NCBI GenBank assembly: GCA_031551525.1
Contig: JAVBNN010000023.1
Coordinates: 46,442 to 110,441 of the forward strand
From: Acidaminococcales bacterium
GTDB taxonomy: Bacteria; Bacillota; Negativicutes; Acidaminococcales; JAISLQ01
Reading direction: 5' to 3'
DNA length: 64,000 bases
Shown: piece after piece, positions 1 to 64,000 of the stretch
Layout: every line of letters starts with the position of its first letter
Position numbering within the stretch: the first letter of the stretch is position 1
Translations under genes and position numbers: made by a program
The notes under the pieces: model-generated
Databases searched by the model: none
The model's input: only the letters and a program-made list of their open reading frames with translations
Told to the model about the DNA's origin: nothing

Positions 1-2
1 TT

Positions 3-170
3 ACGCAGCATCTGCGCAATATGGAGGAGAACGGCCTTGTGAAAAGAAAAGTATATGCCGAAGTGCCGCCACGCGTGGAATATTCCCTAACTGAAATTGG
101 GCACAGCCTCAAGCCTATTCATGATGCTATGTGGAAATGGGGCGAGGAGTACAAAGCCAATATAAAGTGA
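3..170 (+). CDS. HxlR-family winged-helix transcriptional regulator, C-terminal fragment (5' end outside window)
   Basis: Frame is open from the window edge to TGA at 168-170. Translation NGLVKRKVYAEVPPRVEYSLTEIGHSLKPIHDAMWKWGEEY is the typical HxlR wing and C-terminal helix signature. Confidence 0.75.
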   Translation, partial: TQHLRNMEENGLVKRKVYAEVPPRVEYSLTEIGHSLKPIHDAMWKWGEEYKANIK

Positions 171-458
171 TAATCTGTGGCATAGCGTTGAAATGCAGAC
201 ATCCTCTCAGCGAGACGTCCGGTATAGGGCGCTTGTGGCAAATACTTCTACTCTACGCTGTAAGCCTTTTGCGGCCATTTGGCTCATGCAAATGTTAATA
301 TCCTAATGCCTCTCGGAGACATCAAACAAGCTGGCGAAGCCCAGAAGACAAGGAGATACCGTTGCTGTCCCACTCGTTTGTGTGTATTACCATTAACTTT
401 TAATCGTATAAACCACTTGAGGTTTTTTTGAGGTTTTTTCGCATAAAAAGCACAAAAA

Positions 459-487
459 GGCAGGTTCCGAAAATTCTCGGAACCTGC
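459..487 (-). terminator. Intrinsic terminator after the GNAT/RND operon
   Basis: Hairpin GGCAGGTTCCGA-aaattc-TCGGAACCTGC. On the minus strand it is followed by CTTTTTGTGCTTTTT. Confidence 0.6.
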
Positions 488-597
488 TTTGCTACTGTTT
501 AAACACAAATCTAGTATTTTATCTTATACACCCGCTTACAAGTTGGAAGCATTATCGATATAGCATATACGGCGCATTTTGGCAATTCGGCTTTTCT

Positions 598-1242
598 TTA
601 ACCGGGTTCGTCTGTTAAACCGGACAGAGCAAGAAATCTTTCCTGACTAGCCGTCACTTCTTTTTTCTTATAGGAAAAAGCCTGGTCAAAACGCTCCACG
701 TCCGCTTCTTTTACTATAAAAGCGGAGCTGGTGCCTAGCCGCCCGGGCGGGCCACCCAGCGCACCTTCTGCAAGCTCAAAAGCCAGGAGCGCTTTGAGGT
801 ATTCTCCGTCCGGCGTACTGATATGGTATCTTGCAGCGCCGGTAAAAGCAACCCTTTGGTAATATTCTGGATCACCGTAGATAAGGATGGCTTTAAAACC
901 CATATCAGCGGCGATTCTTCGGGAGTGCTCGATAAGTGCCAATCCTATGCCCTGACCCTGTCGTTCCGGCAGCACGCTCAGTGGGCCAAAAGTCACTGTT
1001 TCTATGCTTTCTCCATCGCCCTTTACTACCGCAGAACGGCTATAGACTATACTCCCAACCAGCCGCCCATCGCTAAACGCGACTAAAGAAAGTTCCGGGA
1101 TAAAGTCCGGGCACTGCCGCAGTTTATGTAAAATAAAATGTTCCGAACAGCCCGGCTTGTATACATTCCAGAAGGCTTCCCTGGTCAGTTCTTCCACCTG
1201 TTTGTATTCGGTCGGTTTTTCCCGGCGTATTTCAAGATTCAT
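598..1242 (-). CDS. GNAT family N-acetyltransferase
   Basis: The acetyl-CoA binding motif is recognisable (LSVLPERQGQGIGLALIEH). I prefer the ATG at 1242 (MNLEIRRE), which has an AAGGA RBS 10 nt after the RND gene stop. Confidence 0.8.
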   Translation of the reverse strand: MNLEIRREKPTEYKQVEELTREAFWNVYKPGCSEHFILHKLRQCPDFIPELSLVAFSDGRLVGSIVYSRSAVVKGDGESIETVTFGPLSVLPERQGQGIGLALIEHSRRIAADMGFKAILIYGDPEYYQRVAFTGAARYHISTPDGEYLKALLAFELAEGALGGPPGRLGTSSAFIVKEADVERFDQAFSYKKKEVTASQERFLALSGLTDEPG

Positions 1243-1252
1243 ATCTTCGTCC

Positions 1253-4200
1253 TTACATATCAAGGTCGCTTATTTTCCGTTTAGTCATTTCTTTGCCGTG
1301 CTTTTCACCCCATCCTTCCAGCATCAGGTAGGCCACCGGCACTACGATCAAGGTCAAGATGGTCGAGGTTGTTATGCCGCCGACCATGGCCACACCCATC
1401 GATTGCCTCAGTTCAGCGCCCGCGCCGATACCTAACGCGATGGGCATCATAGCGAGTATTGTGGAAAAAGTAGTCATCAGTATCGGCCGTAAACGCAGGG
1501 AGCCGGCTTCTATCAGAGCTGCCCTTATAGATAGCCCTTCCTCACGGCCCTGATTGGCGTAGTCGACCAAGAGTATAGCGTTTTTCGTAACCACACCCAG
1601 CAGCATGATGATGCCGATCAAAGACATCATATTGATGGTCTGTCCGGCCACCATCAAACCTAAAATGGCGCCAATGATGGAAAACGGCAAAGACAGCATG
1701 ATGATGACCGGCTGTGTAAAGCTTTCAAACTGGGCGGCCAGCACCATATAGATCATGACAACAGCGATCAAGAGCGCCTTTTGTATTTCGCGGAAAGCAT
1801 CCGTCATCATGGTACCTTGCCCGATGAATTTATAACGGTAGCCGAGCGGCATGTTCATCTCGGGCAGCAGCTGGTCGCGCGTCTGGTCGAGTATCTCGCC
1901 CGGCGACACGCCTATGGCATTGGCATATACTATGACCTGCCTTTGCCGGTCTTCGCGGTCGATCTGGGTCGGGCCAGAGGTCAGACGCACATCGGCGATA
2001 TCTCCAAGCCGTACGAAGTTGCCTCCGCTGGCCGGCACCCTGATATCCGCCACATCGTTTATGTTCACCCGGTGCTGTTCCGCCAGGCGGACAAGTATTT
2101 CATAGTTTTCATCACCGACAGTAAAACGATTTTTCGTCTTATTCCCGGAAAACGCCGTTTCGATAAGTTTGCCCATTGTCTGGGCATTCGCCCCCACTGC
2201 CGCAGCTTTGTCGGGATTCAGCCTGATAGACACCGTTGGTTCGAACTCTGAACTTGAGATGTCAACGTCAGTCGCGCCCTGGGTGGATCGCAACTTGGTC
2301 GCCAGCTCGTTGGCGTATCTATTCAATTCATCGAGTTCTGAGCCCCTCAGACCTACCTGCACAGGACGCTGATCGCCGCGTCCGCCGCCCTGATTGGACA
2401 GTACCGCCACTTTTAGTCCGGTGATGTTGCGGAATTTCGCGCGCAGTTCGTCCATGATCTGCATCATACTGCGATCGCGCTCATGGCTGGGCACAAGTTT
2501 GACGTTTATCGTGCCTTCATATACAGGGCGACGCGAGCCGCCGATATTAAGATTGACCACCTGCACACCCTTTGTTTCCATGAGGGCCTTTTCCAACGGA
2601 GCAGACAAGTCTTTCATCTTGTCTATGGACGTCCCGGCCGGGGCTTTCATGCTGACGGAAAACTCTCCCGAGTCATAGGTCGGCTGGAACTCTTTGCCCA
2701 TAAAAGGCGTGAGGAAAATATTAAAGCCCAAAGACAATATAGCGATTATAAAGACCATTTTCGGCCGGTCGAGCGCCCATTCAAGCATCTCCAAGTATAA
2801 ATCCTTGGTTTTTTGGAAATATTCCTCAAACTTATCAAGGGATACCTGCAACCATCTGGGCCGGTTGGCTTCTTTTTCGTCATCAGTGACGTTCTTCAGC
2901 CAGTAGGCCGACAGCATGGGCGTCAAAGTAAAGGCGACCAAAAGGGAAAAGGCTATGGCAAAGGCTACCGTTAGTCCAAATTGCTTGAACATCTGCCCGA
3001 TGATCTCGCCCATGTTGCCGATCGGCACAAATACCGCCAAGAGAGAGAAGGTGGTCGCCAGTATGGCCAGCGATATCTCGGTAGTCGCCTGGTAGGCCGC
3101 TTGGAAATTGCTTTTGCCCATCTGCATATGCCGATAGATATTTTCAATAATGACTATCGCATCGTCGATCAGTATGCCGACCGCCAGCGACAGGCCCATC
3201 AAAGACATGTTGTTGAGCGTGAACTTCTGCCAGCTCATGATAGCAAAAGAAGCGACGATCGACGTTGGTATGGCTATACCGCCAACAACGGTCGCCCGCC
3301 AGTCCCGGAGGAACATATAAGTGATAAAGAGCGCCAGAAAACCGCCAAAGATGATGGCGTTCCAGACGTCGTCCACGTTTTCCTTGATATAAAAAGACTG
3401 GTCACGCACAAGTGCCGCCTTGATGTCTGGCGGCATATCATTTTTCATAAGCAGCGACATAGCCTCGATGACCCGGTCTGCTACATCCACCGTATTTGTA
3501 CCAGATTGTTTTCTGACCAGTATGCCGACGCTTGGGCCACCGTTCGTTCTCGAATAGGTGCGCTCTTCTCCCCATCCGTCCACTACTTCGGCTACGTCGC
3601 CGAGGCGGATCAGCCGCCCACTCTGGTTGGCCACCACCACAGCCTTCAAATCGTCGATATCGCGGTATTTGCCAACAGTCCTGACCGTCAGCTCGTTGCC
3701 GCTATCTTTTACCTTACCGCCTGGGGTATTTACATTCTCTGCGTCCACTTTATTGAGGATGTCCTGCATGCTGATGGCATAGGATTCTAGTTTTTTCGGG
3801 TCGACCTGTATTTGCAATTCGCGCGCGCTAGCGCCGATGACCGCCACTTCAGCCACTCCATCGAGCATCTGCAGTTCATCTTTTATAACATCTTCAACTA
3901 TTTTTCTGACTTCACCGCGCTCGCGTACCGGCGATGAGAATGTATAAATCAGGATGGCCTGCGAGCTGATATCGTAACGCTGCACTATCGGCTCGTCGAT
4001 ATTGTCGGGCAGCGACTTTCTTATACCCGCCACCTTTTCTCGCACTTCGCTGGCCGCCTGCCGGGGGTCTATCCCCAGTTCAAACTCGAGCGTGGTCTGC
4101 GAATACCCCTCCCTGGCCATGGAAATAATCGACTTTATGCCGGATACTGACGACACCGCGTCCTCTACCGGCTTTGTAATGAGAGTCTCCATCTCTTCCG

Positions 4201-4360
4201 GCGAAGCACCGGTATAGGTGACAGTCACATTGACATAAGGAAACTCTATCTCCGGATACAGATCCATGCCCAGATTAGGATACGCTATGCAACCAAAGAC
4301 GACCAGCACCAATACGAGCATAGTCGTAAAAACCGGCCTGGCGATGAAGACTTTGATCAT
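1253..4360 (-). CDS. RND efflux transporter permease (AcrB/HAE1-like)
   Basis: 1035 aa with the 12-TM RND layout and two large periplasmic loops. Conserved RND blocks are present (GLAVGILIDDAIVIIENI, LLVDYANQ). Confidence 0.95.
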   Translation of the reverse strand: MIKVFIARPVFTTMLVLVLVVFGCIAYPNLGMDLYPEIEFPYVNVTVTYTGASPEEMETLITKPVEDAVSSVSGIKSIISMAREGYSQTTLEFELGIDPRQAASEVREKVAGIRKSLPDNIDEPIVQRYDISSQAILIYTFSSPVRERGEVRKIVEDVIKDELQMLDGVAEVAVIGASARELQIQVDPKKLESYAISMQDILNKVDAENVNTPGGKVKDSGNELTVRTVGKYRDIDDLKAVVVANQSGRLIRLGDVAEVVDGWGEERTYSRTNGGPSVGILVRKQSGTNTVDVADRVIEAMSLLMKNDMPPDIKAALVRDQSFYIKENVDDVWNAIIFGGFLALFITYMFLRDWRATVVGGIAIPTSIVASFAIMSWQKFTLNNMSLMGLSLAVGILIDDAIVIIENIYRHMQMGKSNFQAAYQATTEISLAILATTFSLLAVFVPIGNMGEIIGQMFKQFGLTVAFAIAFSLLVAFTLTPMLSAYWLKNVTDDEKEANRPRWLQVSLDKFEEYFQKTKDLYLEMLEWALDRPKMVFIIAILSLGFNIFLTPFMGKEFQPTYDSGEFSVSMKAPAGTSIDKMKDLSAPLEKALMETKGVQVVNLNIGGSRRPVYEGTINVKLVPSHERDRSMMQIMDELRAKFRNITGLKVAVLSNQGGGRGDQRPVQVGLRGSELDELNRYANELATKLRSTQGATDVDISSSEFEPTVSIRLNPDKAAAVGANAQTMGKLIETAFSGNKTKNRFTVGDENYEILVRLAEQHRVNINDVADIRVPASGGNFVRLGDIADVRLTSGPTQIDREDRQRQVIVYANAIGVSPGEILDQTRDQLLPEMNMPLGYRYKFIGQGTMMTDAFREIQKALLIAVVMIYMVLAAQFESFTQPVIIMLSLPFSIIGAILGLMVAGQTINMMSLIGIIMLLGVVTKNAILLVDYANQGREEGLSIRAALIEAGSLRLRPILMTTFSTILAMMPIALGIGAGAELRQSMGVAMVGGITTSTILTLIVVPVAYLMLEGWGEKHGKEMTKRKISDLDM

Positions 4361-5505
4361 TTCTTCGTACCTGCCTTCTCCCCGGAAGGCTCGTCATACT
4401 TTATCTTTACACCCTGACGCAGTTTGTTTTGACCACTGACTACGATGCGTTCGCCTTCGGAAAGGCCCTTTAGCACCTCCACCCAGCCTTCTTCCACCGC
4501 GCCCAGTTCCAGAAGTTTCTGCTGCACCACGTTATCAGCATTTACCACGTACACTGTTTTTTGGTCTTCCCGCATCACCACGGCGGTTTGCGGTATCACT
4601 ACCGCACTGCGGTGTGTCTGCCCGCTCACCGATACGGCAGCATACATACCGGCGCGTAGCTGGTTGTTGGGATTGGGTACTCTTATCTCTGTCTTGAATG
4701 TACGAGCCGGCAAATCAGCCAAAGGCGAAATGCGGCTCACCTGGCCGCTGAAACTTTTTCCTTCATAGGCTGCCACGGTTATTTTGGCCGGAGCGTCCAT
4801 ATAGACATTACCTATCTGGCCCTCGCTGATATCCGATTTGGCCAATAGTACTGTAGTATCAGCCACGCTGACGATCGGCGAACCGCTCTTTAAAAAAACC
4901 CCCGCCTGTACATAGCGCCGGGTCACCACGCCGTCGCGCGGCGCCCTAATAGTCAAACCGTCAAGTTTTTCTTTTAATACTTTGAGCGCTCCTTGTGCTG
5001 CCGTATAACGGCCGGCTGTCATATCTTTGCGGGATTTAGAGTTATCGACTTCTTTTTTGGATATCGCATTTTGCTCGTATAGTTTGGTGTTGCGCTCATA
5101 TTCCCTCGCAGCGTCCTCGCTGTCCGCCATGGCTTCGTAAATAAGCCCTTCGGCCTGGAAAACCTGAGCACCAAGTTCCACCTTATCCATCTCCGCCAGT
5201 ATTTGCCCGGCTGTTACATAATCTCCTTCATTTACGTATAACTTATCAAGCCGGCTGTCTATCTTTGGTGAAATATCCGCCGACCAGACCGGTTCGAGGT
5301 TGGCGGAAAACTTTAAAGTAGGCACGATATCCTGCCGCTTTACTATAGCTGTATCCACCGACGCGGTCGTTCCCTGGAAAACCCTGGCCGCGCGTTCCCG
5401 ATTAAGTGCCATATTGCTGTAAATGCGGAACGCTACCACAGCCAGGATCGCCAGACAAACAGCTATGCCGATGGTCACTTTTTTGTTTTTCAGCCCAAAT
5501 TGCAT
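4357..5505 (-). CDS. RND efflux membrane-fusion (periplasmic adaptor) protein, HlyD/AcrA family
   Basis: 382 aa with an N-terminal TM anchor, lipoyl/coiled-coil hairpin/beta-barrel pattern, and a 4-nt overlap with the RND permease gene. Confidence 0.9.
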   Translation of the reverse strand: MQFGLKNKKVTIGIAVCLAILAVVAFRIYSNMALNRERAARVFQGTTASVDTAIVKRQDIVPTLKFSANLEPVWSADISPKIDSRLDKLYVNEGDYVTAGQILAEMDKVELGAQVFQAEGLIYEAMADSEDAAREYERNTKLYEQNAISKKEVDNSKSRKDMTAGRYTAAQGALKVLKEKLDGLTIRAPRDGVVTRRYVQAGVFLKSGSPIVSVADTTVLLAKSDISEGQIGNVYMDAPAKITVAAYEGKSFSGQVSRISPLADLPARTFKTEIRVPNPNNQLRAGMYAAVSVSGQTHRSAVVIPQTAVVMREDQKTVYVVNADNVVQQKLLELGAVEEGWVEVLKGLSEGERIVVSGQNKLRQGVKIKYDEPSGEKAGTKK

Positions 5506-5597
5506 GATAAGTCCCCTATCTTTGCACAGTTTCGTGTTATAAATTATTCTAGTAAAAGTGCCAAACTCCTACACGACAAACCGAGTTCACAAAAAAT

Positions 5598-6551
5598 TTA
5601 CACTTTAATATTTTCTTGCAAAAGTTGCCACATCCATACGCTTTTTTCACTATACAGCCGCAGCGCCTGACAGCGTCCGCCACATCTTTGCATTATCAGC
5701 CCATCGCCTCCAAAACAAAAGGGCTGTATGCCCGCCAAGAAAAATCCCTCCGCACAAAGGCTTTCTGTTGCATAACCCACAAAGGTACTCGATAACGGCA
5801 AATATACCTGCGCCGTTTCATAGCCTTCTCTTTGGCAACAGCGGGAAAATTTTCTCGCGCAAGCGTCAAAATCCGCCCCGATCAAGTAAACATACCCTTT
5901 TGCCGTACCTACCGTAGGATATTCATGGCGCGCCAGCACACTGTCCGCGCCATCCGGCATGCCCCGGGCCAGCAAAAATGTCCGTTGCCGCAAGCCGGCA
6001 AAAAAATCCGGCAGGATTTCCTTATAAACGGAAGGAAGATAGACCGGCTCAGCGTTGTCCGCCGCTTCATGACAGGACAAGACAAAACTCAGGCGCTCCA
6101 GGGGATCGTCAAGGGCCGGCATAGCAGACAGCAGAAGGGCCGTGTCTACTGCCCCGGCCCTTCGGGCAAGACGTTGGCTATAGCGGTGGCTTGCTACATT
6201 TTCCATATATACCGCATCAAAATCAGCCAGGTAGGGGAACTCCGCCCGGGCAAAGCGAGCTAAAGCCCGCGCCGTTTGCCCATCGCGAAACCGCGGCAAC
6301 ACCGACAGCATCCCAAGCTCATACAAACGCGGATTGCTTGTACTGCGTTTCAGAGAAATAAATCCTGCCGCTTCACCATCGGCAAAAGCCAGCGCCGTCA
6401 GTTCGTCTCCGCGCTTATAGGCCGTCAGCAACTCCTCTGGCGGCAAAAGTAAGAGTTCGCTAAAAATTCCGCCATATATACCGACCAGCAGCCCTTCGAG
6501 TAAGGCGGCGTTTTCGTCTTGCAATAGTTCTATCCTGATATCATAAGGCAT
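5598..6551 (-). CDS. GNAT-like two-domain protein (hypothetical acetyltransferase)
   Basis: The N-terminal half has a GNAT-like core (GFISLKR...LYELGMLSVLPRFRDGQTARAL). The C-terminal half has no recognised family. Start taken at MPYDIR. Confidence 0.45.
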   Translation of the reverse strand: MPYDIRIELLQDENAALLEGLLVGIYGGIFSELLLLPPEELLTAYKRGDELTALAFADGEAAGFISLKRSTSNPRLYELGMLSVLPRFRDGQTARALARFARAEFPYLADFDAVYMENVASHRYSQRLARRAGAVDTALLLSAMPALDDPLERLSFVLSCHEAADNAEPVYLPSVYKEILPDFFAGLRQRTFLLARGMPDGADSVLARHEYPTVGTAKGYVYLIGADFDACARKFSRCCQREGYETAQVYLPLSSTFVGYATESLCAEGFFLAGIQPFCFGGDGLIMQRCGGRCQALRLYSEKSVWMWQLLQENIKV

Positions 6552-6652
6552 GATACACCACCCGAACACACATCTACCCATCATTATACATCAAATATAT
6601 TGCCATAAACACATCTGCCGGGTTATTTTTAGAAGCTTATTTATATAAAAAA

Positions 6653-6678
6653 CCTGGGCAAAGCAGCCCAGGTTTTTT
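6653..6678 (-). terminator. Intrinsic terminator after the diguanylate cyclase gene
   Basis: CCTGGGC-aaagca-GCCCAGG, flanked by an A-run and a T-run (bidirectional shape), 8 nt after the stop at 6686. Confidence 0.7.
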
Positions 6679-6685
6679 ATATACC

Positions 6686-8197
6686 TCAACCTATAACCTT
6701 ATTGCGTCCGGCGTTTTTAGCAGTATAAAGATTTTTGTCCGCTTCGGCCACCAGTTCCTGCGCGCTGATTTTTTGCGCTCCGCTCACAGAAGCCACCCCC
6801 ATGCTGACCGTAACACTTACCTCTACATCATCGTCAGTAAAAATCATGTCCTCAACCTGTTTTCTTATTCTTTCCGCAATTTCCATGCACCGCTCCCGCG
6901 GGGCTCCACGGAAACACAGAAGAAACTCTTCACCGCCATAACGGGCTATCCAGTCATTTTTGCGGACATTGCGCTGCAATATTGCCACAAATTCCTTTAA
7001 TACAATGTCGCCCATCGGATGTCCATAAGTATCGTTGACGTTTTTGAAATGATCAAGGTCGGCCATTATGATACTAAGCGGCTCACAACTGCTTCTTGCG
7101 TTTTTCAAATCTTGCGGCAATTGCCGTTTGATCATCTCACGAGTATATATCTGCGTCAGCGGATCAAGGTTATAATGCATCAGTGTCCGCATTATGATCG
7201 GTATAGCTACCAGAAAACAGAGAATGGCTATGATATAATTTCTGGCGCTGACATTGGAGTTTATGAAGAAATTCAATACAGACGGCTGGTGCGCCACATA
7301 GCAAACGACCAGATTGCTTTCACTGGCATTCGCACCTGCTGGATAAGCCATAACCATCAAATTTGTCCAAAAATCCAGGTTGATATATTCTACGCCGCCT
7401 GCTCCTACCGCAGCATTTTTTAATACTTTATCTAAAACGCCTTGTTTTTTCAGAAAATCTTTATTATAGTCCGCATTTATCTGTATATCACAGGCTACTT
7501 CCTCGCCGCTGCTGGTCAAGATGAAACTATTGGTATTATTTATAGCGTTGGTACGTAAAAATCCCTCAAAATGCTTTACTTCATAGTCTGCTGCCCCCAC
7601 ACCGATAAAGCGTCCATTCTCCATTATCGGCATAAACAGCGACATTACTTTTTGCTTTTTTCCGCCTATATCATATTCTTTGGGATCAGACCAAAAAACA
7701 TGCGGATTGCTTTTTATTTCATCATACCATGCCCGGTCATCTTCTTTATAGGCCCATTCCACAGTAAGTCCATAGCTGTCCCGCCAAACATAGGGCATAA
7801 ATACGCCCTTGTCTAAATAAACCGGGTCGCCTCGATATTCGTCATCCCGGCCGTCAAACATGTTCGGCTCATAAACCAGGTCGATACCAAAAATATCTTT
7901 ATGTGTATTTATTGCCTGTTTTATCATATCTATAGTCAAATCGCGCCGGGCTATGCCATTTTTACGCAATAATTCAACATTCCCCACCAACATATTCAGA
8001 GAACTGTTAACATCATGCAAAGAAGCCGAGAGAATTAGCGATTTAATATATGTTTTTTCCGATATCTCATACCGCGAATTGACCAACCAGTCTGAGTGCA
8101 ACATATTTACTATCTGCAACAGCAAAAGGACTATGATAAAAATTACCATAAATAAAAGCATATTCATTTTTTTATGAATACTAAGAAACATGAGCAA
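6686..8197 (-). CDS. Sensor diguanylate cyclase (TM - Cache-like extracytoplasmic domain - TM - GGDEF)
   Basis: C-terminal GGDEF domain with RYGGEEFLL active site and DHFKNVNDTYGH. N-terminal TM plus a ~270-aa periplasmic domain and a second TM. Confidence 0.9.
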   Translation of the reverse strand: MLMFLSIHKKMNMLLFMVIFIIVLLLLQIVNMLHSDWLVNSRYEISEKTYIKSLILSASLHDVNSSLNMLVGNVELLRKNGIARRDLTIDMIKQAINTHKDIFGIDLVYEPNMFDGRDDEYRGDPVYLDKGVFMPYVWRDSYGLTVEWAYKEDDRAWYDEIKSNPHVFWSDPKEYDIGGKKQKVMSLFMPIMENGRFIGVGAADYEVKHFEGFLRTNAINNTNSFILTSSGEEVACDIQINADYNKDFLKKQGVLDKVLKNAAVGAGGVEYINLDFWTNLMVMAYPAGANASESNLVVCYVAHQPSVLNFFINSNVSARNYIIAILCFLVAIPIIMRTLMHYNLDPLTQIYTREMIKRQLPQDLKNARSSCEPLSIIMADLDHFKNVNDTYGHPMGDIVLKEFVAILQRNVRKNDWIARYGGEEFLLCFRGAPRERCMEIAERIRKQVEDMIFTDDDVEVSVTVSMGVASVSGAQKISAQELVAEADKNLYTAKNAGRNKVIG

Positions 8198-8363
8198 ACA
8201 TCCATTTCAGGTAAAATATAGTTAAAACCGTGCATATACACAGATATAATCAATTTATTATATAATCAATCAAAGGAAAAGTAAACGTTTTACGCGTAAC
8301 ATATCTCGACAAAAACAGCGGTATTTCGCCTCTTTTATCTGCTATTACACATGAAAAGCCGTA

Positions 8364-8392
8364 TTGCTTTTATACATGTTGGTGTCTATACT
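8364..8392 (+). promoter_or_regulatory. Candidate sigma-A promoter of bcp
   Basis: TTGCTT, 17-nt spacer, TATACT, about 48 nt upstream of the GTG start. Confidence 0.4.
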
Positions 8393-8439
8393 ATAAATAC
8401 AGTGTGTTGTTATCATAAAAAACACAAGGAGGTGCCACA

Positions 8440-8907
8440 GTGATAGAGAAAAATAGCGATTTTCCTGCTTTCAGCCTGGCTGACCAAACCGGCAGCCTGG
8501 CCCGTCTTTCCGATTACCATGGCGATTGGTTGGTCGTGTTTTTTTACCCTAAAGACAATACGCCTGCCTGCACTAGTGAAGTAGCGTCTTTTGCCGAATA
8601 TCAGGATGAATTCTCTTTAGCCGGCGCTAAAATAGTCGGCATAAGCGGCGACAGTGTCAATTCCCACAAAAAGTTCGCCGAAAACCTGGCCGCCGATTAC
8701 CAGCTTTTAGCTGATCCGGAGCGTGCTTTCACTGCCAGCCTGGGGCTTTTGGTGGATAAAAAAATGTATGGCAAGCCGGTAAAAGGCGTCCTGCGCTCCA
8801 CCTTTCTGGTAGACCCGGACGGAAAAGTAGCCGCACTCTGGTCCCCGGTAGAGGTCGAAGGCCATGCCAAAGCTGTTTTAGATGCTTTACACAAACTAAA
8901 AAAATGA
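8440..8907 (+). CDS. bcp: Thioredoxin-dependent thiol peroxidase (peroxiredoxin Bcp)
   Basis: 155 aa with FFYPKDNTPACTSE peroxidatic-Cys motif. GTG start with an AAGGAGG RBS. Confidence 0.9.
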   Translation: MIEKNSDFPAFSLADQTGSLARLSDYHGDWLVVFFYPKDNTPACTSEVASFAEYQDEFSLAGAKIVGISGDSVNSHKKFAENLAADYQLLADPERAFTASLGLLVDKKMYGKPVKGVLRSTFLVDPDGKVAALWSPVEVEGHAKAVLDALHKLKK

Positions 8908-8916
8908 ACATTAAAA

Positions 8917-8957
8917 AAACAACTCCCGTTGCCATTAAAGGGCAACGGGAGTTGTTT
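8917..8957. terminator. Bidirectional intrinsic terminator between bcp and fapA-like gene
   Basis: Perfect 17-bp stem AAACAACTCCCGTTGCC / GGCAACGGGAGTTGTTT with A- and T-runs on either side. Confidence 0.85.
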
Positions 8958-10388
8958 TTATGACTGATCGGCAGAACTCGTGCATATGCCTTCCTGAGTG
9001 CGGTAAAACTTGGTATATTTAAAATCGGTATCCAGTTTCATTTTCTCTTCGCCCATGATTATGAGAGTTCCGGCATATACAGTGCCCTTAGCATTTATCA
9101 CACCGTAACCCACACTGAGCATTCTTTGCTTTACGTCGCCCTGCTCCATTACCAGCCCGGCCAACTCAGCCCGCTGAGTTTCTATCGCCGCTTTAAGACG
9201 TAGCAGCGTGTTATATTTGTCCTGACTTAACCGCCCTAATTCGTACAATTTTTGAAAAAGATCGACCAGGGTATCCATGCGAACCAGATTTTTGCGTATT
9301 TCTTCCATTTCTTTAGGTATTGCAGCAGAACGTTTTACCAGGTACGGATCCGCCCCTACCTCTAACACCGAAGGCATAGAAACACTCTTGGAACCGATAT
9401 TGATACAATTTACCTGATGCCTTACTGTTATATGGCTGGCAATGATGCTTGATTTACTTCCGACAAACCGCACATTGCCGCCACAACTTATCGTACTGTT
9501 GACACAAGACTCCGCTTCGCAATAGTCTTCAACTTCCGCAAGCGCATTTTGCAGATACTTGCAGCGTAGTTCACCGCCGCTTTGTATTTGCCCTTTGCTG
9601 GCGCCCATAACACCCTGTTTGATAAAAATATTTCCGCCCGCAGACACCGTACCGCCATCGACACAGCCGTCTATCACTACATTGCCCTCAGCTTTAACCA
9701 CAAAGCCGGGCAACACATCGCCGTGTATATGAACGTTGCCGACAAAATCTATATTGCCCGTCCGGTAATCGACATCCCCTTTGACATGGTAAATATCCAG
9801 CACACAGGCTTTTTTGCCGAGGATATCCGCATAGCCGTCAATAGTAGCCAATATATGCAGCCCGTCTTCGGAAACCTGGACATTTTTGCCAAGGGGAAGC
9901 GGCAGGTCTTTTCCCCTCCTCGGTGTTATTTCTCCGCCCGCGACGTCTTTTCCCGGCGTGCCTTCAGTCGGGGGGATTTTCGTGCATAGGATGTCATTTT
10001 CCCTGACGTTATGCAATAAGCCCAGATTTTTATAATCTACGCTGCCGTCCTCCAACACCTCCGGCGCTTTATCCTTACTGGGAGAAAAATGCCAGACCAG
10101 CCTGCTGTCTGTACCCGGCATCGGCTGTAGCGCCTCCGCGACTATCGTCCGCTTGTTATAGCGCGGAGACTCGGCCAGGCCTTGTATTGCAGCAACACGT
10201 ATCCCAAATACAATACCGGCGGCTTGCAGCGCGGACAACAGTCCTTCTGCGTCCAGTTGCTTTCCGCCATTAGCTGGCGGAAAAAGGGTCGCATACGCCA
10301 CTTTTTTATCTTCAGCTATGCTGACCTCGCACCTGGCGTCTTTCACTATTACATTTGTATGCCTGTCCGGGCTCGCACTATCGTCCAT
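8958..10388 (-). CDS. FapA family protein (DUF342)
   Basis: Central beta-helix-like repeats (GNIDFVGNVHIHGDVLPGFVVKAEGNVVIDGCVDGGTVSAGGNIFI) and a C-terminal coiled coil typical of DUF342. ATG at 10388 has a GGAGGAG RBS and an upstream TGGTATATT -10. Confidence 0.8.
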   Translation of the reverse strand: MDDSASPDRHTNVIVKDARCEVSIAEDKKVAYATLFPPANGGKQLDAEGLLSALQAAGIVFGIRVAAIQGLAESPRYNKRTIVAEALQPMPGTDSRLVWHFSPSKDKAPEVLEDGSVDYKNLGLLHNVRENDILCTKIPPTEGTPGKDVAGGEITPRRGKDLPLPLGKNVQVSEDGLHILATIDGYADILGKKACVLDIYHVKGDVDYRTGNIDFVGNVHIHGDVLPGFVVKAEGNVVIDGCVDGGTVSAGGNIFIKQGVMGASKGQIQSGGELRCKYLQNALAEVEDYCEAESCVNSTISCGGNVRFVGSKSSIIASHITVRHQVNCINIGSKSVSMPSVLEVGADPYLVKRSAAIPKEMEEIRKNLVRMDTLVDLFQKLYELGRLSQDKYNTLLRLKAAIETQRAELAGLVMEQGDVKQRMLSVGYGVINAKGTVYAGTLIIMGEEKMKLDTDFKYTKFYRTQEGICTSSADQS

Positions 10389-10693
10389 AGCTCCTCCAGC
10401 TTTTACCACTGCGGCTGTTAGCTATAATATACCATAATTTCCGGCTCTTATGCTACTGCGCCCAGGAAGTGTTGCTCCAGGGGCTGCCGGTGTCCTTTGG
10501 CAAGGTATCGCCTACTTGTTTCAATGTCTTTCGCCCAAAACCGTCCAGTCCGTGTCGCTCTTTTGTGCGGCGCCGACGATGCTCTCGCCACAGGAAAACC
10601 CTTCTTCCCAGCCTTCTTTTATCGGATCTATAAGCATTTCTTTAATACACTTGAACACAGCAAGCTCCTTTTGCTGGCAGTAAAACTAAAAAA

Positions 10694-11779
10694 TCACTTT
10701 TCGCTTTTCAAACCCGCGCCGCACAGCGGTATGAGCGAATCGCCCGGCAAATCATGCTCTTTTATGTAATCAAGATAGGCGGCATAGGTCGCTGCAGTAG
10801 TATGTTCGACAAATAATCCGCTCTTTGCCAACTCGTCACGGGCACACAATATGCCCTCCTCCGGCACCAATATCACCTTGCATTCGCCCGGATATTCGCC
10901 GCTCAATATTTGCGCGCCGCGCATAGGACGGCCTATCGCGATCCCTTCGGCAAGCGTGTCCAGCGGCGCCACTTCGCGCGGCTTACCTTCCGCCGCATAA
11001 AGCGGCGCACAATGGGCGCTCTGCACCATGAATATTTTGGGTAACCGCTCTATCACATCAGCCCGCAAGAGATCCATCAGGGCAATCTGGCAGCCCAGCA
11101 GCAGCGTACCGTTGCCCACCGGGATGAAAAGATTGTCCGGGATGCGACCCAACTGTTCAAATACTTCGTAAATGTAGGTTTTTGTTCCCTGGTAAAAAAA
11201 CGGATTAAAAACATGGCTGGCATAATACAGCCCCTGCTCTATCACTTTTTGTCGGCAGGCGTCCGCGGTTTCGTCGCGAGTGCCGGCAAATACCGTGACC
11301 GTCGCCCCGTGTGACTTTATCATTTCGATTTTTTTCGGCGAAGTGCCCCGCGGAACGAATATTTCGCACTCTATGCCGGCGCGCGCCGCGTAGGCCGCGA
11401 TGGAGTTTCCTGCGTTGCCGCTCGAATCTTGCAAAATCTTTTTTACGCCGATCGTTTTACACAGCCAGATAAGCATAGCCGCTCCGCGGTCTTTAAACGA
11501 CAGTGTCGGCATGGCATAATCAAGTTTAAGATAAAGCTCTTTTTTATAAGGCACCAGGCTGGTCACGCCTTCGCCCAGCGTTATATCCCGCCACAATTCA
11601 TTTTCCAGAGGAAAAAACGCCCGGTAGCGAAAAATATTGAACTCCTTCTGGTCAATAAAAGACAAATCAAACTCCGGTGGCGCAAAATCCAGGTTGTAAA
11701 GACCGCCACAGGAACAACAATAATCAAAGGTGTCGATGGATACGCTCTTGCCGCAACCGGTACAAACAAATTTTGTCAT
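10694..11779 (-). CDS. PLP-dependent threonine synthase-like enzyme with N-terminal 4-Cys zinc ribbon
   Basis: SFKDRGA PLP-lysine motif and fold-type II pattern (SSGNAGNSIAAYAA). N-terminus is CTGCG...CCSCGG. Confidence 0.75.
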   Translation of the reverse strand: MTKFVCTGCGKSVSIDTFDYCCSCGGLYNLDFAPPEFDLSFIDQKEFNIFRYRAFFPLENELWRDITLGEGVTSLVPYKKELYLKLDYAMPTLSFKDRGAAMLIWLCKTIGVKKILQDSSGNAGNSIAAYAARAGIECEIFVPRGTSPKKIEMIKSHGATVTVFAGTRDETADACRQKVIEQGLYYASHVFNPFFYQGTKTYIYEVFEQLGRIPDNLFIPVGNGTLLLGCQIALMDLLRADVIERLPKIFMVQSAHCAPLYAAEGKPREVAPLDTLAEGIAIGRPMRGAQILSGEYPGECKVILVPEEGILCARDELAKSGLFVEHTTAATYAAYLDYIKEHDLPGDSLIPLCGAGLKSEK

Positions 11780-11810
11780 GATACACCCTCCGCAAACAGT
11801 TTATACTATT

Positions 11811-11839
11811 ATTATACTGGATGGAAAAATAGCTGGCAA
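11811..11839 (-). promoter_or_regulatory. Sigma-A promoter of the ThrC-like gene
   Basis: Minus strand reads TTGCCA, 17-nt spacer, TATAAT, about 30 nt upstream of the ATG at 11779. Confidence 0.65.
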
Positions 11840-11860
11840 AAAAAATCGCCAATAATACAA

Positions 11861-11886
11861 AACAGGCTGCTTATTTACAGCCTGTT
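11861..11886. terminator. Orphan intrinsic terminator-like hairpin in the 366-nt intergenic region
   Basis: AACAGGCTG-cttattta-CAGCCTGTT. The minus strand continues TTTTGTATTATTGGCGATTTTTTTT. No CDS lies upstream of it on either strand. Confidence 0.5.
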
Positions 11887-12145
11887 CTTTGCTTGAAGTC
11901 CCCGGGCAGCTGTTTAAAAGATACACACCGCATAATCAGCCGACCGATAGCCATAGCAAAAACTTGTAATATACTAGCATGAACACGCCAAACAGCAAGA
12001 CCGCGGGCAGCGTTTTCGCACCACTTCACCCGGAGCCAGACACACAGGCGCCAGCGATAGCAATATCATTTTCCCCTTGACTCGGGGTCGGCTACAGGCC
12101 TTATACTATAAATAAGAGCATAAATATTGAAGAAGGGTTGATAGC

Positions 12146-13285
12146 ATGACTAAAAAATTGGGCTTTGGCTGTATGCGGCTGCCGCTCCTGGACACAAAAG
12201 ACCCGACGTCTTTTGATATGCCGCTTTTGGAAAAAATGACAGACACCTTTATTGAAAAAGGCTTTACCTATTTTGACACCGCTTATCCTTATCACGCCTT
12301 CAAAAGCGAAGACGCGGTGCGGGAAGCGCTGGTAAAACGGCACCCGCGCAACGCTTTTCAGCTGGCGGACAAAATGCCTGTGCGCATGTTAAACAGCAAA
12401 GAGGATCTCGACATCATCTTTCAGGAACAGCTGCAAAAATGCGGTGTGGATTTTTTCGATTATTATCTTTTGCACAACCTGGGACAAAATTCTTACGTGC
12501 AGGTGAAACAATACGAATGCTTCGATTTCATCCGGCGCAAAAAAATAGAGGGCAAAGTACACTATATCGGCTTTTCCTTTCACGATACGCCCGAACTATT
12601 GGACGAAATACTCTCTACCCAACCGGGGCTTGATTTCGTGCAGTTGCAGATCAACTACATCGACTGGGAAAACCCCAACATCCAGTCCCGGCGCTGCTAT
12701 GAAACAGCACGAAAACACAACTTGCCCATCATTGTCATGGAGCCGGTCAAGGGCGGCAGCCTTGCCACATTGCCATCCGAAGCGGAAAATCTGCTGCGCA
12801 CCTGCAATGCGGAGGCATCGCCCGCTTCCTGGGCCATTCGCTTTGCCGCCAGTTTAAAAGGCGTATGCATGGTGTTAAGCGGCATGAGCAGCCTCGATCA
12901 GGTATTGGACAACACTTCTTACATGACAGACTTTTATCCCCTCTGCGAAGAAGAAATAAGCATCATAGAAGAGACGGCTGCAGTCATCAATGCCAATATC
13001 GCCGTCCCCTGCACCGTCTGCCGCTACTGTGAGCGCGTGTGCCCACAAAACATCGCCATACCAGACTATTTTTCGCTTTACAACAACGCCAAACGCACAT
13101 CGGTCGGCAGCCAGTTCGTCTACTATCTCAACATTGCAACGCAACGCGGAAAAGCCGGCGACTGCATAGCCTGCCGCCGCTGCCTGGGCGAATGTCCGCA
13201 ACATATAAGTATAATCGCGGCACTTGAAAAAGTATCCGCCATGTTTGACAATAGGTCCCTGCCAGGCCGACCTGTGAAAGAATGA
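12146..13285 (+). CDS. Aldo/keto reductase with C-terminal 2x[4Fe-4S] ferredoxin-like domain
   Basis: AKR N-terminal signature (LGFGCMRLP...FDTAYPYH) plus two CxxCxxCxxxCP motifs (CTVCRYCERVCP, CIACRRCLGECP). Confidence 0.85.
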   Translation: MTKKLGFGCMRLPLLDTKDPTSFDMPLLEKMTDTFIEKGFTYFDTAYPYHAFKSEDAVREALVKRHPRNAFQLADKMPVRMLNSKEDLDIIFQEQLQKCGVDFFDYYLLHNLGQNSYVQVKQYECFDFIRRKKIEGKVHYIGFSFHDTPELLDEILSTQPGLDFVQLQINYIDWENPNIQSRRCYETARKHNLPIIVMEPVKGGSLATLPSEAENLLRTCNAEASPASWAIRFAASLKGVCMVLSGMSSLDQVLDNTSYMTDFYPLCEEEISIIEETAAVINANIAVPCTVCRYCERVCPQNIAIPDYFSLYNNAKRTSVGSQFVYYLNIATQRGKAGDCIACRRCLGECPQHISIIAALEKVSAMFDNRSLPGRPVKE

Positions 13286-13355
13286 TTGGCCGTGCATCGG
13301 ACCGATACCAAGAGTATGACGTCACCCGTACGAAAATACGCTGTAAAGAACATGA

Positions 13356-13388
13356 AAAAGCCTTCCGGCATAATGCCGAAAGGCTTTT
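13356..13388. terminator. Bidirectional terminator (AKR gene on plus strand, original tRNA-Thr on minus strand)
   Basis: AAAAGCCTTCCGGCA-taa-TGCCGAAAGGCTTTT, directly abutting the displaced tRNA 3' end. Confidence 0.75.
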
Positions 13389-13397
13389 ACTTTTACA

Positions 13398-13443
13398 TGG
13401 AGCCACCAACAGGAATTGAACCTGCGACCCACGCATTACGAAT
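13398..13443 (-). repeat. attL: displaced original 3' fragment of tRNA-Thr (anticodon loop to CCA)
   Basis: The reverse complement reads ATTCGTAATGCGTGGGTCGCAGGTTCAATTCCTGTTGGTGGCTCCA: a canonical T-arm (GCAGG-TTCAATT-CCTGT), acceptor 3' strand and encoded CCA. 41 of 44 nt are identical to 60129-60172. Confidence 0.9.
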
Positions 13444-13535
13444 TTGCTCAAAAAACCTATATTTACGCGTGGTTACGGCATTTATCATTTTTTATCGGTT
13501 GCGAAAAAAGGCTTGAAATCGAGGTCGAATTTTCC

Positions 13536-13557
13536 GGTTGCACACCGGTTGCACACC
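13536..13557 (+). promoter_or_regulatory. Tandem GGTTGCACACC repeats (candidate integrase arm-type sites, attL side)
   Basis: GGTTGCACACC occurs twice in tandem. The same GTTGCACACC pair recurs at 60089-60110 just inside attR. Confidence 0.6.
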
Positions 13558-13566
13558 AAAAAAATT

Positions 13567-13998
13567 TCACCTCACCGCCGCATACACCGCCGCCCCGGCT
13601 ACCAGCCAGGCAATATTGCGCTGTTGCCTAACTACCCGGACTTTTCGCTTCATTTCTTTTTCGTACTGTACTAAGGATTGATTTGCCCTCTCCAATAAGG
13701 CTTTGGACGTCGCCAAGTCTAGCCTGGCCTTGGTTATTTCGTTCCTGTACGTCACTAAGTCCTGCTGCAACTGTTCTAAGGCCTGTTGATATTGCAGTAC
13801 TTTTGCCTGCTGCTCCGTCAAGTCCTGATTGGACGCTGTCAAGTTTGCCATCAGCTGACTGTTGTGCGTCTCGAGCTGAATGAATATCTCTTCCAACCGT
13901 ACCAGTTCCGCCTCCGTCACTTCGTAAGACTGGGCCAAGCAAGGCCCAGCCCACAAGAAGAAGGATAATACCAGCAATAACAAGATACGTCTTTTCAA
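13567..13998 (-). CDS. Spanin-like lysis protein (signal peptide or anchor + coiled coil + C-terminal hydrophobic anchor)
   Basis: Last gene of the holin-endolysin cassette. TTG start with a GGGGGA RBS. N-terminus MKRRILLLLVLSFFLWAGPCLAQ, Q/L/E heptad-rich middle, C-terminus NIAWLVAGAAVYAAVR. Third codon positions are G/C-rich, as in neighbouring phage genes. Confidence 0.5.
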   Translation of the reverse strand: MKRRILLLLVLSFFLWAGPCLAQSYEVTEAELVRLEEIFIQLETHNSQLMANLTASNQDLTEQQAKVLQYQQALEQLQQDLVTYRNEITKARLDLATSKALLERANQSLVQYEKEMKRKVRVVRQQRNIAWLVAGAAVYAAVR

Positions 13999-14032
13999 TT
14001 TGCTTTCCCCCTATCTCCATAAAATCACCGCC

Positions 14033-14692
14033 TCACAGCATGGCCAGCAGATCTTTTTTCTCGTTTATAAAACGATCACGCAGGCCATTTTTGACAACAT
14101 CTTCGCTGCCACAGGTCCAGCGTTCCGGATCCCGCCAAACGCCGTTACCGCGATAGGTAGCAATCTCACAGCAGTAGCGCAAAAAGTTGTAGACGCCGGA
14201 TATAAGCATTTCGTCAAAATTCGGCGCGTCAATATAGGACAGGTTAAGGTAGCCTGGTTGCTTAAACCGCATGCCCTTTAAAAACAATTCCGGTACCCAC
14301 CCGGGGCCGTAATGCACGGCGCGGGAAAACACCATTTCCTTTACCGCGCCCGAGTGTTTGGCCACATCAAAATTGTGCTGGCGCAACAACTCTACCGCCG
14401 GATCGTAGTACATTTTTTGTGCGTACTCGTGCTGTAAGGCGAGAAATTCATCAGGGGCATTTCCCGCTATATGCCGCCACAAGTCGGAAAAGGCCGGTGT
14501 CCCGGGATGAAGATCGGCCAATAAACTGCCGAAAGAATGTTGTCTGTCCAGTAACCAATCGACAAAATCGTCCGCCACCGAAACAATAAACTGGTGAGCG
14601 CCGTAAGATATTCCACCCAGGTCACCAACGCCGGTCGATACCGCGCCAGGCCGGTTGCCGCTCTCATATTTCCCTGAAACACTACCTAACAT
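14033..14692 (-). CDS. Putative endolysin (lysozyme/chitosanase-like glycosidase fold)
   Basis: N-terminal YESGNRPGAVSTGVGDLGGISYGAHQF resembles the Glu...Asp-GG-x-S/T-YG catalytic pattern of lysozyme-fold muramidases. The gene overlaps the holin gene by 11 nt. Confidence 0.55.
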   Translation of the reverse strand: MLGSVSGKYESGNRPGAVSTGVGDLGGISYGAHQFIVSVADDFVDWLLDRQHSFGSLLADLHPGTPAFSDLWRHIAGNAPDEFLALQHEYAQKMYYDPAVELLRQHNFDVAKHSGAVKEMVFSRAVHYGPGWVPELFLKGMRFKQPGYLNLSYIDAPNFDEMLISGVYNFLRYCCEIATYRGNGVWRDPERWTCGSEDVVKNGLRDRFINEKKDLLAML

Positions 14693-15212
14693 CGCGCCGC
14701 CCTCCTCGCTTTATTTTTACCAAATCCAGTAAATCCCCCGCCTGTTCTACGCCCGCCTCTTGCATGTTTTCTAGTATCGACATAGCCTCCGACGCCCCCA
14801 TGTAGGCGACAAATAGTTTTACAAAATATTGCGGCTCACCCAGCTCAAATAGCTTTGTATCAAGCGTGGCCGCCACTAGACACATCAGCGTATACCAGAT
14901 AAACTTCCCGGCAAAGCGGTGTTTCATCGGACCGCTTTGTATATAGCCCGCCTTGCGCGCCTTACGCATATTCCAGACACAGGCGGCCAAGCCCTTTTCC
15001 GCAGCCTCGCAGTCGTCGAGATATTGACGCGTCAGGGCGATCCAGCGCGTAATGAGATCGAACACCACCAAAATGACAAACAGCAGCAGCAGTTTGGTCG
15101 GCTTGGCGGCCAGCGCGGCCACCAAAAAAGACGCCGCCAGTTTGACCGGCCAGGCGTCTGCAAGTGTATGCATTACTTTGATGATTGATAAGTACAGTTC
15201 TTGGATGTTCAA
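14682..15212 (-). CDS. Holin (Phage_holin_4_1-like)
   Basis: 176 aa with 3-4 TM segments and the family-typical ASEAMSILENMQE motif, followed by a charged C-terminal tail. It lies immediately upstream of the endolysin. Confidence 0.75.
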   Translation of the reverse strand: MNIQELYLSIIKVMHTLADAWPVKLAASFLVAALAAKPTKLLLLFVILVVFDLITRWIALTRQYLDDCEAAEKGLAACVWNMRKARKAGYIQSGPMKHRFAGKFIWYTLMCLVAATLDTKLFELGEPQYFVKLFVAYMGASEAMSILENMQEAGVEQAGDLLDLVKIKRGGRRDVR

Positions 15213-15685
15213 TTACCGCCACCTTCTTCCCCCGGCCATACCAGCACCGGCAGCTCGGCAACAAGCTCGTCTACCGTAGGTATGCCCCGCAGTCCGGCCA
15301 TGACTTCATCAAGTATTTCATAGCACTTGGCCCAGGTAGCGTCACGCATTTCTACGCCGCGCTGCCCCTCGGCGGCAAATCTGGGATTGGTGCTGGTAGC
15401 GTAGGTGCAAAGGGCAAGAACGTTGTCATAATTGCGCGTCCTGGCCCATGCGTCAAGGTGGCGTTGTACTGCCGTCGTCAATTGTGCCAGTATTTGTTCA
15501 GGTGCAGGAGGCAATACCGGCTTTAGTGTAATTACTCCATCAATCAACACAATATCTGTAATATCATAATCATCTAAGGATTCCACCACAATCTCCCCGC
15601 GTGTATTCAAGTCGTCTGTGTTCGGCGCATATGCGGTTTTTGCAATGCAATCCTTATTATTTGCAAAAATATACAACATTTTCAA
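15209..15685 (-). CDS. Hypothetical protein, possibly tail-fibre accessory/chaperone
   Basis: 158 aa directly downstream of the distal tail-fibre gene and overlapping the holin start. No firm motif; the call is by position only. Confidence 0.3.
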   Translation of the reverse strand: MKMLYIFANNKDCIAKTAYAPNTDDLNTRGEIVVESLDDYDITDIVLIDGVITLKPVLPPAPEQILAQLTTAVQRHLDAWARTRNYDNVLALCTYATSTNPRFAAEGQRGVEMRDATWAKCYEILDEVMAGLRGIPTVDELVAELPVLVWPGEEGGGN

Positions 15686-15691
15686 TCCCTC

Positions 15692-16915
15692 CTATTTCAC
15701 GCCTACGCAAAGATATTGAGCAGTAGTATTTAAAGTTGTAAGTCCCTCATTACCTTGGCATATGATTTGTGCAGTCACCACACCCGTAGTTTGTACCACA
15801 CTGCACCTTCCCGCTACAACAGCATTTCCCCCTGCAGTGGTCTCGTAGCTATTCAGCCACACCGCACACATACACTGCGTCCTAGTGTAACCACTGGGCA
15901 AAGGTATTGTTCCACCATGAGAAATAGTGCCGCTCGTTACAACAGTCGTGTTTCCCCCGGCGGCGGCATAAGCCGCTATAGCCGCGCGAACAAAAGCCGT
16001 GGTGGCTATCTGCGTACTATTGGTAGCCGTAGCCGCCGTCGGCGCGGTCGGTGTGCCCGTCAATGCAGGAGAGGCCAGATTCGCCTTGGCCGCCAGCGCT
16101 GTGTTCATGTCCGCAGTATTCGCTTTACCACTAACCGCTCCGGTAACAAAAGCCGTCGTCGCCAGTTGTGTAGTATTCACTCCCGCCGCTGCGGTCGGCG
16201 CGGTCGGTGCGCCTGTAAATGCGGGGCTGGCCAGGTTGGCTTTTGTTGCCATATTCGCCTGCACAAAGGCAGTGGTAGCCAACTGCGTATTGCTGGTAGC
16301 CGTAGCCGCCGTCGGCGCCGTTGGCGTACCGGTCAAGGCCGGACTAGCCAGATTTGCCTTGGCCGCCAGCGCGGCGTTCACACCATTGGCCAGATCATAA
16401 GCCGTTTTCACCGCCTTTGAACTGGCAGCAGTGTTGCTGTCAGCGCTCGTCACGCTGTCCGAAAGCGGCGGCGTATCGCCCTTATCACCCTTCGCCCCGG
16501 CCGGACCAGTTGCGCCGGTCGCCCCCTGAATACCCTGCGCGCCTTTGGCCCCGGTAGCGCCAGTTGCGCCCGTATCGCCTTTAGGCCCTTGCAGCCCCTG
16601 CGGCCCTTGCGCCCCGCTGTCACCCTTTGCCCCGGTTGCCCCGGCCGGGCCGGTCGCACCTACGGGGCCTTGCGCTCCGTTAACGCCGTCCGCCCCGCGC
16701 AGGCCTTGTATACCCTCTTGCCCTTGTACTCCGGCTGGGCCCCGCTCGCCGGTCATTACCGGCAGAGCCGTGAACGGCGTCACACCGTCACCCAGTTTAA
16801 AATATGGATTGGGCCCGTCCGTAACCATGCCCAGTTCCCCTTTTAGCAGCACCGGATCGTACAGTTGCCAGTTCGCCAGCGTATCGCGCCGAAATTGTAT
16901 TTGCATTAAAGACAT
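15692..16915 (-). CDS. Tail fibre protein with Mtd/HylP-type N-terminus, collagen-like stalk and tail-fibre repeats
   Basis: N-terminus QFRRDTLANWQLYDPVLLKGELGMVTDG...KLGDGVTPFTALP. About 30 G-X-Y triplets. Three copies of KANLASPA[LF]TG.PTAPTA....T.T.[LI]ATTAFV. Confidence 0.85.
   Translation of the reverse strand: MSLMQIQFRRDTLANWQLYDPVLLKGELGMVTDGPNPYFKLGDGVTPFTALPVMTGERGPAGVQGQEGIQGLRGADGVNGAQGPVGATGPAGATGAKGDSGAQGPQGLQGPKGDTGATGATGAKGAQGIQGATGATGPAGAKGDKGDTPPLSDSVTSADSNTAASSKAVKTAYDLANGVNAALAAKANLASPALTGTPTAPTAATATSNTQLATTAFVQANMATKANLASPAFTGAPTAPTAAAGVNTTQLATTAFVTGAVSGKANTADMNTALAAKANLASPALTGTPTAPTAATATNSTQIATTAFVRAAIAAYAAAGGNTTVVTSGTISHGGTIPLPSGYTRTQCMCAVWLNSYETTAGGNAVVAGRCSVVQTTGVVTAQIICQGNEGLTTLNTTAQYLCVGVK
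16478..16750 (-). repeat. Collagen-like G-X-Y repeat region of distal fibre
   Basis: GERGPAGVQGQEGIQGLRGADGVNGAQGPVGATGPAGATGAKGD... is an uninterrupted Gly-X-Y periodicity over ~90 aa. Confidence 0.9.
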
Positions 16916-16929
16916 ACTTTATTTCCCCC

Positions 16930-18057
16930 TCACATAAAATCCGACGCCGTACCGGCGTCTATAACATCTACCTGCGTCTGATAAGCCCCGCCGCAATCAA
17001 TAAGCCCCGTAACCGGAGGCTGTCCGGGCGGCCCCGGCTCTCCCCGGTCGCCCTTGTCACCCTTTATTCCCTGCGCTCCAGTGTCGCCAATCGCGCCCCT
17101 TACACCCTGCGGCCCTTGCGGCCCCTGTGGCCCGGTCGCGCCTATGGAACCGGCGCCTCCCCTTTCTCCCGTCAGCCCTACTGGCCCGGGCGGGCCCTGC
17201 TGCCCTTGTGGGCCGGTCGCGCCGGTAGGCCCGTCCGCACCCTGAACACCCCCATCACCCTGTGTACCCTGCGGGCCGGTCGGACCGGGATCTCCCGGCT
17301 GCCCTCGCGGCACGCCAAACCATATCATATTGGTCTCCGGGTTGTAGATAGCCGACGGCCAGTCCTCGTGCGACACATCATAAGCGGCAGTAGACAACTT
17401 TTCCACATCAAGCGTTTCATCCCACAGACCGTTTCTGCGGCCATAAAGCTTCCCGTCTTCCGGCGCGTCCTTTACAGACGCTCCGGCCAACGCTATCGCC
17501 TCTCCCGCTATCTCTTTCGCCGCATCTGCCGTTTGTACCGCATACTCTATCCCGTCCGGGTTCGCCCCGTAGCGCAGCCCTGCGCCGTCATTCGTAACGG
17601 CGATACTCGCGCCCGGCTCTATAGGCGCCGGCAGCTCGGCATTAAAATCCTCGCTTACCGGAAATACTATAGCCCGGCCGACCTTCTCCCACAGTTGCTG
17701 GATCAGCATCGTGAGTTTGTCCGCCATCTTTTCAATGACTGGGAACGGCCAGCGGTCGCCGAGGTCTACCAGCTGCACCGGCGGCACCTCCCGGTAGAGT
17801 ACCAGCTTCCAGCCCGGCGGCAGTACCTCTGGCCGCTCGTTTTCCGGCGACTCCTCGCCCGGCGCATACCCCGGGTAAAACACCGACTTTTTCGCCATAT
17901 CGACGAAATAATTCTTGGCTAAAAGTTCCTCTTTCCCCTCCGGGTCTACCAGAAGCACCTTCACATGCTCTCTCTCGTGAAAATCGAACTGGCAGGGGAA
18001 CTCCACCGCCATCCCGTTGCCCTGGTAAACCACTTTCGTTAAAGTACCTGGTAACAT
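16930..18057 (-). CDS. Tail fibre protein with T7 gp17-like N-terminal attachment domain and C-terminal collagen-like region
   Basis: N-terminal pattern [18 protein letters not shown]...HVKVLLVD...YFVD...[17 protein letters not shown] resembles the T7 tail-fibre N-terminal domain. G-X-Y repeats span aa 252-347. Confidence 0.75.
17017..17304 (-). repeat. Collagen-like G-X-Y repeat region of proximal fibre
   Basis: [96 protein letters not shown]. Confidence 0.9.
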
Positions 18058-18095
18058 TTTTTACACCACCCCCTACATTTGAATTTGGGTATAAG

Positions 18096-18127
18096 AAAAC
18101 CACGTAGGCTAATCCCCACGTGGTTTT
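18096..18127. terminator. Intrinsic terminator downstream of the Bro-N gene, inside the late operon
   Basis: AAAACCACGT-12 nt loop-ACGTGGTTTT. The minus strand continues TTTTCTTATA. Confidence 0.7.
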
Positions 18128-18145
18128 GATATTTATTTATGTGGA

Positions 18146-18730
18146 TTAATTTTTCTTTGTGTGTTCGTAATGTAAATGGCTCGCGTTTGACGCCAAACAG
18201 TAAGCTATGGTTCTTAAAGTACCGGCCATTTCTATAAAAGTACCGCTAAAGCCTATCCCCTCATAAACCTCCAGCACCTTGATAAACGTCTGCGCCTTGT
18301 CTTTCATGTCTTTAGCCAGAACTTTTATGTCCTCCAGTTCGGTAGGCGAGACCAACGGTACAGGTTTCGGCAACATCGGCGTTGTCGGTACTGGCTGAAC
18401 TGGCGGTAAATTCAAGGTGTAGCTGCCGGTCTTTCTGATAGCCGGTATAACCTCGTGGGTTATCCAGCGTTTAAAGGCTTTGGCTTCGGGCTTACGACTA
18501 TAAAGAACAAGGTGATATAACCCATACTCATTAACTACTGCTAATTCTTGCTTGCCGCCAAGGGTGTGCATTGAACGCACACCCTTTTCATCTTCAGCTA
18601 GCCTGCGGGTTTGCGTTCGCTGTATACCGACGGCCTCACAAACATCATTAGCAACAAACCAAGTTTCGTCCTTCTCAACGATTGTACGAATTTTCTTTTT
18701 CTGAAAATCAAATACCCGCAAATTACCCAT
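18146..18730 (-). CDS. Bro-N domain protein (prophage antirepressor-like)
   Basis: FDFQKKKIRTIVEKDETWFVANDVCEAVGI...NEYGLYHLVLYSRKPEAKAFKRWITHEVIPAIRKTG is the Bro-N/antirepressor signature. ATG at 18730 has a GGGAGG RBS. Confidence 0.85.
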   Translation of the reverse strand: MGNLRVFDFQKKKIRTIVEKDETWFVANDVCEAVGIQRTQTRRLAEDEKGVRSMHTLGGKQELAVVNEYGLYHLVLYSRKPEAKAFKRWITHEVIPAIRKTGSYTLNLPPVQPVPTTPMLPKPVPLVSPTELEDIKVLAKDMKDKAQTFIKVLEVYEGIGFSGTFIEMAGTLRTIAYCLASNASHLHYEHTKKN

Positions 18731-18772
18731 AAATAAAAACCTCCCAAATTTTTGATTTGAAAGAGGTTTCCG

Positions 18773-18795
18773 CTGTGATATAATAGATTTCACAG
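18773..18795 (-). promoter_or_regulatory. Palindrome-flanked 15-nt motif AAATCTATTATATCA upstream of the Bro-N gene
   Basis: Minus strand reads CTGTGAAATCTATTATATCACAG. The identical 15-mer sits at 40796-40810 upstream of the Rha gene at a similar distance from the start codon. Confidence 0.55.
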
Positions 18796-18851
18796 AAGGA
18801 AACTTCTGGCGAATAGGGTTTCCCTAATGTCTTTGACCGGACGGGGAAACT

Positions 18852-18992
18852 CTATTTCTTTTTGCTATCAAGGTCTTTTTGAACAAGCGTAAGAATATAC
18901 TCTTTTAAAGAAAGTCCTCGCTTCGCGGCCTCTACCTTGATAGCCGTATGTTGTTCGCTTGTCACCCTGATAGTTATTGTTCTCTCTTCCAC
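18852..18992 (-). CDS. Ribbon-helix-helix (Arc/CopG-like) small DNA-binding protein, copy 1
   Basis: 46-47 aa, below the ORF-track cutoff: V(V)EERTITIRVTSEQHTAIKVEAAKRGLSLKEYILTLVQKDLDSKKK. GGAGGTGAA RBS. Paralogous to the 40595-40732 product (KEYILELIQKDL). Confidence 0.65.
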   Translation of the reverse strand: MEERTITIRVTSEQHTAIKVEAAKRGLSLKEYILTLVQKDLDSKKK

Positions 18993-19030
18993 CACTTCAC
19001 CTCCTTGTTTTGCAGTATATACTGCATTAC

Positions 19031-19082
19031 TGCAAAAGTCAAGAGGTTTTTATTTTATTAGTAACGTGGTATGATTATGACA
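19031..19082 (+). promoter_or_regulatory. Repeated promoter block, copy 1 (extended -10 TGGTATGAT)
   Basis: GCAAAAGTCAAGAGGTTTTTATTTTATTAGTAACGTGGTATGATTATGACAC is near-identical to 19736-19786. It is preceded by the palindrome TTTTGCAG-N14-CTGCAAAA. Confidence 0.65.
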
Positions 19083-19099
19083 CGGAAGGAAGTGGCAAT

Positions 19100-19447
19100 G
19101 TGGGATATCTTGTATACTTTGCAACAGCAAGCTACTTTTTATTGATGACCGACGATAATGGCCGCATAAATTGGCACGACAACGCAATATCTCTGCTTGG
19201 CTATTTCGCGATGTCCATGCTCTTTTTGTTCTGCCCTTCTTTATCGCTTTTCGCGGCAGTCTCCGGCATTGTATTTCTGTTGCCTTTCATTTCCAGTTTC
19301 CCATCGTCCTTCGCTGTGGGTTACTTTGCCGTCCTTATATTTTTTGCAGTTGCGGCATTCAGCACAAAAAAAGGCAATGTTTCTATTGCCGTCGTATACA
19401 CTGAACTTCGGAAGGAAATCTTGCAGAACATTAAAAGCTCCATATGA
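19100..19447 (+). CDS. Small integral membrane protein (moron, ~115 aa, 3 TM)
   Basis: GTG at 19100 has a GGAAGGAAG RBS 7 nt upstream. It lies downstream of the repeated promoter. The product is strongly hydrophobic and has no recognised family. Confidence 0.5.
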   Translation: MGYLVYFATASYFLLMTDDNGRINWHDNAISLLGYFAMSMLFLFCPSLSLFAAVSGIVFLLPFISSFPSSFAVGYFAVLIFFAVAAFSTKKGNVSIAVVYTELRKEILQNIKSSI

Positions 19448-19508
19448 CTAAAAGGAAACTTCTCGCCAGAATAAACAATCGCTTTATCTTTGACCGGATA
19501 GCGGTTGT

Positions 19509-19688
19509 TTATTTCTTTTTGTCCAGCTCAGACTTCACAAGATTAACCCCTTTTACAATTACTTCTGCTCGGGAAGTTTGTAACTGGTCTGCACACTCCT
19601 GTAAGGTTTTTGCAGTGTCTTGCGCTATTCTGATTTCCAGACGGATATTTTTAGGGTTATCTGTTGGCCTGCCTGTGCGTGGCGTCAT
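19509..19688 (-). CDS. Ribbon-helix-helix (CopG-like) small DNA-binding protein, copy 2
   Basis: 59 aa: MTPRTGRPTDNPKNIRLEIRIAQDTAKTLQECADQLQTSRAEVIVKGVNLVKSELDKKK. GAGGTGA RBS. Its 5' and 3' flanks are homologous to those of the 18852-18992 gene. Confidence 0.6.
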   Translation of the reverse strand: MTPRTGRPTDNPKNIRLEIRIAQDTAKTLQECADQLQTSRAEVIVKGVNLVKSELDKKK

Positions 19689-19735
19689 TTTATCACCTCA
19701 CTTTTGCCCGTGCTTAAATAATAATATATGCCCGT

Positions 19736-19786
19736 GCAAAAGTCAAGAAGTTTCTTTTTTATTAGTAATGTGGTATGATTATGACA
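19736..19786 (+). promoter_or_regulatory. Repeated promoter block, copy 2 (extended -10 TGGTATGAT)
   Basis: GCAAAAGTCAAGAAGTTTCTTTTTTATTAGTAATGTGGTATGATTATGACAC, preceded by ACTTTTGC...GCAAAAGT and a duplicated TGCCCGTGC. Confidence 0.65.
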
Positions 19787-19814
19787 CAATATAGTAAAGG
19801 GGGCGGATTGTTTA

Positions 19815-20555
19815 ATGAATACAGAACAAATTGCAATCACCGCTTTAACTGCTTTTACTACAACAATGGTAAGCAAAGGTGCAGATGCTCCTGCCCGAAC
19901 ACTGAATCTGCTATGGGAATTTATTTTTGGTAAATTTGACGCAATGATGCAAAACAGCATAAGCGCAAGACCCTATAACCTAACAAATTTTGGAAATAAA
20001 ATACACGAATTCACTAAAGACATCCCCCCCGAGCACATCCAAGAACCCGACCTTGCCATTATGGGCCCCGCCCTTGAAGCCTCAAAATATTACATTGAAA
20101 AAGAGCCTATCAGAAACGCGTTTGCAAAACTGATCGCGGCTTCATTCGATGCAAGAAAAAATGAAAGCACACATCATTCTTATGTTGAAATAATTAAACA
20201 GATGAACCCAAACGATGCAAAAATATTTACTAAACTTAAAAACCCATTTTATTTACTATGCTATAGTTTTTCTATAGAGTCACGCCCTTATATAAGACAA
20301 GATATTTATTTGGATGATTGCCACCAAGAGCCTAGTCTGGAAGATAGCATAGCAATTGGTAATCTGGAACGTTTAAATCTCATTGCCATTACAAGGCAAA
20401 GAGGCGGTATTACTACACACTATCCAGAAACACAAGAAATTATCACGCATTTTAAACAAACAAACCTCTATAAAACTTCTAAAGAAGAAATTATATTGGT
20501 CGAACAAGGGTTGCTTACTGAATACGGTTGGAACTTTAGACAGTGTTGTTTATAA
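19815..20555 (+). CDS. Abi-alpha (DUF4393)-like protein, candidate abortive-infection/exclusion factor
   Basis: Central block LAIMGPALEASKYYIEKEPIRNAFAKLIAASFDARKNESTHHSYVEIIKQMNPNDAKIF matches my recollection of the DUF4393/Abi_alpha core (..L...FA.LLA.A.D....HP.FVEII.QL.P.DA.IL). Confidence 0.5.
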   Translation: MNTEQIAITALTAFTTTMVSKGADAPARTLNLLWEFIFGKFDAMMQNSISARPYNLTNFGNKIHEFTKDIPPEHIQEPDLAIMGPALEASKYYIEKEPIRNAFAKLIAASFDARKNESTHHSYVEIIKQMNPNDAKIFTKLKNPFYLLCYSFSIESRPYIRQDIYLDDCHQEPSLEDSIAIGNLERLNLIAITRQRGGITTHYPETQEIITHFKQTNLYKTSKEEIILVEQGLLTEYGWNFRQCCL

Positions 20556-20675
20556 ATCTCTTATTTTTTCATAAATAAAATCCGCCATTTTCAGAGCTAA
20601 CCAGCCGCTTATCGTTACATTAACAACAGAACCTACAACCAATAGCCCAATTAAAAATACATATGTTTCTAACAT
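20550..20675 (-). CDS. 41-aa hydrophobic peptide (hypothetical)
   Basis: MLETYVFLIGLLVVGSVVNVTISGWLALKMADFIYEKIRDL. GAAGGTGAG RBS. Below the ORF-track cutoff, and convergent with the Abi-alpha gene with a 6-nt overlap. Confidence 0.3.
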   Translation of the reverse strand: MLETYVFLIGLLVVGSVVNVTISGWLALKMADFIYEKIRDL

Positions 20676-20748
20676 ATTCTCACCTTCTTTCATTAAATAT
20701 TATTATGTCGCGTCCCGCGTAAACGCGTGGCTTGAAATGGAGGCCCCT

Positions 20749-21105
20749 ATGAAAAAACTACTGCACATTTTCGCGCTGATAGATGTACAGCACATTTTAA
20801 TTTTAGCAACAGTTGCCCTTCTCTACGCGGGCATAATAGGCTTTGATGATATTAAGTATTATGGTTGGGTGCTGTATGGAGCCTCTATCGCATCTTTCTT
20901 TTTGTTCTTAAGCGGGAATTATCAGAGCGAACATAAGACAACCACAAGGGTTTTTCTCGGCTTGATAATGTCACTAAGCGGGCTATCTCTGTCGTTAGAA
21001 ACAGAAAGTATTGTTGGTTTTGAAAAAGTCTCGTTATTTTTCGCAGGCATCATGCTAGTGTTTCTATTGCAAGATATAAATAACGAAACCCCACCGCCCT
21101 GCTAA
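20749..21105 (+). CDS. Small integral membrane protein (moron, 118 aa, 4 TM)
   Basis: ATG at 20749 follows GGAGG with a 5-nt spacer. The product is hydrophobic throughout, and a terminator follows directly. Confidence 0.5.
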   Translation: MKKLLHIFALIDVQHILILATVALLYAGIIGFDDIKYYGWVLYGASIASFFLFLSGNYQSEHKTTTRVFLGLIMSLSGLSLSLETESIVGFEKVSLFFAGIMLVFLLQDINNETPPPC

Positions 21106-21117
21106 CTGCGGGGCGGT
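21093..21117. terminator. Bidirectional terminator between the membrane moron and the giant protein gene
   Basis: ACCGCCCTGC-taact-GCGGGGCGGT followed by TTTTCTTTT. Confidence 0.7.
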
Positions 21118-21123
21118 TTTCTT

Positions 21124-24100
21124 TTACCTCTCTCTTTTCGGCCGCCGCTTGGCCAAGTCCATAAACTCAAAGTCCATTTCGTCCTGTAAAAGATTCCACG
21201 CATTGAAAAACCAGTCATTTATCTGGTCCGGGTATTTGAGAAGGAAAGCCGATGCAGCCGCGATAGCCTCTGCCTTGTCCGCCGGCTCCGCGTCGTCTTT
21301 CATCATCTTTTGCCCGGCGCGGATGATTCCGCCGATCTGGCTTTCTAGCGGCGACATGGTATAACCGAAGGACTGGAAGCCGAGCGCCTGTTCTATGCCG
21401 ACTTTTATACCTGAGCCGATGAACGGCACCATGGCCAGCGGCCAGAGTGCTATCTCCTTGATAAACCATTCCAGATACTTGTCGTCGTCCGGCATTTTGA
21501 AGGAGTACAGCGCGGACAACACGCCGAAGCCGATATACTGTTTTGCCGTAAACACAAACAGCCGGCCGACGTCTTTTTTGTCCATGAAGATATTGGCTTC
21601 GCGCATCCAGCGGTTGAGCTGAGTATTGAAAAAGCCGGTGTACATGGTCAAAAGCCGCGTCCCGGAACCTCCTCTTTGCAGGCCGGAAGTGTCTATCAGG
21701 CGGCCGCTGCCGGTACTGCGCTCGATAACCGTATCGGCAAAGTGGACAGCGTCTTTCTCGGACATCTTCATGGACAGCGCCTTGTCGTAAGCCCCTAGCC
21801 ACATCGGAATGTCGGTCAGTTGGTCCGACCAGGCGAGTACATCGCCGCCCAGTTTTATCATCTGGTTTTGCGTCAGCTCTATCTTGATACCGGCCTCCTG
21901 TAATGCGCCGGTAGCGTTGCGGGAAAGTACGTTGCCCTCCTTCACCATACTTTGCAGCTCTCTCAGGGTAAAGTCCGGCGCATCCATTTTGTCGCGCATC
22001 ATCACCGACTTTTCAAATACAAAGGCGCGCAGCTCTTTGGCCCGCGCCGAATTTGTAATGGCCGCCGGTATGTAGTCGCCCACGCCACGCCTGGTGTACG
22101 CCTCGAAAGCGTCCATCTCCGTAAAGCCATTTACCGCATTGCCATACAGGGTAAAGTTGGCGTTGTTCTGTACTATCGTCCCCGGCCGGAACAACAGACC
22201 GGCCGTCACCGTCCGCGCGCGCATCCAGTTCAAAAGCGGAGCCATCCAGTTTTTCACCGGGGCCGTATCCCGCCCGCGCGCCACTGCACCCTGCCAGTCT
22301 ACTATTGCCTTGTACCCTTCCTCGCCCAGCTTATGCCGGAGGGTGTCGCGCACTTCCTCCTTGCGCATCAGTTTGTTTATATCGTGCATGACCGGACGGA
22401 AGGCTATGTCCTGCGTCACCTGTTCCAGATGGTTAAAGGCATTGTTGAAGTCAAGGTCTACCGAGTAGCTGGCCTTCGTCCTTGTTTTGGAGGCCCCGCT
22501 GTTCGGGTAGGGCATGACACCGACAAAGTCGCCCAGCGCCTTTTCTGCGTTGAGTTCTGCCTGCAAAGTCGAACGCCGGTCTTGCTTTAACGGATAATAG
22601 CCGCCCTGCAAAACTATTGTGTTGCCGTCCGGCAGGGTAAATTCCACCGGCATGGCTTCCACCTTCGGCAGAGAAAAGCCGGTCATTTTCGTGACCATCT
22701 CGTTATACGGAGTGTAAAGATTTATGGCATTCCAGATATCCTGCACCAGGTGGAAGTCTTTTTCGGTCAGGTACTTGGCCAGCACTTCTTTTATTTGCGG
22801 CTCTGTCCAGTTGGCTTGTTTCCATGCCAATGACTGGTTGAAGCCGACGGGGGCTTGGCTGACGAGCCGTTCCATATTGGATTCACTGCCCATATTGAGC
22901 GCGATCACCCGCATGTCCATCTTGGATAGCGACACATCCCATTCCGGAATATATTTTTTGTTATTTACATCCCGGTACTTTTGGGCGTTGTCTATGCCGG
23001 CGCGCTTGAAAGCCTCGTCCAATTTCGTGCTGGACTTGCGCAAAAGGTCGCTTTTGTAGTCGGCCGCTTCTTTGACATAGCGGTAAAAGGCTGTGTGCCA
23101 GGGGCCAAAGTCTTTCATGCCGTCTAGTTCGAGCAGTATCTCGGTCACTTTTTTATTGCCTAGGTAGATCTCTTTTATCATCCTGGTCACCGGGCTGGTC
23201 GCCCCTACCGCCCCCGCTTCATCCCGCAGTACATCCTCCATCCTCGCGGATACTTCCATTAACTTTCGCGCCAGTTCGCTGGACGAGCCGCCATTGTCGA
23301 TAACCGCGAAAGCGTCGCTGTTCACGCCTATCCGGTCGATCATCCTGATGTTCCTGATGGCGTTGGCCACGTCCTTATACTGTTCGATGGTCAGTTCGGC
23401 GCGCGCGTTGGGCGCCTCGGTGTCCGCCTCCAGCCACTCGGCTATGCTGATGATGTCGGGATTGCTGCCCGGCATGTTCAGGTTTTCCTGCCTCGCCACA
23501 TAAGCCATCAGGCTTTCTCTTTTCAGCGCCGGGTTGTAGTCGCTGCGCCCCATACCGAAGCGGCGCAAGAGATCGGCCGCCTGGACGAAGTTCGTTTCCA
23601 TGTCCCAGTTGGCCTTTTTCCTGTTGCGCTGGCGCTGGAGGTATTTCTTTATGCCGTCGTATTCCCGGCGCACCCGGAGGCTTTCCTGTACCATGGCGTG
23701 ATTGTACAACTGGAGTTTTTTCTGCTCAAGCGCGATATCCAGGTCGCCATTGGCCAGCGCGACGGCCGACTTCTCGGCGGCCTTTCTTTCGGACGATATG
23801 TAGGTCTGCAAGTTGCTGGCCCGGTCGATGGTCATTTGACTTATTGCTTCTTTGGCGGCCAGTTTGGCGTAACGCTTATTCATCTGTGCTATTACTTGGT
23901 CGCCTATCTTCATCGGGCTTTGGTGCGTCATTTCGTGCAGCTTGTCCTCGATGATGGCCAGCTCCAAAGCCATCAGCTCCGCCCCGTACTCGTTGTACAT
24001 GGCCTGCTTGGCTTCTTCGGCGAAAACCGCCTTATTGTCGTATACGCCGTCAAACTCTGCCTTGATGAAAGTGTCCGTCATGTGGGTAGCCGCTTTGTTG

Positions 24101-27100
24101 ATCGGCTCGGTTTCCAGTATCTTGGTTGCCAACTCCGACCCCGATGAATAGTCGCTGAGTTCGGCCAGATAGTCAAAATGCACCGACTGATCGTCGGACA
24201 GGTTGCCTTTGTACTCCGTGCCGTTGAAGTAGCTTTGCTCTTTTTGCTGGTAGGCTTTGGCCAGCGTCCAGGCGTTCTTCCACTCGCCAGAGAATTCCAG
24301 ACTCACTGCGTCGATGGTTTTATATATCTGCTGGTCGGCCAGTATTGCGAGGTTGGCTTCGTAGGTCTGTTCGCGTATCTCGGTGATCTCCTGCTTGGCT
24401 TCTTCGGTAAAGGATTTCAATATCTTGCCGGATAGAATGTCCTCTGCCTTTTGCCGTGCCCCGATAATCGCTTTGTCGAGACGCTCCTTTTGCGCCGGGG
24501 TGAGCGTTTCCAATACCACCTGCGGCAGTTTGTTGTAGTAGCCGTCTACATACTGGCGCTGGGCGATCTGTTCTTCGGTGGCCAACATGCGGTCAAATAC
24601 CTGGCGCACTTCATCGGTCAGGGGAATAGCATTCGGGCTTCTTTTTATTCCCCGGTAGATTTGACGCATCCACTCTTTAAAACGCGCCATTACCGGGCGC
24701 ATTTCCGCCGACGGCGCTTTACCTTCGAGGATATAGCTCTCCGCTGCCTCCGCCCATCTTTCATGCGCTTTTTTGCGTTGCTCTGCGGTGGCCGTCTCCC
24801 AGTTTTCTATCTCCGCGTATGTCAAAAGCGCCTGCCAGTCCTTCTGTACTTGCTCCGGCGCGTCCTCCATCAAATAACGCTTGTATATCTCATTTACCGC
24901 GAAATGCCCTAAAAGCTCATGTACCACCGTTGAAGCGTCCGCCCCGCCTAGTAGAGTAATGACCGCCCGGCCTTCCTTGTTCCAGCCGATAGCGCCTTTG
25001 TTTTGCTGATACAGCGTTCCGTCCTCTATGCCCGACGGCTTGACATCACCACGTAAAACATCTATACTGATATCAGAGATAGACGCTTGGCTCCGGATGT
25101 CCGGCGTCGCCTGGGAGGTCTGGCTGCTCTTTGAAGCAGATGAACCTTCGGACAGGAGAGTGTCTATGTCGATAGGACCTTCCGTCTGGGTAGTGCTCCG
25201 GTTATCGGATATGCTGCCGTACAGAGAGGGTTCTATTTTTATTTTTGCTGTTTTGTGGTCTTTGTATGACGCAGGCAAATCTAAACGAGGGATATCTACT
25301 TTAAATCGAATAGAATAGTATTCGTCGCCTATCTTGCAGGCGGCATAGTATCTGTTTTGCCCTTTCACAGAAGGATGGCCTTCGCTAGCCTCTTCAAAGC
25401 TATCAAACACCGCATTTTCAAGAAGTTTGTCCAAAATGGCGTACGCTTCGTTATGGCCTTCATGCCGCTTACGCTTTAAGCTGGCGTCCAGCCCCGCTCC
25501 AGTAAAGCGCTGCAAAGTGCTGTCATCAGCTATGGTTATTTCCTTTCCCTGGAATTGCCCACGTAACCATTTTCGTAAAGTAGCGGCGCTTCCTTCCCCT
25601 TTAGCAAAAACTTCCTGCGGCATACTGGCCGGGTCTATTTCAATAACTGACGCACTTTTGCCATTCTCCAATTTCACGGATTGATTATACTGCGCTTTGA
25701 GCCCCTCCCCGCCCTTCATCCATAGAGGGGCGTTTTCTTTTAGCCATGTGGCGGGGTCGGTTGAGAGGTTTTTCGCCATAGCGGAAAGAAACTCCACCGC
25801 GCCGCTAGCTTCGCCTATAGGCATACCGGCCTGGCGTGCGTCGTGGAGTATTTTGTCTTTTTCCACCTGGAGCGCCTCTTGCTGGCGCAGAACCTCTTCC
25901 TTACTCCGGCGGATATCTTTATCGTTGAGGATTTCTATCCGTTTAGCCGAAAGAGAAGTCTCGTCAAAAGAAATATCGTCTTTTAGCGCGGCGTGCATAT
26001 CTTCGTGCTGTACGGCGGCTACTTCATATGTGCCTTTGGGTATTTCTATTGTTTCTCCCCGCGCGGCTGCTTTCTGTACTTCGTCCGGCGTCAGGTTAAG
26101 GTCTTCCAGCACTGTGCCGTCGCTCTCTTGAAAATACGTCAAAAGCGCGTCGCCCTCTATATAGACCTTTTCCCCGGTACGGTTAAGAAACTGCTCCATC
26201 GCCTCCGGGCTGCGCTGCATGACCGGCGAACCTTTGATAGTCGCTATCTCGCCATCTAGTTGTTGTATTTGCGCCTTGAGGAGGTTGCGGTCAAAAGCTA
26301 CACTCACGCCGCCAGTCGCACCACCAAAGGCCATACCAAGCAATCCGGCGTACCCGGCTTTTTTCGTTATCTCGCCAAACTCGTCAAGAAACTGCTGTCC
26401 GCGCTCCGTCCAGGTCTTGCCCTCTGACTTCGCCCAGATAATGGCCGCTTCTTCCGGGTACTGCTGTAAGGCTTCGGTCAGACCTTCCGTAAAAACAGTC
26501 TCGGCAAACTTTCTTAGCGCGGCATTCTTTGCGCCCTGCTTGGCTGGTTTAAATAGCTTACCGATACCTAGCTGCTCTAGCGGAGCCTGTAAAAAAGCGT
26601 TACCCATGCCAGCAGTAAAAGCCCTCGACGGGTCAACTCCCTCGTCAGCTAGTTGCTCGTAGCTGCCCCCCGCTATCTGCGTACCCATGAAAACCGCGCC
26701 GCCTGCGCCGCCTGTCAAAGCGGTCGCCACTATCTGCGCCGCTATCTGTGGGGAGTTTTCCACAAAGTCCAGCATAAACTGTTTTACATATTTGTCTTTG
26801 GGCGCTTCGTTGAACTCCCGTTTTAAGAGGTCGCTTTTTCTGATGCCCTCCCAGTCCACTACCTGATTATTTTTTGCAGAGGTCGCCATCTCTGCTGCTT
26901 GCGGGTGTACCAGCGCGGCATCATCCCCAAACAACCTCCTCGCCAGCGCCACTTCTTCCTCTGTAGCAGCGACCGACGACTTGTTCCAGCCCTCCATGAA
27001 AGCGGCGAAAGTGCGCGGCAGCGCCTTTGCGCCGTTTGTAAACGCCGTGCCAAAACTCGAAGTGTCCTGTAAGTCCGTCAAGCTCTTTACCCCTTGCCGA

Positions 27101-27393
27101 TCGCGCACGATAGCCATATGGATAGGATCTTCGAGAAAAGTCTTTACTTCTGGATGAGTAAAGCCCAGCCGCTTAAATTCCTCCGGGTTGATTAGGTTTT
27201 CTACTCTTGCCGCTGGATTATTCAAAGCCGTTGACATGTCAAGGTTGGTTTTCATGGAAAGGTGCAGCGCCTGTGAGGCTTCCTGCTGCCGGATATTGGC
27301 TACTCTTTTTAAATAGCCATATTCCGGCGTTTCTTTTACCAGTATTTCGTTTTTTATAGTTTCTCTCTGTTCAGGTGTAAGAGCTATAGACAT
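21124..27393 (-). CDS. Giant (2089 aa) virion-internal/ejection protein, polyvalent-protein-like, with HExxH motif
   Basis: One uninterrupted 6.27-kb ORF in the position of podovirus core/ejection proteins. Gly-rich hydrophobic segments at aa 215-365, HELLGH at aa 825-830 (24904-24921), and hydrophobic C-terminal segments around aa 1940-2010. Confidence 0.6.
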   Translation of the reverse strand: MSIALTPEQRETIKNEILVKETPEYGYLKRVANIRQQEASQALHLSMKTNLDMSTALNNPAARVENLINPEEFKRLGFTHPEVKTFLEDPIHMAIVRDRQGVKSLTDLQDTSSFGTAFTNGAKALPRTFAAFMEGWNKSSVAATEEEVALARRLFGDDAALVHPQAAEMATSAKNNQVVDWEGIRKSDLLKREFNEAPKDKYVKQFMLDFVENSPQIAAQIVATALTGGAGGAVFMGTQIAGGSYEQLADEGVDPSRAFTAGMGNAFLQAPLEQLGIGKLFKPAKQGAKNAALRKFAETVFTEGLTEALQQYPEEAAIIWAKSEGKTWTERGQQFLDEFGEITKKAGYAGLLGMAFGGATGGVSVAFDRNLLKAQIQQLDGEIATIKGSPVMQRSPEAMEQFLNRTGEKVYIEGDALLTYFQESDGTVLEDLNLTPDEVQKAAARGETIEIPKGTYEVAAVQHEDMHAALKDDISFDETSLSAKRIEILNDKDIRRSKEEVLRQQEALQVEKDKILHDARQAGMPIGEASGAVEFLSAMAKNLSTDPATWLKENAPLWMKGGEGLKAQYNQSVKLENGKSASVIEIDPASMPQEVFAKGEGSAATLRKWLRGQFQGKEITIADDSTLQRFTGAGLDASLKRKRHEGHNEAYAILDKLLENAVFDSFEEASEGHPSVKGQNRYYAACKIGDEYYSIRFKVDIPRLDLPASYKDHKTAKIKIEPSLYGSISDNRSTTQTEGPIDIDTLLSEGSSASKSSQTSQATPDIRSQASISDISIDVLRGDVKPSGIEDGTLYQQNKGAIGWNKEGRAVITLLGGADASTVVHELLGHFAVNEIYKRYLMEDAPEQVQKDWQALLTYAEIENWETATAEQRKKAHERWAEAAESYILEGKAPSAEMRPVMARFKEWMRQIYRGIKRSPNAIPLTDEVRQVFDRMLATEEQIAQRQYVDGYYNKLPQVVLETLTPAQKERLDKAIIGARQKAEDILSGKILKSFTEEAKQEITEIREQTYEANLAILADQQIYKTIDAVSLEFSGEWKNAWTLAKAYQQKEQSYFNGTEYKGNLSDDQSVHFDYLAELSDYSSGSELATKILETEPINKAATHMTDTFIKAEFDGVYDNKAVFAEEAKQAMYNEYGAELMALELAIIEDKLHEMTHQSPMKIGDQVIAQMNKRYAKLAAKEAISQMTIDRASNLQTYISSERKAAEKSAVALANGDLDIALEQKKLQLYNHAMVQESLRVRREYDGIKKYLQRQRNRKKANWDMETNFVQAADLLRRFGMGRSDYNPALKRESLMAYVARQENLNMPGSNPDIISIAEWLEADTEAPNARAELTIEQYKDVANAIRNIRMIDRIGVNSDAFAVIDNGGSSSELARKLMEVSARMEDVLRDEAGAVGATSPVTRMIKEIYLGNKKVTEILLELDGMKDFGPWHTAFYRYVKEAADYKSDLLRKSSTKLDEAFKRAGIDNAQKYRDVNNKKYIPEWDVSLSKMDMRVIALNMGSESNMERLVSQAPVGFNQSLAWKQANWTEPQIKEVLAKYLTEKDFHLVQDIWNAINLYTPYNEMVTKMTGFSLPKVEAMPVEFTLPDGNTIVLQGGYYPLKQDRRSTLQAELNAEKALGDFVGVMPYPNSGASKTRTKASYSVDLDFNNAFNHLEQVTQDIAFRPVMHDINKLMRKEEVRDTLRHKLGEEGYKAIVDWQGAVARGRDTAPVKNWMAPLLNWMRARTVTAGLLFRPGTIVQNNANFTLYGNAVNGFTEMDAFEAYTRRGVGDYIPAAITNSARAKELRAFVFEKSVMMRDKMDAPDFTLRELQSMVKEGNVLSRNATGALQEAGIKIELTQNQMIKLGGDVLAWSDQLTDIPMWLGAYDKALSMKMSEKDAVHFADTVIERSTGSGRLIDTSGLQRGGSGTRLLTMYTGFFNTQLNRWMREANIFMDKKDVGRLFVFTAKQYIGFGVLSALYSFKMPDDDKYLEWFIKEIALWPLAMVPFIGSGIKVGIEQALGFQSFGYTMSPLESQIGGIIRAGQKMMKDDAEPADKAEAIAAASAFLLKYPDQINDWFFNAWNLLQDEMDFEFMDLAKRRPKRER

Positions 27394-27411
27394 AAAAATG
27401 CTCCTTTGCTT

Positions 27412-29607
27412 TTAATCGCCGCGCCGCCAATTGTCCGTAAACATGCCGCGTATTTTATCGTAACTGCTTTTTGTCAGAGGTATGCCTTCATCAAGGCAAT
27501 GGTCAAGTGCCGCTTGCGCGGTCGGGTCGCCTTTCGCGTTGGCTGTGGATATTTGAGCCGCTATATAGCTGGAAGTTTTATTCAACTCCTGCCCGCTGCC
27601 GCCAGTTCCCTCTGTAAGCGCACCGCGTTTGAGCAGTTCACCAACCTCGCCCCCACGCGCCCCCCATGAATTCACCATGACGTTGTATTCTCGGCTGCTG
27701 TGCTGGTAATACTCTGTGTGTATGGTGGGAGTGGCTTTTTCATCTTTCAGCCACTGCCGAACTTTGTCTTGCCTTTCCCACCCCTGGACATTTTCCTGAT
27801 CCAGACGCAGCTTTGCCATAACAGCAAACCGCTCTTTGACCGCCTTTGTTTTGGGGTCGCTGTATTGTGCGTTCACATCTACAAACCAAGCTTTGTCGAT
27901 TTGATTATTTAAGTCGTTGGCTTCGTCTTTGCGAGTTTTACCTGCATCCTTGCTATACTTCAAAAAGTCTTTATCGCTCAAAGCCCCTTGTTTGAATAGC
28001 ATCTCCACATCGTCCTGTTGGAGCTGCCCGTTTATTGCTAATGTATCTAAGCGGTACAAAGCCGCTGTCTCGCTGCTTTCTCTTTTCGGCTTTGTTAGCA
28101 GTTCGGTTTTTAAGCCTTTCAGCCTCATACGGGTATGGTCGTCATAAGAGTACCTGCTGACTACATCCGCCGACGCTGTCTCGTCAAAAATACCCGCCTC
28201 GCGCAGTTTGAAAAGCTCCACCATTCCGTTTTGGTACGCCTCGTTACGCTTAAAGTTGCGAGCGCTGATTTCGCTGCCGAGTTTTGCACTGTATTTTTTG
28301 CGGAAGTCCTCTGTTTCAAGCGCGCCTAGGCTTCTTCCTGTTTTGCCGCCCTCAAAAGGAATTCGGCTGAACCCGGCTATCTCACCGATAGCGTCCATAT
28401 CCGCGTCTTTGATAACCTTCCCATAGCCGGAACTGGCGTGCATTAATTTGCCGTTGCCCTGATAAATACCAGCATGAGTTATTCCCTTATATGCTTCGCC
28501 CGCCTGACTAGACGTGTTACAGTAATAAACTATATCGCCCGGTTGGAGCTGGCTGCGATCAGTAAAGGCGATCCCTTTGTCTTCGGCTACTTTGTACATA
28601 TCATCGACTGTCCGCAGGTTTGTAGTCTCGTACCCTGCCGCAGTAGCCGTTCTTTCGATAAACTTACCGCAATCAGTGGAGCTTTTCCCGTCTCCCCCCA
28701 ACACGTAGGGAATACCTAGTTGACTTTCCGCCGCTCGCATAAAGTCCTTGTCACCGCTGCCGGACTTTGTTGCCTTGGCCGACCAAGCTTTTACCGCGCC
28801 GTCAACATCATCACCATAAATAGCGTACAGGCTATTTATGTCTTGCATACCTTGCTCCGCCTCCCGGCAGTCGTTTAGCCGCGAGGTAACCTTCGACAAC
28901 CGGGCAACGTCCACTTGCTCCTTGAACTCATCATACACAGCCTGCGCTCCGGCGTAGTCCTTCTTGTCCGTCAGGTCTAACATCAGAACCCCCACCAATT
29001 CAGTCGCGCTGTCCTTATCGAGGGCCTTTATATAATCCTGCCCTTTGTTTCGTCCATAAATAGCATTACTTATCTTCATCTGGCCGAGAGCATTTTGCGC
29101 TGTCTCCTTGCCGAGCAGCACCTTATCCCTAAGTGCGCCGTTGCTTTCGTTGCGAACGAGTAGCCCGTGTTTATCCATCTCTCCCGCCTGGTAGCGGCTC
29201 AGCACCTTGAGATTGCCGGTAACACTGCGGTCAGCCATATTATTAAAAGCCCGCTGCGCTTTTTCGTAGCGCAGGCCACTTTCACCCCATACTTTCTGAC
29301 GGATTTTCGCTTCTTTCTCGGCGAACTCTTTATCAATGTCGATCGTCTTATCAAGCTGGCGGCTCAATAAATCAGTGTTGACAACATTTATCTGCCGCTC
29401 ATATTCGTTACTGGCCTCCATGACCTTGAGCGCCAGGTCGTTCTCCATCTGGCGCTGTTGCTCCGCGCCGACGAGCGCCAACCCTTGCGCCACCGCCCCC
29501 ATCGCCCGACCCATCCCCGCGCCGTAAGCGGCTGCATTGCCCGGCGCGCGTACCTGTCCTTGCGCCACATTCGGGTCGACCGCCCGGCTATAAGATTGCA
29601 TTTTCAT
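27412..29607 (-). CDS. Internal virion protein with NlpC/P60 cell-wall endopeptidase domain
   Basis: aa ~289-405 (28393-28743): QLGIPYVLGGDGKSSTDCGKFI...GDIVYY...GITHAGIY...LMHAS has the NlpC/P60 Cys-His signature. It lies between other core-protein genes. Confidence 0.8.
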   Translation of the reverse strand: MKMQSYSRAVDPNVAQGQVRAPGNAAAYGAGMGRAMGAVAQGLALVGAEQQRQMENDLALKVMEASNEYERQINVVNTDLLSRQLDKTIDIDKEFAEKEAKIRQKVWGESGLRYEKAQRAFNNMADRSVTGNLKVLSRYQAGEMDKHGLLVRNESNGALRDKVLLGKETAQNALGQMKISNAIYGRNKGQDYIKALDKDSATELVGVLMLDLTDKKDYAGAQAVYDEFKEQVDVARLSKVTSRLNDCREAEQGMQDINSLYAIYGDDVDGAVKAWSAKATKSGSGDKDFMRAAESQLGIPYVLGGDGKSSTDCGKFIERTATAAGYETTNLRTVDDMYKVAEDKGIAFTDRSQLQPGDIVYYCNTSSQAGEAYKGITHAGIYQGNGKLMHASSGYGKVIKDADMDAIGEIAGFSRIPFEGGKTGRSLGALETEDFRKKYSAKLGSEISARNFKRNEAYQNGMVELFKLREAGIFDETASADVVSRYSYDDHTRMRLKGLKTELLTKPKRESSETAALYRLDTLAINGQLQQDDVEMLFKQGALSDKDFLKYSKDAGKTRKDEANDLNNQIDKAWFVDVNAQYSDPKTKAVKERFAVMAKLRLDQENVQGWERQDKVRQWLKDEKATPTIHTEYYQHSSREYNVMVNSWGARGGEVGELLKRGALTEGTGGSGQELNKTSSYIAAQISTANAKGDPTAQAALDHCLDEGIPLTKSSYDKIRGMFTDNWRRGD

Positions 29608-29686
29608 ATTCCGCCTCCAAATCAGGGGTATTTATACATATCCATTTTATAAATAGGCTTTTTCGTTCCTATGTCATAGGCAACCG

Positions 29687-29720
29687 GCTTACCTTTGCTT
29701 ACCTTTGCTTACCTTTGCTT
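29687..29720. repeat. 10-nt tandem repeat (GCTTACCTTT x3.4) spanning a stop codon
   Basis: GCTTACCTTTGCTTACCTTTGCTTACCTTTGCTT. The TAA of the 29699-30229 gene lies within the repeat. Confidence 0.9.
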
Positions 29721-30229
29721 GCCCCCGCCCAGTCTTTGCTAACGCCCCACGCGCTGGCCGCTGTACCGAGGATAGTACCTATCCCGGCCACCTGCGCCTG
29801 CTTTCTCACATTGTAAGCCGCCGCCCGATTGGCGCTGGCCGACTGCAAAAAGGTGTGCTCTTGCAACTGTCCGCCGTATATGTCATTGCGCTGATTGCCG
29901 AGGAGCGTCAGGCTGTCCTGGTTGTAAGCTTCCTTCCCTGCGCCCATTACATCGAGTACGCTACCGGACATGCCGGACAGACCAGACCCGCCCGCCTCCG
30001 CCGCCGCCGCGCCGCGAAACAGCTGGTGCCGGTCGGCGAGTTTTTGCTGCTCGGAGGCATACCGGTCGGCGACCTGCTCGTTCTGCCGGGCCTGTATTTT
30101 AGCGTTCTGCTCATCTGCCGCCGCCTGCGCGTTATACTGCGCCGCCTGCGCCTTGGCCTCCTGCCGCTGTCCCATATACTGCATCGCACCCGACGCTACT
30201 GTCAAAAGTGCCGCTGCCGGTAAACACAT
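29699..30229 (-). CDS. Hypothetical internal virion (core) protein
   Basis: ~176 aa, Ala/Gln-rich with N- and C-terminal hydrophobic segments. Call is by position between gp13-like and NlpC/P60 core genes. Start at MCLPAAALL abuts the upstream stop. Confidence 0.4.
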   Translation of the reverse strand: MCLPAAALLTVASGAMQYMGQRQEAKAQAAQYNAQAAADEQNAKIQARQNEQVADRYASEQQKLADRHQLFRGAAAAEAGGSGLSGMSGSVLDVMGAGKEAYNQDSLTLLGNQRNDIYGGQLQEHTFLQSASANRAAAYNVRKQAQVAGIGTILGTAASAWGVSKDWAGASKGKQR

Positions 30230-30230
30230 A

Positions 30231-30704
30231 TCACTCGCCCCTTCCCAACCAAAACATAATAAATTCACTTTCCCCCACGGAAAAGGGAACGGAAAACTCC
30301 GCCCCCAGCCAGGTCAACCAGCGGATAGCTTTTTTATTGCGCACATCCACCATATTGTAGAGCTGGCCGAAGTTCTTTACCCAGCTGTCCACGATCAGGC
30401 GGCTGTGGTATAAGAACTCTTTTTTATACCCTTCGAGCGCCTCCGTACCGAGCAGCCAAATCCCCCGCCCATGTTGCGGATGGACCTCCGCCGATAGGCC
30501 GAAGATGCACAGCACCCTCGACCCGTCGCGCACCACGAAAGATACATCCTCCCTGACAAGGCTGCTGTCGAGCGCCTCTATCAGATCGTCATAGCCCATG
30601 GCCGCCATTTCCGCCCGGTCGGACTTACGCAGATACTTGTCTAACTGAACAACCGCCGGACGGTGTTTTATTTTATCGAATACCTCTATCTGTAAAAAGC
30701 GCAT
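30231..30704 (-). CDS. Hypothetical virion-assembly protein (podovirus gp13/DUF2833-like, tentative)
   Basis: GIWLLGTE...LYNMVDVRNKKAIRWLTWLGAEF resembles a block I recall from podoviral gp13-like proteins. ATG at 30704 has a GGAGGA RBS overlapping the nozzle gene stop. Confidence 0.35.
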   Translation of the reverse strand: MRFLQIEVFDKIKHRPAVVQLDKYLRKSDRAEMAAMGYDDLIEALDSSLVREDVSFVVRDGSRVLCIFGLSAEVHPQHGRGIWLLGTEALEGYKKEFLYHSRLIVDSWVKNFGQLYNMVDVRNKKAIRWLTWLGAEFSVPFSVGESEFIMFWLGRGE

Positions 30705-30705
30705 T

Positions 30706-33297
30706 TCATCCTCCGAAACTAACTTGCCGTATAATCGCATTCACCGCAAACGGGTATGGCTCATCCTGCATAAGGCACAGCCGCCCGTGCGTATTGAACC
30801 CGCCTTCGGACGACGGCTCCTGCGGTGGAGTCAACTGTTTATCCCCGCTAAACAGTTTGAGCGGCTCAAAGGCCCTGTCCTCATAGGTTATCTCGTCCAT
30901 CAGAGAGAACGAACAACCTACCCGCCCGCCGAAAGAGTTCCTCATACGAAGCACCGCCCCGGTCAAGACTTTACTGCGCCCCTGCATAGTACCGTCGCGT
31001 AGTTGCATTTCAAAATTCGGCTGCTCCACCTTCAAAGTATAGGGGAGGCCGACTATCACCTTCTTGCAGGGCGCGGGGAGGGTTATCCTGCCGTTTGTCA
31101 CCACCCAGGGCGTCGGCTGGAGGTCGAAGCTGTCGCCTACCGCCACAACGCTTTCCCCTTCGAGATGATCAAGGCCGTCGATGGTCGCCGTAGCCGCGCT
31201 ATTCGTTACCACCTTGGCAACATCCACCATAATATGATCCAATGGATCGCCGCTTTCTGACATCGGGGCGAAGCTCTCCACATACCGCCGCGTTTGGCCG
31301 TTCACCACGCGCCGCACTATAGCGTACACCGTATCGCCCCCCGCACCTGGTATCGCCGTCACCGCCTCGAACGCCCCGTCCGTCACGATGCGCGACCAGG
31401 CATACACCTCCTGTTCGCGGATATATGTAAGGCACAAGAGCACCCCGTCGCCCCGCACGAAATAGATAACGCTGTCCGGCTCCTGGCTGTACGTTGCGTC
31501 CACTATTCTGTGCCCCTTCACCAGATGCTTGGCCAGCAGCGTCAAGTCCATCCCGGTGTAATTGTCGCTGTCGTAGCTGTAGCCCATATCGCGCACCGTC
31601 GCCCCGCGCCGCTGCACATACACGATGCGGTTGCCGATAAACTGCGGCGGCACCTCACTCACCCCGCGCGCCGTCTGGAGCTTCGGAGTCATGCGTTTAG
31701 GCGTAACTATCTCGCTGCCCGAGATCATCCACTCGTTACCCTCGGTAAGTACGATCAAGTCCTGTCCTGGGATAAGGTGCTGCACTTTAAACAACTCGCG
31801 CGAAATAAGCGACTGCTGCACGGCGCTGTCGTCCGTCACATCCCCGCCCGCTTTTTCCACGCCAAAGTTCGGATAATCGCCCGTCCGGCTCATCCAGACC
31901 ATGTTGGGAAACTTCGCCGACCCCGCAAACACCAGACGGTCCTGAAAGAAAGTCGCACAGTACGGATAGCCGTTCACCGCATTCCACGCGCCCATATTCC
32001 AGTCCGCCGTGCCGCCGGTCGTCGCCAGCGGCGTGCCCTCCACCGCCGCCTGTACCTGCCGGGCGTTCGCGTAACTCGTTATCCGAAGAACGCTCTCATG
32101 CGTATAGGCATAGGCCGACAAGTCAAAGCGCACCGTCCCGGTAAACCCGCTATGCGTCACCAGCCGCAGTTCTCCGTATTCTTCCACTGTGCCGCTCTCG
32201 ACCACATTATAATCTTCTTTCGAACTGTACGTCCGGTACGAGCGCCAGACATCCGAATGGTACGGCCGGTATTCGAGGCTGATCTTGCCAGTCCACTTTT
32301 CGTTGGTTATCAGCTTCCACGAACTCCCCACCATCATACTGGCCAGAGCAGCGGACACCGGCGACAGCATTTCCTCATAAAGCAACGCATCAGTATCCGC
32401 GTTATATAGTTTTACCGTGGCGCTGCCTGTCACTACATTGGCGCTAAAGCGCATCTCCCGGTAATACGCCTGCGTGTGCGTGCTGCCATCATTATCTACC
32501 GTATATTCATTATCAAAAACCTGAGAGCCATTGCCGCTGAACACCCTTATGTTCGTCCACCGACTATAACTGCCGCCCTGCCAGGTCACCGACCCGGCCC
32601 ACGTACCCGACACCTCCGCTCGCACGGTGTATATACCCACGCTGATTTTTGCGGGTTCCACCGCCGTCGCCGCACCGAAACTCGAATTGACGCTCACCTC
32701 CTCGACAAAGTGACTTATCTTCAAAAGCGCGCCCACCTGCCCCGGCAAAAAAACATCTTTAGAACTATTGAGCAGTACACTCCCCGCCGTGCCACTCGCG
32801 TATACCTTACAATCCGCGTCCGGGTTTATCGGCTCGAACGGCCCATTTTCAAAACGAAACTCCGCCATCCGCCAGTCGCTTTCGCTATAACGCGTTATCA
32901 CCTGCACAGGGCAACGCCCGCTCGTTATATACATCACATCCGCCGACTGCGTAAACCTCAAATGCGGCAAGTCCGCCTCCGTCCAGGGCGTCGCCAGCTG
33001 CACAGGCAGCTTCACCCCATCCCGCCAGATGTTTATATACCCTTGCCCGGCCTCCAAAAGATAGCAAATACTCTCAGTAAAATTGAACCGCACCAAAAGA
33101 GCCTGTTTGTCGTGATAAACGCACGGCCCGTGATAAAGCATACCGGTGCGTTTATATAGCCCTCCATATGGCCGCAGTAGCGCGTTCTCTGCCGTAAGGA
33201 GCGCTAGTTGGTATTTTTCGAGATCTACCCTCGATGCCACTTCCTCAGAAATCTCCCCGGCGGTAAAAGCCGGCTGGATAGCATGTATCACAGACAT
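30706..33297 (-). CDS. Tail tubular protein B / nozzle (T7 gp12-like)
   Basis: 863 aa. The N-terminus IQPAFTAGEISEEVASRVDLEKYQLALLTAENALLRPYGGLYKRTG follows the gp12-family pattern (Q.SF..GE.S....GR.DL..Y...L...EN......G....RPG). Size and position after the adaptor also fit. Confidence 0.75.
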   Translation of the reverse strand: MSVIHAIQPAFTAGEISEEVASRVDLEKYQLALLTAENALLRPYGGLYKRTGMLYHGPCVYHDKQALLVRFNFTESICYLLEAGQGYINIWRDGVKLPVQLATPWTEADLPHLRFTQSADVMYITSGRCPVQVITRYSESDWRMAEFRFENGPFEPINPDADCKVYASGTAGSVLLNSSKDVFLPGQVGALLKISHFVEEVSVNSSFGAATAVEPAKISVGIYTVRAEVSGTWAGSVTWQGGSYSRWTNIRVFSGNGSQVFDNEYTVDNDGSTHTQAYYREMRFSANVVTGSATVKLYNADTDALLYEEMLSPVSAALASMMVGSSWKLITNEKWTGKISLEYRPYHSDVWRSYRTYSSKEDYNVVESGTVEEYGELRLVTHSGFTGTVRFDLSAYAYTHESVLRITSYANARQVQAAVEGTPLATTGGTADWNMGAWNAVNGYPYCATFFQDRLVFAGSAKFPNMVWMSRTGDYPNFGVEKAGGDVTDDSAVQQSLISRELFKVQHLIPGQDLIVLTEGNEWMISGSEIVTPKRMTPKLQTARGVSEVPPQFIGNRIVYVQRRGATVRDMGYSYDSDNYTGMDLTLLAKHLVKGHRIVDATYSQEPDSVIYFVRGDGVLLCLTYIREQEVYAWSRIVTDGAFEAVTAIPGAGGDTVYAIVRRVVNGQTRRYVESFAPMSESGDPLDHIMVDVAKVVTNSAATATIDGLDHLEGESVVAVGDSFDLQPTPWVVTNGRITLPAPCKKVIVGLPYTLKVEQPNFEMQLRDGTMQGRSKVLTGAVLRMRNSFGGRVGCSFSLMDEITYEDRAFEPLKLFSGDKQLTPPQEPSSEGGFNTHGRLCLMQDEPYPFAVNAIIRQVSFGG

Positions 33298-33301
33298 AGC
33301 A

Positions 33302-33895
33302 TCACTCCCTCGCCCTGATATAACTGTCCGGGTATTCCGGCATCTTCTCTCTCTCTTGTGCCGTCGCCAGCATAGCCTTTTGTATCGCCACCTGATAAAG
33401 CTGGTACTGTGTCTGTTGCAGTCCCGCGTTAGCGGTCAGCGCCATAGAGAGTGCCGAGGCCAAAAGCCGCGACAACGCCTCCACAAAATCCGGCGGGAAC
33501 AGCTCCGCATCCGTCGCGTCATATGTATATTCAAGATAAGCCTCCGGTATATCGCAGCCGATAGCCTGGATATTTCCCTTCACCAAAAAGCTGTCGTATT
33601 TTTCCTTTTCAAACTCTCTTACGCTGGCCCCGGCTTCGTTGAAAATCAACCTGGCCGCCAGACACATCTCCGGCAGGGCGTACACATGCTCCCAGCCAGG
33701 GATATTTATATCGAGGCGCGCCAGAACTATCATCCTTTTGGCAAAACCCCAGGTATAGTCACGCAGCAGCATCCGCCGCAAATGATCGTAATGTATCCGG
33801 CACTGCCGGGCCGTCTCCGTATTCTCATCGAGCGCCACTATCCGCCCCTTGGCGATATGCGACAGCGCCATATTGCAAATATCTGTATTAGTCAT
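33302..33895 (-). CDS. Tail tubular protein A / adaptor (T7 gp11-like)
   Basis: 197 aa. ICNMALSHIAKGRIVALDENTETARQCRIHYDHLRRMLLRDYTWGFA matches the gp11-family N-terminal signature. Confidence 0.75.
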   Translation of the reverse strand: MTNTDICNMALSHIAKGRIVALDENTETARQCRIHYDHLRRMLLRDYTWGFAKRMIVLARLDINIPGWEHVYALPEMCLAARLIFNEAGASVREFEKEKYDSFLVKGNIQAIGCDIPEAYLEYTYDATDAELFPPDFVEALSRLLASALSMALTANAGLQQTQYQLYQVAIQKAMLATAQEREKMPEYPDSYIRARE

Positions 33896-33925
33896 ATCAA
33901 TACCCCCAAAAAGAGGGGGCAGGCA

Positions 33926-34096
33926 TCATTCGCCCGCCCCTGCCTTTCCCTCTATTAAGTCGATCAATTCTTGCCGGGTCGCGTCCTCCGGGTAGACTTT
34001 GCCCTCCGCGTAAAGACGCGCTCTCAACTCGTTCATGCTCAGACGGTCGTAACCGCCGCTGGCTTTCGCCAGATCATGCAGGCTGTACGTTTCCAT
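33926..34096 (-). CDS. 56-aa hypothetical protein (SAP/HeH-like helix pair)
   Basis: METYSLHDLAKASGGYDRLSMNELRARLYAEGKVYPEDATRQELIDLIEGKAGAGE. Its ATG overlaps the upstream TGA (TGATG). Below the ORF-track cutoff. Confidence 0.4.
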   Translation of the reverse strand: METYSLHDLAKASGGYDRLSMNELRARLYAEGKVYPEDATRQELIDLIEGKAGAGE

Positions 34097-34452
34097 CACC
34101 CATGATCCACATCATTTACCAGACCGGCGGTAACCGTACCAGCGGTAAAGGTGGACGTCACCTTGAGGCGCAAATACTTCTTCGCCCCGATCGGCAGCTT
34201 GGCCTTGACCGGCGCGGTCGCAGTCCCTTCAAAAGTACCCAGCGTCACCGGAGTGGTAAACGCCTCCACATCCGCCGTCTCCAGCACCACCGTTATTTTC
34301 TTTCCGGCGTCGCCGCCCTTCACCCCGGCAAATAGGTACAGAGGGTTGGCAGCGTTGCCGCCCTCGCCGTTGACCACCACATTCGACAGCGCGTTCGTCA
34401 TACCGCTCGCCGCCACACCATCAAGAAACAAATTCTCTTTATCAAAAATCAT
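34096..34452 (-). CDS. Putative capsid decoration/cement protein
   Basis: 118 aa, predicted beta-rich, immediately downstream of the major capsid gene as in BPP-1-like phages. ATG at 34452 has a GAGGTGA RBS. Confidence 0.4.
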   Translation of the reverse strand: MIFDKENLFLDGVAASGMTNALSNVVVNGEGGNAANPLYLFAGVKGGDAGKKITVVLETADVEAFTTPVTLGTFEGTATAPVKAKLPIGAKKYLRLKVTSTFTAGTVTAGLVNDVDHG

Positions 34453-34506
34453 GTCATCACCTCGTAAATTTTTTTTGGGCGGCAAATGCCGCCCGGATCT
34501 GTTCTC

Positions 34507-35520
34507 TTACACCAGCGCCGCTTCATCCTCACGCATAACGTCGAGCTTTTTCAATACTATGCCGGAAAGATAGAGTTGGGGCGGTTTACCCATTATATCC
34601 TGGCGCGTCACATGCACATTGCTCTTGTCCACCAGGTAAGTTTCGACAAACGTGTACACCGCGTCAGAAACATACCAGACATAATTCACCCCGGCCGCAT
34701 TGAGATTGCGTATGCGGTTTTTCGCGTAGATAAATTTTTCAATCAGTGCCAGCTTCTTGTCCGAAGTCATTCCAGCCAGCGCCGCCGCATTGATATTCCT
34801 CACCGCCGCGTTTGCCCGGATGTCGCGCACCGTCATGCCGATATTCCACTCAAACAGCGTCTGCACGGCTCGGAAAGGTTTGCCCTTGTCATCGAGGACA
34901 TCGCTTTCGCCAAGGTCGGTCATTTTTAGACCGGCTGTGGTGTTCTTAGGATAAATACCCGCCGTGGTATGTTCGCCCCAGCCGATCAAAAAGGCCGAAG
35001 TGTTGGTATTCGTACCGGCAGTACCGCCGGAAATCACCTGATAGCCCGGATCGCCCTTCGCCCCGGTGAGCGTATTGTACCTCACCGCAATACCATTAAA
35101 AGCATCCGGGTCAGCGGCAATATCGCCGTAGAGCGCAGCCTGCGCCACGCGCTGGGAAAAGCCCTCAATGTGCGCCGCATCCTCCGAGCGGCGGAAAGCC
35201 TCCTTGTCCGACTGCAAGGACAAAAGTTTTATGTCCACCCTCGACCTGTCCTCGAGCATCATACAGGTGTCGACGATCTGTTTTGTGTTCGACTTGGTAG
35301 CGTCCACGCCCTGGTTGATCCGGCGGATAGAAGGAGTCGGGATACTGGTTCTCTGCGTGGTCTGAATACCGGTCGGCAGATTGCCCTCCATCATCTTCAT
35401 ATCCTCCAAAATCGGGTTGGACTGGGCCAGCGTCTCGATAATATAATCGAGCTTCCCGTCAGGAGTCATCCTCTTTCTAAAATCATTCAGCGTTACCGCC
35501 AAAGCTCCAACTGTTGCCAT
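34507..35520 (-). CDS. Major capsid protein
   Basis: 337 aa following the scaffold gene. N-terminal block ILEDMKMMEGNLPTGIQTTQRTSIPTPSIRRINQGVDATKS is a pattern seen in HK97-fold capsid proteins of BPP-1/epsilon15-type phages. Confidence 0.8.
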   Translation of the reverse strand: MATVGALAVTLNDFRKRMTPDGKLDYIIETLAQSNPILEDMKMMEGNLPTGIQTTQRTSIPTPSIRRINQGVDATKSNTKQIVDTCMMLEDRSRVDIKLLSLQSDKEAFRRSEDAAHIEGFSQRVAQAALYGDIAADPDAFNGIAVRYNTLTGAKGDPGYQVISGGTAGTNTNTSAFLIGWGEHTTAGIYPKNTTAGLKMTDLGESDVLDDKGKPFRAVQTLFEWNIGMTVRDIRANAAVRNINAAALAGMTSDKKLALIEKFIYAKNRIRNLNAAGVNYVWYVSDAVYTFVETYLVDKSNVHVTRQDIMGKPPQLYLSGIVLKKLDVMREDEAALV

Positions 35521-35537
35521 TTCACATCACCTCATGT

Positions 35538-36170
35538 TTAATATTTTTCAAAATTTGTCTTGTCATACAAACTGCCCGCCCCCTGGGCAGCCACACCGCC
35601 CAACAGCCGCGCACCGTTATCTTCACCCACCAGCTCGCCTACCTTGGCAAAGAGGCGGATAAATTCAACCCGGTTACCAGCGCCCGTTTCATTGAACGCC
35701 TCGCGCAAGCCCGGCACTGCCTTTTCGAGCGTCTCCACCGCCACGGCGGCAAGGCCAACCGTTTTGTCATAATCAGCGCCCAGCTGTGCCTTGGCGTCTT
35801 TACCCCAGTCGGCTACCTCTTTTTGCAGCTCCTGGGTGATAAGCGCCTCTTGTGCCGCCAGCGCCTCCTTGGTGTAGTTGAGGCCATACTGCGCCCACTT
35901 TTGCGCCGCCTCATTATTCAGGCCACTTTCTTTAGCAAGAGCGGTAAAACTCTCCATTATCGCCGGGTCGGTCTCCGCCCCCTCAGGCAAGACTGCCTTT
36001 AAGTCATACGCATCCGGCAAGGCAGTATCTACCGTCGATTTTGGCGCACCACCGAGAATGGTACCCATTTCCTCCTTTGGCGTTTCCACCGCCGGGGCTG
36101 TTACCTGTTGCTCTGTCTGCTGCTCCGCACCCGTGTTATCGTTGGCGGCAGCATTGTTTTGTTCATCCAT
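35538..36170 (-). CDS. Scaffolding protein
   Basis: 210 aa, acidic, Ala/Glu/Gln-rich and predicted helical, between the portal and capsid genes. Confidence 0.7.
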   Translation of the reverse strand: MDEQNNAAANDNTGAEQQTEQQVTAPAVETPKEEMGTILGGAPKSTVDTALPDAYDLKAVLPEGAETDPAIMESFTALAKESGLNNEAAQKWAQYGLNYTKEALAAQEALITQELQKEVADWGKDAKAQLGADYDKTVGLAAVAVETLEKAVPGLREAFNETGAGNRVEFIRLFAKVGELVGEDNGARLLGGVAAQGAGSLYDKTNFEKY

Positions 36171-36173
36171 CTT

Positions 36174-36515
36174 TTAGTCCTCCTGCTCCATTAGCTTTAT
36201 AGCCTCCTGCTGGGCTTTTATGTATTCCAGCTCAGCCAGTTGCTTTAGTTTGATAGCCTCAAGGCCCATCGCCGCAATATCCTCCTGGTACATGATGGCC
36301 ACCTTCCTCATGCCCTCATTGCGAAAAGTCGCACTGTTCCCGGTGAATATCTCCGCATTAAGGCGGCAGCGATCAAACAGCCGCATTAAAAACCAGCGCC
36401 CATCTGGACTAGACAAAAGCGCCTCCAGCGCCTCTTTGTCACGCCGGGCCACCTCGCCCTGGATAAGTGCGTTTATCCTCTGTTGGCGGTCGGTAGTTAT
36501 CGTTTGCATGGTCAA
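36174..36515 (-). CDS. Hypothetical head-module protein
   Basis: 113 aa. 4-nt overlap with the portal gene. Conserved-looking core GRWFLMRLFDRCRL...FRNEGMRKVAI. Confidence 0.4.
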   Translation of the reverse strand: MTMQTITTDRQQRINALIQGEVARRDKEALEALLSSPDGRWFLMRLFDRCRLNAEIFTGNSATFRNEGMRKVAIMYQEDIAAMGLEAIKLKQLAELEYIKAQQEAIKLMEQED

Positions 36516-38275
36516 CCTCCCAGGTTAGGCATACCCAACCACTCCTGCACCGCCGGGTTCGGCGACTGCGCCGCCTCGCTCAAATTCTTGGCCGCCTGGG
36601 TCGCCTGATTGATCGCCGGGGCCGCCTGCATCACCATTTCTGCCTCTTTCTCCTGCTGCGCCGCTTCCGCCTTGGCTTGAGCCATCTGCTGTACTTCCTC
36701 GTCACTGCGCCGGATAGTCGCCGGTGCGCCCAGCATCTCCATATAGCGATTGACCGTCTCGGTCGGATTTATCTTATCGATAGCCTCCGGCCAGAGTTGG
36801 ACTAACTGCCCGACGAAAGCCACCGACTGCTCGATGGCAGTAAGCCCCGACATCTTTTGCGCCATAGCGAGCGGTGAAATATATTCTATCTTTATCTCCC
36901 GCCCGTCCACATCCATCTCCTCCGGCCAGGGCGGGAACACCCCCGCACGGTCGAGTATGCCGTACACCCGCTCGATCAAAGGCGATAAAAACTCAAACTG
37001 CAAACGCTCAGTCACCGGCCCCAGCTGCTGGAGTTTCTCCTGCGTCCGCTCCATAACCTCGCGCGCCGTCATCTGCCCGTTCTGGATACTATCGAGCATC
37101 AAAAAGAGATCCGCCGAATACGCCCTTTTGATAGCGTTCTCCAACCGCTCGATCTTGCCGACCAAGTGATCGAGATGCACGTTCACCTGAAAAAGCGGTG
37201 TTACCGGATGGGACAGATCATCCACCACCGTCGCGCTGCCCGGTATCAGATTTATCCCTTTCATCGCGGTCGCCGCCGTCGACTGCATGGGCGGCTTGAC
37301 TGCTAGCTCCACCGCCGTACCGTAATCCGCCTCCATACGCTGGAGCATTTTGGCGTCACCCTCGGCAAACCAGCCCGGCCCCTTCGCGTAAGGCTCAAGA
37401 CCCGCCACCATATAGCGCGCCACCGGCACCGGCCACTCGTAGAAACCGCCGACGTGCAGCCATTCCTCCCCGCTGCCGCCCTCCAGCCAATAAAGCGACC
37501 TATACGCCAGGTATTCCCGGCCCAGCTTCTCACCGTCCGCCGCATCGTTCGGCTCTACCAGCCAGCACACCTTAAACTTGGCGCTGTACTTGTTGTTGCC
37601 CGTTAAGACCTCGCGCACCCGCTGCGGCAAGTTTTCCTCACCGAACTGCTCTTTTAACTGCGCCGCCGTCAGCTCATAGCGCCGGGCAAAAGTATTCACC
37701 ACACCACCCGCGCCAACATCGAGCGCATAGCTGCCGATCGGGAAAGGCATAAAAAACACACCCGTTTCAGGGTGCGGGAAGATCGCCAACGGACATTGCC
37801 CAAAAGGCAACTCGGTATAAACGCTGTGAACGGAATTATAAAAATTGCTCTTGGCTAAAACCCCTAAAAGTATCTCCTGCCGTGCGTCCATGATGGCCGC
37901 CGCCTGCGTATCGTCCGCCAGAGCCTTGTCGGCAAAGGTAAACTTGAACCATTGGCGGCTGGGCGGAGTCAGTCCGCTCATCACCCCGCCGGCAAATACC
38001 TGGCAAGCCTCCCAGGCGATACCGTTATTTACCGACAAATCTTTCCGGCGCGCCGGGTTAGAGCTGTCCGCCGTATCATCAAAATGTCCGAGAAACGGCA
38101 GCTGGTAGTCCCTTATAGCTTTCCAGCGTATCTCATAGTCCCGCCGCTTATCTAAAAGTTGACGAAACCGCGCCGCCACCCTCGCCCGGTCGGGAGCTTT
38201 GCCCTTGCCCTCCGAGGCCGGAGCCACTGCTCGAATAGTAGGCTGCCTCGCCCTTGCCAAAACCGTCTCACTCAT
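36512..38275 (-). CDS. Portal (head-to-tail connector) protein, podovirus type
   Basis: 587 aa directly after the terminase genes. N-terminal block YEIRWKAIRDYQLPFLGHFDD...GIAWEACQVFAGGVMSGLTPPSRQWFKF is typical of T7-like connectors. Confidence 0.85.
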   Translation of the reverse strand: MSETVLARARQPTIRAVAPASEGKGKAPDRARVAARFRQLLDKRRDYEIRWKAIRDYQLPFLGHFDDTADSSNPARRKDLSVNNGIAWEACQVFAGGVMSGLTPPSRQWFKFTFADKALADDTQAAAIMDARQEILLGVLAKSNFYNSVHSVYTELPFGQCPLAIFPHPETGVFFMPFPIGSYALDVGAGGVVNTFARRYELTAAQLKEQFGEENLPQRVREVLTGNNKYSAKFKVCWLVEPNDAADGEKLGREYLAYRSLYWLEGGSGEEWLHVGGFYEWPVPVARYMVAGLEPYAKGPGWFAEGDAKMLQRMEADYGTAVELAVKPPMQSTAATAMKGINLIPGSATVVDDLSHPVTPLFQVNVHLDHLVGKIERLENAIKRAYSADLFLMLDSIQNGQMTAREVMERTQEKLQQLGPVTERLQFEFLSPLIERVYGILDRAGVFPPWPEEMDVDGREIKIEYISPLAMAQKMSGLTAIEQSVAFVGQLVQLWPEAIDKINPTETVNRYMEMLGAPATIRRSDEEVQQMAQAKAEAAQQEKEAEMVMQAAPAINQATQAAKNLSEAAQSPNPAVQEWLGMPNLGG

Positions 38276-38286
38276 GTCGCACCCCT

Positions 38287-38502
38287 TTATCCTAAAGTCT
38301 TTCTCAAGCCGCTCGAAGCCTGTTCCACCGCGCCCAATATGGTGCGGTCAGTGGCGGCCTGCGTCGAAGAAAAGCCTTTCTTTCGCCGCTGCTTGGCTGT
38401 CACATCCGCCTCCGCGTTGCCCGCACCCACATCGGACGACACCGGAGTTGGCGCTGCTGCCGGAGTTGGCGCCGCCGCCGGAGTCTTTGTTTTCATGCAC
38501 AT
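38287..38502 (-). CDS. 71-aa hypothetical protein with PAAAPT duplication
   Basis: Between TerL and portal. Contains an 18-nt tandem duplication (38442-38477) encoding PAAAPTPAAAPT. Confidence 0.45.
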   Translation of the reverse strand: MCMKTKTPAAAPTPAAAPTPVSSDVGAGNAEADVTAKQRRKKGFSSTQAATDRTILGAVEQASSGLRKTLG

Positions 38503-38514
38503 AGTTCATTCCTC

Positions 38515-39960
38515 CTATCCATACGGATCATATTTGGTATTACACATCGGCACAGAGCCGTTATATAAGCTATCCCGCTTCATCACCGGCGCGGCAAAGG
38601 TCAGGGCTAGCGCATCCGCCCGGTTAGGCGACGGCAGTCCGCGTTTCTTCATATCATCTTTACTCTCCAGTTGTAACTTGCCGCGAGAATTAATAAAAGC
38701 CTCTGGCCCGATAAGATCATCCATCAAGACCTGGTCGGCGTCTATCATACCGCCATTCACCAGCCAGTCTTTCATCTCGCCCCACATCTCAACGCGCTTA
38801 TTAAGATACTGGTCTTTGTTTGGCTTCCCGGCAAAATCCACCAGCCGCCAATGCCGCCCCAACTGCAGACCGAAAGAATAAATACCCGTACCGAACCCCT
38901 TGTCAAGATTAACCGCGTCCGCCTTGTAAGTATCTTCAAAATATGCTATCAGCCCGGCCATGCGCCCGTCGTCGTCGTTCTTCTCATACTTGGCCAGCAT
39001 CTTAGAGTAAAGCCCCTGCCTGAGATAAATAACAAACTCATCCGAGCCGGTCCAGGCCGGATCAACGCCAATAATAACCGGCGCAAAAGAAAACTGCTCT
39101 TTGCGTAAATGCACCTTGGTGGCCGCGTCTACAATATCCATACCGATAAACTGTGCGTCGCCAGCTGACGGGAACACACCGCGCACACGGACTTTGACAA
39201 AGTCGCTATCTTCGCCATAGTCCGCCACCCACTCATCGATCTGTTTCTTGTTGGTCATGCGGGCTTTGCGGCTATCTATCTGCTTACAGTCCCAGCGGTG
39301 GCGGAATTTGTGGAAGCAATCAAAAAAGCGTCCAGTATTCCTTGTCGGATTACCAAACGCGCACCAGATTATTTCCGTATCGCTGTCCGTCAGAGCTCCT
39401 TCAGTAACTTCCCAAATAGTGTTCGGGATGGCTGACGCTTCGTCGAACACCACCAGGATACGCTTGTTTTTGTTATGCAGCCCCGCAAACGCTTCTGAAT
39501 TACGCTCACTCCACGGCACCATATCTATACGCCACGTTCGCATGTGGTCTTTGTCTGCACTGAACAGCGCCGTGGCAGTGAGCACAAAGAGAGAATTACC
39601 GATAAACAAGTGGAACCACTTGGACAATTCCGCCCACGTCTTGGTACGCAGCTGCGTATCCGTGTTGGCTGTAACGACGCCCTTAGTATCTTCATGCGTC
39701 GCCATAGACCAAAGGATGATCCAGGACACCAGAGCAGACTTGCCGATGCCGTGACCGGACGCGACCGCTATCTGCAAGGCTGTTTCAACACTTAATCCAT
39801 CGCGGATAGCGCACAGTATACCTTTTTGCCAGTCGTCCGGGCCGTCGTAGTCTTTCAAGTCGCCCTCGCCCCACGGGAAGGCGTAATACACAAAGGACAA
39901 CGGGTCGCGGCTAAAGCCGGCCAGGTCATTGACAAGCTCGACCATTTCACTTTGCTGCAT
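38515..39960 (-). CDS. Terminase large subunit
   Basis: 481 aa. Walker A-like VASGHGIGKSALVSW, Walker B LVVFDEAS, C-terminal nuclease region. Overlaps the TerS gene. Confidence 0.9.
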   Translation of the reverse strand: MQQSEMVELVNDLAGFSRDPLSFVYYAFPWGEGDLKDYDGPDDWQKGILCAIRDGLSVETALQIAVASGHGIGKSALVSWIILWSMATHEDTKGVVTANTDTQLRTKTWAELSKWFHLFIGNSLFVLTATALFSADKDHMRTWRIDMVPWSERNSEAFAGLHNKNKRILVVFDEASAIPNTIWEVTEGALTDSDTEIIWCAFGNPTRNTGRFFDCFHKFRHRWDCKQIDSRKARMTNKKQIDEWVADYGEDSDFVKVRVRGVFPSAGDAQFIGMDIVDAATKVHLRKEQFSFAPVIIGVDPAWTGSDEFVIYLRQGLYSKMLAKYEKNDDDGRMAGLIAYFEDTYKADAVNLDKGFGTGIYSFGLQLGRHWRLVDFAGKPNKDQYLNKRVEMWGEMKDWLVNGGMIDADQVLMDDLIGPEAFINSRGKLQLESKDDMKKRGLPSPNRADALALTFAAPVMKRDSLYNGSVPMCNTKYDPYG

Positions 39961-40435
39961 CCTGTACCCGCTTTCTGGCGGCGGCCATGGTGTTGGCTAT
40001 CTGCAATTCGCCGCTGACTTCGACTTTGTCCTTGAACATAGCCAAGTGCCTGCCTATCAGTTCAGCCGCTTTTAAAGCACCTTTGCTGTCGAATACATAT
40101 TCGCCTGTTTCCTCCATCTGCCGTGTCTCGTAGTTAAAAGCCAGCACCGGCTTTTCCGACATGCACTTTTCGTAAATATCTATCAGGCGCAGGACCACAT
40201 TGTCCGCGTCAAGACAAAGTCTTTCCGCGCGTTCCCTGATAAGTTCCTTCACACGCACGAGGATGTTAGGCTTTGCAAGGAGTTTGCTGGCTTCTGTTCT
40301 CGCTGTTTGATAGCTGACTTTAAAACCGGCGCGTAAATACGCCTGTGTGCCGTTGAAGTCATTTATATATTCCAAACAAAAAAGCTCCTCGCGGCCCGCT
40401 TTTGTAATTTTTATTGTTTCTGTTCTTTTAGCCAT
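39947..40435 (-). CDS. Terminase small subunit (Terminase_2 type)
   Basis: EELFCLEYINDFNGTQAYLRAGFKVSYQTARTEASKLLAKPNI is the characteristic TerS HTH block. Confidence 0.85.
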   Translation of the reverse strand: MAKRTETIKITKAGREELFCLEYINDFNGTQAYLRAGFKVSYQTARTEASKLLAKPNILVRVKELIRERAERLCLDADNVVLRLIDIYEKCMSEKPVLAFNYETRQMEETGEYVFDSKGALKAAELIGRHLAMFKDKVEVSGELQIANTMAAARKRVQDAAK

Positions 40436-40455
40436 TCCCACCACCCCAAATAAAA

Positions 40456-40477
40456 AACCGCCCCTTTCGGAACGGTT
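40456..40477 (-). terminator. Promoter-proximal intrinsic terminator just upstream of terS
   Basis: Minus strand reads AACCGTTCC-GAAA-GGGGCGGTT followed by TTTTTTATTT. It lies ~20 nt downstream of the TGGTATATT promoter and ~15 nt upstream of the terS start. Confidence 0.6.
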
Positions 40478-40499
40478 GTGTGTAAATCTCTACGATACC

Positions 40500-40534
40500 A
40501 ATATACCACACAAGAGTGTGCGGAAGTGTGCGGA
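40500..40534 (-). promoter_or_regulatory. Candidate late promoter: extended -10 TGGTATATT with tandem TCCGCACACT repeats in the -35 zone
   Basis: Minus strand reads TCCGCACACT TCCGCACACT cttgtg TGGTATATT. There is no -35 hexamer, so the tandem 10-mers probably form an activator site. Confidence 0.5.
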
Positions 40535-40542
40535 CTTTTTTC

Positions 40543-40571
40543 TTGACCTTTACACTATTTCGTGTTATAGT
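40543..40571 (+). promoter_or_regulatory. Sigma-A promoter with overlapping palindromic operator for the RHH-Rha operon
   Basis: TTGACC, 17-nt spacer, TATAGT, with a TG at -15/-14. The palindrome TACACTAT-N8-ATAGTGTA covers the spacer and -10. Confidence 0.7.
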
Positions 40572-40594
40572 GTAATCGTGGAGGTGATGAAACG

Positions 40595-40732
40595 ATGCCC
40601 GATAAAAATATCGGGTTCAAGGTCGATGAAGAGCTTTATAGACGCATTAAAATACACATAGCACGTAAAGGTAAAACGCTAAAAGAATATATTTTAGAGC
40701 TAATTCAAAAAGACCTTGAAAACGACAAATGA
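40595..40732 (+). CDS. Ribbon-helix-helix (Arc/CopG-like) small DNA-binding protein, copy 3
   Basis: 45 aa: MPDKNIGFKVDEELYRRIKIHIARKGKTLKEYILELIQKDLENDK. GGAGGTGA RBS. Below the ORF-track cutoff. Confidence 0.7.
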   Translation: MPDKNIGFKVDEELYRRIKIHIARKGKTLKEYILELIQKDLENDK

Positions 40733-40790
40733 GAAAGTAGCCGCCCCTCCAGCAAGAGAATAAGCGGCTACCTCACAGCACCAGCCGAGG

Positions 40791-40811
40791 CTGATAAATC
40801 TATTATATCAG
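40791..40811 (+). promoter_or_regulatory. Palindrome-flanked 15-nt motif AAATCTATTATATCA upstream of the Rha gene
   Basis: CTGATAAATCTATTATATCAG. The same 15-mer occurs at 18776-18790 (minus strand) upstream of the Bro-N gene. Confidence 0.55.
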
Positions 40812-40848
40812 CATTGGCTTGGTGTATCAACTTTAAAGGTGGTGCACT

Positions 40849-41394
40849 ATGACAAATTTATTAAAAACAAAAACTACTTTTACTTTGGACAGCCGCGAAG
40901 TTTCTAAAATGGTAGATAAAAGACATGATAATTTATTAAGAGATATCACAGGGTATAGTACAATACTAGCAAATTCTAGTGCCCTCAAAATTGAGGTGAC
41001 TGATTTTTTCCAAGACAGTGTGTATTTTGATGAACAAGGCAAACCTCGGCCTTGCTATAAAATCACTAAAAAGGGTTGTGAATTGATTGCCAATAAATTG
41101 ACTGGCAAAAAAGGAATATTGTTTACAGCCGCCTACGTCACCAAGTTTAACGAAATGGAATCTGGCAAAAATAACGTACTCCCCAGCCAGTCCGACATTG
41201 ACCGCGAGACCGAACGTCTAGTAAAAGCCGTCCGCGATCAAGCCGCGCTAATGGCAAAAGCTGCCGAAGCCTATCTTGAATACAACGATCAAAGTACAAA
41301 AAAGGCTTCGTTAAAGCTTCTAGGCTTTTTCGGTGTTGATGTCTGGGGCGCCTTTTGTAAACTTAGCAAGCACGAAGAAAACTACACGACCTAA
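40849..41394 (+). CDS. Rha family phage regulatory protein
   Basis: LDSREVSKMVDKRHDNLLRDI...CYKITKKGCELIANKLTGKKGILFTAAYVTKFNEME is the Phage_pRha signature. Confidence 0.85.
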   Translation: MTNLLKTKTTFTLDSREVSKMVDKRHDNLLRDITGYSTILANSSALKIEVTDFFQDSVYFDEQGKPRPCYKITKKGCELIANKLTGKKGILFTAAYVTKFNEMESGKNNVLPSQSDIDRETERLVKAVRDQAALMAKAAEAYLEYNDQSTKKASLKLLGFFGVDVWGAFCKLSKHEENYTT

Positions 41395-41400
41395 TAACAT

Positions 41401-41422
41401 GCCCTGCGCCCACGCGCGGGGC
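41401..41422. terminator. Bidirectional terminator between the Rha gene and the sigma-r4-like gene
   Basis: GCCCTGCGC-ccac-GCGCGGGGC followed by TTCTTTATT. Confidence 0.7.
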
Positions 41423-41426
41423 TTCT

Positions 41427-41834
41427 TTATTGGATAAGCCCCTCAAAATACAACAGCGCCCGCGAATGCAGTTCGTGTATGCGTCTATAACTGTAATGCA
41501 TTTCCAGCGCAATTTCCTCCCACTTTTTATAATTGACATACCGCAAAGTCAACAGCCGCCGGTAATCCAATACCTCCAACGCGTCAATCCGTCCGATTAT
41601 TTCCGCTTCCAGCTCCGCCAGCCTTAGCTCGTCCAGCGCCAGCCTTACCTCCAGGTCACATATCTTTGCAACAGCCGCACTCATACGATCCCCCCCGCTC
41701 TGTGCCCTTGGCTCGAAACTCAAGCGGTTGTTACAGCTGACCGCGCGTTCCCGTAACTGTGCTATCTTTTCTTTCTTGGCCCGGATAAGCCCCTGTAAAT
41801 GATAACACCGCCGCAAATACTCTTTGGCTGTCAT
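41427..41834 (-). CDS. Putative late-gene transcriptional regulator (sigma-70 region 4-like HTH; DUF1492/ArpU-RinA-like)
   Basis: C-terminus RRLLTLRYVNYKKWEEIALEMHYSYRRIHELHSRAL is a region-4 type HTH. It is the last gene of the early/middle operon before the packaging genes. Confidence 0.55.
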   Translation of the reverse strand: MTAKEYLRRCYHLQGLIRAKKEKIAQLRERAVSCNNRLSFEPRAQSGGDRMSAAVAKICDLEVRLALDELRLAELEAEIIGRIDALEVLDYRRLLTLRYVNYKKWEEIALEMHYSYRRIHELHSRALLYFEGLIQ

Positions 41835-42103
41835 TCATGCACCACCCTTGCGGCAGCTTCATCCTGCTTGGCCGGGTTAAAATTCTTTACCTCGGACAAA
41901 TACCCCGTTATCCGCCGTATCCTGATAACACTGTCGTAATGCGGGTGCAGCTCCACAAAGCCATCATCGGCCAGTTTTATATCCATAGCGACCAGTTTGC
42001 CTTTGCGGACTTTCAGCTGGTCTTCTACATATTCGGACGCCTCGGCCTCGGGCATACTGTTCGGACGAGTAACTTTTACGCCCAGGATTATACTGATTTT
42101 CAT
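41831..42103 (-). CDS. Stand-alone glycyl-radical domain protein resembling the NrdD (class III RNR) C-terminus
   Basis: 90 aa. C-terminal IRRITGYLSEVKNFNPAKQDEAAARVVHE parallels the NrdD end as I recall it (R-V/I-C/T-G-Y-L ... N-x-G/A-K-Q-E/D-E ... R-V-x-H). There is no Zn-ribbon and no catalytic barrel. Confidence 0.6.
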   Translation of the reverse strand: MKISIILGVKVTRPNSMPEAEASEYVEDQLKVRKGKLVAMDIKLADDGFVELHPHYDSVIRIRRITGYLSEVKNFNPAKQDEAAARVVHE

Positions 42104-42390
42104 TTTTCCCTCCTAAAATCCACCAAAAACGCTATATTGCAAAGCAAATGCTCGATATGCGGCAACCCGCTCTCGTCATCCACACTCCCCGGGTTTTCCA
42201 GATACGCCAGCCAGTGCCGCCAGGCTGCGTCTTTGTACCGCTGCGGATCTACCCTTCGCCAGCTGTCCGGATCGATATACTTCTTGCAGCCATATTCCCG
42301 TACAGCGGTTATTGCATGTATCGCCGAAAGCGGTACCAGCGACGGCCTCGGCTTGCCCGCGTCCTGTTTTATAGTTTGGTCAATATTCAC
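42100..42390 (-). CDS. dATP/dGTP diphosphohydrolase-like domain protein (DUF5664 family)
   Basis: DAGKPRPSLVPLSAIHAITAVREYGCKKY...WRR...YKDAAWRHWLAYL...DDESGLPHIEHLLCNIAFL matches the family signature. Confidence 0.75.
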   Translation of the reverse strand: MNIDQTIKQDAGKPRPSLVPLSAIHAITAVREYGCKKYIDPDSWRRVDPQRYKDAAWRHWLAYLENPGSVDDESGLPHIEHLLCNIAFLVDFRREK

Positions 42391-43775
42391 GCCACCACCT
42401 CCTTTTTCACGTTTTCTATTCTCGCCTTGAGACTATCGATCAAATTTGTTTGCGTCGCGTCCTTATCCGCCAAAGCGGCAATCACATCTTCATCCCGCGC
42501 GCCATCGACCGCCAGGTGATGCACTATCACCTTTTGTTGCTGGCCCTGCCGGTGCAGCCGCTTGATGGCCTGCTGGTACAATTCCAGCGACCAGTTGAGC
42601 CCAAACCAAACAACGTGATTGCCGCCGTCCTGCAAGTTAAGCCCGTAGGCACTTGACGCCGGATGCGCCAAAAGTATATCTATCTTCCTCGCGTTCCAGT
42701 CGTCCTCGTCCTGCGGCGTATCGAGGCGGCGCACCCGCAAACCCGTCTTGGCCAAAAGCGTCTCCAGCCGGTCGAGGTCATGGCGGAAGTTGTAAAACAC
42801 CATGGCCGGCTTGCCGTTTAGGCTCTCCACCAATTCCATAAAAGCCTCCAGCTTGCAGTCGTGGATAGCCGCGACGCCCCCAACGTCGTCGTACACCGCC
42901 CCATTACACAGCTGCAAAAGCTTATTGGACAAGGCGGCCGCCGTCCCAGCATTGATGGTCTTTGTGTCCACCTGTAAAAGCATATCCCGCTCCAGTCGCT
43001 TATACGCCCGGCGGGCTTTTTCATCCAACACGACCGAAATATAGTTTGGCGTGCAGTCCGGTAGTTGCAAGTAGTCCTCGGCCTTCATGCTCACACACAA
43101 GTCGGCCAGTTTGGCGTATATGGCTTCCTGCGCGTCCGACTTGGCCTCATAGCTGCAAAACTGCTGGTTGTAACCAAAGTCTTTGTTGAAATACCGCTCC
43201 CGGTAGTGGGTTATCTTCTTGCCCAGCCTCTCGCCTTCGTCCAAAAGATAGATCTGCGACCATAAGTCCATCAGGCTTTGCGGCGCCGGCGTACCGGTCA
43301 GTTCGTATATTCGCGTTATCCGCGACCGCACCAGGCAAAGCGCCTTAAACCTTTTCGCTTGGTTATTTTTAAAGCTGGACGCCTCGTCGATCACCACCGT
43401 GTCGAACGGCCAATGGTGGCCGTAATATTCGACCAGCCAAGGCACGTTCTCCCGGTTTATCACCCACACGTCGCCCGGCGAGTTAAGCGCCCGGACACGG
43501 AATTTCTGACTGCCCAGTACCGGCACAACGCGCAGAAGGGAAAGGTGATCCCACTTCTTCGCCTCTTTGGCCCAGGTGGATTCGGCGACTTTCTTCGGCG
43601 CTATGACGAGGGTTTTCGTGATGGCGAAACGGTCATATTTCAAAGTGTTTATCGCGGTCAAGGTTATAACCGTTTTGCCCTAACCCAAGCCCATATCCAG
43701 CCAAAACGCCTGCATGGGGTTATCTATCATCCGGGTTATGCAATAGTTCTGATATTGATGCGGTATGAACTTCAT
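42387..43775 (-). pseudogene. SNF2-family helicase gene with in-frame TAG (43680-43682) inside motif I
   Basis: ATG at 43775 is coupled (ATGA) to the VRR-NUC stop. Translation is MKFIPHQYQNYCITRMIDNPMQAFWLDMGLG*GKTVITLTAIN..., where the normal motif is DMGLGKT. The remaining 460 aa are intact (DEASSFKN, TGTP, helicase C). Confidence 0.8.
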
Positions 43776-44062
43776 CGTGGCATCACCTCCTCTACAATCG
43801 CCCTCGCCGCTTCCCAGCCTTTAGCCACGCGAACATCGGCGCCGAGTTTTTTCATCTGTTCGATCTGGTATTTTTGTATCCTGGCCAGCCGCCCGACATA
43901 TGTTTTCAGTTCCACATATACCGTACGGCCATCCGGCGCTATTATTATCCTGTCCGGCACACCGGGATTGCCGGGGCTGACAAATTTATAACACAGCCCG
44001 CCCCGTTCTCTTACCATTCGTACCATTCTCGCCTCAATTTGTGCTTCAGTCATTTTTCGCAC
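43772..44062 (-). CDS. VRR-NUC domain nuclease
   Basis: 96 aa. GVPDRIIIAPDGRTVYVELK is the PD-(D/E)xK core typical of VRR-NUC. Confidence 0.8.
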   Translation of the reverse strand: MRKMTEAQIEARMVRMVRERGGLCYKFVSPGNPGVPDRIIIAPDGRTVYVELKTYVGRLARIQKYQIEQMKKLGADVRVAKGWEAARAIVEEVMPR

Positions 44063-44350
44063 CTCGTGTGAACTTGTTAACTAACTTTTCGCGCACGCGT
44101 ATACAGGCGTGTACATAAGCGTGTATGGGCGTATATGCGGGTGTTTATTCTCTATATTTTCTTATTTATATTATTTATATAGAAAAGTTAGTTAACATAG
44201 TTCACATAGTATATTTCGCCTAGATTTTACGCGGCTTTTTCTGTGAACTAAGCTGTGAACTTTATGCTTTTTGTTCGTTCACAAGGTTAACAGTAGTGTG
44301 AACTAACTTTTTTGACAAAGTTAACACTTCTGCCCCTACTTGGTTCACAC
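44057..44350. promoter_or_regulatory. Putative phage origin of replication (iterons + AT-rich segment + TGTGAAC boxes)
   Basis: A 24/25-nt inverted repeat (44057-44080 and 44172-44196) encloses four GCGT[AG]TA iterons at 10-12 nt spacing (44087-44125) and an AT-rich stretch (44138-44171). Seven TGTGAAC/GTTCACA boxes fall between 44057 and 44339. Confidence 0.6.
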
Positions 44351-46793
44351 GCCTAAAACCTTTTTGCGTTCCGTAATCCACGCCGACTCTTATGTTGCCG
44401 CTGCGTTCCCAGCCTTTCAGTTGTTCCAAAATCCGGTTTATGCGCAGGGCTTCATGCCTTTGTGGTAAATATCTATTGTTAAAACATTCCTGCCAAACTT
44501 CCGCTGCGCAAATACGGTCGCGCGGCACCAGGCGCCCTTCGTATTTCAGGCCCCCGCCCCAGAACATATTCCGGCGGGCCAGCTCCCACTTTTGCCAATC
44601 TTCCGGTACGGCTTTACTCAAAAATTCTTCTATCTGTCCCTGCAAAGGGTCGCGGTCGAAATGTTCCTCCCGCCGTTTTTCCGCCTCGCCCTCCAGCTCT
44701 GTACCGTTTGGCAGATATAGCGGCTCTCCTTGCCGGTAGTACGCCACCGCCTCCGCCCAAAGTTGGTTTATCTCGTTGTCGGTCAAATCTTTGAATACCG
44801 ACTTCGTCGGTTCTTGGATAAGAGCGTCTACTGGCCAAAAGCGACGGTTGCCTGTTGCGTCTTTTAGAAAATCGTGGTCGTTCGTCGTGCCGAAGAACAC
44901 GCACCTGCGCGGGTGTTTTTCCACTATCCGCCCATACGCGGCGCGGTACTGGTCGTCGCATTTAGAAAGAAAGGATTTTACTGCCCGGACGTCTGCCTTA
45001 TCGAAAGCTTCCATTTCGCTGATCTCTACTATCCAAACGCCCTGTATCAGCTCGGCGGCTTCTTTGCCTTCAAAAGTCCTCACGCTGTCGGAAAACCAGC
45101 CTCTGCCCAGTTTGGCAAACAAAGTAGACTTGCCGATGCCCTGCTTGCCGCAGATAACCGTCATACAGTCAAATTTGATACCGGGATTGAACGCCCGGGC
45201 CACCGCCGCCACGATCGCCTTGCGCGTCACCGCGCGCGTGTAGGCGCAGTCCTCGGCCCCCAGGTATTCAATATAAAGGGTGTCGAGGCGCGGCGTGCCG
45301 TCCCACTGTATCGTACTGAGATAAGCGGTCACCGGGTTGTAGCTGTGTGCCGTAGCGCATAAAATGACTGCGTCTGTGGTAAGGTCTTTTCCCCGGGTAT
45401 CGAATATCGCCTCAATGTGACTGCGTATTCCGGCGTAATCGGCGTCCGTCCATTTAAAAAGCCCGCTGGTGGTGTCGCGCCCCGCCCAGGGGAGCGGCGC
45501 CACCCCCATGATAAATTCGGAAAATTCATCCCACAGTATCCGGCCTTTTAGCCGCGGATCATATTCGAGGGCCAAGAGTACGTTTTTTATGGTCTTGACC
45601 GGCGCAAGAGAGGTTTTTGACTTTATAAGGACTTTCATCCAGTCGACGTCCGTCACTCCGGCAATGCTGCTAAGGTCGCGCGTCGCCTTTTCGTAGCGCT
45701 CCCGGTTGACCATATCCGCCACCGGTTCCTGCTGCAAGGCAAATTCGCACATGGCCAGATAGGACGGTATCTTGTGGGTGGGCGTGCCCGCCTTTGCTTC
45801 CTCGTCGAGGTGGCCGAACTTATGCAGGCGCACCAGGTCGAAAGCGTTAACCAGTTGGCCGCTGGTCGGGTCGGTCGAATGGTGGGAATAAAGGAATTTA
45901 CCATCGTCGTACACCACCGCGCCGCCGGCCGTTGTACCGTGCGTGTAGGTATAGCGGCCTGGTATGTCGGTCGCGGCATATTCCCCCGGCAGGAAAGCAT
46001 CCAGCGCCGCGTAAACGTCATAGCATTTACAGAAAGCCCCGATAACGCCGGTCTTTTCTTCTGGATCACCCTGCCGGGCGGCTGTCTTTGTCCGCAGTTC
46101 CTTTTCCCCCGGCACGTCCGGCCATTGGCTGACGTCCTGCCAGGCCGCTCTTGCGCCGTCCGTGGCGCCCGCGGCACTCGGCCCTCCTTGGCCAGCGTTT
46201 CCATATAAGGCAAGGACTCCATCGGCTGACAGAAAAGGCTTGTCCTCGAACTGGAATATGTATTGGCTGTTACTGCTGCAACTTGGCCAATACATTAAAC
46301 GGTGCGCCTCGAAGGTCGTCGGGTCGCACAGGTTGAGGCCGATGAGCTCGGCCAGCTTTCTGGCTACCGGCTGGTATTCATCCACCGCCAGCGGCCGGTC
46401 GGTCGGCAGCACCACCCGGAGGCGCGGCGCGGCCGGCTCGTGTTTGCGGGTGGAGTAAACCGCGTAGCCGCAATTCAGAGCAGACAGGCGACGGAGAACG
46501 TCGTCTGTTCCACCGGCCGGTATCTGGTCGAGGTCAAGCGTTATCAGGTCGCGGTTCTTTATGTTGTGCGCCTTCCGGCGCCCGGAAAGAGCGCCGCCCA
46601 CAAAGCCGCCGACGTCTTTTAATTCGTTCTGGTCACCCTTCGGCAGGGCCAGGTAGTCGGCCAGCGTCTCCGGGCTTTTTACCGGCACGCGCAGCTTGTC
46701 GATGAACTCAGACCACCAGAGCGTTTGTTGTATCCAGTCGAGCGCCTTTCTCGACGTGGCCGTTGAAATTGTTATTTGTCGGTTGTGCTGCAT
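44262..46793 (-). CDS. DNA primase/helicase (prim-pol-like N-terminus + VirE-family P-loop NTPase)
   Basis: 843 aa. Walker A VICGKQGIGKST, VirE-like C-terminal half, and an N-terminal primase-like region (LITLDLDQ...YAVYSTRKH). Confidence 0.85.
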   Translation of the reverse strand: MQHNRQITISTATSRKALDWIQQTLWWSEFIDKLRVPVKSPETLADYLALPKGDQNELKDVGGFVGGALSGRRKAHNIKNRDLITLDLDQIPAGGTDDVLRRLSALNCGYAVYSTRKHEPAAPRLRVVLPTDRPLAVDEYQPVARKLAELIGLNLCDPTTFEAHRLMYWPSCSSNSQYIFQFEDKPFLSADGVLALYGNAGQGGPSAAGATDGARAAWQDVSQWPDVPGEKELRTKTAARQGDPEEKTGVIGAFCKCYDVYAALDAFLPGEYAATDIPGRYTYTHGTTAGGAVVYDDGKFLYSHHSTDPTSGQLVNAFDLVRLHKFGHLDEEAKAGTPTHKIPSYLAMCEFALQQEPVADMVNRERYEKATRDLSSIAGVTDVDWMKVLIKSKTSLAPVKTIKNVLLALEYDPRLKGRILWDEFSEFIMGVAPLPWAGRDTTSGLFKWTDADYAGIRSHIEAIFDTRGKDLTTDAVILCATAHSYNPVTAYLSTIQWDGTPRLDTLYIEYLGAEDCAYTRAVTRKAIVAAVARAFNPGIKFDCMTVICGKQGIGKSTLFAKLGRGWFSDSVRTFEGKEAAELIQGVWIVEISEMEAFDKADVRAVKSFLSKCDDQYRAAYGRIVEKHPRRCVFFGTTNDHDFLKDATGNRRFWPVDALIQEPTKSVFKDLTDNEINQLWAEAVAYYRQGEPLYLPNGTELEGEAEKRREEHFDRDPLQGQIEEFLSKAVPEDWQKWELARRNMFWGGGLKYEGRLVPRDRICAAEVWQECFNNRYLPQRHEALRINRILEQLKGWERSGNIRVGVDYGTQKGFRRVNQVGAEVLTLSKKLVHTTVNLVNEQKA

Positions 46794-46857
46794 GGTATTA
46801 CCTCTGTAATATGTTTTTCGTTTGTGCTATACTCGAAAATAAAAAGGTCGTGAAAAC

Positions 46858-47613
46858 ATGCGTAACATAAAGTTTCCTATTTGCGATGAAAATTACATTG
46901 AAGATACATATTCTAAGGAGTTATGGGGCGATTTAGCGGTTGAGTGCCCACATTGCGAATATGATGTAGAGCCCAAAGTAGTCGTGGGTTGCGCCTATTT
47001 TCATCCTGAAAGCGAAACTGGTGAAGCTTTCGCTTTCGCTATGTGCCCCAGGTGTGAAGAAAAGATATTTATCAAATACACATTAGCCGTTGAACCATAC
47101 CAATATGGTGAATTTGGCATGAATGGCGAAACGCACTACTTAGCAATTCGTAAGCCACAAACTTATCCTGCTGGATCTGTATATTATGACCCAGAAAGCA
47201 TTGAGCAAATTTCTCCTGCTTTTATAAAAATATACCGCCAAGCCTTACAAGCTGAAAATATGGGGCTTGATGAGGTTTGCGGCGCAGGCTACCGACGCGC
47301 AGTTGAGTTTTTAATTAGGGATTATTTGATCGAAACTTTGCCAGATGAAGCTGAAAAAATTCCATCCTGGCCATTTGCAGATTGTATTAACAAACTAGAT
47401 GATGATACAAAAACACTTACACAAGGAATAAGCTGGCTATCGACTGATTTTGTCCACTACTCTAAAAATTACGAGGATTATAGCCTAGACGATCTCAAAG
47501 AATTTATAGACCTTCTTGTTCTGCGGTTTCAAAGTAAAATCAAAGAGACTCTGGCAATAAAAAAGATTGCTAACATACAAGAAAAACGAAAAGCAAACGG
47601 AACTAAGAAATAA
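46858..47613 (+). CDS. Zn-ribbon + DUF4145-like protein (moron; candidate defence gene)
   Basis: N-terminal CPHC...CPRC. C-terminal IYRQALQAENMGLDEVCGAGYRRAVEFLIRDYL resembles the DUF4145 core. Opposite strand to the replication genes, with its own TGcTATACT promoter at 46825-46833. Confidence 0.5.
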   Translation: MRNIKFPICDENYIEDTYSKELWGDLAVECPHCEYDVEPKVVVGCAYFHPESETGEAFAFAMCPRCEEKIFIKYTLAVEPYQYGEFGMNGETHYLAIRKPQTYPAGSVYYDPESIEQISPAFIKIYRQALQAENMGLDEVCGAGYRRAVEFLIRDYLIETLPDEAEKIPSWPFADCINKLDDDTKTLTQGISWLSTDFVHYSKNYEDYSLDDLKEFIDLLVLRFQSKIKETLAIKKIANIQEKRKANGTKK

Positions 47614-47794
47614 CCACGCTTTCTACACCCACGCAAATAACACTCTCTTCTTTGTAGAAAAACATACTCGGATTGCCTGTTATACTGCTAAACCCAACAA
47701 CAATACCTTCGCCAAAAGCCTCATGTGTAACAAAAGCTCCTGCTTTCAAGTTTGTGTTTGCAGGGGCTTCTTTTATTGTTTTTACTTCTTTCAT
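47603..47794 (-). CDS. 63-aa hypothetical protein (SH3/Tudor-like G..V.H..FGEG.V motif)
   Basis: MKEVKTIKE...AGAFVTHEAFGEGIVVGF. GAGGTGGG RBS, 11 nt after the polymerase stop. Confidence 0.45.
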   Translation of the reverse strand: MKEVKTIKEAPANTNLKAGAFVTHEAFGEGIVVGFSSITGNPSMFFYKEESVICVGVESVVIS

Positions 47795-47804
47795 CAAACC
47801 CACC

Positions 47805-49832
47805 TCATTCCTTCTTGTAAAATTCACAAATAAATCCTTCCGCTTTCAACAAAAGCCCCGGCGCCCACGCTATCGGCCGCCCCATCACTTCACAAATAAA
47901 GCCCACCGCCTCCGGCTTGTCTACCTCAAAAACCGCCTCGTCGTGCACATGCATAACTATTTGGTAGTACGGCGCAGTCGCCAGCAGGGCTTCGGCCAGG
48001 CAGTCGCGGGCGATGGCTTGCACGATGTTCTCCACCAGCTTGCCGCCGTAGGTTTCCTGTACCCCCCACTTCTTGGTTTCCTGGTCCATGCCGTAGTAGT
48101 GAAGGCTGTCACTGCCGAATTGGTTTGGCGCGAGGAAGGGCTTTGCATAAAACAGCTTGCGCCCGCTGGGCAGTGTGATTGTGAAAAAATCCATCGCCGC
48201 TTCTGCGCCATCCGTGGCGCCCGCGGCATTCGGTCTCCTGACCATCCCGCTGCCAAGGTCGCACGCTCTTGCAAACCATACGCCCCTCACATTGACCGGC
48301 CGCCCAGTCTGCATAACCTCGATTGCGGCCCTTTCGACTTTGTACCATAAGTCGACTATCCGTTTATTGGCGTTGCGCCAGCGGCGCACTATCTCCGGCA
48401 GCTCGTCTTCCATCAGCCCCATCGTGAGGGCGCCCATATTTATTAGCGCACCCTTGCTGCCCTGGTAGCCGAGGGCCAATTCCGCCACTTTGCCTTTTTG
48501 CCGCAACTCGTATTCCGGGTTGCCTTTTTTTATCAACTCCAGCGGCACGCCAAACATGGCCGAGGCCGAGGCTTCATAAATCTTTCCGTGGGTGGCGAAT
48601 ACGTCCTGCCGCCATTGTTCCCCGGCCAGCCAGGCTATCACCCGCGCCTCTATGGCGCTAAAGTCCGCTACCGCGAACACTTTACCCGGGGGAGGCACGA
48701 AAGCCGTTCTAATGAGCTGGGAGAGCGTGTCAGGTATGTTTCCATACACCACTTTCAGAGCGTCGAGCTTCTTTCCTTTTACACACTCGCGGGCATGTTC
48801 CAGCGTTTCGAGGTAGTTTCGCGGGAGGTTTTGCACCTGCACGATGCGCCCCGCCCAGCGTCCGGTACGATTGGCACCGTAAAATTGCAACAGCCCCCGC
48901 ATCCGCCCGTCAGCGCAAACAGCCTCGCGCATGGCGTAATACTTTTTGACCGAGGTCTTGGCCAGCTCTTGGCGTATCTCTAAAATCCGTTTCACTATCA
49001 GGTCTTTTGTATTTTCGGCCAGCTCTTTTACAGTGGCTTTTTGCATATTCGGCGCGTCTACGCCATGGCCGCTGAGCCAACCGGAAAGCTGCACCGCGCT
49101 GTTTGGGTTATCAAGGCCAGACAGTTGTTGCGCCTCTGCCATCAGTTGGCCGTTCACCACGTCGTCGCAGTGGATGGCGCTGTCTACCAGTTCCATATCC
49201 ACCGCCACGCCGGCCGTATTTATATTCTGGTCGAGGCGGTAAAGCATTTCCTCTTTCTCCGGAACCGGCCAGGCTTTGAGTTTTTCCAGCACGGCCATTT
49301 CCGCCACTACGTCCTGCTGGCAGTATTCTTTAAACAACTCCCAGCGTTCCGGTTCGTGATGCGGCAAGGTGCGCGTCCGGCCGCCGTTCGATTTAGTCGG
49401 TTTGACCGGTGAGCAAAACGTCCTTATCAGGGCCGCGCCGACTGAGGATTTACGTTTGTCCTCCGGGAGGCCGAGCACTGACGATATGGCCGCCAGGCCC
49501 ATCGGGTAACCACAATACAGGCCGTGTAGCTGTGTGCAGCGCCATTGTTCCAACGGCGTTTGCGCTATCCTGTTCAGGCAATACCATTCAAACGCGGCAT
49601 TGTAGGCGTGTTTTATTACATTCGGGTCTTGCAGGGCAACTTTTAAGGCCAACCAGCCGGGATCTGTCTGACTGTCCGGACGAGTAAAGTCTATTATGCC
49701 GACTTCCCCGCCATCCCAGGAGTAAGCCAGTAGAAGTATTTGAAAATCGGGGGACTGCACATACTTGTACAGCCCCGATTTTTTAATATCCACTGGCGAA
49801 AATGTTTCCAAATCTACGGACAAATGACGCAT
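47805..49832 (-). CDS. Family A DNA polymerase with 3'-5' exonuclease domain
   Basis: Exo I (SVDLETFS), motif A (DFSAIEARVIAWL), motif B (RQKGKVAELALGYQG) and motif C (VMHVHDEAVF). Confidence 0.9.
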   Translation of the reverse strand: MRHLSVDLETFSPVDIKKSGLYKYVQSPDFQILLLAYSWDGGEVGIIDFTRPDSQTDPGWLALKVALQDPNVIKHAYNAAFEWYCLNRIAQTPLEQWRCTQLHGLYCGYPMGLAAISSVLGLPEDKRKSSVGAALIRTFCSPVKPTKSNGGRTRTLPHHEPERWELFKEYCQQDVVAEMAVLEKLKAWPVPEKEEMLYRLDQNINTAGVAVDMELVDSAIHCDDVVNGQLMAEAQQLSGLDNPNSAVQLSGWLSGHGVDAPNMQKATVKELAENTKDLIVKRILEIRQELAKTSVKKYYAMREAVCADGRMRGLLQFYGANRTGRWAGRIVQVQNLPRNYLETLEHARECVKGKKLDALKVVYGNIPDTLSQLIRTAFVPPPGKVFAVADFSAIEARVIAWLAGEQWRQDVFATHGKIYEASASAMFGVPLELIKKGNPEYELRQKGKVAELALGYQGSKGALINMGALTMGLMEDELPEIVRRWRNANKRIVDLWYKVERAAIEVMQTGRPVNVRGVWFARACDLGSGMVRRPNAAGATDGAEAAMDFFTITLPSGRKLFYAKPFLAPNQFGSDSLHYYGMDQETKKWGVQETYGGKLVENIVQAIARDCLAEALLATAPYYQIVMHVHDEAVFEVDKPEAVGFICEVMGRPIAWAPGLLLKAEGFICEFYKKE

Positions 49833-49836
49833 GGCG

Positions 49837-50520
49837 TCAACCTGTAATAGGCAGCCCGGTTATAGGGTCGACCGGCGCTGCTTGCGGCGGGTAAGCCGGG
49901 TAGCCGTAGTTTGGTGCAACCGGAGCGGGAGCCGGATTATAGGCCGGTTGTGTTGGCGCAGGTGCGGCAGCGTATTGTTGTCCGGTCAGCGCCGCCAGAT
50001 CCTCATTTACCGAAGTCCGGCCGCCGAGTGGTTCTCCATCTTCAATTTTTATAATGCTGGACAGGCTGCACCCGACACCCTTTTTCTGGTTGTTGTAAGG
50101 GAAGAAGTCAAGTCCGACATGCGCGTACACGCCGCTGTATATTTCACTTTCGCCGATTATCGGATTGCCGCCAAGGTCGACGATCTGCGGACGGAACTTG
50201 GAACTTGCTGTAAATACCCAGTGCCCCTTACACTCGTCACCGTACTGCTGCCCGTCCGAAGGGCGGCCGCCGTCACCGTCGTAAATAGGTATCGCCAGTA
50301 TCTGCGGCTTCACCCCCGCCCACAGTTTGCTGATGCCTTCCTGGATGGCGGCGTTTATCGCCCCGTCTATCCGTTGGCGTGTCGGAAAGTCGGTTTTCGG
50401 TATCAGTATGGTCGAGCTGTATTTAGCTTCGCCTCCGTCTTTGCCGGGCTTCGGGTTGAACACATTTACATAACTGAGTCTTGCCTTACCTGTAACAATA
50501 TGTTTCCGATCTGTTGCCAT
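49837..50520 (-). CDS. DUF2815 family single-stranded DNA-binding protein (T7 gp2.5-like)
   Basis: GKARLSYVNVFNPK...YSSTILIPK pattern, a proline-rich tail, and conserved synteny with DUF2800 and PolA. Confidence 0.7.
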   Translation of the reverse strand: MATDRKHIVTGKARLSYVNVFNPKPGKDGGEAKYSSTILIPKTDFPTRQRIDGAINAAIQEGISKLWAGVKPQILAIPIYDGDGGRPSDGQQYGDECKGHWVFTASSKFRPQIVDLGGNPIIGESEIYSGVYAHVGLDFFPYNNQKKGVGCSLSSIIKIEDGEPLGGRTSVNEDLAALTGQQYAAAPAPTQPAYNPAPAPVAPNYGYPAYPPQAAPVDPITGLPITG

Positions 50521-50521
50521 T

Positions 50522-51715
50522 TTATTTACCTTCACTTTCTTTTATTTGCTGGATATCGTCCAGCACGCTTGTTTTGACATAAGGTTCACGGGGATCGCTT
50601 TCCGGAACCAGCGCCGGTTTACCCGGCGGCCGCACGATGTGTTCGCCCAAAAGGTCGCCGAACTTCTTTTTGCCCAAGAGTTTTTCCGTATCGGGTAAGC
50701 TTATCGGCCGCCTCTCATAAAGCAGCGCTTCGTCTATGCCGGAAGCTTTAAGTACGCCAAAGGCAGTGTCAACGTCAACGAAGTTTCTGTTGCCCGCCCG
50801 GCCTTCGACCAGTTTCCAGCCGGGTATTTCACTGCCGCGCAGCGCTTCTGTGAGGGCGAAGTCTTTTACCTCGTTGGCCCATTTCACCAGGCCGTCTACC
50901 CGCGCTATGATCTCGCTGATTTCTTCCAGCGTCAACAGTTCCGGCAACTTCTTTTGGTAGTCGCGTTCCAGTGCGAGGTTAGCGTCTGCCCGTGCCCGGC
51001 AAAGTGACCGCGCCCGGCAAAAGCGGCAGTGGTCGCCGTCTTTAAATTCTCCTTTGCCCTCGAAGGCTATCTGCGCTATCGGTTTTGCATATTCGCCCCA
51101 GGCTAAAAGGCTTTCGAGCGGCATTTCAAAACTGGTGATACTGCCGATACGCGGCTGCACTATGGCCATCACGACTTTTTCTATTTGGTAGAAGAGGCCA
51201 TACAGCGCGTGGGCGCCGAGTGCATAAAGCATCATCTGAGGGTTATTTTCCGCGCTGACTGATACGCCTTTACCGTATTTGTAGTCAACGACGCACAGCG
51301 TGTCGCCGCCGATCATAACGAGGTCGGATGTGCCGAAGCCCTCCGGCGCGATGTGGGAAAAATCGAGGCGCTTTTCTATACCAGCCGTCGGCTTGTCCGC
51401 ATACTTCATGTATAGTTCGCTGATAAATTCTTTGTAGGTGTTGGCGTGTTCCAGCATTTCATCTTGCCAGAGCGGGTTTTCTTTCAGCTTTTTTAACCGG
51501 TTGTTAAAGGCTTTTACGCCCATCGGCTCAAGATATTTCCGCATTACCAGCTCCGCAGCTTCGTGGGCGAGGCTCCCTTCCGCTGCATATTCCGATGCGG
51601 TGTCCGGCAGGGTCTCGCCGAGCCTTGCCGATGGCGGACAGTTCAGCCATGTGCTGGCCGACGATGCGCTAAGAAGCGCGTGCGCCGACTGCTGTTCCGC
51701 TTTCTTTGCAGTCAT
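50522..51715 (-). CDS. DUF2800 family PD-(D/E)xK (Cas4/RecB-like) nuclease
   Basis: 397 aa. N-terminal LSASSASTWLNCP, DYKYGKG core, and a C-terminal Cys cluster CRFCRARSLC. Confidence 0.75.
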   Translation of the reverse strand: MTAKKAEQQSAHALLSASSASTWLNCPPSARLGETLPDTASEYAAEGSLAHEAAELVMRKYLEPMGVKAFNNRLKKLKENPLWQDEMLEHANTYKEFISELYMKYADKPTAGIEKRLDFSHIAPEGFGTSDLVMIGGDTLCVVDYKYGKGVSVSAENNPQMMLYALGAHALYGLFYQIEKVVMAIVQPRIGSITSFEMPLESLLAWGEYAKPIAQIAFEGKGEFKDGDHCRFCRARSLCRARADANLALERDYQKKLPELLTLEEISEIIARVDGLVKWANEVKDFALTEALRGSEIPGWKLVEGRAGNRNFVDVDTAFGVLKASGIDEALLYERRPISLPDTEKLLGKKKFGDLLGEHIVRPPGKPALVPESDPREPYVKTSVLDDIQQIKESEGK

Positions 51716-52167
51716 ATCTTCGCCCCCATAGCGCGCAGCTTCGTAGCCAGCGCACCGTAGTGTTCTGGAGCAAGGTTGGTTAAACTCGGCGCACCGAAAG
51801 AACGGATCAGCGCCAGAACTTCATCCCTGCGCCCGGCGTCCACGAGCTGCGTCATGGCGACCGCCAGCTGGTTTTGTGTGTAGACCGGCGCGGCAGTTGG
51901 TACGGCTACCGGTACGGGGTTTGTCATTGGCGCGGGTGCCAGAGCAACCGGCGCAGGAATTGGCGCCGGGGCCTGTACTGCCGGGGGCGCAACTGGCGCA
52001 GTTACTGGTTCGGGATTCGTCATTCGCCCAGCAGGAAACGGTGCGGGTTTGTTTTCATCCCTTGTCGGCGCATTGAAAGGCTCTATTCCCCGGTTTTGTA
52101 TATTAGCTAAATGATTGATAGCAGCCACCAGTTCCGGGGCCTCGATTTTCACAGTTATTTCAAACAT
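51712..52167 (-). CDS. Hypothetical protein with Pro/Ala-rich linker
   Basis: ATG at 52167 has an AAGGAG RBS. First gene of the DUF2800-SSB-PolA block. Confidence 0.5.
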   Translation of the reverse strand: MFEITVKIEAPELVAAINHLANIQNRGIEPFNAPTRDENKPAPFPAGRMTNPEPVTAPVAPPAVQAPAPIPAPVALAPAPMTNPVPVAVPTAAPVYTQNQLAVAMTQLVDAGRRDEVLALIRSFGAPSLTNLAPEHYGALATKLRAMGAKI

Positions 52168-52189
52168 AGTTTCATTCTCCTTTTTTGAT

Positions 52190-52294
52190 TTACTTTGATA
52201 TCCCATCTATCAATTCCCTGTGCCTCAGCACCCAGCAGACGATGGCAACGGCCACCGAAAAGTAAAAGAACTCCCAAAGCAACAAGTCTTTCAT
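52190..52294 (-). CDS. 34-aa hydrophobic peptide (hypothetical)
   Basis: MKDLLLWEFFYFSVAVAIVCWVLRHRELIDGISK. Its ATG overlaps the stop of the upstream 42-aa ORF (ATGA). Confidence 0.3.
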   Translation of the reverse strand: MKDLLLWEFFYFSVAVAIVCWVLRHRELIDGISK

Positions 52295-52419
52295 GTCATT
52301 ACTACACTGTGGTACACCAGTACGATCAACGAAACACATATAACCGCGATACCCAAACGCTCCATTGCTATGGTGTCTACCTGCACACGTTGCAAACGCA
52401 GTCTTTCGGAAAACTTCAT
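52291..52419 (-). CDS. 42-aa hydrophobic peptide (hypothetical)
   Basis: MKFSERLRLQRVQVDTIAMERLGIAVICVSLIVLVYHSVVMT, downstream of the HTH gene in the early operon. Confidence 0.3.
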   Translation of the reverse strand: MKFSERLRLQRVQVDTIAMERLGIAVICVSLIVLVYHSVVMT

Positions 52420-52453
52420 TTTGCTATCCCCTTTCATATTTTGGAGATATCTG

Positions 52454-52849
52454 CTACAATGTACTTGATATTGATGAGCCGATATCTTTTTGCCCCGCCT
52501 GGGGCGGATTAGTCGTCAGCGTTGCCGCGCTGGCGGCTTTTGCTTTTTCCAGCCTTGCCTTTTGGATATCAGTCAACTTCCCTCCTTTCTTTGGCGCCAA
52601 GAGTCTGCGCATCAACTCAGAATCCGCCGTGATTTCGGGCATGCTTACCTGCTTTACTTCCGGCTGGCGGCAAAGCGCATATTTTTCCAGCGCCTCAAGG
52701 CCTGCCGCCAGCGGTATCTTTATGTGCGCCTTGCCAGCAATTATGCAGGGGAGAGATCCCTCCATAGCCAGCTTGCGTATAGTGTTGAGGCTTACCCCCT
52801 GTACTTTTTTATGTAGCTCTCGCGGCGATACATACTGCGTTTCTGCCAT
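52454..52849 (-). CDS. Helix-turn-helix DNA-binding protein (excisionase/MerR-like HTH)
   Basis: N-terminus YVSPRELHKKVQGVSLNTIRKLAMEGSLPCIIAGKAHIKIPL is an excisionase-type wHTH. Confidence 0.5.
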   Translation of the reverse strand: MAETQYVSPRELHKKVQGVSLNTIRKLAMEGSLPCIIAGKAHIKIPLAAGLEALEKYALCRQPEVKQVSMPEITADSELMRRLLAPKKGGKLTDIQKARLEKAKAASAATLTTNPPQAGQKDIGSSISSTL

Positions 52850-52904
52850 TATTTTTCACCTCCTATATTTTGATGGTATAATCACCTTATGAAAGGAGGT
52901 GATT

Positions 52905-53399
52905 ATGATGGACGAGAAAGATTTTTTGAATCTCTTCATATCTCTGTTGGCATCGGTAATTTTCACATTATTTGTGTATGAACATTTAAAGAAAAACCTG
53001 GAAGACGCCTATATTGGTATTGCGGAAGAATGCATTAAAAATTTTGATTTACCAGAAGATACTTCGCCTGCGAAAATACTCCGTTTTGCTTATTTCATTT
53101 TTTCCGGTATTCTTTTTGTAATCTACGTAAAGACCCCTACGCTTTTGATGCCTGTAATCTTTGCAATACCGGCTGCTGTCATCTCACCGCCGATAATATT
53201 GCTTATATTGGTTATTTTTGCTTTTTCCATTTGGCACACATTGGCGTTTCTTTTTGATCTGATTTTATTTGTCGCATATGTGCCCAGTAAAATGTATCGC
53301 GATCGTGAAAACCCCAGTATTAAGCAGTTTAGAATGTTTGTAAGCTATTTGATGGTGTTAGTTTTTATTTGGGGTATCATCTGGGGTTACCTTAAATAA
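52905..53399 (+). CDS. Integral membrane protein (moron, ~164 aa)
   Basis: Perfect extended -10 TGGTATAAT at 52874-52882 and an AGGAGG RBS. 4-5 TM segments. Opposite strand to the early operon. Confidence 0.6.
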   Translation: MMDEKDFLNLFISLLASVIFTLFVYEHLKKNLEDAYIGIAEECIKNFDLPEDTSPAKILRFAYFIFSGILFVIYVKTPTLLMPVIFAIPAAVISPPIILLILVIFAFSIWHTLAFLFDLILFVAYVPSKMYRDRENPSIKQFRMFVSYLMVLVFIWGIIWGYLK

Positions 53400-53540
53400 C
53401 GCAATCATTTTCTTTTTCACTTCCGGCGCTTCGTCGACCAGCATCTTTACAAAGTACCAAGCCAAAAAAAGAAAAAGTTGAAACCAAACTAAAGATAAAA
53501 GAAATAAAAATATTTCCATTAACACAGTATTGTCCTTCAC
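53358..53540 (-). CDS. Small membrane protein (hypothetical; start uncertain)
   Basis: Hydrophobic core IFLFLLSLVWFQLFLFLAWYF. Several candidate starts (GTG 53540, GTG 53525, ATG 53519). Confidence 0.3.
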   Translation of the reverse strand: MKDNTVLMEIFLFLLSLVWFQLFLFLAWYFVKMLVDEAPEVKKKMIALFKVTPDDTPNKN

Positions 53541-53608
53541 CTCCTATGCCGTAGTTTTGGTTTGTATATGGTATAATCTATCTGTGAAGCCCCTGGAAAG
53601 AAGGCACA

Positions 53609-53800
53609 ATGCTGTTTAGCTACTACACTCTTGGCCTAACCCCCGAAGCCGTAAAGGCTTTGGTAGCAAACCTTAAAGCAGAAGGCAAGTCTACCGAAGA
53701 AATCATTGTCGAAGTTGTAAGCCAAAACAACCAGGATATTAACGCCAATCTCCGCTCCACCCTTCAATCCTTTGAAGATGAAATAAGAAAACTCCGATAA
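53609..53800 (+). CDS. 63-aa hypothetical protein (moron)
   Basis: Own extended -10 TGGTATAAT at 53569-53577 and a GAAAGAAGG RBS region. Confidence 0.45.
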   Translation: MLFSYYTLGLTPEAVKALVANLKAEGKSTEEIIVEVVSQNNQDINANLRSTLQSFEDEIRKLR

Positions 53801-53812
53801 CCGCGAGGGGCT

Positions 53813-54028
53813 TCACTTTGCACTAAGCACCGCATTAAAATCGCCCTTTTTCAAAATGCAGGTAATTTTTACCATCTCGCCGTCAGCCGAATCCTCAACA
53901 AAAGATACATTCAAATCCTCAACACTGGTGCGCTTTGCCACAAGCTGCCAGTCCTTTTTTTCTAAAGGCGACTTTTCCACCTTGACACTGCCTGCCCATC
54001 GCCCCTGCGTTAACATCTCAACTTTCAT
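53813..54028 (-). CDS. 71-aa hypothetical early protein
   Basis: Directly downstream of the cro-like gene. No motif recognised. Confidence 0.45.
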   Translation of the reverse strand: MKVEMLTQGRWAGSVKVEKSPLEKKDWQLVAKRTSVEDLNVSFVEDSADGEMVKITCILKKGDFNAVLSAK

Positions 54029-54041
54029 ATTCTCTCTCCTT

Positions 54042-54269
54042 TCAGGCCGTAGTTTTTGCTTGTTTTAACAAATCATTTTTGTTGTTTTCGGCAAAAAAAA
54101 GTAACTCCACTGAAAACCCTGAGTCTTTAGAAATTTCTTTCATAGTCTTTACTGGTGGATTTACCTTACCCTGTTCCCAGTTACTCCAAGTTTGTTGAGT
54201 TACATTGTATTTGTCTGCCATTTCTTGTTGGCTGCGATCTCCGCGATACTTGACTAACATAAAGTTCAT
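54042..54269 (-). CDS. Cro-like XRE-family HTH regulator
   Basis: RSQQEMADKYNVTQQTWSNWEQGKVNP is an HTH_3 motif. Divergent from the repressor gene. GAGGTGA RBS. Confidence 0.8.
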   Translation of the reverse strand: MNFMLVKYRGDRSQQEMADKYNVTQQTWSNWEQGKVNPPVKTMKEISKDSGFSVELLFFAENNKNDLLKQAKTTA

Positions 54270-54290
54270 TTTGCTGTCACCTCGCTTTCA

Positions 54291-54421
54291 ACAAATTTAA
54301 TTTGTTAAGACAAGATTAACACAAATTATTTTTGTTGTAAATAGTTTTTTCACAAATTATTTTTGTGGCTTTCTTTTCACAAATATTTTTTGTATAATAC
54401 AAGTATACAAATTATTTTTGT
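54291..54421. promoter_or_regulatory. Genetic-switch operator array: five 15-bp ACAAAT(T)ATTTTTGT sites
   Basis: Sites at 54291-54305 (ACAAATTTAATTTGT), 54321-54335, 54352-54366, 54379-54393 and 54407-54421. A TATAAT lies at 54393-54398, facing the repressor gene. Confidence 0.75.
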
Positions 54422-54436
54422 TAGGGTGTGTGTATT

Positions 54437-54799
54437 ATGGATTTAGATAGAACGGCCGTTGCAACGGCTCTCAAAAAACTAAGAGAAGAAAAGGAAATGT
54501 CCCAGCAGGAGTTAGCAAATATGCTTGGCAAGACACAGCAGGCTGTCGATGCTTGGGAGCGTGGCCTTGCTGTGCCCGCGCCTAATATGCTTTCGCGCAT
54601 GGCTACTATTTATGATGTTTCCGTAGACTACCTTCTTGGCCGCACCATTGTCCGGCGGCCTATTGAAACTACCGCTGCACATATGACGGACATCGACGGC
54701 GAATTGACGGACACGGAAGAGGCTAGTCTACGGGCATATCTGGCTATTATGCGCCAGCAGGCAAAAGACAAACAGGCGAAACTGCCGCCGGAGAAATGA
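54437..54799 (+). CDS. CI-like XRE-family repressor (no S24 peptidase domain)
   Basis: MSQQELANMLGKTQQAVDAWERGLAVP is an HTH_3 motif. ~120 aa with an acidic C-terminal extension. Confidence 0.8.
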   Translation: MDLDRTAVATALKKLREEKEMSQQELANMLGKTQQAVDAWERGLAVPAPNMLSRMATIYDVSVDYLLGRTIVRRPIETTAAHMTDIDGELTDTEEASLRAYLAIMRQQAKDKQAKLPPEK

Positions 54800-54902
54800 A
54801 CATACACAAAAAATTATGCGAAATGCAGAGAAAAAGTGCAAAAATGACACTTAAAGCTTAATAAATTAACTTAAAGGCATAAAAAACTACTCTTTTCGCT
54901 TT

Positions 54903-54931
54903 ATGACAACAACAATCAAATATGTTACAAT
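54903..54931 (+). promoter_or_regulatory. Strong promoter of the Abi_2 gene
   Basis: ATGACA, 17-nt spacer, TACAAT, with a TG at -15/-14. Confidence 0.65.
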
Positions 54932-54982
54932 GGTCGCAGAGAGATCTGGGAATGAGTTCATACTCACACCCCCAGGCCAACG

Positions 54983-55013
54983 ATAGCCCCTGTACCATTG
55001 GTACGGGGGCTAT
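54983..55013 (+). promoter_or_regulatory. Stable leader hairpin (attenuator or terminator-like) upstream of the Abi_2 RBS
   Basis: ATAGCCCCTGTACC-att-GGTACGGGGGCTAT (14 bp, one G-U) followed by TCGTCTTTCT and then the GGGAGG RBS. Confidence 0.5.
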
Positions 55014-55036
55014 TCGTCTTTCTGGGAGGTTTTATT

Positions 55037-55987
55037 ATGACTGAAAAAGTATTTAAAACTTATGATGAGCAAATTGATCTTTTAGTAAAACGTGGTCTTA
55101 TTGTTGATGATAGAGACAAGGCCATACAAATACTTAAAAAGGAAAATTATTATAATCTTATAAACGGTTATAATGATCTTTTCCTTGCCAATACCCAGCC
55201 GGAGGAATGTTATAAAAAAGGTGCGAATTTTGTTGAAGTATTTGCACTTTATGATTTTGACAGGGTGTTGCGCGAGTTACTTTTGATTGAGCTATTACGC
55301 ATTGAAAAATGTATCCGTACCACAATAACACACGTTTTCTCAAGCCATTATGGACATGATCATCGTACGTATCTTGACCCAGCACATTTTAACACCAGAA
55401 ATGAGGTCAACCAAAAAAACACACAAGAAATTATAGATGACCTGCAAAAGTTAATCCAGTCACATAGCAGTAACCATAAAGCGATTGCCCACTATCTTGA
55501 TAAACATAAATACATCCCCTTGTGGGTATTATCTGCTGTTATAACATTTGGCACTTTGAACAAGTTTTTTACGCAACTGCAATTGGCAAAAAAACAGGAA
55601 ATAACTGCTGCTTTCAATCTTTCTATCAGAGAATTCGAGCCGTTTTTATATATATTATCCAGTTTTAGAAATAAATGTGCCCACGGTGAAAGGATTTATT
55701 ATTACGCAAAAGATGGTGCAAAACCGAGGTTTATTCCGGAACTAAACTATCACCACCGTTTACACATTCCTAAAAACTCCAAAGGCTATAAGTATGGAAC
55801 AAATGATATATTAGCTGTATTGATTACAATGAAGCATTTTATGCCTAAGGATCGTTACGCCACTCTAATTGTAAAAATAGAAGAAATCTTAACAAAACTT
55901 TCTTCGAAGCTTTTTGTTGTAAAAATCGACGAAGTAAACCACATCATGGGCCTCGTACCTAACTGGACAGATTTGAGGAAAATCTAG
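55037..55987 (+). CDS. Abi_2 (AbiD/AbiF-like) abortive infection protein with HEPN-type R-x4-H motif
   Basis: YDEQIDLLVKRGLIV...ENYYNLINGY...LYDFDRVLR...IPLWVLSAVITFGTL...FRNKCAHGERIY has the family hallmarks and RNKCAH. Confidence 0.85.
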   Translation: MTEKVFKTYDEQIDLLVKRGLIVDDRDKAIQILKKENYYNLINGYNDLFLANTQPEECYKKGANFVEVFALYDFDRVLRELLLIELLRIEKCIRTTITHVFSSHYGHDHRTYLDPAHFNTRNEVNQKNTQEIIDDLQKLIQSHSSNHKAIAHYLDKHKYIPLWVLSAVITFGTLNKFFTQLQLAKKQEITAAFNLSIREFEPFLYILSSFRNKCAHGERIYYYAKDGAKPRFIPELNYHHRLHIPKNSKGYKYGTNDILAVLITMKHFMPKDRYATLIVKIEEILTKLSSKLFVVKIDEVNHIMGLVPNWTDLRKI

Positions 55988-56006
55988 AAACATTGGAGCT
56001 TTTACT

Positions 56007-56465
56007 ATGAACTCACTAATCGCCCTTGCCGACCAGGAGAACATTAGCGTTTCATATGACAACGTATTCAAACGCTTTCACACCCTTGGCCTATACAACA
56101 GCGATGGCGCAACACACCAGATAATCCTCGACAACACCCTCAAAAACGACTACCGACTTTGCCGCTGCATTCTCGCCGAAGAACTTGGCCACCACTTCAC
56201 CAGCGTTGGCCCCACCTTCTACAAAGCCGCCAACTTCTGCTTCTGGAAGCTTAACCACATAAAAGCAGAGCTCAAAGCCTTAAAGTGGTCAGCTTTTTAT
56301 CTCATGCCGGAACCTTTGTTGCAGCAAGCCATAAACAGAGAGCATTTTAATATGGGCTATGAATTTGAAGATTACTTTGAAGTAACACCACAACTCTTAA
56401 TTCACCGGCTGCGCTATGTGCCTGACCTTAGCTTTTTGTGCATTAGTGATTTAGCGGAAATGTAA
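56007..56465 (+). CDS. ImmA/IrrE-family (M78) metallopeptidase-like protein with variant EELGH motif
   Basis: The layout is typical of ImmA (QIILDNTL...CRCILAEELGHHF...ELKALKWSAFYLMP), but the first His of HExxH is replaced by Glu. Confidence 0.65.
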   Translation: MNSLIALADQENISVSYDNVFKRFHTLGLYNSDGATHQIILDNTLKNDYRLCRCILAEELGHHFTSVGPTFYKAANFCFWKLNHIKAELKALKWSAFYLMPEPLLQQAINREHFNMGYEFEDYFEVTPQLLIHRLRYVPDLSFLCISDLAEM

Positions 56466-56489
56466 ATACTATACAAAGGGGCTAACAAG

Positions 56490-57044
56490 GTGATTGATAA
56501 TCCAGTGAAAAAATTTTTGTTTTTAGACTACATGAATTACAAGAAAAGGGAAGCGAAAGAAACACAACTCTTTTCTTTATGGATTCATCACAGTGAGCTA
56601 TTATGGACTAACATAAAGTACCTAGTTACCATTTTTCTCGCCTCTATAACTGGCTGGTTTTTCTTGATAGAAAAAGCTAAGGCGCCTGGGGATAAGTACT
56701 ACATGTGTGCTGCTGTGGTATCTCTTCTCTGCCCTATCTTTGTATTTTTTCCATGGCAACTTGGTGTTCGTTGTGTCGATAAACAAAAAGCGATTGAAAA
56801 AAAACTGCCACATATTTTTAATCTTTTTGATGAAATGCCAAACACTGCCATTATGCGCGGGCGTATTATTTATAACCGAATATTTTATACGATAGCCTTT
56901 GTGTGCGCTATATTGCTTGTAATTGCAACAAGTCTGTTAATATGGCCTATAATATGGTCTGTAATATGGTCTTTTACATGCTCCATCCAAAATTTTAAAT
57001 TTATACACAACTTTATAAAAATCATTCTCCCTTTATTTCAGTAA
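56490..57044 (+). CDS. Integral membrane protein (184 aa, 2+2 TM), unknown function
   Basis: GTG start. TM pairs at about aa 45-105 and 135-170. No family recognised. Confidence 0.5.
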   Translation: MIDNPVKKFLFLDYMNYKKREAKETQLFSLWIHHSELLWTNIKYLVTIFLASITGWFFLIEKAKAPGDKYYMCAAVVSLLCPIFVFFPWQLGVRCVDKQKAIEKKLPHIFNLFDEMPNTAIMRGRIIYNRIFYTIAFVCAILLVIATSLLIWPIIWSVIWSFTCSIQNFKFIHNFIKIILPLFQ

Positions 57045-57060
57045 AGAAAGGATCCCCGCC

Positions 57061-57243
57061 ATGATGTTCCCTAAAAAACCAAAATCGCCAGTCCTGCCAG
57101 TTGACCCGGCAGATATTGACGAGCTGGAACGAAGCGTCGTTTCAATAAACGGCAAGCCATACACTGAGACAAGCGAAAAAGAAAAAGCCGCGCTCCGTGA
57201 AGCGCTGGCTGATGAGTGGAGGAAGTATCCGAATAAGGAATAA
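57061..57243 (+). CDS. 60-aa hypothetical protein
   Basis: ATG with an AAAGGA RBS region. The product is hydrophilic and Pro/Glu/Lys-rich. Confidence 0.4.
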   Translation: MMFPKKPKSPVLPVDPADIDELERSVVSINGKPYTETSEKEKAALREALADEWRKYPNKE

Positions 57244-57353
57244 AAAAATTTTGTGGAATATTTTATTGGTTTTTTAAAGTACTAGTTTTCGCCCCAACCG
57301 CTATTTTAGGCCCTTTTTATTGGTTTTTTATTGGTTTTCATTTACAAAAAGGA

Positions 57354-58877
57354 GTGAATTACATCTTGGATTTCAATAAGTTGTCAAGAGAAAATGGCTG
57401 TATAGAATACAAGCTTTGTGCCCATAAACTTCCTGGCACTTTTTGGGAAACTTATTCTGCTTTCGCAAATACCGCTGGCGGCACAATAATACTAGGGGTA
57501 CAAGAAAATGCTCATCACGCGCCTACTATTGAAGGCGTTGTGAATCCTGAAAAAATTATTACTGACCTTTTCAGCACGGCCTCGTCTTTAGAAAAAGTTA
57601 ATCTTAACCTGCTAAAAGAAGAAAACATATCTATAGAAACTAGCGATGATAAAAAATTTATTTGCATTATAATCCCGGAAGCGCCTATGAATAAAAAACC
57701 TGTGTATCTTAAGAAAAACATGAAACTTACGTATATCCGCAAATATGACGGTGATCATATTGCTACAGACGAGGAGCTGCGTGCATTCGTCAGAAATACT
57801 TTTGATAATATTGATAGTGAACTTTTAGATGGTTATGACATAAATGACCTCCACTTTACAAGTATTATTAATTTCAGAACACTTATACAGGAAAGAAATC
57901 CCTCCACAGATTATTCGCAAATGAACCCTACTGATTTTTTACGTCAAATGGGGTTGTTTGGTGAAGACAAAAATGATGGCGGAAAAATAAAACTTACATT
58001 AGGAGGATTATTGTTTTTAGGTAAATATCAATCTATAATAAACAAAATTCCGCATTTTCATTTAGATTATTTTGATAAGCGCGGCAATAGTGAGCGTTGG
58101 CGAGATAGAGTTGCTGCGGGTGATCTTTTATACCCTGAACTTAATGTGTTTTCATACTATTGGACGATTTACAGTAAATTGAAATCCACAATAGAAGAAC
58201 CATTTAAGTTAGACAAAAATATCATTCGTAAATCAGCTATAGAATTAGATGTGGCGTTACGTGAAGCACTAGTAAACATGCTCATTCATGCTGATTATAG
58301 AGAAGCAAGTACTTCATTAACAACTGAAGTACATGATGCATATTATATATTTATAAATCCCGGAATAATGAAAATCTCCCCAAAAGAGTTTTTTACTGGA
58401 GGAATTTCTAAGCCCCGAAACCATGTTTTAACAACTTTATTTCGTAAAATGGGGGTCTCCGAGCGTGCCGGTAGTGGCGGGCCCAAAATATATGATGTTG
58501 TAAATAAAAACCAATTTCGTATGCCAGAACTGGAAACAAACTTGGAAAAAACCATTCTTAAACTATGGGGCGTAGAGTTGGAACATTCTTACCCAGAACT
58601 ATCCGCCAATGCAAAGGCCGTATATTTGGTCTTAAAGGATCCTTCCAATACCTATTCATCTTCACAAATCCAAGACAAAACCAAGTTGAGTAGGCATTAT
58701 TTACGACAAGCACTAAAAGAATTAGAAGATAAGGACTTAATCATAAGAACAGGACAAAAAAAATCTCAGAAATATACTAAAAAAATGTCTAATATAGAGC
58801 TTATTTCCATAATTGACAGAGGATTTAAGCATGCTAAAGATTTATTACTTGCTTACGATAACAAAGAAGATCGGTGA
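57354..58877 (+). CDS. AlbA_2 (Schlafen-like) + HATPase_c_4 + C-terminal wHTH protein
   Basis: N-terminus IEYK...TYSAFANTAGGTIILGV (AlbA_2/divergent AAA). Middle ALREALVNMLIHADYR (RecG-C-like HATPase_c_4). The true start may be the TTG at 57366. Confidence 0.75.
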   Translation: MNYILDFNKLSRENGCIEYKLCAHKLPGTFWETYSAFANTAGGTIILGVQENAHHAPTIEGVVNPEKIITDLFSTASSLEKVNLNLLKEENISIETSDDKKFICIIIPEAPMNKKPVYLKKNMKLTYIRKYDGDHIATDEELRAFVRNTFDNIDSELLDGYDINDLHFTSIINFRTLIQERNPSTDYSQMNPTDFLRQMGLFGEDKNDGGKIKLTLGGLLFLGKYQSIINKIPHFHLDYFDKRGNSERWRDRVAAGDLLYPELNVFSYYWTIYSKLKSTIEEPFKLDKNIIRKSAIELDVALREALVNMLIHADYREASTSLTTEVHDAYYIFINPGIMKISPKEFFTGGISKPRNHVLTTLFRKMGVSERAGSGGPKIYDVVNKNQFRMPELETNLEKTILKLWGVELEHSYPELSANAKAVYLVLKDPSNTYSSSQIQDKTKLSRHYLRQALKELEDKDLIIRTGQKKSQKYTKKMSNIELISIIDRGFKHAKDLLLAYDNKEDR

Positions 58878-58934
58878 CCATGGAAAACTCATTCCATGCC
58901 GACTGTTCCAGCGACAGCCAGCACCAAGGAGCAC

Positions 58935-60050
58935 CACATGACCAAACGCAAACGCCCTAATGGAGAGGGAACCATATATTACGACAAGAAAAAAGACCTC
59001 TGGCGCGCCATGCTGCCGACACCGCTTGGCCGACGCATGACCAAATCCAGCAAAAGCGAAGAAGTAGTCAAGGACTGGTACAACCAGCAGCGCCTGCTTA
59101 TCGGCCGCGGCAAACACATAGAGCCGCACGCTATCACAGTTTTGCAGTGGATAACAGAGTGGCTGGACAGTTATGCCAAAATCAAAGTAAAGCCTCGGAC
59201 ATATGACCGATATGTCAGCATATCCAAACACCTTGCCCCCATTTATCAGGAACGTCTCCTTGCGCTCTCTCCAGCACACCTACAACGCGTTTACAATGGA
59301 ATGCTGAACACTTACTCGCCCCAAACCATAATCTACGTTCACAGCCTCGCACACAACAGCCTGCGGCAAGCCGTACTTAACAACCTAATACACGATAACC
59401 CGGCGGACAAAGTAACCTTACCCAAAAAGACCCGCAAGCCTATAGCCATATACACCCCCGATGAAATCCTTGCCCTGATCGCGGCAGCCGAAAATTACCG
59501 CAATAGCCTAGTCGTCAAACTCACCTACGCCACCGGACTGCGCCTCTCGGAAGTGCTGGCCCTGCGCTGCGAAGATATTAAAGGTAATGATCTTGAAGTA
59601 AATCAAACCGTCCACGAAAGTACCAGCCAAGGCAAATACTACTCGGACACAAAGTCCACCAACTCACGCCGTAAAATACCCATCCCGCAAATCATCGCAA
59701 CGGCCATCGACGAGCACAAACTAAAAACCGGCATACGGCAAGGACTCCTGTTCCTGAATACCCGAAAAACCGGCGAAAGCCCACATAACTACCTAAGCAA
59801 AATCTTCTCAAAAATTCAGGAAGATGCCGGCGCGAAAAAAGGATTTCACTGCCTGCGCCACACACACGCAACCGAACTCCTCAGCTCCGGCATACCCATA
59901 CACGACGTATCGCGTCGCCTTGGCCATGCTAAAGCAAGCTTTACCCTCGATACCTATATCCAATTTATGCCCGCCTCAGATGAACGAATGATAAGTGCGA
60001 TCGACATCCTCTTAAACCTAGACGCCAGAAAAACAAAAACGCCGCAATAG
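58935..60050 (+). CDS. int: Tyrosine recombinase / phage integrase
   Basis: TGLRLSEVLALRCEDI (Arg), HCLRHTHATELL (H-x-x-R), LGHAKASFTLDTYIQF (His and Tyr). AAGGAG RBS at the ATG at 58935. Adjacent to attR. Confidence 0.95.
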   Translation, partial: HMTKRKRPNGEGTIYYDKKKDLWRAMLPTPLGRRMTKSSKSEEVVKDWYNQQRLLIGRGKHIEPHAITVLQWITEWLDSYAKIKVKPRTYDRYVSISKHLAPIYQERLLALSPAHLQRVYNGMLNTYSPQTIIYVHSLAHNSLRQAVLNNLIHDNPADKVTLPKKTRKPIAIYTPDEILALIAAAENYRNSLVVKLTYATGLRLSEVLALRCEDIKGNDLEVNQTVHESTSQGKYYSDTKSTNSRRKIPIPQIIATAIDEHKLKTGIRQGLLFLNTRKTGESPHNYLSKIFSKIQEDAGAKKGFHCLRHTHATELLSSGIPIHDVSRRLGHAKASFTLDTYIQFMPASDERMISAIDILLNLDARKTKTPQ

Positions 60051-60082
60051 CTTAAAAACTACTGCGACGTTTTTTATTTTTT
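60039..60082 (+). terminator. Terminator after int
   Basis: ACGCCGCA...TGCGACGT stem (one mismatch) followed by TTTTTTATTTTTT. Confidence 0.5.
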
Positions 60083-60088
60083 GTTTAC

Positions 60089-60110
60089 GTTGCACACCCG
60101 GTTGCACACC
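60089..60110 (+). promoter_or_regulatory. Tandem GTTGCACACC repeats (candidate integrase arm-type sites, attR side)
   Basis: cGTTGCACACCC gGTTGCACACCC, in the same orientation and with the same sequence as 13536-13557. Confidence 0.6.
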
Positions 60111-60129
60111 CGAAACCTTGAAGGCATTG

Positions 60130-60202
60130 AGCCACCAACATGAATTTAACCTGCGACCAACGCATTACGAATGCGTTGCTCTACCGGCTGAGCTATGGTG
60201 GC
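60130..60202 (-). tRNA. tRNA-Thr (anticodon CGT) whose 3' half is prophage-derived (attR)
   Basis: Manual cloverleaf: acceptor GCCACCA/TGGTGGC, D-arm GCTC-AGCCGGTA-GAGC, anticodon arm ACGCA-TTCGTAA-TGCGT. The T-arm GCAGG-TTAAATT-CATGT has a G52-A62 mismatch and A56. No CCA is encoded. Confidence 0.85.
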
Positions 60203-60258
60203 GATATGGAAACATTTTATCCCCAAAGAGCGTTGTTGTCAACTTTAAAGTACCGCAG

Positions 60259-61866
60259 TCAGGAGTGTCCACGCTGCAAATAGCGCTCACGCAGTGTGTC
60301 GCAGTAACGTCCGAGGATTGGCACCTGTGCCGCGTCGCTCCAAGGTAGCCCGCCGGTAAAAAGCACCAGCGGCATATATATACCCGCCCCCAAGAACACC
60401 GCCAGCAGTAAGAACCAGTTGCCGATGTAGGCCTGGCTGTAGGATGCCAAAAAGATCCCGCCCGCCATGACCAGCGACGCGCCGAAGACACGTAATGTTA
60501 CTCCCATCTCGAGGACAAAACCTGTATAACGCCAAATAAAAAACATGTTTATCAAAGCCGCCAGTGCCATATCGGCTACCGTGGCATAGGCCGCGCCTTT
60601 TATCGCCAAGGGAGCCTCTGCCACCAGTTGCCAGTTGAGCACTACCTTTACCGCCGCCGCCGCGATCATGGCTAGTACCGGTATGCGGGTGAGGCCCAGC
60701 CCCTGCAGTATCCCCGTACTAACCTGATGTAGCCCGAGAAAAAAGATAGCCATGCTGGATGCACCGATGACTGTAGCTGCGCCAGGTGAATTGTACACTA
60801 CACTCGCCACCGGTTCAGCCAACAGAAAGAGGCCCACTGCGCAAGGCACCGTGACCGCCACTGCTATCCGAAAGGCTGTTCCCGCTTTATCGGCTATATC
60901 CTTTTCATCTCCGGCAGTACGCGCCGTGGCAATCGCGGGAACCAGCGCTATGGACAAGGCTGCCGTCAGGAGGGTGGCAAGGTTTATCAGCGGCACTGCC
61001 ATGCCGGTCAGATAGCCAAATAACTCCGTTGCCTTATGCGTATTATAACCGGCTACTTCGAGGCGCTGCGGTACGATGAGCATATCAAGATTCGCCACAA
61101 TCGGTAGCATCAAGCTGGCCGCCGATATCGGCAACGCCAAACGTAAAAGCCGTTTAAAGAGTTCTGTGCTGCTTTCCTGTTCCCGCTCCTCGGTCGCGAT
61201 AAAACGGTTCGCATGCAGCCGATGAAGGCGCTGCACACAAAAAGACAGTAATAAGAGCGCCATCAACGCACCCGCAGCCGCGCCCATACTGGCGCCCGCC
61301 GCTCCATAGCTCAATCCCAAAGGTAAAAGCAGCCAGGCAAAGAAAAGCATGGTGATAACTCTAAACAGTTGCTCAATGATTTCCGATGCCGCCGTAGGTG
61401 CCATTTTTTGCCAGCCCTGCAAGTAGCCGCGCATACTGGACATAAAAGTTACCAAAAAAACTGCAGGCGCCAGGGCAATAATCGACCAAAAGGCTCGTTC
61501 ATCGCGGATCCATTCATACTTGACCAGCCAGCCGGCGCCAAGAGTCATAAGAAACATACATAGCGCGCCCGTAATAAACAATACCCGTCGGGACAGTTCA
61601 AACACCTGCCGCGCGCCGCAGTAATCCCCTTTAGCCAGTTTTTCCGCTGTGACAATAGATATGGCCACTGGAATCCCGGCCGACGACAGCGTCAAAGCCA
61701 ACAGGTATATAGGAAATCCCATCTGGTAGAGGCCGATACCTTCGCCGCCCAGTATCCGGGAGAGGAACACCCAGTTCAAAGAGCCAATAACTTTGACGAC
61801 TATCCCCGATATAGTCAATATAAGCGTCCCTTTTAAGAGGATCTTGTTTTTACCGGATTCGTCCAT
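60259..61866 (-). CDS. MOP-superfamily flippase (SpoVB/MurJ-like polysaccharide or lipid II transporter)
   Basis: 535 aa with ~14 TM. The N-terminus LLKGTLILTISGIVVKVIGSLNWVFLSRILGGEGIGLYQMGFPIY is typical of the SpoVB/YtgP group. Confidence 0.8.
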   Translation of the reverse strand: MDESGKNKILLKGTLILTISGIVVKVIGSLNWVFLSRILGGEGIGLYQMGFPIYLLALTLSSAGIPVAISIVTAEKLAKGDYCGARQVFELSRRVLFITGALCMFLMTLGAGWLVKYEWIRDERAFWSIIALAPAVFLVTFMSSMRGYLQGWQKMAPTAASEIIEQLFRVITMLFFAWLLLPLGLSYGAAGASMGAAAGALMALLLLSFCVQRLHRLHANRFIATEEREQESSTELFKRLLRLALPISAASLMLPIVANLDMLIVPQRLEVAGYNTHKATELFGYLTGMAVPLINLATLLTAALSIALVPAIATARTAGDEKDIADKAGTAFRIAVAVTVPCAVGLFLLAEPVASVVYNSPGAATVIGASSMAIFFLGLHQVSTGILQGLGLTRIPVLAMIAAAAVKVVLNWQLVAEAPLAIKGAAYATVADMALAALINMFFIWRYTGFVLEMGVTLRVFGASLVMAGGIFLASYSQAYIGNWFLLLAVFLGAGIYMPLVLFTGGLPWSDAAQVPILGRYCDTLRERYLQRGHS

Positions 61867-62048
61867 CTTTACCTCGTTAAACCGCCGGCCACAACCTTAG
61901 CCTGCTTTCTTCTATCTATATTACCAGCAGTAAGGGTTTTTACCAAGTATTTTGTTTGTGGTGTAAATTTGTTGACACAGAAAAAAAACCGTGTTATATT
62001 TCATGTGAATAACTGTTCATTTGTTCATGTAAAAAAGGAGGTGCTATC

Positions 62049-62393
62049 TTGCAAGAAAAACTGGCTTCTATAAGATCACTGGCAAGCGAAGAAAACAAAA
62101 CCCGCTTGCTTGCGTCTGAGCAACCGCGTAAGCTTGCCGAAATATTCCGGGTGTTGGGAGATACCACGCGTATCAAGCTTATTTTGGCCCTCCTTTATGA
62201 GGAAAAATGCGTCCAGCATTTGGCCGAAAACATAAGCATGAGTCAGTCCGCTGTATCCCACCAACTTAGGCTGCTGAAAACAGCGCGTCTGGTAAAGACC
62301 CGCCGCGAAGGTAAAAACATCGTGTACTCACTGGATGATGACCACATCGAGGGCCTGGTCGCCCAAGGTCTCGAACATGCGAGCCACACTTGA
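62049..62393 (+). CDS. ArsR/SmtB-family metalloregulator (alpha5-site type)
   Basis: LAEIFRVLGDTTRIKLILAL...SQSAVSHQLRLLK HTH. C-terminal DDDHIEGLVAQGLEHASH resembles the alpha5 D-H...H-x-x-H/E metal site. TTG start with an AGGAGG RBS. Confidence 0.85.
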   Translation: MQEKLASIRSLASEENKTRLLASEQPRKLAEIFRVLGDTTRIKLILALLYEEKCVQHLAENISMSQSAVSHQLRLLKTARLVKTRREGKNIVYSLDDDHIEGLVAQGLEHASHT

Positions 62394-62408
62394 TAAGAGA
62401 GGTGCATT

Positions 62409-64000
62409 ATGACAAATACTGCTTCCATAAATATGCAAATATTTCAGATATCCGGCTTGGACTGCCCGGACTGCACCAGCTCGCTGGAAAAGCTTATCCA
62501 AAAAATACCTGGTGTACAGTCTGCCACTATCCAGTTTCCTTCCGGCAAACTAACCGTACGGCATGAAACGGCGCCGGAAGCCATCATCAGTCTGATTGAA
62601 CAGCAAGGTTATTCGGCGGTTTTAAAATCGTCCGATTATACCACAGTACACACTTTCAATATACAAGGCCTTGACTGCCCCGACTGCACAAAAAGCTTGG
62701 AACAATTACTTTTAAAACGTCCGGGGGTAAAACAGGTTTCCCTGAAGTTCCCTTCCGGTAAACTGCTGATAGAGCACACCAGCCCGCCCGGCGAGATAAT
62801 AAGCCTCATCCAGGCGCAAGGCTACACCGTTGCCCTGGAAGGGCTGGCCGTCAATAAACGTGCCTGGTGGAAAGACCCCGCCACTTTTTCTTTGTTTGTC
62901 GGCATTATATTGCTGGCGGCAAGTTTCACTCTTAAAGCTTCCGGCTATGCGGGCTCGCTTTCTTATTTATTTGCCTTTTCGGTTCTGACCGCCGGTTGGC
63001 CGGTTTTTCGCGCCGGGTCAAGGTCTCTCTTGGCAGGCCTGTTGGACATGAACGTACTTATGACGATTGCGGTTCTGGGCGCCGCCTTTCTCGGCGACTG
63101 GCTGGAAGCGGCGGCTGTAGTCGTTTTATTCGGTTTGGGCCGGGCTTTACAGGCCTACACACTCGCCAACGCCGAACGTTCACTCAACGCCCTCCTAACT
63201 GCCGCCCCCTCCTCCGTACTCAAATTGGTCAACGGCAAGTCCCAGGAAGTAGACAGCGCCACCGTCCAAACTGGCGATACCCTGCTTATTCGTACAGGAG
63301 AAGTACTGGCGGTAGATGCTGTTGTACAAGACGGGCGGGCCGCCGTAAATCAAGCTTCGGTCACCGGCGAGTCGCTGCCCCGCGATGTAGCGCCCGGCGA
63401 CAAACTGTTCGCCGGCAGTTACCCGACGGACAGCCAACTTACTGTGACCGCCAGCAGTACCATGGCGGATTCCATGCTCAGCCGGATAAAAACACTGGTA
63501 GAAAACGCCCAGACGGAAAAGCCGCCCAGCCAGGAATTTGTCGAGCGCTTTGCCCGCATCTATACTCCCATCGTCATAGCCAGCACGGTGCTTTTAGTGG
63601 CCGTACCCTGGCTGCTGCTTGGTCAACCGCTCGATACCTGGCTATACCGGGGATTGGTATTGTTGGTGGTGGCCTGCCCCTGCGCGCTCATACTCTCGAC
63701 ACCGGTCGCCACCGCCGCCGCCATTAGTGCGGCCTCGCGCCTCGGTATACTTATAAAAGGCGGCGTCGCCCTTGAGAATGCCGGCAAGGTCAAAGCTATC
63801 GCTCTTGATAAAACAGGCACTTTGTCTACCGGAAAGCTTACCGTAGCCAATCTTTACGCTCCCCATCCTTTTTCCAAAGAAGAGGTGCTGCGCCTGACCG
63901 CCGCACTCGAAACGTCGTCTTTTCACCCGGCCGCACTGGCCATTCTGGCTGAAGCCCAAAATCTCGAATTGCCGCCGGTAAAAGACATAAATAACCAGTC
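62409..64000 (+). CDS. Heavy-metal translocating P1B-type ATPase, N-terminal 530 aa (3' end outside window)
   Basis: Two HMA domains with GLDCPDC motifs, then TGES (VTGESLP), CPC (ACPCALILSTPV) and DKTGTL. Not in the ORF track because no stop falls inside the window. Confidence 0.9.
   Translation, partial: MTNTASINMQIFQISGLDCPDCTSSLEKLIQKIPGVQSATIQFPSGKLTVRHETAPEAIISLIEQQGYSAVLKSSDYTTVHTFNIQGLDCPDCTKSLEQLLLKRPGVKQVSLKFPSGKLLIEHTSPPGEIISLIQAQGYTVALEGLAVNKRAWWKDPATFSLFVGIILLAASFTLKASGYAGSLSYLFAFSVLTAGWPVFRAGSRSLLAGLLDMNVLMTIAVLGAAFLGDWLEAAAVVVLFGLGRALQAYTLANAERSLNALLTAAPSSVLKLVNGKSQEVDSATVQTGDTLLIRTGEVLAVDAVVQDGRAAVNQASVTGESLPRDVAPGDKLFAGSYPTDSQLTVTASSTMADSMLSRIKTLVENAQTEKPPSQEFVERFARIYTPIVIASTVLLVAVPWLLLGQPLDTWLYRGLVLLVVACPCALILSTPVATAAAISAASRLGILIKGGVALENAGKVKAIALDKTGTLSTGKLTVANLYAPHPFSKEEVLRLTAALETSSFHPAALAILAEAQNLELPPVKDINNQ

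Follow-up and report, generated by a model that had tools for sequence, protein, structure and literature searches.

Tandem RHH repressor cassettes with a predicted antisense RNA in a probable immI-like ant moron of an Acidaminococcales prophage

Organization of the locus

The DNA analysed here, referred to as the window, is a stretch of 64,000 nucleotides from contig JAVBNN010000023.1 of an Acidaminococcales bacterium, with positions counted from its first letter. It contains two small RHH repressor genes on the minus strand, RHH-A and RHH-B, each lying between a left and a right flank that recur around the other, as well as a third module about 20 kb away. The features considered are as follows.

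18146..18730, minus strand: antirepressor gene with a Bro-N domain, 194 aa (Pfam Bro-N, E 6.7e-21; PHROG 'anti-repressor Ant', E 9e-44)
18757..18784, plus strand: predicted antisense promoter of cassette A (TTGAAA, 16 nt, TG-n-TATAAT; 11/12 consensus positions plus TG)
18776-18790: conserved 15-mer TGATATAATAGATTT, 2 in the window vs 0.12 expected
18791..18863, plus strand: predicted ~70-nt cis-antisense RNA, equal to left flank A (fold -31.3 kcal/mol, z -4.9)
18793-18808, plus strand: H1 of left flank A, CAGAAG-GAAA-CUUCUG
18811-18857, plus strand: H2, the terminator hairpin of left flank A, apical loop UUGACC
to about 18863, plus strand: U-run of left flank A, overlapping the Lys codons and stop of RHH-A
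18852..18995, minus strand: RHH-A repressor gene, 47 aa (46 aa from the second GVG start, GTG), identified with Pfam
19008..19042, minus strand: RHH-A promoter (-35 TTGACT at 19042-19037, -10 TATACT at 19019-19014)
19008-19037: predicted palindromic operator of RHH-A, TTTTGCAG-N14-CTGCAAAA, over the promoter; single copy in the window
19031..19083, no strand assigned: conserved block A (right flank), with half of the operator and the -35/UP region of the RHH-A promoter (minus) and a divergent extended -10 promoter (plus)
19067-19075, plus strand: divergent extended -10 TGGTATGAT of block A, from sequence
19100..19447, plus strand: small hydrophobic (membrane) protein gene, 115 aa, an ORF with a GTG start after GGAAGGAAG
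19452..19521, plus strand: left flank B, predicted antisense-RNA body (fold -22.9 kcal/mol, z -3.6)
about 19471-19512, plus strand: H2 of left flank B, with a UUGACC loop, then a U-run over the Lys codons and stop of RHH-B
19509..19688, minus strand: RHH-B repressor gene, 59 aa, MSPRTGRPTDNPK family (PHROG_876 'transcriptional repressor', E 1e-13)
19700..19746, minus strand: RHH-B promoter (-35 TTGACT at 19746-19741, -10 TATTAT at 19723-19718)
19705-19713 and 19729-19737: predicted operator repeats of RHH-B, TGCCCGTGC twice, in the inverted repeat ACTTTTGC...GCAAAAGT (I8)
19735..19787, no strand assigned: conserved block B (right flank), organised as block A
19771-19779, plus strand: divergent extended -10 TGGTATGAT of block B, from sequence
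19815..20555, plus strand: Abi-alpha family gene (Pfam Abi_alpha, E 1.4e-37; PADLOC PDC-S47, E 2e-33)
40595..41394, plus strand: third module of the same design, with RHH-C (40595-40732), predicted antisense promoter and RNA (15-mer at 40796-40810, minus strand) and a Rha antirepressor gene (40849-41394)

The region has a low G+C content (0.416 at 18-20 kb; for comparison, 14-18 kb, towards the fibre genes, has 0.51-0.62, and 22-24 kb has 0.55) and sits inside late genes, just upstream of the tail-fibre genes. The Bro-N gene, the last of the RHH-A operon, has a GGGAGG ribosome-binding site at 18740-18745 and is directly followed downstream by collagen-like fibre genes (15692-18057), while an LPD3 polyvalent protein gene lies upstream of the region, with the portal and small terminase genes farther along the same strand. 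As the original prediction had it, the genes on the plus strand encode an Abi-alpha protein and a visibly hydrophobic protein, for which no family was found in Pfam, PHROG or PADLOC; the membrane-protein gene appears to be the cargo of divergent promoter A and the Abi-alpha gene that of divergent promoter B, and both are likely accessory genes expressed from the prophage.

The two repressors appear from their sequences to represent different RHH subfamilies. Their coding cores cannot be aligned, in agreement with the original prediction: their DNA scores 14 where shuffles average 16, and BLASTP returned no alignment of the proteins. RHH-A is placed in the RHH superfamily by its Pfam matches to ParD (30.7 bits, cut-off 27.3) and NikA-like (29.4 bits, cut-off 27), with HicB, TacA, CopG antitoxin and Omega among the other families in the scan. 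For RHH-B the evidence on membership is supportive only: RHH_1 reaches 17.6 bits, under the 20.5-bit cut-off; an AF2 model (pLDDT 72) places helices at residues 23-36 and 40-58 after an unstructured N-terminus; and nearly all of the 30 best Foldseek matches are RHH proteins, though at E>1, as for the fold match to CopG (rmsd 1.1 Å over 39 residues). RHH-A shares 42% identity with RHH-C of the same prophage, along with a common 41-nt DNA stretch that is 85% identical. The only contig with an identical RHH-B protein is from the same phage, 100% identical to the window over 2997 nt.

Each cassette carries its own predicted palindrome, as originally described. The operator sequences of RHH-A and RHH-B had no relevant occurrence elsewhere in the window that might indicate cross-regulation, and the loci of RHH-B homologues have a promoter and operator layout like that of RHH-B.

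Conserved flanks of the two cassettes

Aligned without a gap, the right flanks (19031-19083 and 19735-19787) agree in 49 of 53 bases (92%), and their local alignment score of 86 was reached by 0/2000 shuffles (mean 14.8, sd 2.7); the corresponding pattern occurs twice in the window and in none of 100 shuffled sequences. The conserved promoter block proposed originally is thus present, with a length of 53 nt rather than about 52. Its -35/UP part, AAAAACCTCTTGACTTTTG, is common to many related loci, and the right flank would be a family-typical -35/UP region joined to a phage-specific divergent promoter, the latter being duplicated or homogenised between cassettes A and B. The homology stops near the expected start site of the divergent promoter, so that each plus-strand cargo gene has its own promoter copy. 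The window-specific part of the block had no copy in viral contigs, species-representative genomes or JGI metagenomes. Similarly, the exact junction GTGGTATGATTATGACAC and the left-flank pattern gave 0 matches in the viral contigs, junction AGTAAYGTGGTATGATTATGACAC gave 0 in the species-representative genomes and junction TTATTAGTAAYGTGGTATGATTATGAC gave 0 in the JGI metagenomes, while blastn of the 2.5-kb region against GenBank phages returned as its sole match a short Abi-alpha (DUF4393) stretch in Staphylococcus phages.

The left flanks, 18796-18864 and 19452-19521, are identical in 51 of 71 aligned columns (score 39; shuffles 14.7, sd 2.4; 0/2000 as high) and share three exact blocks of 11-12 nt, AAGGAAACTTCT, TCTTTGACCGGA and ATTTCTTTTTG. 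They are homologous, as had been claimed, but they do not simply bound the RHH genes: each flank ends in 11 nt of coding rather than intergenic sequence, which hold the terminal Lys codons and the stop of the RHH gene (DSKKK* and LDKKK*). The three blocks appear to correspond to H1, the apical loop of H2 and the U-run of a predicted RNA, each of which recurs in related loci. Thus the left flank would be no neutral junction; its sequence points to an antisense RNA and terminator belonging to the spacer between RHH gene and antirepressor gene.

In cassette A, the antisense promoter is convergent with the RHH-A promoter, with 67 nt between the end of its -10 element (18784) and the stop codon (18852). 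The 15-mer that includes this element occurs once per RHH-to-antirepressor spacer in loci identified by protein homology. A covariance model (CM R1), whose seed came from other genomes only, matched 18814-18862 of left flank A with E 0.0032. The predicted RNA, at about 18791-18863, is clear of the Bro-N ribosome-binding site and of the start codon at 18730, so that even an activating role is conceivable.

In cassette B, the H1 remnant AAAAGGAAACUUCU has one broken pair, while the best CM R1 match of the whole window falls at 19472-19519 (E 0.0015); across the 64 kb the model matched the two left flanks only, with nothing else below E 2. The promoter listing contains no plus-strand promoter upstream of left flank B. 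This flank may be an RNA body that now serves as terminator and 3′ UTR of the membrane-protein gene, and as such it would stay antisense to the 3′ end of RHH-B. A search of the region against Rfam returned only chance-level snoRNA and leader matches, and the element can be regarded as a candidate small-RNA family unmatched by any Rfam 15 model.

Related cassettes in Clostridia phages

The order of RHH gene, antisense element and gene for an antirepressor or small protein recurs in about 100 other phage or prophage loci of Clostridia, and this set is the basis on which the features of the sequence, their statistics and the way they are conserved and co-vary are observed. All homologue loci of RHH-A and RHH-B with enough sequence have a downstream Rha, AntA/ANT or unassigned ORF on the same strand and an antisense TG-n-TATAAT promoter in the spacer. 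One locus set was found with the 15-mer itself and carries an ascertainment bias, from which the 80 genome loci and the homologue loci are free.

Among 77 Clostridia genome loci collected by RHH protein similarity only, 50 have an antisense promoter scoring at least 12/14, compared with 0/77 for the sense strand of the same stretch. The distance from the antisense -10 end to the RHH stop is 59-77 nt in 48 of these 50 loci and 99 nt in one. Of the 72 predicted RNAs, 70 form precisely two hairpins, and the 71 unique RNAs, of median length 72 nt, all have an MFE z under -3 (median -4.7). Folding gives a first hairpin in 72/72 loci, with the H1 sequence GAAGGNAACUUC in 14 of them; a U-run follows H2 in 62/72, and a C-terminal Lys is present in 64 of 75 RHHs. 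The apical loop of H2 is UUGACC in both window copies and mostly UUGGUC or another variant in related loci; its sequence is kept while the stems co-vary. An inverted repeat around the antisense -10, which could form a sense-strand hairpin presenting AAUCUAUUAUA, is visible in several loci, although over 72 loci it is weakly above expectation (4.8 pairs vs 3.8 in shuffles).

MAFFT followed by RNAalifold predicted no structure for 20 full-length RNAs, because the stems cannot be aligned by sequence; per-sequence folding and a gapless, loop-anchored alignment of H2 were used in their place. The CM R1 seed built in this way comprises 10 sequences, all from other genomes and none from the window, with 12 of 14 pairs changed on both sides, a count unaffected by the pre-selection of the seed for symmetric pairing, which does raise the share of paired cells artificially. 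The model has 67 matches in the 80 genome loci, of which 66 lie on the strand opposite RHH; the majority directly adjoin a stop codon, either that of the matched RHH gene or that of a further RHH gene of an array.

The gene that varies across the family lies on the same strand, downstream of RHH, rather than on the divergent side. Named cargo after the last RHH gene comprises Rha (7), Bro-N (4), ORF6N (4), AntA (1) and ImmA-like peptidase (2); the other 65 cargo genes encode mostly 45-135-aa proteins without a Pfam family, and since many of these small proteins have no known function, the label 'antirepressor-like' is a guess for them. Tandem arrays of 2-4 cassettes occur in 17 of the 80 genome loci. 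The same RHH alleles stand in different orders in different arrays, which is direct evidence for rearrangement at the level of cassettes. Tandem cassettes whose nearly identical flanks enclose differing cores recur; in one array (L143) the antisense-side flank is 99% identical and the coding sequence 62%. Averaged over all array pairs, segment identity is 68-72% in flanks and 64% in cores (55% at random), a modest difference; a marked contrast is confined to some arrays and the window.

Comparison with known systems

The closest known system appears to be the immI 'ant moron' of phage P22 (mnt/arc/sar/ant), as an analogue rather than a homologue. In P22, this moron consists of mnt, arc, sar, ant and sieA within the late operon (PMC2629481). 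Both regions are morons in a podovirus late operon adjoining a tail-fibre or tailspike gene, and both have a small RHH repressor directly upstream of a same-strand antirepressor, with the operator over the promoter, and a second RHH repressor in the region. The P22 sar RNA (68 nt, 599-532 of X01916) has two hairpins and a 3′ end right at the arc stop codon; likewise, the window has in the spacer a predicted antisense RNA of about 70 nt with two hairpins, its 3′ end abutting the RHH stop. Genes of the superinfection-exclusion or abortive-infection type accompany both (PMC2629481).

There are also clear distinctions. The Rfam sar model (RF00262) found no match in 17900-21200 at E up to 10, with 97.8 bits for P22 sar as positive control; Pfam Arc was absent from the scans of RHH-A and RHH-B, with PHROG 'Arc-like repressor' at E 3e-4; and P22_AR_N reached 15.5 bits, under its 30.7-bit cut-off. 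Unlike in P22, the antirepressor is of the Bro-N type in the window and Rha, ORF6N or AntA in relatives. The predicted antisense promoter lies within the spacer and leaves the ribosome-binding site uncovered, whereas P22 sar covers that of the antirepressor; furthermore, the RHH genes are tandem rather than divergent, and relatives form arrays of up to four cassettes.

Other systems share parts of this design. In the immI region of P1 and P7, the c4 antisense RNA controls icd-ant, and the likeness is that an RNA repressor limits the antirepressor of a temperate phage. The c4 RNA, however, is cut from the very transcript that contains its target and has its sites of action upstream, and P1 is not known to have an RHH repressor or a convergent promoter. 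Morons are independent promoter-gene-terminator units in phage late operons. The region is judged from its sequence to have these properties, namely low G+C, a position of both cargo genes inside late genes, a membrane-protein gene with its own predicted promoter (block A) and terminator (left flank B), and an Abi-alpha gene with its own promoter (block B). Unlike in plain morons, the promoter is fused back-to-back to that of a presumably autoregulated RHH gene, and the terminator would be a recycled antisense-RNA gene. Antitoxins of type II toxin-antitoxin systems (ParD, CopG, TacA, HicB) are likewise small proteins of RHH fold, with operons presumed to be autoregulated through an operator on the promoter, but here there is no toxin partner, antirepressors lie downstream, and the spacer of 110-135 nt contains a convergent promoter. 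Finally, lambdoid phages exchange repressor and operator specificity modules between conserved flanks, and the present cassettes similarly combine differing specificity cores (operator and DNA-binding protein) with shared flanks and alleles in different contexts; unlike lambdoid modules, they measure about 400 nt, form tandem arrays of up to four and each carry their own antisense RNA. No description of a cassette system combining RHH, antisense RNA and antirepressor was found in literature searches on Firmicutes phages.

Alternative explanations

The original prediction viewed the left junction, RHH gene and 53-nt block as a portable cartridge placed by junction recombination in front of arbitrary divergent morons. 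Similar flanks do bracket different RHH cores beside different cargo in relatives; in the window, right-flank homology breaks off only a few bases from where the divergent promoter is predicted to start transcription, and the plus-strand genes behind the two blocks are unrelated to each other; a small divergent gene lies beside the RHH promoter in two other loci (an 81-aa gene in L003, a DUF2513 gene in L011). The variable partner in the family is, however, the same-strand downstream gene; in many relatives the upstream position is taken not by a divergent gene but by a terminator or a same-strand gene; searches of the three collections gave no other copy of the block's phage-specific half; and the left 'junction' is a structured RNA or terminator element of the spacer. 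We consider this explanation improbable. The idea of moron shuffling is partly supported: the reordered alleles point directly to rearrangement of whole cassettes, recombination at the flanks is inferred from the mosaic patterns, and flank-like elements with other cargo do occur in related elements, although the exact junctions gave no match in the collections searched. About equally improbable is a plain local tandem duplication followed by divergence, in which functional constraint would keep the flanks alike with no exchange of cassettes between phages. The two copies lie only 657-704 nt apart in one genome, their left-flank identities fall at positions conserved in the family (H1, H2 loop, U-run), and both carry the UUGACC variant of the loop, which differs in most relatives. 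Against this, RHH-A and RHH-B are of different subfamilies with no detectable similarity; the closer kin of RHH-A is RHH-C at 40.6 kb, with the protein and DNA identities given above; a 92%-identical block beside cores that cannot be aligned is hard to reconcile with uniform divergence; and array orders of the same alleles differ in other genomes.

A somewhat less improbable, though still unlikely, alternative is that the left flank is only a terminator or insulator, with a real convergent promoter that acts purely by transcriptional interference or collision and a short RNA that has no function of its own. H2 with its U-run is a textbook terminator, the predicted RNA leaves the antirepressor ribosome-binding site uncovered, the element of cassette B serves as terminator of the membrane-protein gene, and hairpins with a GGUCGG loop occur upstream of RHH promoters in three loci (L079, L084, L087); the conservation of H2 could merely reflect the need of any terminator for a hairpin. 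Termination needs no H1, yet this hairpin is predicted in every locus, and a conserved apical loop on co-varying stems is unnecessary for a terminator. A type II toxin-antitoxin system, with the RHHs as antitoxins, the downstream small proteins as toxins and the flanks as ordinary operon signals, was rejected as highly improbable. While the best Pfam matches of RHH-A are antitoxin families (ParD, HicB, TacA, CopG antitoxin), the fold matches of RHH-B include the TacA, MazE and ParD antitoxins, and many downstream genes are small and without an assigned family, every downstream gene that can be named is of an antirepressor type (Bro-N, as in cassette A, Rha, ORF6N, AntA) or an ImmA-like peptidase. 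Moreover, the gene pairs of type II systems are usually tightly coupled, whereas 110-135 nt with a convergent promoter separate the two genes here; Pfam, PHROG and PADLOC identified no toxin family among the RHH neighbours in the window, and cassette B has no partner gene at all.

Proposed mechanism and significance

The reading that we favour, and hold to be probable, is that of an immI-like ant moron, carried by a podovirus-like prophage and holding two tandem RHH/antisense-RNA cassettes, of which cassette B has been re-purposed. A complete cassette would comprise a sigma-A-type promoter under a palindromic operator; a gene for a small RHH repressor, presumed to repress itself; a spacer encoding on the opposite strand an antisense RNA of about 70 nt; and a downstream gene, here the Bro-N antirepressor, expressed by read-through. 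The antisense unit would consist of its promoter, H1, the terminator hairpin H2 and a U-run that is the complement of the terminal Lys codons of RHH. From these features we infer that the RNA is produced, that RHH binds the palindromes and that its binding holds operon transcription down; the antisense promoter, being convergent, and the RNA made from it may lower expression of the downstream gene further, by transcriptional interference and by base-pairing to the spacer in the joint mRNA of RHH and antirepressor. In combination, the two layers of control would keep the antirepressor silent in the lysogen. Cassette A appears complete, while cassette B would have kept the RNA body and lost its promoter and downstream gene. 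Because the divergently transcribed membrane-protein gene runs into cassette B, the former RNA body would be its terminator and 3′ UTR, and here the model deals with a copy that has decayed or been re-purposed, given that cassette B has neither antisense promoter nor same-strand cargo.

The cassette model accounts for conserved flanks around non-conserved cores. Control of the antirepressor decides whether a prophage stays silent, and to our knowledge such control is poorly understood outside P22, P1 and a few enterobacterial phages, with almost nothing known for the temperate phages of gut Clostridia, which are abundant. The locus offers a testable architecture with repressor, predicted antisense RNA and antirepressor in a single cassette, as well as signatures for locating such cassettes (the 15-mer, H1, the H2 loop and the covariance model) and about 100 examples. 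The downstream small proteins without a family are candidate new antirepressors, and the reordered arrays provide a small and clean system for studying the exchange of regulatory specificity modules.

A broader and decidedly speculative extension, to which we give a low probability, is that temperate phages of gut Clostridia carry a combinatorial locus of tandem, reshufflable cassettes of about 400 nt, each with an RHH repressor specific for its operator and a cis-antisense RNA of its own. In this view phages would swap specificity cores with one another, using the conserved flanks (RNA and promoter) as homology arms, and arrays with several RHH specificities would silence both their own antirepressors and those of superinfecting relatives. 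If this were true, the conserved H1 and H2 loops would let the RNAs recognise each other's targets or a common protein partner, a prophage with an array would also silence the antirepressor modules of heteroimmune superinfecting relatives, and the RHH array would represent a broadened Mnt-type immunity against induction from outside.

Gene organization and flank similarity

The region contains two tandem ribbon-helix-helix (RHH) units, cassettes A and B, each carrying a small repressor gene on the minus strand (RHH-A and RHH-B, respectively). A third module of the same prophage shares the design of cassette A.

Features of the two cassettes, the adjoining low-G+C island and the third module (window coordinates)
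18146-18730, minus strand: Bro-N antirepressor gene
18757-18784: antisense promoter of cassette A, TTGAAA-16-TGnTATAAT, near-consensus (11/12 positions)
18852-18995, minus strand: RHH-A
19100-19447, plus strand: hydrophobic 115-aa gene (membrane protein)
19509-19688, minus strand: RHH-B
19815-20555, plus strand: Abi-alpha gene
20550-20693, minus strand: 47-aa gene of the low-G+C island
20737-21105, plus strand: 122-aa hydrophobic gene of the low-G+C island
40595-41394: third module, RHH-C followed by Rha, same design as cassette A

The original prediction placed non-alignable RHH cores between conserved left and right flanks, and both observations are borne out. The right flanks (19031-19083 and 19735-19787) are identical at 49 of 53 bases without a gap, and their pattern has no further copy in the window and none in 100 shuffles. 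The left flanks (18796-18864 and 19452-19521) agree in 51 of 71 aligned columns, with the identity clustered in three exact blocks, AAGGAAACTTCT, TCTTTGACCGGA and ATTTCTTTTTG. The flanks score 39 (left) and 86 (right) in local alignment, against shuffle means of ~15 (sd ~2.5), and none of 2000 shuffles came as high, whereas the RHH-A and RHH-B coding DNA scores below the shuffle mean and BLASTP returns no alignment between the two proteins. The palindrome described for each cassette is likewise present. One point of the original description changes: the left flanks reach into the genes, and their final block encodes the C-terminus of the respective RHH protein (...KKK, stop).

By Pfam, RHH-A is a bona fide RHH protein, and its kin is RHH-C of the third module rather than RHH-B (proteins 42% identical; a 41-nt DNA stretch 85%). 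The RHH fold of RHH-B is supported, although not proven, by a two-helix model whose top fold matches are almost all RHH but have E > 1.

Predicted back-to-back promoters in the right flank

On the minus strand, the right-flank blocks provide the TTGACT −35 element and A/T-rich upstream region of a good RHH promoter (TTGACT-17-TATACT in cassette A and TTGACT-17-TATTAT in cassette B), together with the outer half of the palindrome covering that promoter. On the plus strand, they contain an extended −10 (TGGTATGAT) and stop a few bases short of the ribosome-binding sites (RBSs) of the membrane-protein and Abi-alpha genes. Many related loci share the stretch AAAAACCTCTTGACTTTTG; for the part with the divergent promoter, searches of viral contigs, species-representative genomes and JGI metagenomes gave no match.

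A predicted antisense RNA in the left flank

The left flank had been regarded as a junction; its fold and covariance-model matches point instead to the body of a predicted antisense RNA with its terminator. Read on the plus strand, both left flanks adopt the same fold, namely a short first hairpin (H1), a long second hairpin (H2) and then UAUUUCUUUUU, with energies of −31.3 kcal/mol (z −4.9) for flank A and −22.9 kcal/mol (z −3.6) for flank B. The two H2 stems have different sequences and yet both pair, and the apical stem presents an identical loop, UUGACC; H2 and UAUUUCUUUUU together form an intrinsic terminator. Because the antisense promoter precedes the cassette A element, an RNA of ~70 nt is predicted from ~18791 to ~18863, antisense to the last RHH-A codons and most of the 121-nt spacer before the Bro-N gene. 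On the minus strand, no U-run follows the hairpin, so RHH-A transcripts should continue into the Bro-N gene. In cassette B, promoter prediction found no promoter upstream of the element, the membrane-protein gene ends 4 nt before it and one H1 pair is broken; flank B is therefore a promoterless RNA body that now serves as terminator and 3′-UTR of the membrane-protein gene.

Two further features lie near the antisense promoter. An inverted repeat surrounds the antisense −10 at 18770-18798 and in the equivalents in related loci L014, L026, L109, L130 and L111 (e.g., CTGTGA-TATAATAGATT-TCACAG), with arms varying between loci and weak statistics over 72 loci; in the sense mRNA it would form a hairpin presenting AAUCUAUUAUA, in competition with the H1 complement. 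At 18731-18760, and in the spacers of L026, L109, L133 and L016, the RBS of the downstream gene is predicted to pair with an upstream CCUC-containing stretch overlapping the complement of the antisense −35 region, a pairing that could restrict translation of the antirepressor or small-protein gene.

Distribution of the cassette family

Homologues of RHH-A and RHH-B are rare in the protein database, and their contigs share the cassette design, with a Rha or AntA/ANT antirepressor gene (an unassigned ORF in L014) following RHH on the same strand. These cassettes are inserted at varied positions in structural gene clusters of gut metagenome phages, and their 110-130-nt spacers carry an antisense TG-n-TATAAT promoter and, after it, two hairpins and a U-run. 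The 15-mer TGATATAATAGATTT occurs exactly once in 13 of the first 14 homologue loci; the window has two copies, one in cassette A and one in the third module at 40.6 kb. The latter encodes a 45-aa RHH-C with its own promoter and palindrome (ACACTAT...ATAGTGT), followed by a spacer with the identical antisense 15-mer (40796-40810, minus strand) and two hairpins, and then by the Rha antirepressor gene; the module and the small terminase gene point away from each other. Scanning viral contigs yielded ~20 further unique elements of the same architecture with quite different stem sequences, although these were ascertained through the 15-mer itself.

A protein-profile scan is free of that ascertainment. 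The RHH-B profile retrieved 80 loci from species-representative genomes, nearly all of Clostridia (Lachnospiraceae, Oscillospiraceae, Ruminococcus, Blautia, Flintibacter and others), 77 of them unique and long enough for analysis. An antisense promoter scoring at least 12/14, mostly TTGAxA-17-(TG)TATAAT or TAGAAT, is present in 50 of the 77, its −10 ending 59-77 nt from the RHH stop codon in 48 of these and 99 nt in one; the sense strand of the same stretch has no promoter of at least 12/14 in the 77 loci. The predicted RNAs contain exactly two hairpins in 70/72 cases and a U-run after H2 in 62/72, and all 71 unique RNAs (median length 72 nt) have z < −3 (median −4.7). The U-run is supplied by the terminal Lys codons of RHH (C-terminal Lys in 64 of 75 proteins). 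H1 takes the form GAAGGNAACUUC in 14 of 72 loci and H2 bears a CUUUGGUCGG-like apical loop in 12 of 72, and the three exact left-flank blocks (H1, H2 loop and U-run) are sequence features that recur in the family.

An H2 covariance model was built from ten seed sequences, none from the window; in the seed alignment, both sides change in 12 of 14 pairs around an invariant loop, with the caveat that seeds were picked for symmetric pairing. Across the 64-kb window, the model matches only 19472-19519 (E 0.0015) and 18814-18862 (E 0.0032). In the 80 genome loci, 66 of 67 matches are antisense to the RHH strand, and most adjoin an RHH stop codon, either that of the matched gene or that of a different RHH gene in an array. 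No Rfam 15 model matched the predicted RNA, and a literature search found no description of this RHH/antisense-RNA system. Sense-strand terminator-like hairpins with the same GGUCGG loop motif lie directly upstream of the RHH promoter in L079, L084 and L087 (e.g., ATTCTAT-GGTCGG-ATAGAAT + TTTTTC), so the motif is not bound to one strand or position.

Tandem arrays, allele order and cargo

Tandem arrays of 2-4 RHH-B-family genes, with a period of ~400 nt, occur in 17 of the 80 loci; L182 has four RHH genes in a row, and in L193 the fourth gene, after three of this family, is an RHH of a different type. Clostridia loci L143, L183, L180, L185, L215, L178, L156 and L161 also carry arrays.

Array coordinates, order of RHH alleles (clustered at 80% identity) and identity between neighbour cassettes
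L182: 1801-3189; c30-c0-c12-c2
L193: 2555-3940; c0-c40-c41
L170: 1640-2490; c12-c0-c2
L156: c31-c0-c32
L183: c2-c0; RNA side 83%, RHH gene 65%
L180: c2-c0; RNA side 85%, RHH gene 65%
L143: RNA side 99%, RHH gene 62%
L178: RNA side 86%, RHH gene 70%

In several arrays, the antisense-RNA side is near-identical between neighbours and the RHH genes are much less alike, but over all array pairs the contrast is modest (mean identity 68-72% for flanks, 64% for cores and 55% for the random baseline). Allele order differs among arrays of different genomes. Given the recurrent arrays and reordered alleles, the "same flanks, different cores" arrangement in the window is an instance of a general pattern. 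The whole RHH and 68-aa cargo unit is tandemly duplicated in L146 (2414-3486; both RHH genes in the same 80% cluster), so duplication of entire units also occurs. The proposed portable, shuffled cartridge is partly borne out at the level of the cassette family, but fails for the nature of the left junction and for the usual cargo.

That cargo had been envisaged as a membrane protein or Abi-alpha; in the family it is the same-strand gene downstream of RHH. In related loci, the gene after the last RHH encodes Rha (7), Bro-N (4), ORF6N (4), AntA (1), an ImmA/IrrE-like peptidase (2; Pfam Peptidase_M78 matches in L204 and L206) or one of a few others, and cargo of known function is always of the antirepressor type. 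Most of the 65 cargo proteins have 45-135 aa and no Pfam family, and are candidate small antirepressors; a recurrent 67-aa family among those without a Pfam family begins MACVKNVKNVIKSVRGT.

Prophage context and comparison with P22 immI

The prophage late genes, on one strand, encode a Head-tail_con portal, small terminase, a 2089-aa LPD3 polyvalent protein, an NlpC/P60 protein and collagen-like fibres; judged by its portal, the prophage looks podovirus-like. G+C is 0.42-0.45 in the 18-21 kb segment, compared with 0.51-0.62 at 14-18 kb on the fibre side and 0.55 at 22-24 kb in the flanking late genes, and the fibre genes come directly downstream of the Bro-N gene. The island is flanked by two collagen-repeat tail-fibre-like proteins (15692-18057, G+C 0.62) and the LPD3-domain protein (21124-27393). 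In addition, the Abi-alpha protein has a match to PDC-S47, a PADLOC candidate defence family (E 2e-33), and its gene contains a short segment similar to DUF4393 genes from Staphylococcus phages, e.g., 80alpha and phiNM. The 47-aa and 122-aa genes are probably further morons; a strong terminator (21093-21117) follows the latter, next to the 2089-aa late gene.

This island in late genes mirrors the P22-like "ant moron", whose RHH repressors mnt and arc, antisense sar RNA, ant and sieA are embedded in the late operon (PMC2629481). In the P22 immI record, Rfam locates sar at 599-532, and its geometry (68 nt, two hairpins, an end right after the arc stop codon) is very close to that of the predicted window RNA. 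However, the Rfam sar model and Pfam Arc have no match in the window and its proteins, respectively, P22_AR_N stays under its cut-off, and, unlike in P22, the antisense promoter sits within the RHH-to-antirepressor spacer and the predicted RNA leaves the antirepressor RBS uncovered. The relationship is therefore one of analogy, not homology.

Proposed mechanism

Each RHH protein would repress its own promoter via the palindrome, with RHH-A and the Bro-N gene forming one operon. The convergent promoter and its RNA may lower expression of the antirepressor through collision or RNA pairing, for which RNase III cleavage of the duplex is a plausible route; folding of the sense-strand spacer is also predicted, in several loci, to hide the cargo RBS in a hairpin, so the sign of the RNA's effect is not predictable. 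Cassette B may have started as a canonical cassette; the arrival of cassette A and the membrane-protein gene between it and the Bro-N gene would have displaced its promoter-proximal spacer and its cargo. The 92% identical block would be the product of a recent event between the cassettes, either copying or gene conversion. The divergent promoters would express the membrane protein and Abi-alpha from the prophage. What the sequences themselves show is the elements with their statistics, conservation and co-variation, and the modular distribution of the cassettes. The description that fits the region best is that of an immI-like antirepressor moron with two RHH control cassettes in tandem.

Follow-up and report, generated by a model that had tools for sequence, protein, structure and literature searches.

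Probable independently acquired, defence-like single-gene modules between the repressor and integrase genes of an Acidaminococcales prophage

The genes between the repressor and the integrase of the prophage described here are real and defence-like, but they were probably acquired independently, as single-gene modules, and are not a new three-gene system. The window, to which all coordinates refer, is the whole 64,000-nucleotide stretch of contig JAVBNN010000023.1 that was analysed. All five plus-strand open reading frames (ORFs) that the original prediction placed in this interval are present, with their domain assignments upheld, and its view of the interval as a defence hotspot agrees with related prophages, which hold defence genes in the same two slots. 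The Abi_2 gene and the Schlafen-type ATPase gene are both credible defence genes. The features on which the argument draws are as follows.

54042..54269, minus strand: cro-like HTH gene, divergent from the repressor and forming a genetic switch with it (HTH_3 3.3e-7, Phage_CI_repr weak, phrog_3/2328)
54437..54799, plus strand: cI/ImmR-like repressor, 120 aa (HTH_3 6.9e-15, NCBIfam RstR-family 1.5e-17, PADLOC CapH 2e-10)
54903..54931, plus strand: sigma-70-like promoter of the Abi_2 module (ATGACA-17-TACAAT with TG extension)
54938..55022, plus strand: structured leader RNA of the Abi_2 gene (MFE -53.6 kcal/mol, z=-6.1)
55037..55987, plus strand: AbiD/AbiF-type (Abi_2, HEPN) putative RNase toxin, 316 aa (Pfam Abi_2 1e-42, PADLOC AbiD 9.5e-59, phrog_2158)
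56007..56465, plus strand: ImmA/IrrE-like (M78) peptidase (phrog_87 metallo-protease 2.4e-19, PADLOC CapP 2.8e-6)
56490..57044, plus strand: orphan membrane protein, 184 aa, distantly 8xMP-like
57064..57243, plus strand: orphan small ORF, 59/60 aa, of backbone-like composition
57263..57338, no strand assigned: three exact copies of TTATTGGTTTT, iteron-like 11-bp phased repeats (57263-73 and a tandem pair at 57317-27 and 57328-38)
57366..58877, plus strand: prokaryotic Schlafen, 503 aa (SLFN/AlbA_2 nuclease, GHKL ATPase of HATPase_c_4 type, wHTH)
58938..60050, plus strand: tyrosine integrase (Int), 370 aa (Phage_integrase 1.2e-23, phrog_1 1e-64)
60129..60202, minus strand: tRNA-Thr(CGU), whose 3' 44 bp recur at 13400-13443 and so mark the prophage att sites

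The prophage spans about 46.7 kb and is flanked by two copies of a 44-bp repeat, one at 13400-13443 and one at 60129-60172, where it forms the 3' part of the tRNA-Thr gene. The interval is probably the lysogeny operon of a tRNA-Thr-integrated prophage, with an ImmR/cI-like repressor, an ImmA-like peptidase and the integrase as its backbone. Modules of ImmR/ImmA type, which pair a repressor with an anti-repressor protease, occur in ICEBs1 and in phages of Gram-positive bacteria, and the related CapH/CapP pair regulates defence systems. The prophage resembles them in its HTH_3 repressor, with a cro-like gene pointing the other way, in the M78-family peptidase 3' on the same strand and in the integrase that ends the operon; it differs in carrying an Abi_2 defence gene between repressor and peptidase, and in the sequence EELGH where HExxH is expected. 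In the ImmA-like protein this motif reads AEELGHHFT, so that the first His is missing, and the Pfam Peptidase_M78 match is sub-threshold (E=0.0028). The protein probably serves the prophage as anti-repressor protease, and its gene more likely belongs to the repressor/anti-repressor backbone than to the defence genes. Of 78 related prophage loci, most have a cI-like gene directly before ImmA, and the order cI-ImmA-(zero to four variable cargo genes)-Int was found in dozens of related prophages. Gene starts are given as called in an identical contig: cI likely at 54437 (ORF back to GTG 54428), the small ORF at 57064 (ORF from 57061) and Int at 58938 (ORF back to 58896).

Composition supports a mosaic, with GC alternating from gene to gene across the interval: cI.508, AbiD.345, ImmA.458, membrane protein.342, small ORF.481, Schlafen.349 and Int.506. 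The two cargo slots of related prophages hold SIR2, Fic, GmrSD, HEPN, TIR, SLATT, HipA and PDC-S05/S25/M03 genes; Abi_2 homologues also occur within the cI-Int interval elsewhere, and at one locus the order is cI, Schlafen, ImmA, with the Schlafen gene before ImmA instead of after it. Spacing is tight, at 19 nt from Abi_2 to ImmA, 24 nt from ImmA to the membrane protein gene (not the 45 nt given originally) and 16-19 nt from there to the small ORF; the gap before the Schlafen gene measures 110 nt. These gaps of 16-24 nt are short, and terminator prediction gave none on the plus strand from Abi_2 to int, so that the genes may still be co-transcribed.

The Abi_2 protein is homologous to PbAbiF (PDB 8VZ6; E=3.1e-20), and its RNKCAH motif, recognised in the original prediction, occupies residues 211-216 and aligns to R210/H215 of that structure. 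A promoter of its own, also proposed originally, is present as a consensus match (10/12, with a TG-extended -10 element), although its described strength amounts to this consensus match, and a terminator-like leader follows it. The leader consists of a 5' hairpin (54946-54976), a 15-bp terminator-like hairpin (54982-55014) with a U-rich tail, and then the Abi_2 RBS. Within it, ACCCCCAGG (54968-76) has two alternative partners, UCUGGGA at 54945 or the RBS region at 55020-29; in RNA folding the RBS is paired with a probability of 0.8-1.0, and a fold with a free RBS costs +6.7 kcal/mol. Among Abi_2 homologues the same architecture recurs in 23 clusters of leaders, and the layout of promoter, hairpin and terminator is general among these homologues (mean MFE -27.5 vs -15.2 kcal/mol, p=3e-7).

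Abi_2 toxins with a cis-encoded RNA are known from the type III toxin-antitoxin RCd22-AbiF(Cd) of the C. difficile phage phi027 (PMC12373285) and from PbAbiF-AbiFr (PDB 8VZ6), and AbiD1 is under translational control (PMC2661086). Shared with these AbiF, AbiD and AbiD1 toxins are the Abi_2 domain, the R-phi-xxx-H motif, which reads RNKCAH in this protein and RNQCAH in AbiF(Cd), the prophage location, and the succession of a SigA-type promoter, a structured leader of about 85-100 nt, a Rho-independent-type terminator, and RBS and gene. Here, however, the leader has one 5' hairpin in place of two abiF motifs and gives no match to the Rfam abiF motif (RF03085), and the gene belongs to the lysogeny module, where it follows the repressor and precedes ImmA, instead of to the lysis module. 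By analogy with these systems, the structured leader of about 85 nt, with its intrinsic-terminator-like hairpin and sequestered RBS, would hold off this AbiF/AbiD-type HEPN RNase, which has its own promoter, by ending transcripts early and by occluding the RBS; direct contact between leader RNA and protein may add to the neutralisation.

For the 184-aa membrane protein, the four hydrophobic helices noted originally (three conserved and one extra) are confirmed. Profile searches of Pfam, PADLOC, PHROG and NCBIfam gave no family match, and no fold match was found; among 5.8 billion protein clusters it matched itself alone, and so did the 60-aa protein, an ORF already noted in the original prediction, which has no family matches either. 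A full HMMER search recovered four remote relatives of the membrane protein and no more. They score 21-30 bits against PF24838 (8xMP), for which the cut-off is 30 and the membrane protein itself reaches 15 bits, and because they share conserved LWxxHxxLLW...RGR motifs with it, the sequences indicate that it is a real protein. Superinfection-exclusion membrane proteins are coded between repressor and integrase in lactococcal phages (Sie2009) and in S. thermophilus phages (Ltp). The 184-aa protein, too, is small and membrane-embedded, and its gene occupies the cI-int interval in a temperate phage whose host is of Gram-positive type, but no similarity of sequence or fold was found, the sub-threshold Pfam 8xMP match being the sole hint. 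One might guess at a role in superinfection exclusion or as a membrane-acting Abi effector. Going by the absence of homologues alone, both it and the small protein could still be lineage-specific accessories.

The domains of the 507-aa ORF (57354-58877, from GTG 57354) were assigned correctly in the original prediction: SLFN_AlbA_2 (1.1e-9), HATPase_c_4 (8.2e-9) and a C-terminal HTH. Translation likely starts at TTG 57366 (RBS AGGAG at 57350-54), as in the identical contig. An AF2 model (pLDDT 88) matches 3LMM over its full length, and also 2KYY, GHKL kinases, the SLFN13 N-domain and MarR-type wHTH domains; the protein has further PDB matches to SLFN5/8/11/12/14. Neither the Ex4ExK nuclease motif nor the GHKL motifs are disrupted, and the residues E13x4E18xK20, E304/N308 and G367/G373/G375 (507-aa numbering) are invariant in 31 diverse homologues, which points to selection on catalysis. 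The protein belongs to the commonest prokaryotic Schlafen architecture, the pSlfn-HisKinase-HTH class (Perez Taboada et al. 2026; PMC13056530) or 'Schlatpase'-HTH, the Schlatpase supradomain being SLFN AlbA_2 plus GHKL PF13749 (bioRxiv 10.64898/2026.05.29.728809). It shares the three-domain architecture, the Ex4(E/D)xK motif, a GHKL E...N pair with the ExxxN spacing of RzAgo E314/N318, the C-terminal HTH found in >90% of Schlatpase tails, and a defence or mobile-element neighbourhood. It differs from the experimentally working members, which have other sensors (Ig-like, DUF262, Argonaute), and this copy is prophage-encoded, directly 5' of int and preceded by phased 11-bp repeats. Defence by this architecture is unproven because no HisKinase-class fusion tested in E. 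coli (at least one) protected against the phage panel used (PMC13056530).

The TTATTGGTTTT 11-mers occur three times in the window, all in the 110-nt gap 5' of the Schlafen gene, and the proximal cluster abuts its RBS. Schlafen homologues also show the two-cluster layout, with lineage-specific repeats: among upstream regions of homologues of at least 37% identity, repeats with a period of 10-12 or 20-22 were present in 19/28, vs 23/504 control regions (Fisher p=5.6e-17). They go with homologues having the same C-terminal HTH, and both their period of 11 bp and the spacing between clusters, about 54, 65, 76, 86 and 97 bp, are consistent with DNA helical phasing. No published description of such repeats before Schlafen genes was found, and both Schlafen studies (PMC13056530; bioRxiv 10.64898/2026.05.29.728809) leave them unmentioned. 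The repeats may be operators for the Schlafen wHTH. Against this stand the small number of copies in the window, just three, and the lack of an anchor in a mapped promoter, as no consensus promoter was found between the clusters, in the window or at three homologous loci.

It could instead be supposed that the 11-nt repeats act as RNA, a repetitive leader neutralising the RNase in the manner of the type III antitoxin ToxI. As the repeats of ToxIN-type loci do, they directly precede an RNase gene; their proximal cluster is probably transcribed, and with no promoter placeable between them both clusters might lie within a 5' UTR. Type III antitoxin repeats, however, measure about 34-36 nt, no terminator follows the repeats, and helical phasing and association with the shared wHTH speak for DNA, so that we consider this unlikely. 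Less probable still is that the protein is mainly a DNA-binding regulator of int or lysogeny, or in the extreme form a binder of replication iterons, and not a nuclease-based defence protein. Such a role would suit the phased repeats, a wHTH resembling the iteron-binding initiator families phrog_270/678/186, the recurrent position before int, the source names of homologues ('putative DNA binding domain-containing protein', 'RNA-binding domain-containing protein', 'ATP-dependent DNA helicase RecG') and the lack of protection in the HisKinase-type fusions tested (PMC13056530). It is opposed by the invariant catalytic residues, by the many homologues outside prophages in R-M, BREX or TOTE islands, by loci where the neighbouring recombinase is a serine and not a tyrosine enzyme, which argues against a specific partnership, and by tRNA cleavage in RzAgo, driven by the same supradomain (bioRxiv 10.64898/2026.05.29.728809).

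Least probable, and in our view very doubtful, is the phage-specific abortive-infection system proposed in the original prediction, in which a single unit would comprise the membrane protein, acting as sensor or effector, along with the 60-aa protein and the Schlafen ATPase. The three genes are co-directional and close together with no plus-strand terminator predicted between them, the membrane protein appears genuine, and SLATT/DUF4231-type membrane effectors occupy the same slot in other prophages. However, the co-occurrence that the prediction had named as its test is absent at 133 other Schlafen-homologue loci, where tblastn with both orphan proteins found no match beyond the identical contig. 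Clustering of neighbours at these loci likewise returned no recurrent membrane protein; the only two recurrent families were a cI-like HTH 5' (20 loci) and a tyrosine integrase 3' (24 loci, 16 at +1). Among viral contigs with a homologue of at least 35% identity, the integrase is directly 3' in 13/23 and a cI-like HTH 5' in 15/23, and in related prophages the Schlafen gene stands alone directly 5' of the integrase, or at one locus 3' of a terminator. Relatives of the membrane protein adjoin integrases with no Schlafen gene nearby, GC differs among the three genes, and the 110 nt before the Schlafen gene are a region of its own, carrying a repeat array typical of the clade. The combination was not recognised as a named system because no such combination exists; the family of the 507-aa protein has since been named.

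The preferred reading is therefore one of separate low-GC cargo modules that would have been inserted into two slots of a lysogeny backbone, each functioning alone. Infection, the trigger we infer, would lift the leader block on Abi_2, whose RNase activity could then halt translation and abort the infection. As a third independent module, the stand-alone Schlafen would bind the 11-bp repeats before its own gene through its C-terminal wHTH, and may in this way autoregulate, and perhaps park, a toxic enzyme.

The five-gene region between the repressor and the integrase belongs to a prophage lysogeny module. A tRNA-Thr gene lies downstream of the integrase, and because its 3' 44 bp recur at 13400-13443, the window contains a prophage of about 46.7 kb. 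Seven ORFs occupy the plus strand from 54.4 to 60.05 kb, and the features of the module and its border are as follows:

52899-53399, plus strand: 166-aa multi-TM protein, within a low-GC patch (52750-53800)
54042-54269, minus strand: cro-like HTH gene, facing away from the repressor
54437-54799, plus strand: cI/ImmR-like HTH repressor, divergent from the cro-like gene
54903-54931: promoter-like site of the Abi_2 gene
55037-55987, plus strand: Abi_2 protein
56007-56465, plus strand: ImmA/M78-like peptidase
56490-57044, plus strand: 184-aa membrane protein
57064-57243, plus strand: 59/60-aa ORF
57366-58877, plus strand: 503/507-aa AlbA_2 + HATPase_c_4 + HTH protein (the Schlafen protein)
58938-60050, plus strand: tyrosine integrase

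The domain calls of the original prediction were reproduced (Abi_2, SLFN_AlbA_2, HATPase_c_4 and an ImmA-like peptidase, with no family for the 184-aa and 60-aa proteins). One public assembly (L001) has an identical copy of the region, and the genes called there are consistent with the refined starts; as the Schlafen protein on record begins at the TTG at 57366, an exact-protein look-up of the 507-aa ORF returned no entry. GC content is.508 for cI,.345 for Abi_2,.458 for ImmA,.342 for the membrane protein,.481 for the small ORF,.349 for the Schlafen gene and.506 for the integrase, with phage and host at about.52. No near-identical phage came up when 54400-60300 was compared by megablast with 50,697 phage records, and a search for cargo-free versions of the phage through close integrase relatives in IMG/VR found none. 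Between the integrase and tRNA-Thr, at 60035-60074, an 18-bp hairpin flanked symmetrically by an A-run and a T-run resembles a bidirectional terminator at the end of the lysogeny operon. On the far side of the cro-like gene, the second low-GC patch (0.37 to 0.38) also has a minus-strand TM ORF of 60 aa and an ORF of 63 aa; its three proteins match no family, and the patch may be one more moron insertion in the early-gene region.

When this arrangement is placed next to related prophages, a division into backbone and cargo is gained. Across 80 fetched prophage loci encoding relatives of the ImmA-like protein, the recurrent backbone consists of cro (minus strand), cI (plus strand), ImmA and Int, with zero to four variable genes separating ImmA from Int and, in a minority, variable genes in the cI-ImmA gap as well. 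The ImmA-like gene is therefore part of the backbone and not cargo. The two slots together yielded 33 non-redundant cargo proteins, among them SIR2 (PDC-S25), Fic (SoFic), GmrSD, two HEPN families, ThsB-like TIR, SLATT/DUF4231, HipA, RhuM, DUF3800, methylases, PDC-S05 and PDC-M03. Since related prophages load these slots with so many defence families, the view of the cI-int interval as a defence hotspot is borne out, as is the general reading of its contents as defence cargo. In a different prophage (L109 5782-10249; also L106-L108), the order is cro (minus strand), cI, Schlafen, a 125-aa protein, ImmA-like and Int, so that the Schlafen gene sits not after ImmA but in the cI-ImmA slot, which is held by Abi_2 in the window.

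It had further been proposed that the membrane protein, the small protein and the Schlafen ATPase form one system, and this part does not hold. None of the 133 other Schlafen-homologue loci, drawn from genomes, viral contigs and assemblies, carries the other two genes, and tblastn of the membrane and small proteins against these loci found neither. Co-occurrence across genomes, the check by which the proposal was to be judged, is thus absent, and both partners are orphans: each recovers only itself in 5.8 billion protein clusters, and when 1.84 billion representatives were scanned with full HMMER, the gain was limited to four remote relatives of the membrane protein, at 28 to 30% identity. These relatives are found next to integrases of other mobile elements and lack a Schlafen gene in their vicinity. 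When the neighbours of the Schlafen loci were clustered, no families recurred except a cI-like HTH on the upstream side and a tyrosine integrase on the downstream side, and the GC content of the three genes (.342,.481 and.349) lacks the uniformity expected of a single acquisition. Taken together, the lack of co-occurrence, the gene order in the other prophage and the GC mosaic argue for separate acquisition and separate function of the three genes. The genes may still be co-transcribed, as the stretch from Abi_2 to int has no predicted terminator on the plus strand. Setting aside the idea that the Schlafen protein and a membrane partner belong to one system of three genes avoids a costly wet-lab test of the wrong construct. 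The region instead offers a clear natural example of a temperate phage loading independent single-gene defences into the two slots of a repressor-ImmA-integrase operon.

The two orphans themselves gave nothing significant against Pfam, PADLOC, PHROGs and NCBIfam. The membrane protein scores 15 bits (E=0.022) against the octameric membrane protein family 8xMP (PF24838), below its gathering cut-off of 30 bits, and its four remote relatives score 21 to 30 bits; a literature search on "8xMP" gave nothing relevant. Its AF2 model (pLDDT 84) has no match at E<0.1 in PDB and BFVD. A signature, LWxxHxxLLW...R..Q...E...RGR, is common to the membrane protein and its four relatives. The relatives lie directly beside tyrosine integrases (L136/L137 1119-3086; L138 4949-7681), flanked by unannotated proteins of 69 and 401 aa or of 192 and 142 aa; they may be a small family borne by mobile elements. 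A role for the window protein in superinfection exclusion or as a membrane effector would be a guess. The small ORF, backbone-like in composition, may be a backbone remnant.

The ImmA-like peptidase is sub-threshold in Pfam and matches PHROG 87 at 2.4e-19. An HTH repressor and an M78 peptidase stand in one operon ahead of int, as in the ImmR/ImmA module, with the difference that Abi_2 is inserted between them in the window. A role as a CapP-type defence regulator was considered and is less likely than one as a prophage anti-repressor, because related prophages repeat the cI-ImmA-Int backbone while their cargo varies. HExxH, the canonical zinc motif, is altered: residues ~56-64 read AEELGHHFT, and the independently found homologue in L109 (8608-9210) reads AEECGHF, whereas the 78 other relatives, having been chosen by that peptide, do not bear independently on the motif. 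In this subfamily Glu stands in the place of the first His of HExxH, perhaps as a substitute for the first zinc ligand, and an extra His comes after; its members could be active variants or pseudo-proteases.

The Abi_2 protein matches its family in Pfam at 1e-42 and AbiD in PADLOC at 9.5e-59. It aligns with PbAbiF (8VZ6) at E=3e-20, with R211 and H216 on the catalytic R210 and H215, and is a HEPN protein with the RxxxxH motif, homologous to PbAbiF; judged from these matches, it is a toxin of the known AbiF/AbiD kind. Between its promoter-like site and the ATG, the leader is predicted to form a 5' hairpin, then a 15-bp hairpin with a U-rich tail, in a fold much more stable than those of shuffled sequences (z=-6.1) and with the RBS paired. 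All Abi_2 homologue loci inspected are laid out alike: a consensus promoter is followed by one or two small hairpins, then by a strong hairpin resembling a terminator, and finally by the RBS and start codon. This layout is general upstream of Abi_2 genes in L221-L318, and the -90 to -4 region folds at -27.5 kcal/mol in 23 distinct leader clusters versus -15.2 in 65 control intergenic regions (p=3e-7). One leader clade has AUCUGGGGAG...GCAACCUG in common with AUCUGGGAAUGAG of the window. Two tandem Abi_2 genes, each with its own promoter-hairpin-terminator leader, occupy one prophage lysogeny module in L227 (3411-6065).

This architecture, in which a promoter, a structured leader and an intrinsic terminator precede a toxin ORF, is that of RCd22-AbiF of C. 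difficile phi027, where an RNA of ~100 nt ends transcription in cis and neutralizes the toxin in trans (PMC12373285). It also matches PbAbiF-AbiFr and is reminiscent of how AbiD1 is controlled at the level of translation. By analogy, the Abi_2 module may work like an AbiF type III toxin-antitoxin with an RNA outside RF03085. Identity of the leader with the Rfam abiF RNA itself was considered and rejected because RF03085 has no match in 54850-55060 even at E<=10 and is absent upstream of 32 Abi_2 homologues. The sole bona fide RF03085 match among all fetched loci (L262 4042-4078, minus strand) is found downstream of the query Abi_2 homologue, in antisense orientation, and presumably belongs to another gene. 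These observations suggest that AbiF/AbiD toxins, from which Cas13 is proposed to descend, are under RNA control more widely than the current RNA family covers, with Abi_2 toxins far from the abiF motif keeping the promoter-hairpin-terminator leader. Among the results that go beyond family assignment, we rank this evidence for leader-RNA control outside the Rfam motif second in interest.

The Schlafen protein combines SLFN_AlbA_2 (PF04326, E=1.1e-9) and HATPase_c_4 (PF13749, E=8.2e-9) in Pfam with a C-terminal HTH, which gives weak HTH_36/Rrf2 matches and matches MarR/SlyA/HlyU-type wHTH folds with probability 1.00. In an alignment of 31 homologues (40 to 57% identity), E13, E18 and K20 of the Ex4ExK nuclease motif are invariant, in keeping with the catalytic Ex4(E/D)xK of prokaryotic Schlafens (pSlfn), as are the GHKL residues E304, N308, G337, G367, G373 and G375, which include the ATP/Mg-binding residues of a GHKL ATPase. 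The AF2 model (pLDDT 88) matches the full-length uncharacterized structure 3LMM, the N-domains of 2KYY and SLFN13, GHKL kinase domains (BCKDK, VanS CA domain) and MarR-type wHTH, and the profile matches the active-site region of mammalian SLFN5/8/11/12/14. Its sequence places the protein in the known pSlfn-HisKinase-HTH or Schlatpase-HTH family, as a putative phage-triggered tRNase in anti-phage defence. The pSlfn-HisKinase (34%) and pSlfn-HisKinase-HTH (19%) proteins are the commonest among 55 pSlfn architectures, and Ig-like and DUF262 pSlfn fusions protect E. coli through phage-triggered tRNA cleavage, whereas none of the HisKinase-type fusions tested was protective (PMC13056530). A 2026 preprint names SLFN+GHKL the "Schlatpase" supradomain, which makes up 58.6% of 103,533 prokaryotic SLFN proteins, mostly small and with a C-terminal HTH; in an Argonaute fusion, ATP binding (E314/N318) leads to tetramerization, which builds the tRNase (bioRxiv 10.64898/2026.05.29.728809). 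The likely equivalence of E304/N308 here to RzAgo E314/N318 follows from ExxxN spacing, not from direct alignment. Abortive defence is also conferred by an E. lactis Schlafen protein. The integrase-side position of the window gene is not unique: among 23 viral-contig homologues (at least 35% identity), an integrase is directly downstream in 13 and a cI-like gene upstream in 15. Two homologue loci have a serine recombinase instead, and chromosomal homologues are found in type I R-M, BREX or TOTE islands.

The most interesting result is an undescribed array of phased 11-bp repeats that goes with this Schlafen clade. In the 110-nt gap before the Schlafen gene, TTATTGGTTTT occurs three times without mismatch, once at 57263 and twice in tandem (57317 and 57328), with no further exact copy in the 64-kb window. 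Upstream regions of homologues have the same design, a distal cluster of one to five copies and a proximal cluster of one to three copies abutting the RBS, with a period of 11 bp, sometimes 20 to 22 bp. The clusters lie ~54, 65, 76, 86 and 97 bp apart, roughly whole helical turns, a regularity inflated by relatedness among the loci. The repeat units are lineage-specific, frequently starting with GATT, and the two-cluster arrangement precedes ~500-aa-clade Schlatpase-HTH genes in L085-L104, L005-L013 and L123-L132. Defined as an exact 9-mer recurring at a period of 10 to 12 or 20 to 22, repeats occur in 19 of 28 non-redundant upstream regions (homologues of at least 37% identity) versus 23 of 504 upstream regions that served as controls and came from the same loci (Fisher p=5.6e-17), and the period is exactly 11 in 15 of the 19. 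The complete unit, 11-bp repeats plus a ~55- to 65-bp spacer, is tandemly duplicated in some loci (L093 7767-7976; L099/L100 upstream), giving three repeat clusters (TRF period 109, 1.9 copies, 97% match).

We read the repeats as putative operator-type sites for the Schlafen protein's own wHTH. The signal is present in 12 of 20 close homologues that align through the wHTH versus 1 of 50 with a differing C-terminus, and the wHTH gives weak PHROG matches to iteron-binding replication initiators. Such clade-specific repeats point to a possible role of the HTH in autoregulation or anchoring. No consensus promoter was found between the repeat clusters in the window, L086, L097 or L092; the operator model therefore lacks an anchor, and it is conceivable that the 11-nt repeats act at the RNA level. 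Returning to the operator reading, we tentatively propose, with more doubt than confidence, that the ~500-aa Schlatpase-HTH clade is governed by an undescribed cis element of two lineage-specific, helically phased clusters of 11-bp direct repeats, bound head-to-tail by the protein's own wHTH. This would provide tight autorepression and perhaps also a DNA-bound store of inactive tRNase that is freed by infection, a storage state that could be likened to the inactive filaments of SLFN-pAgo. Repeats, operators and autoregulation are not mentioned in PMC13056530 or in the Schlatpase preprint (bioRxiv 10.64898/2026.05.29.728809).

The repeats together with the gene are the minimal native construct for work on Schlafen function. 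SLFN-GHKL-HTH proteins are the commonest bacterial Schlafen class and are without demonstrated function or known control. If the proposal is true, the repeat element would be the missing sensor and regulation logic of this most abundant and functionally silent class.
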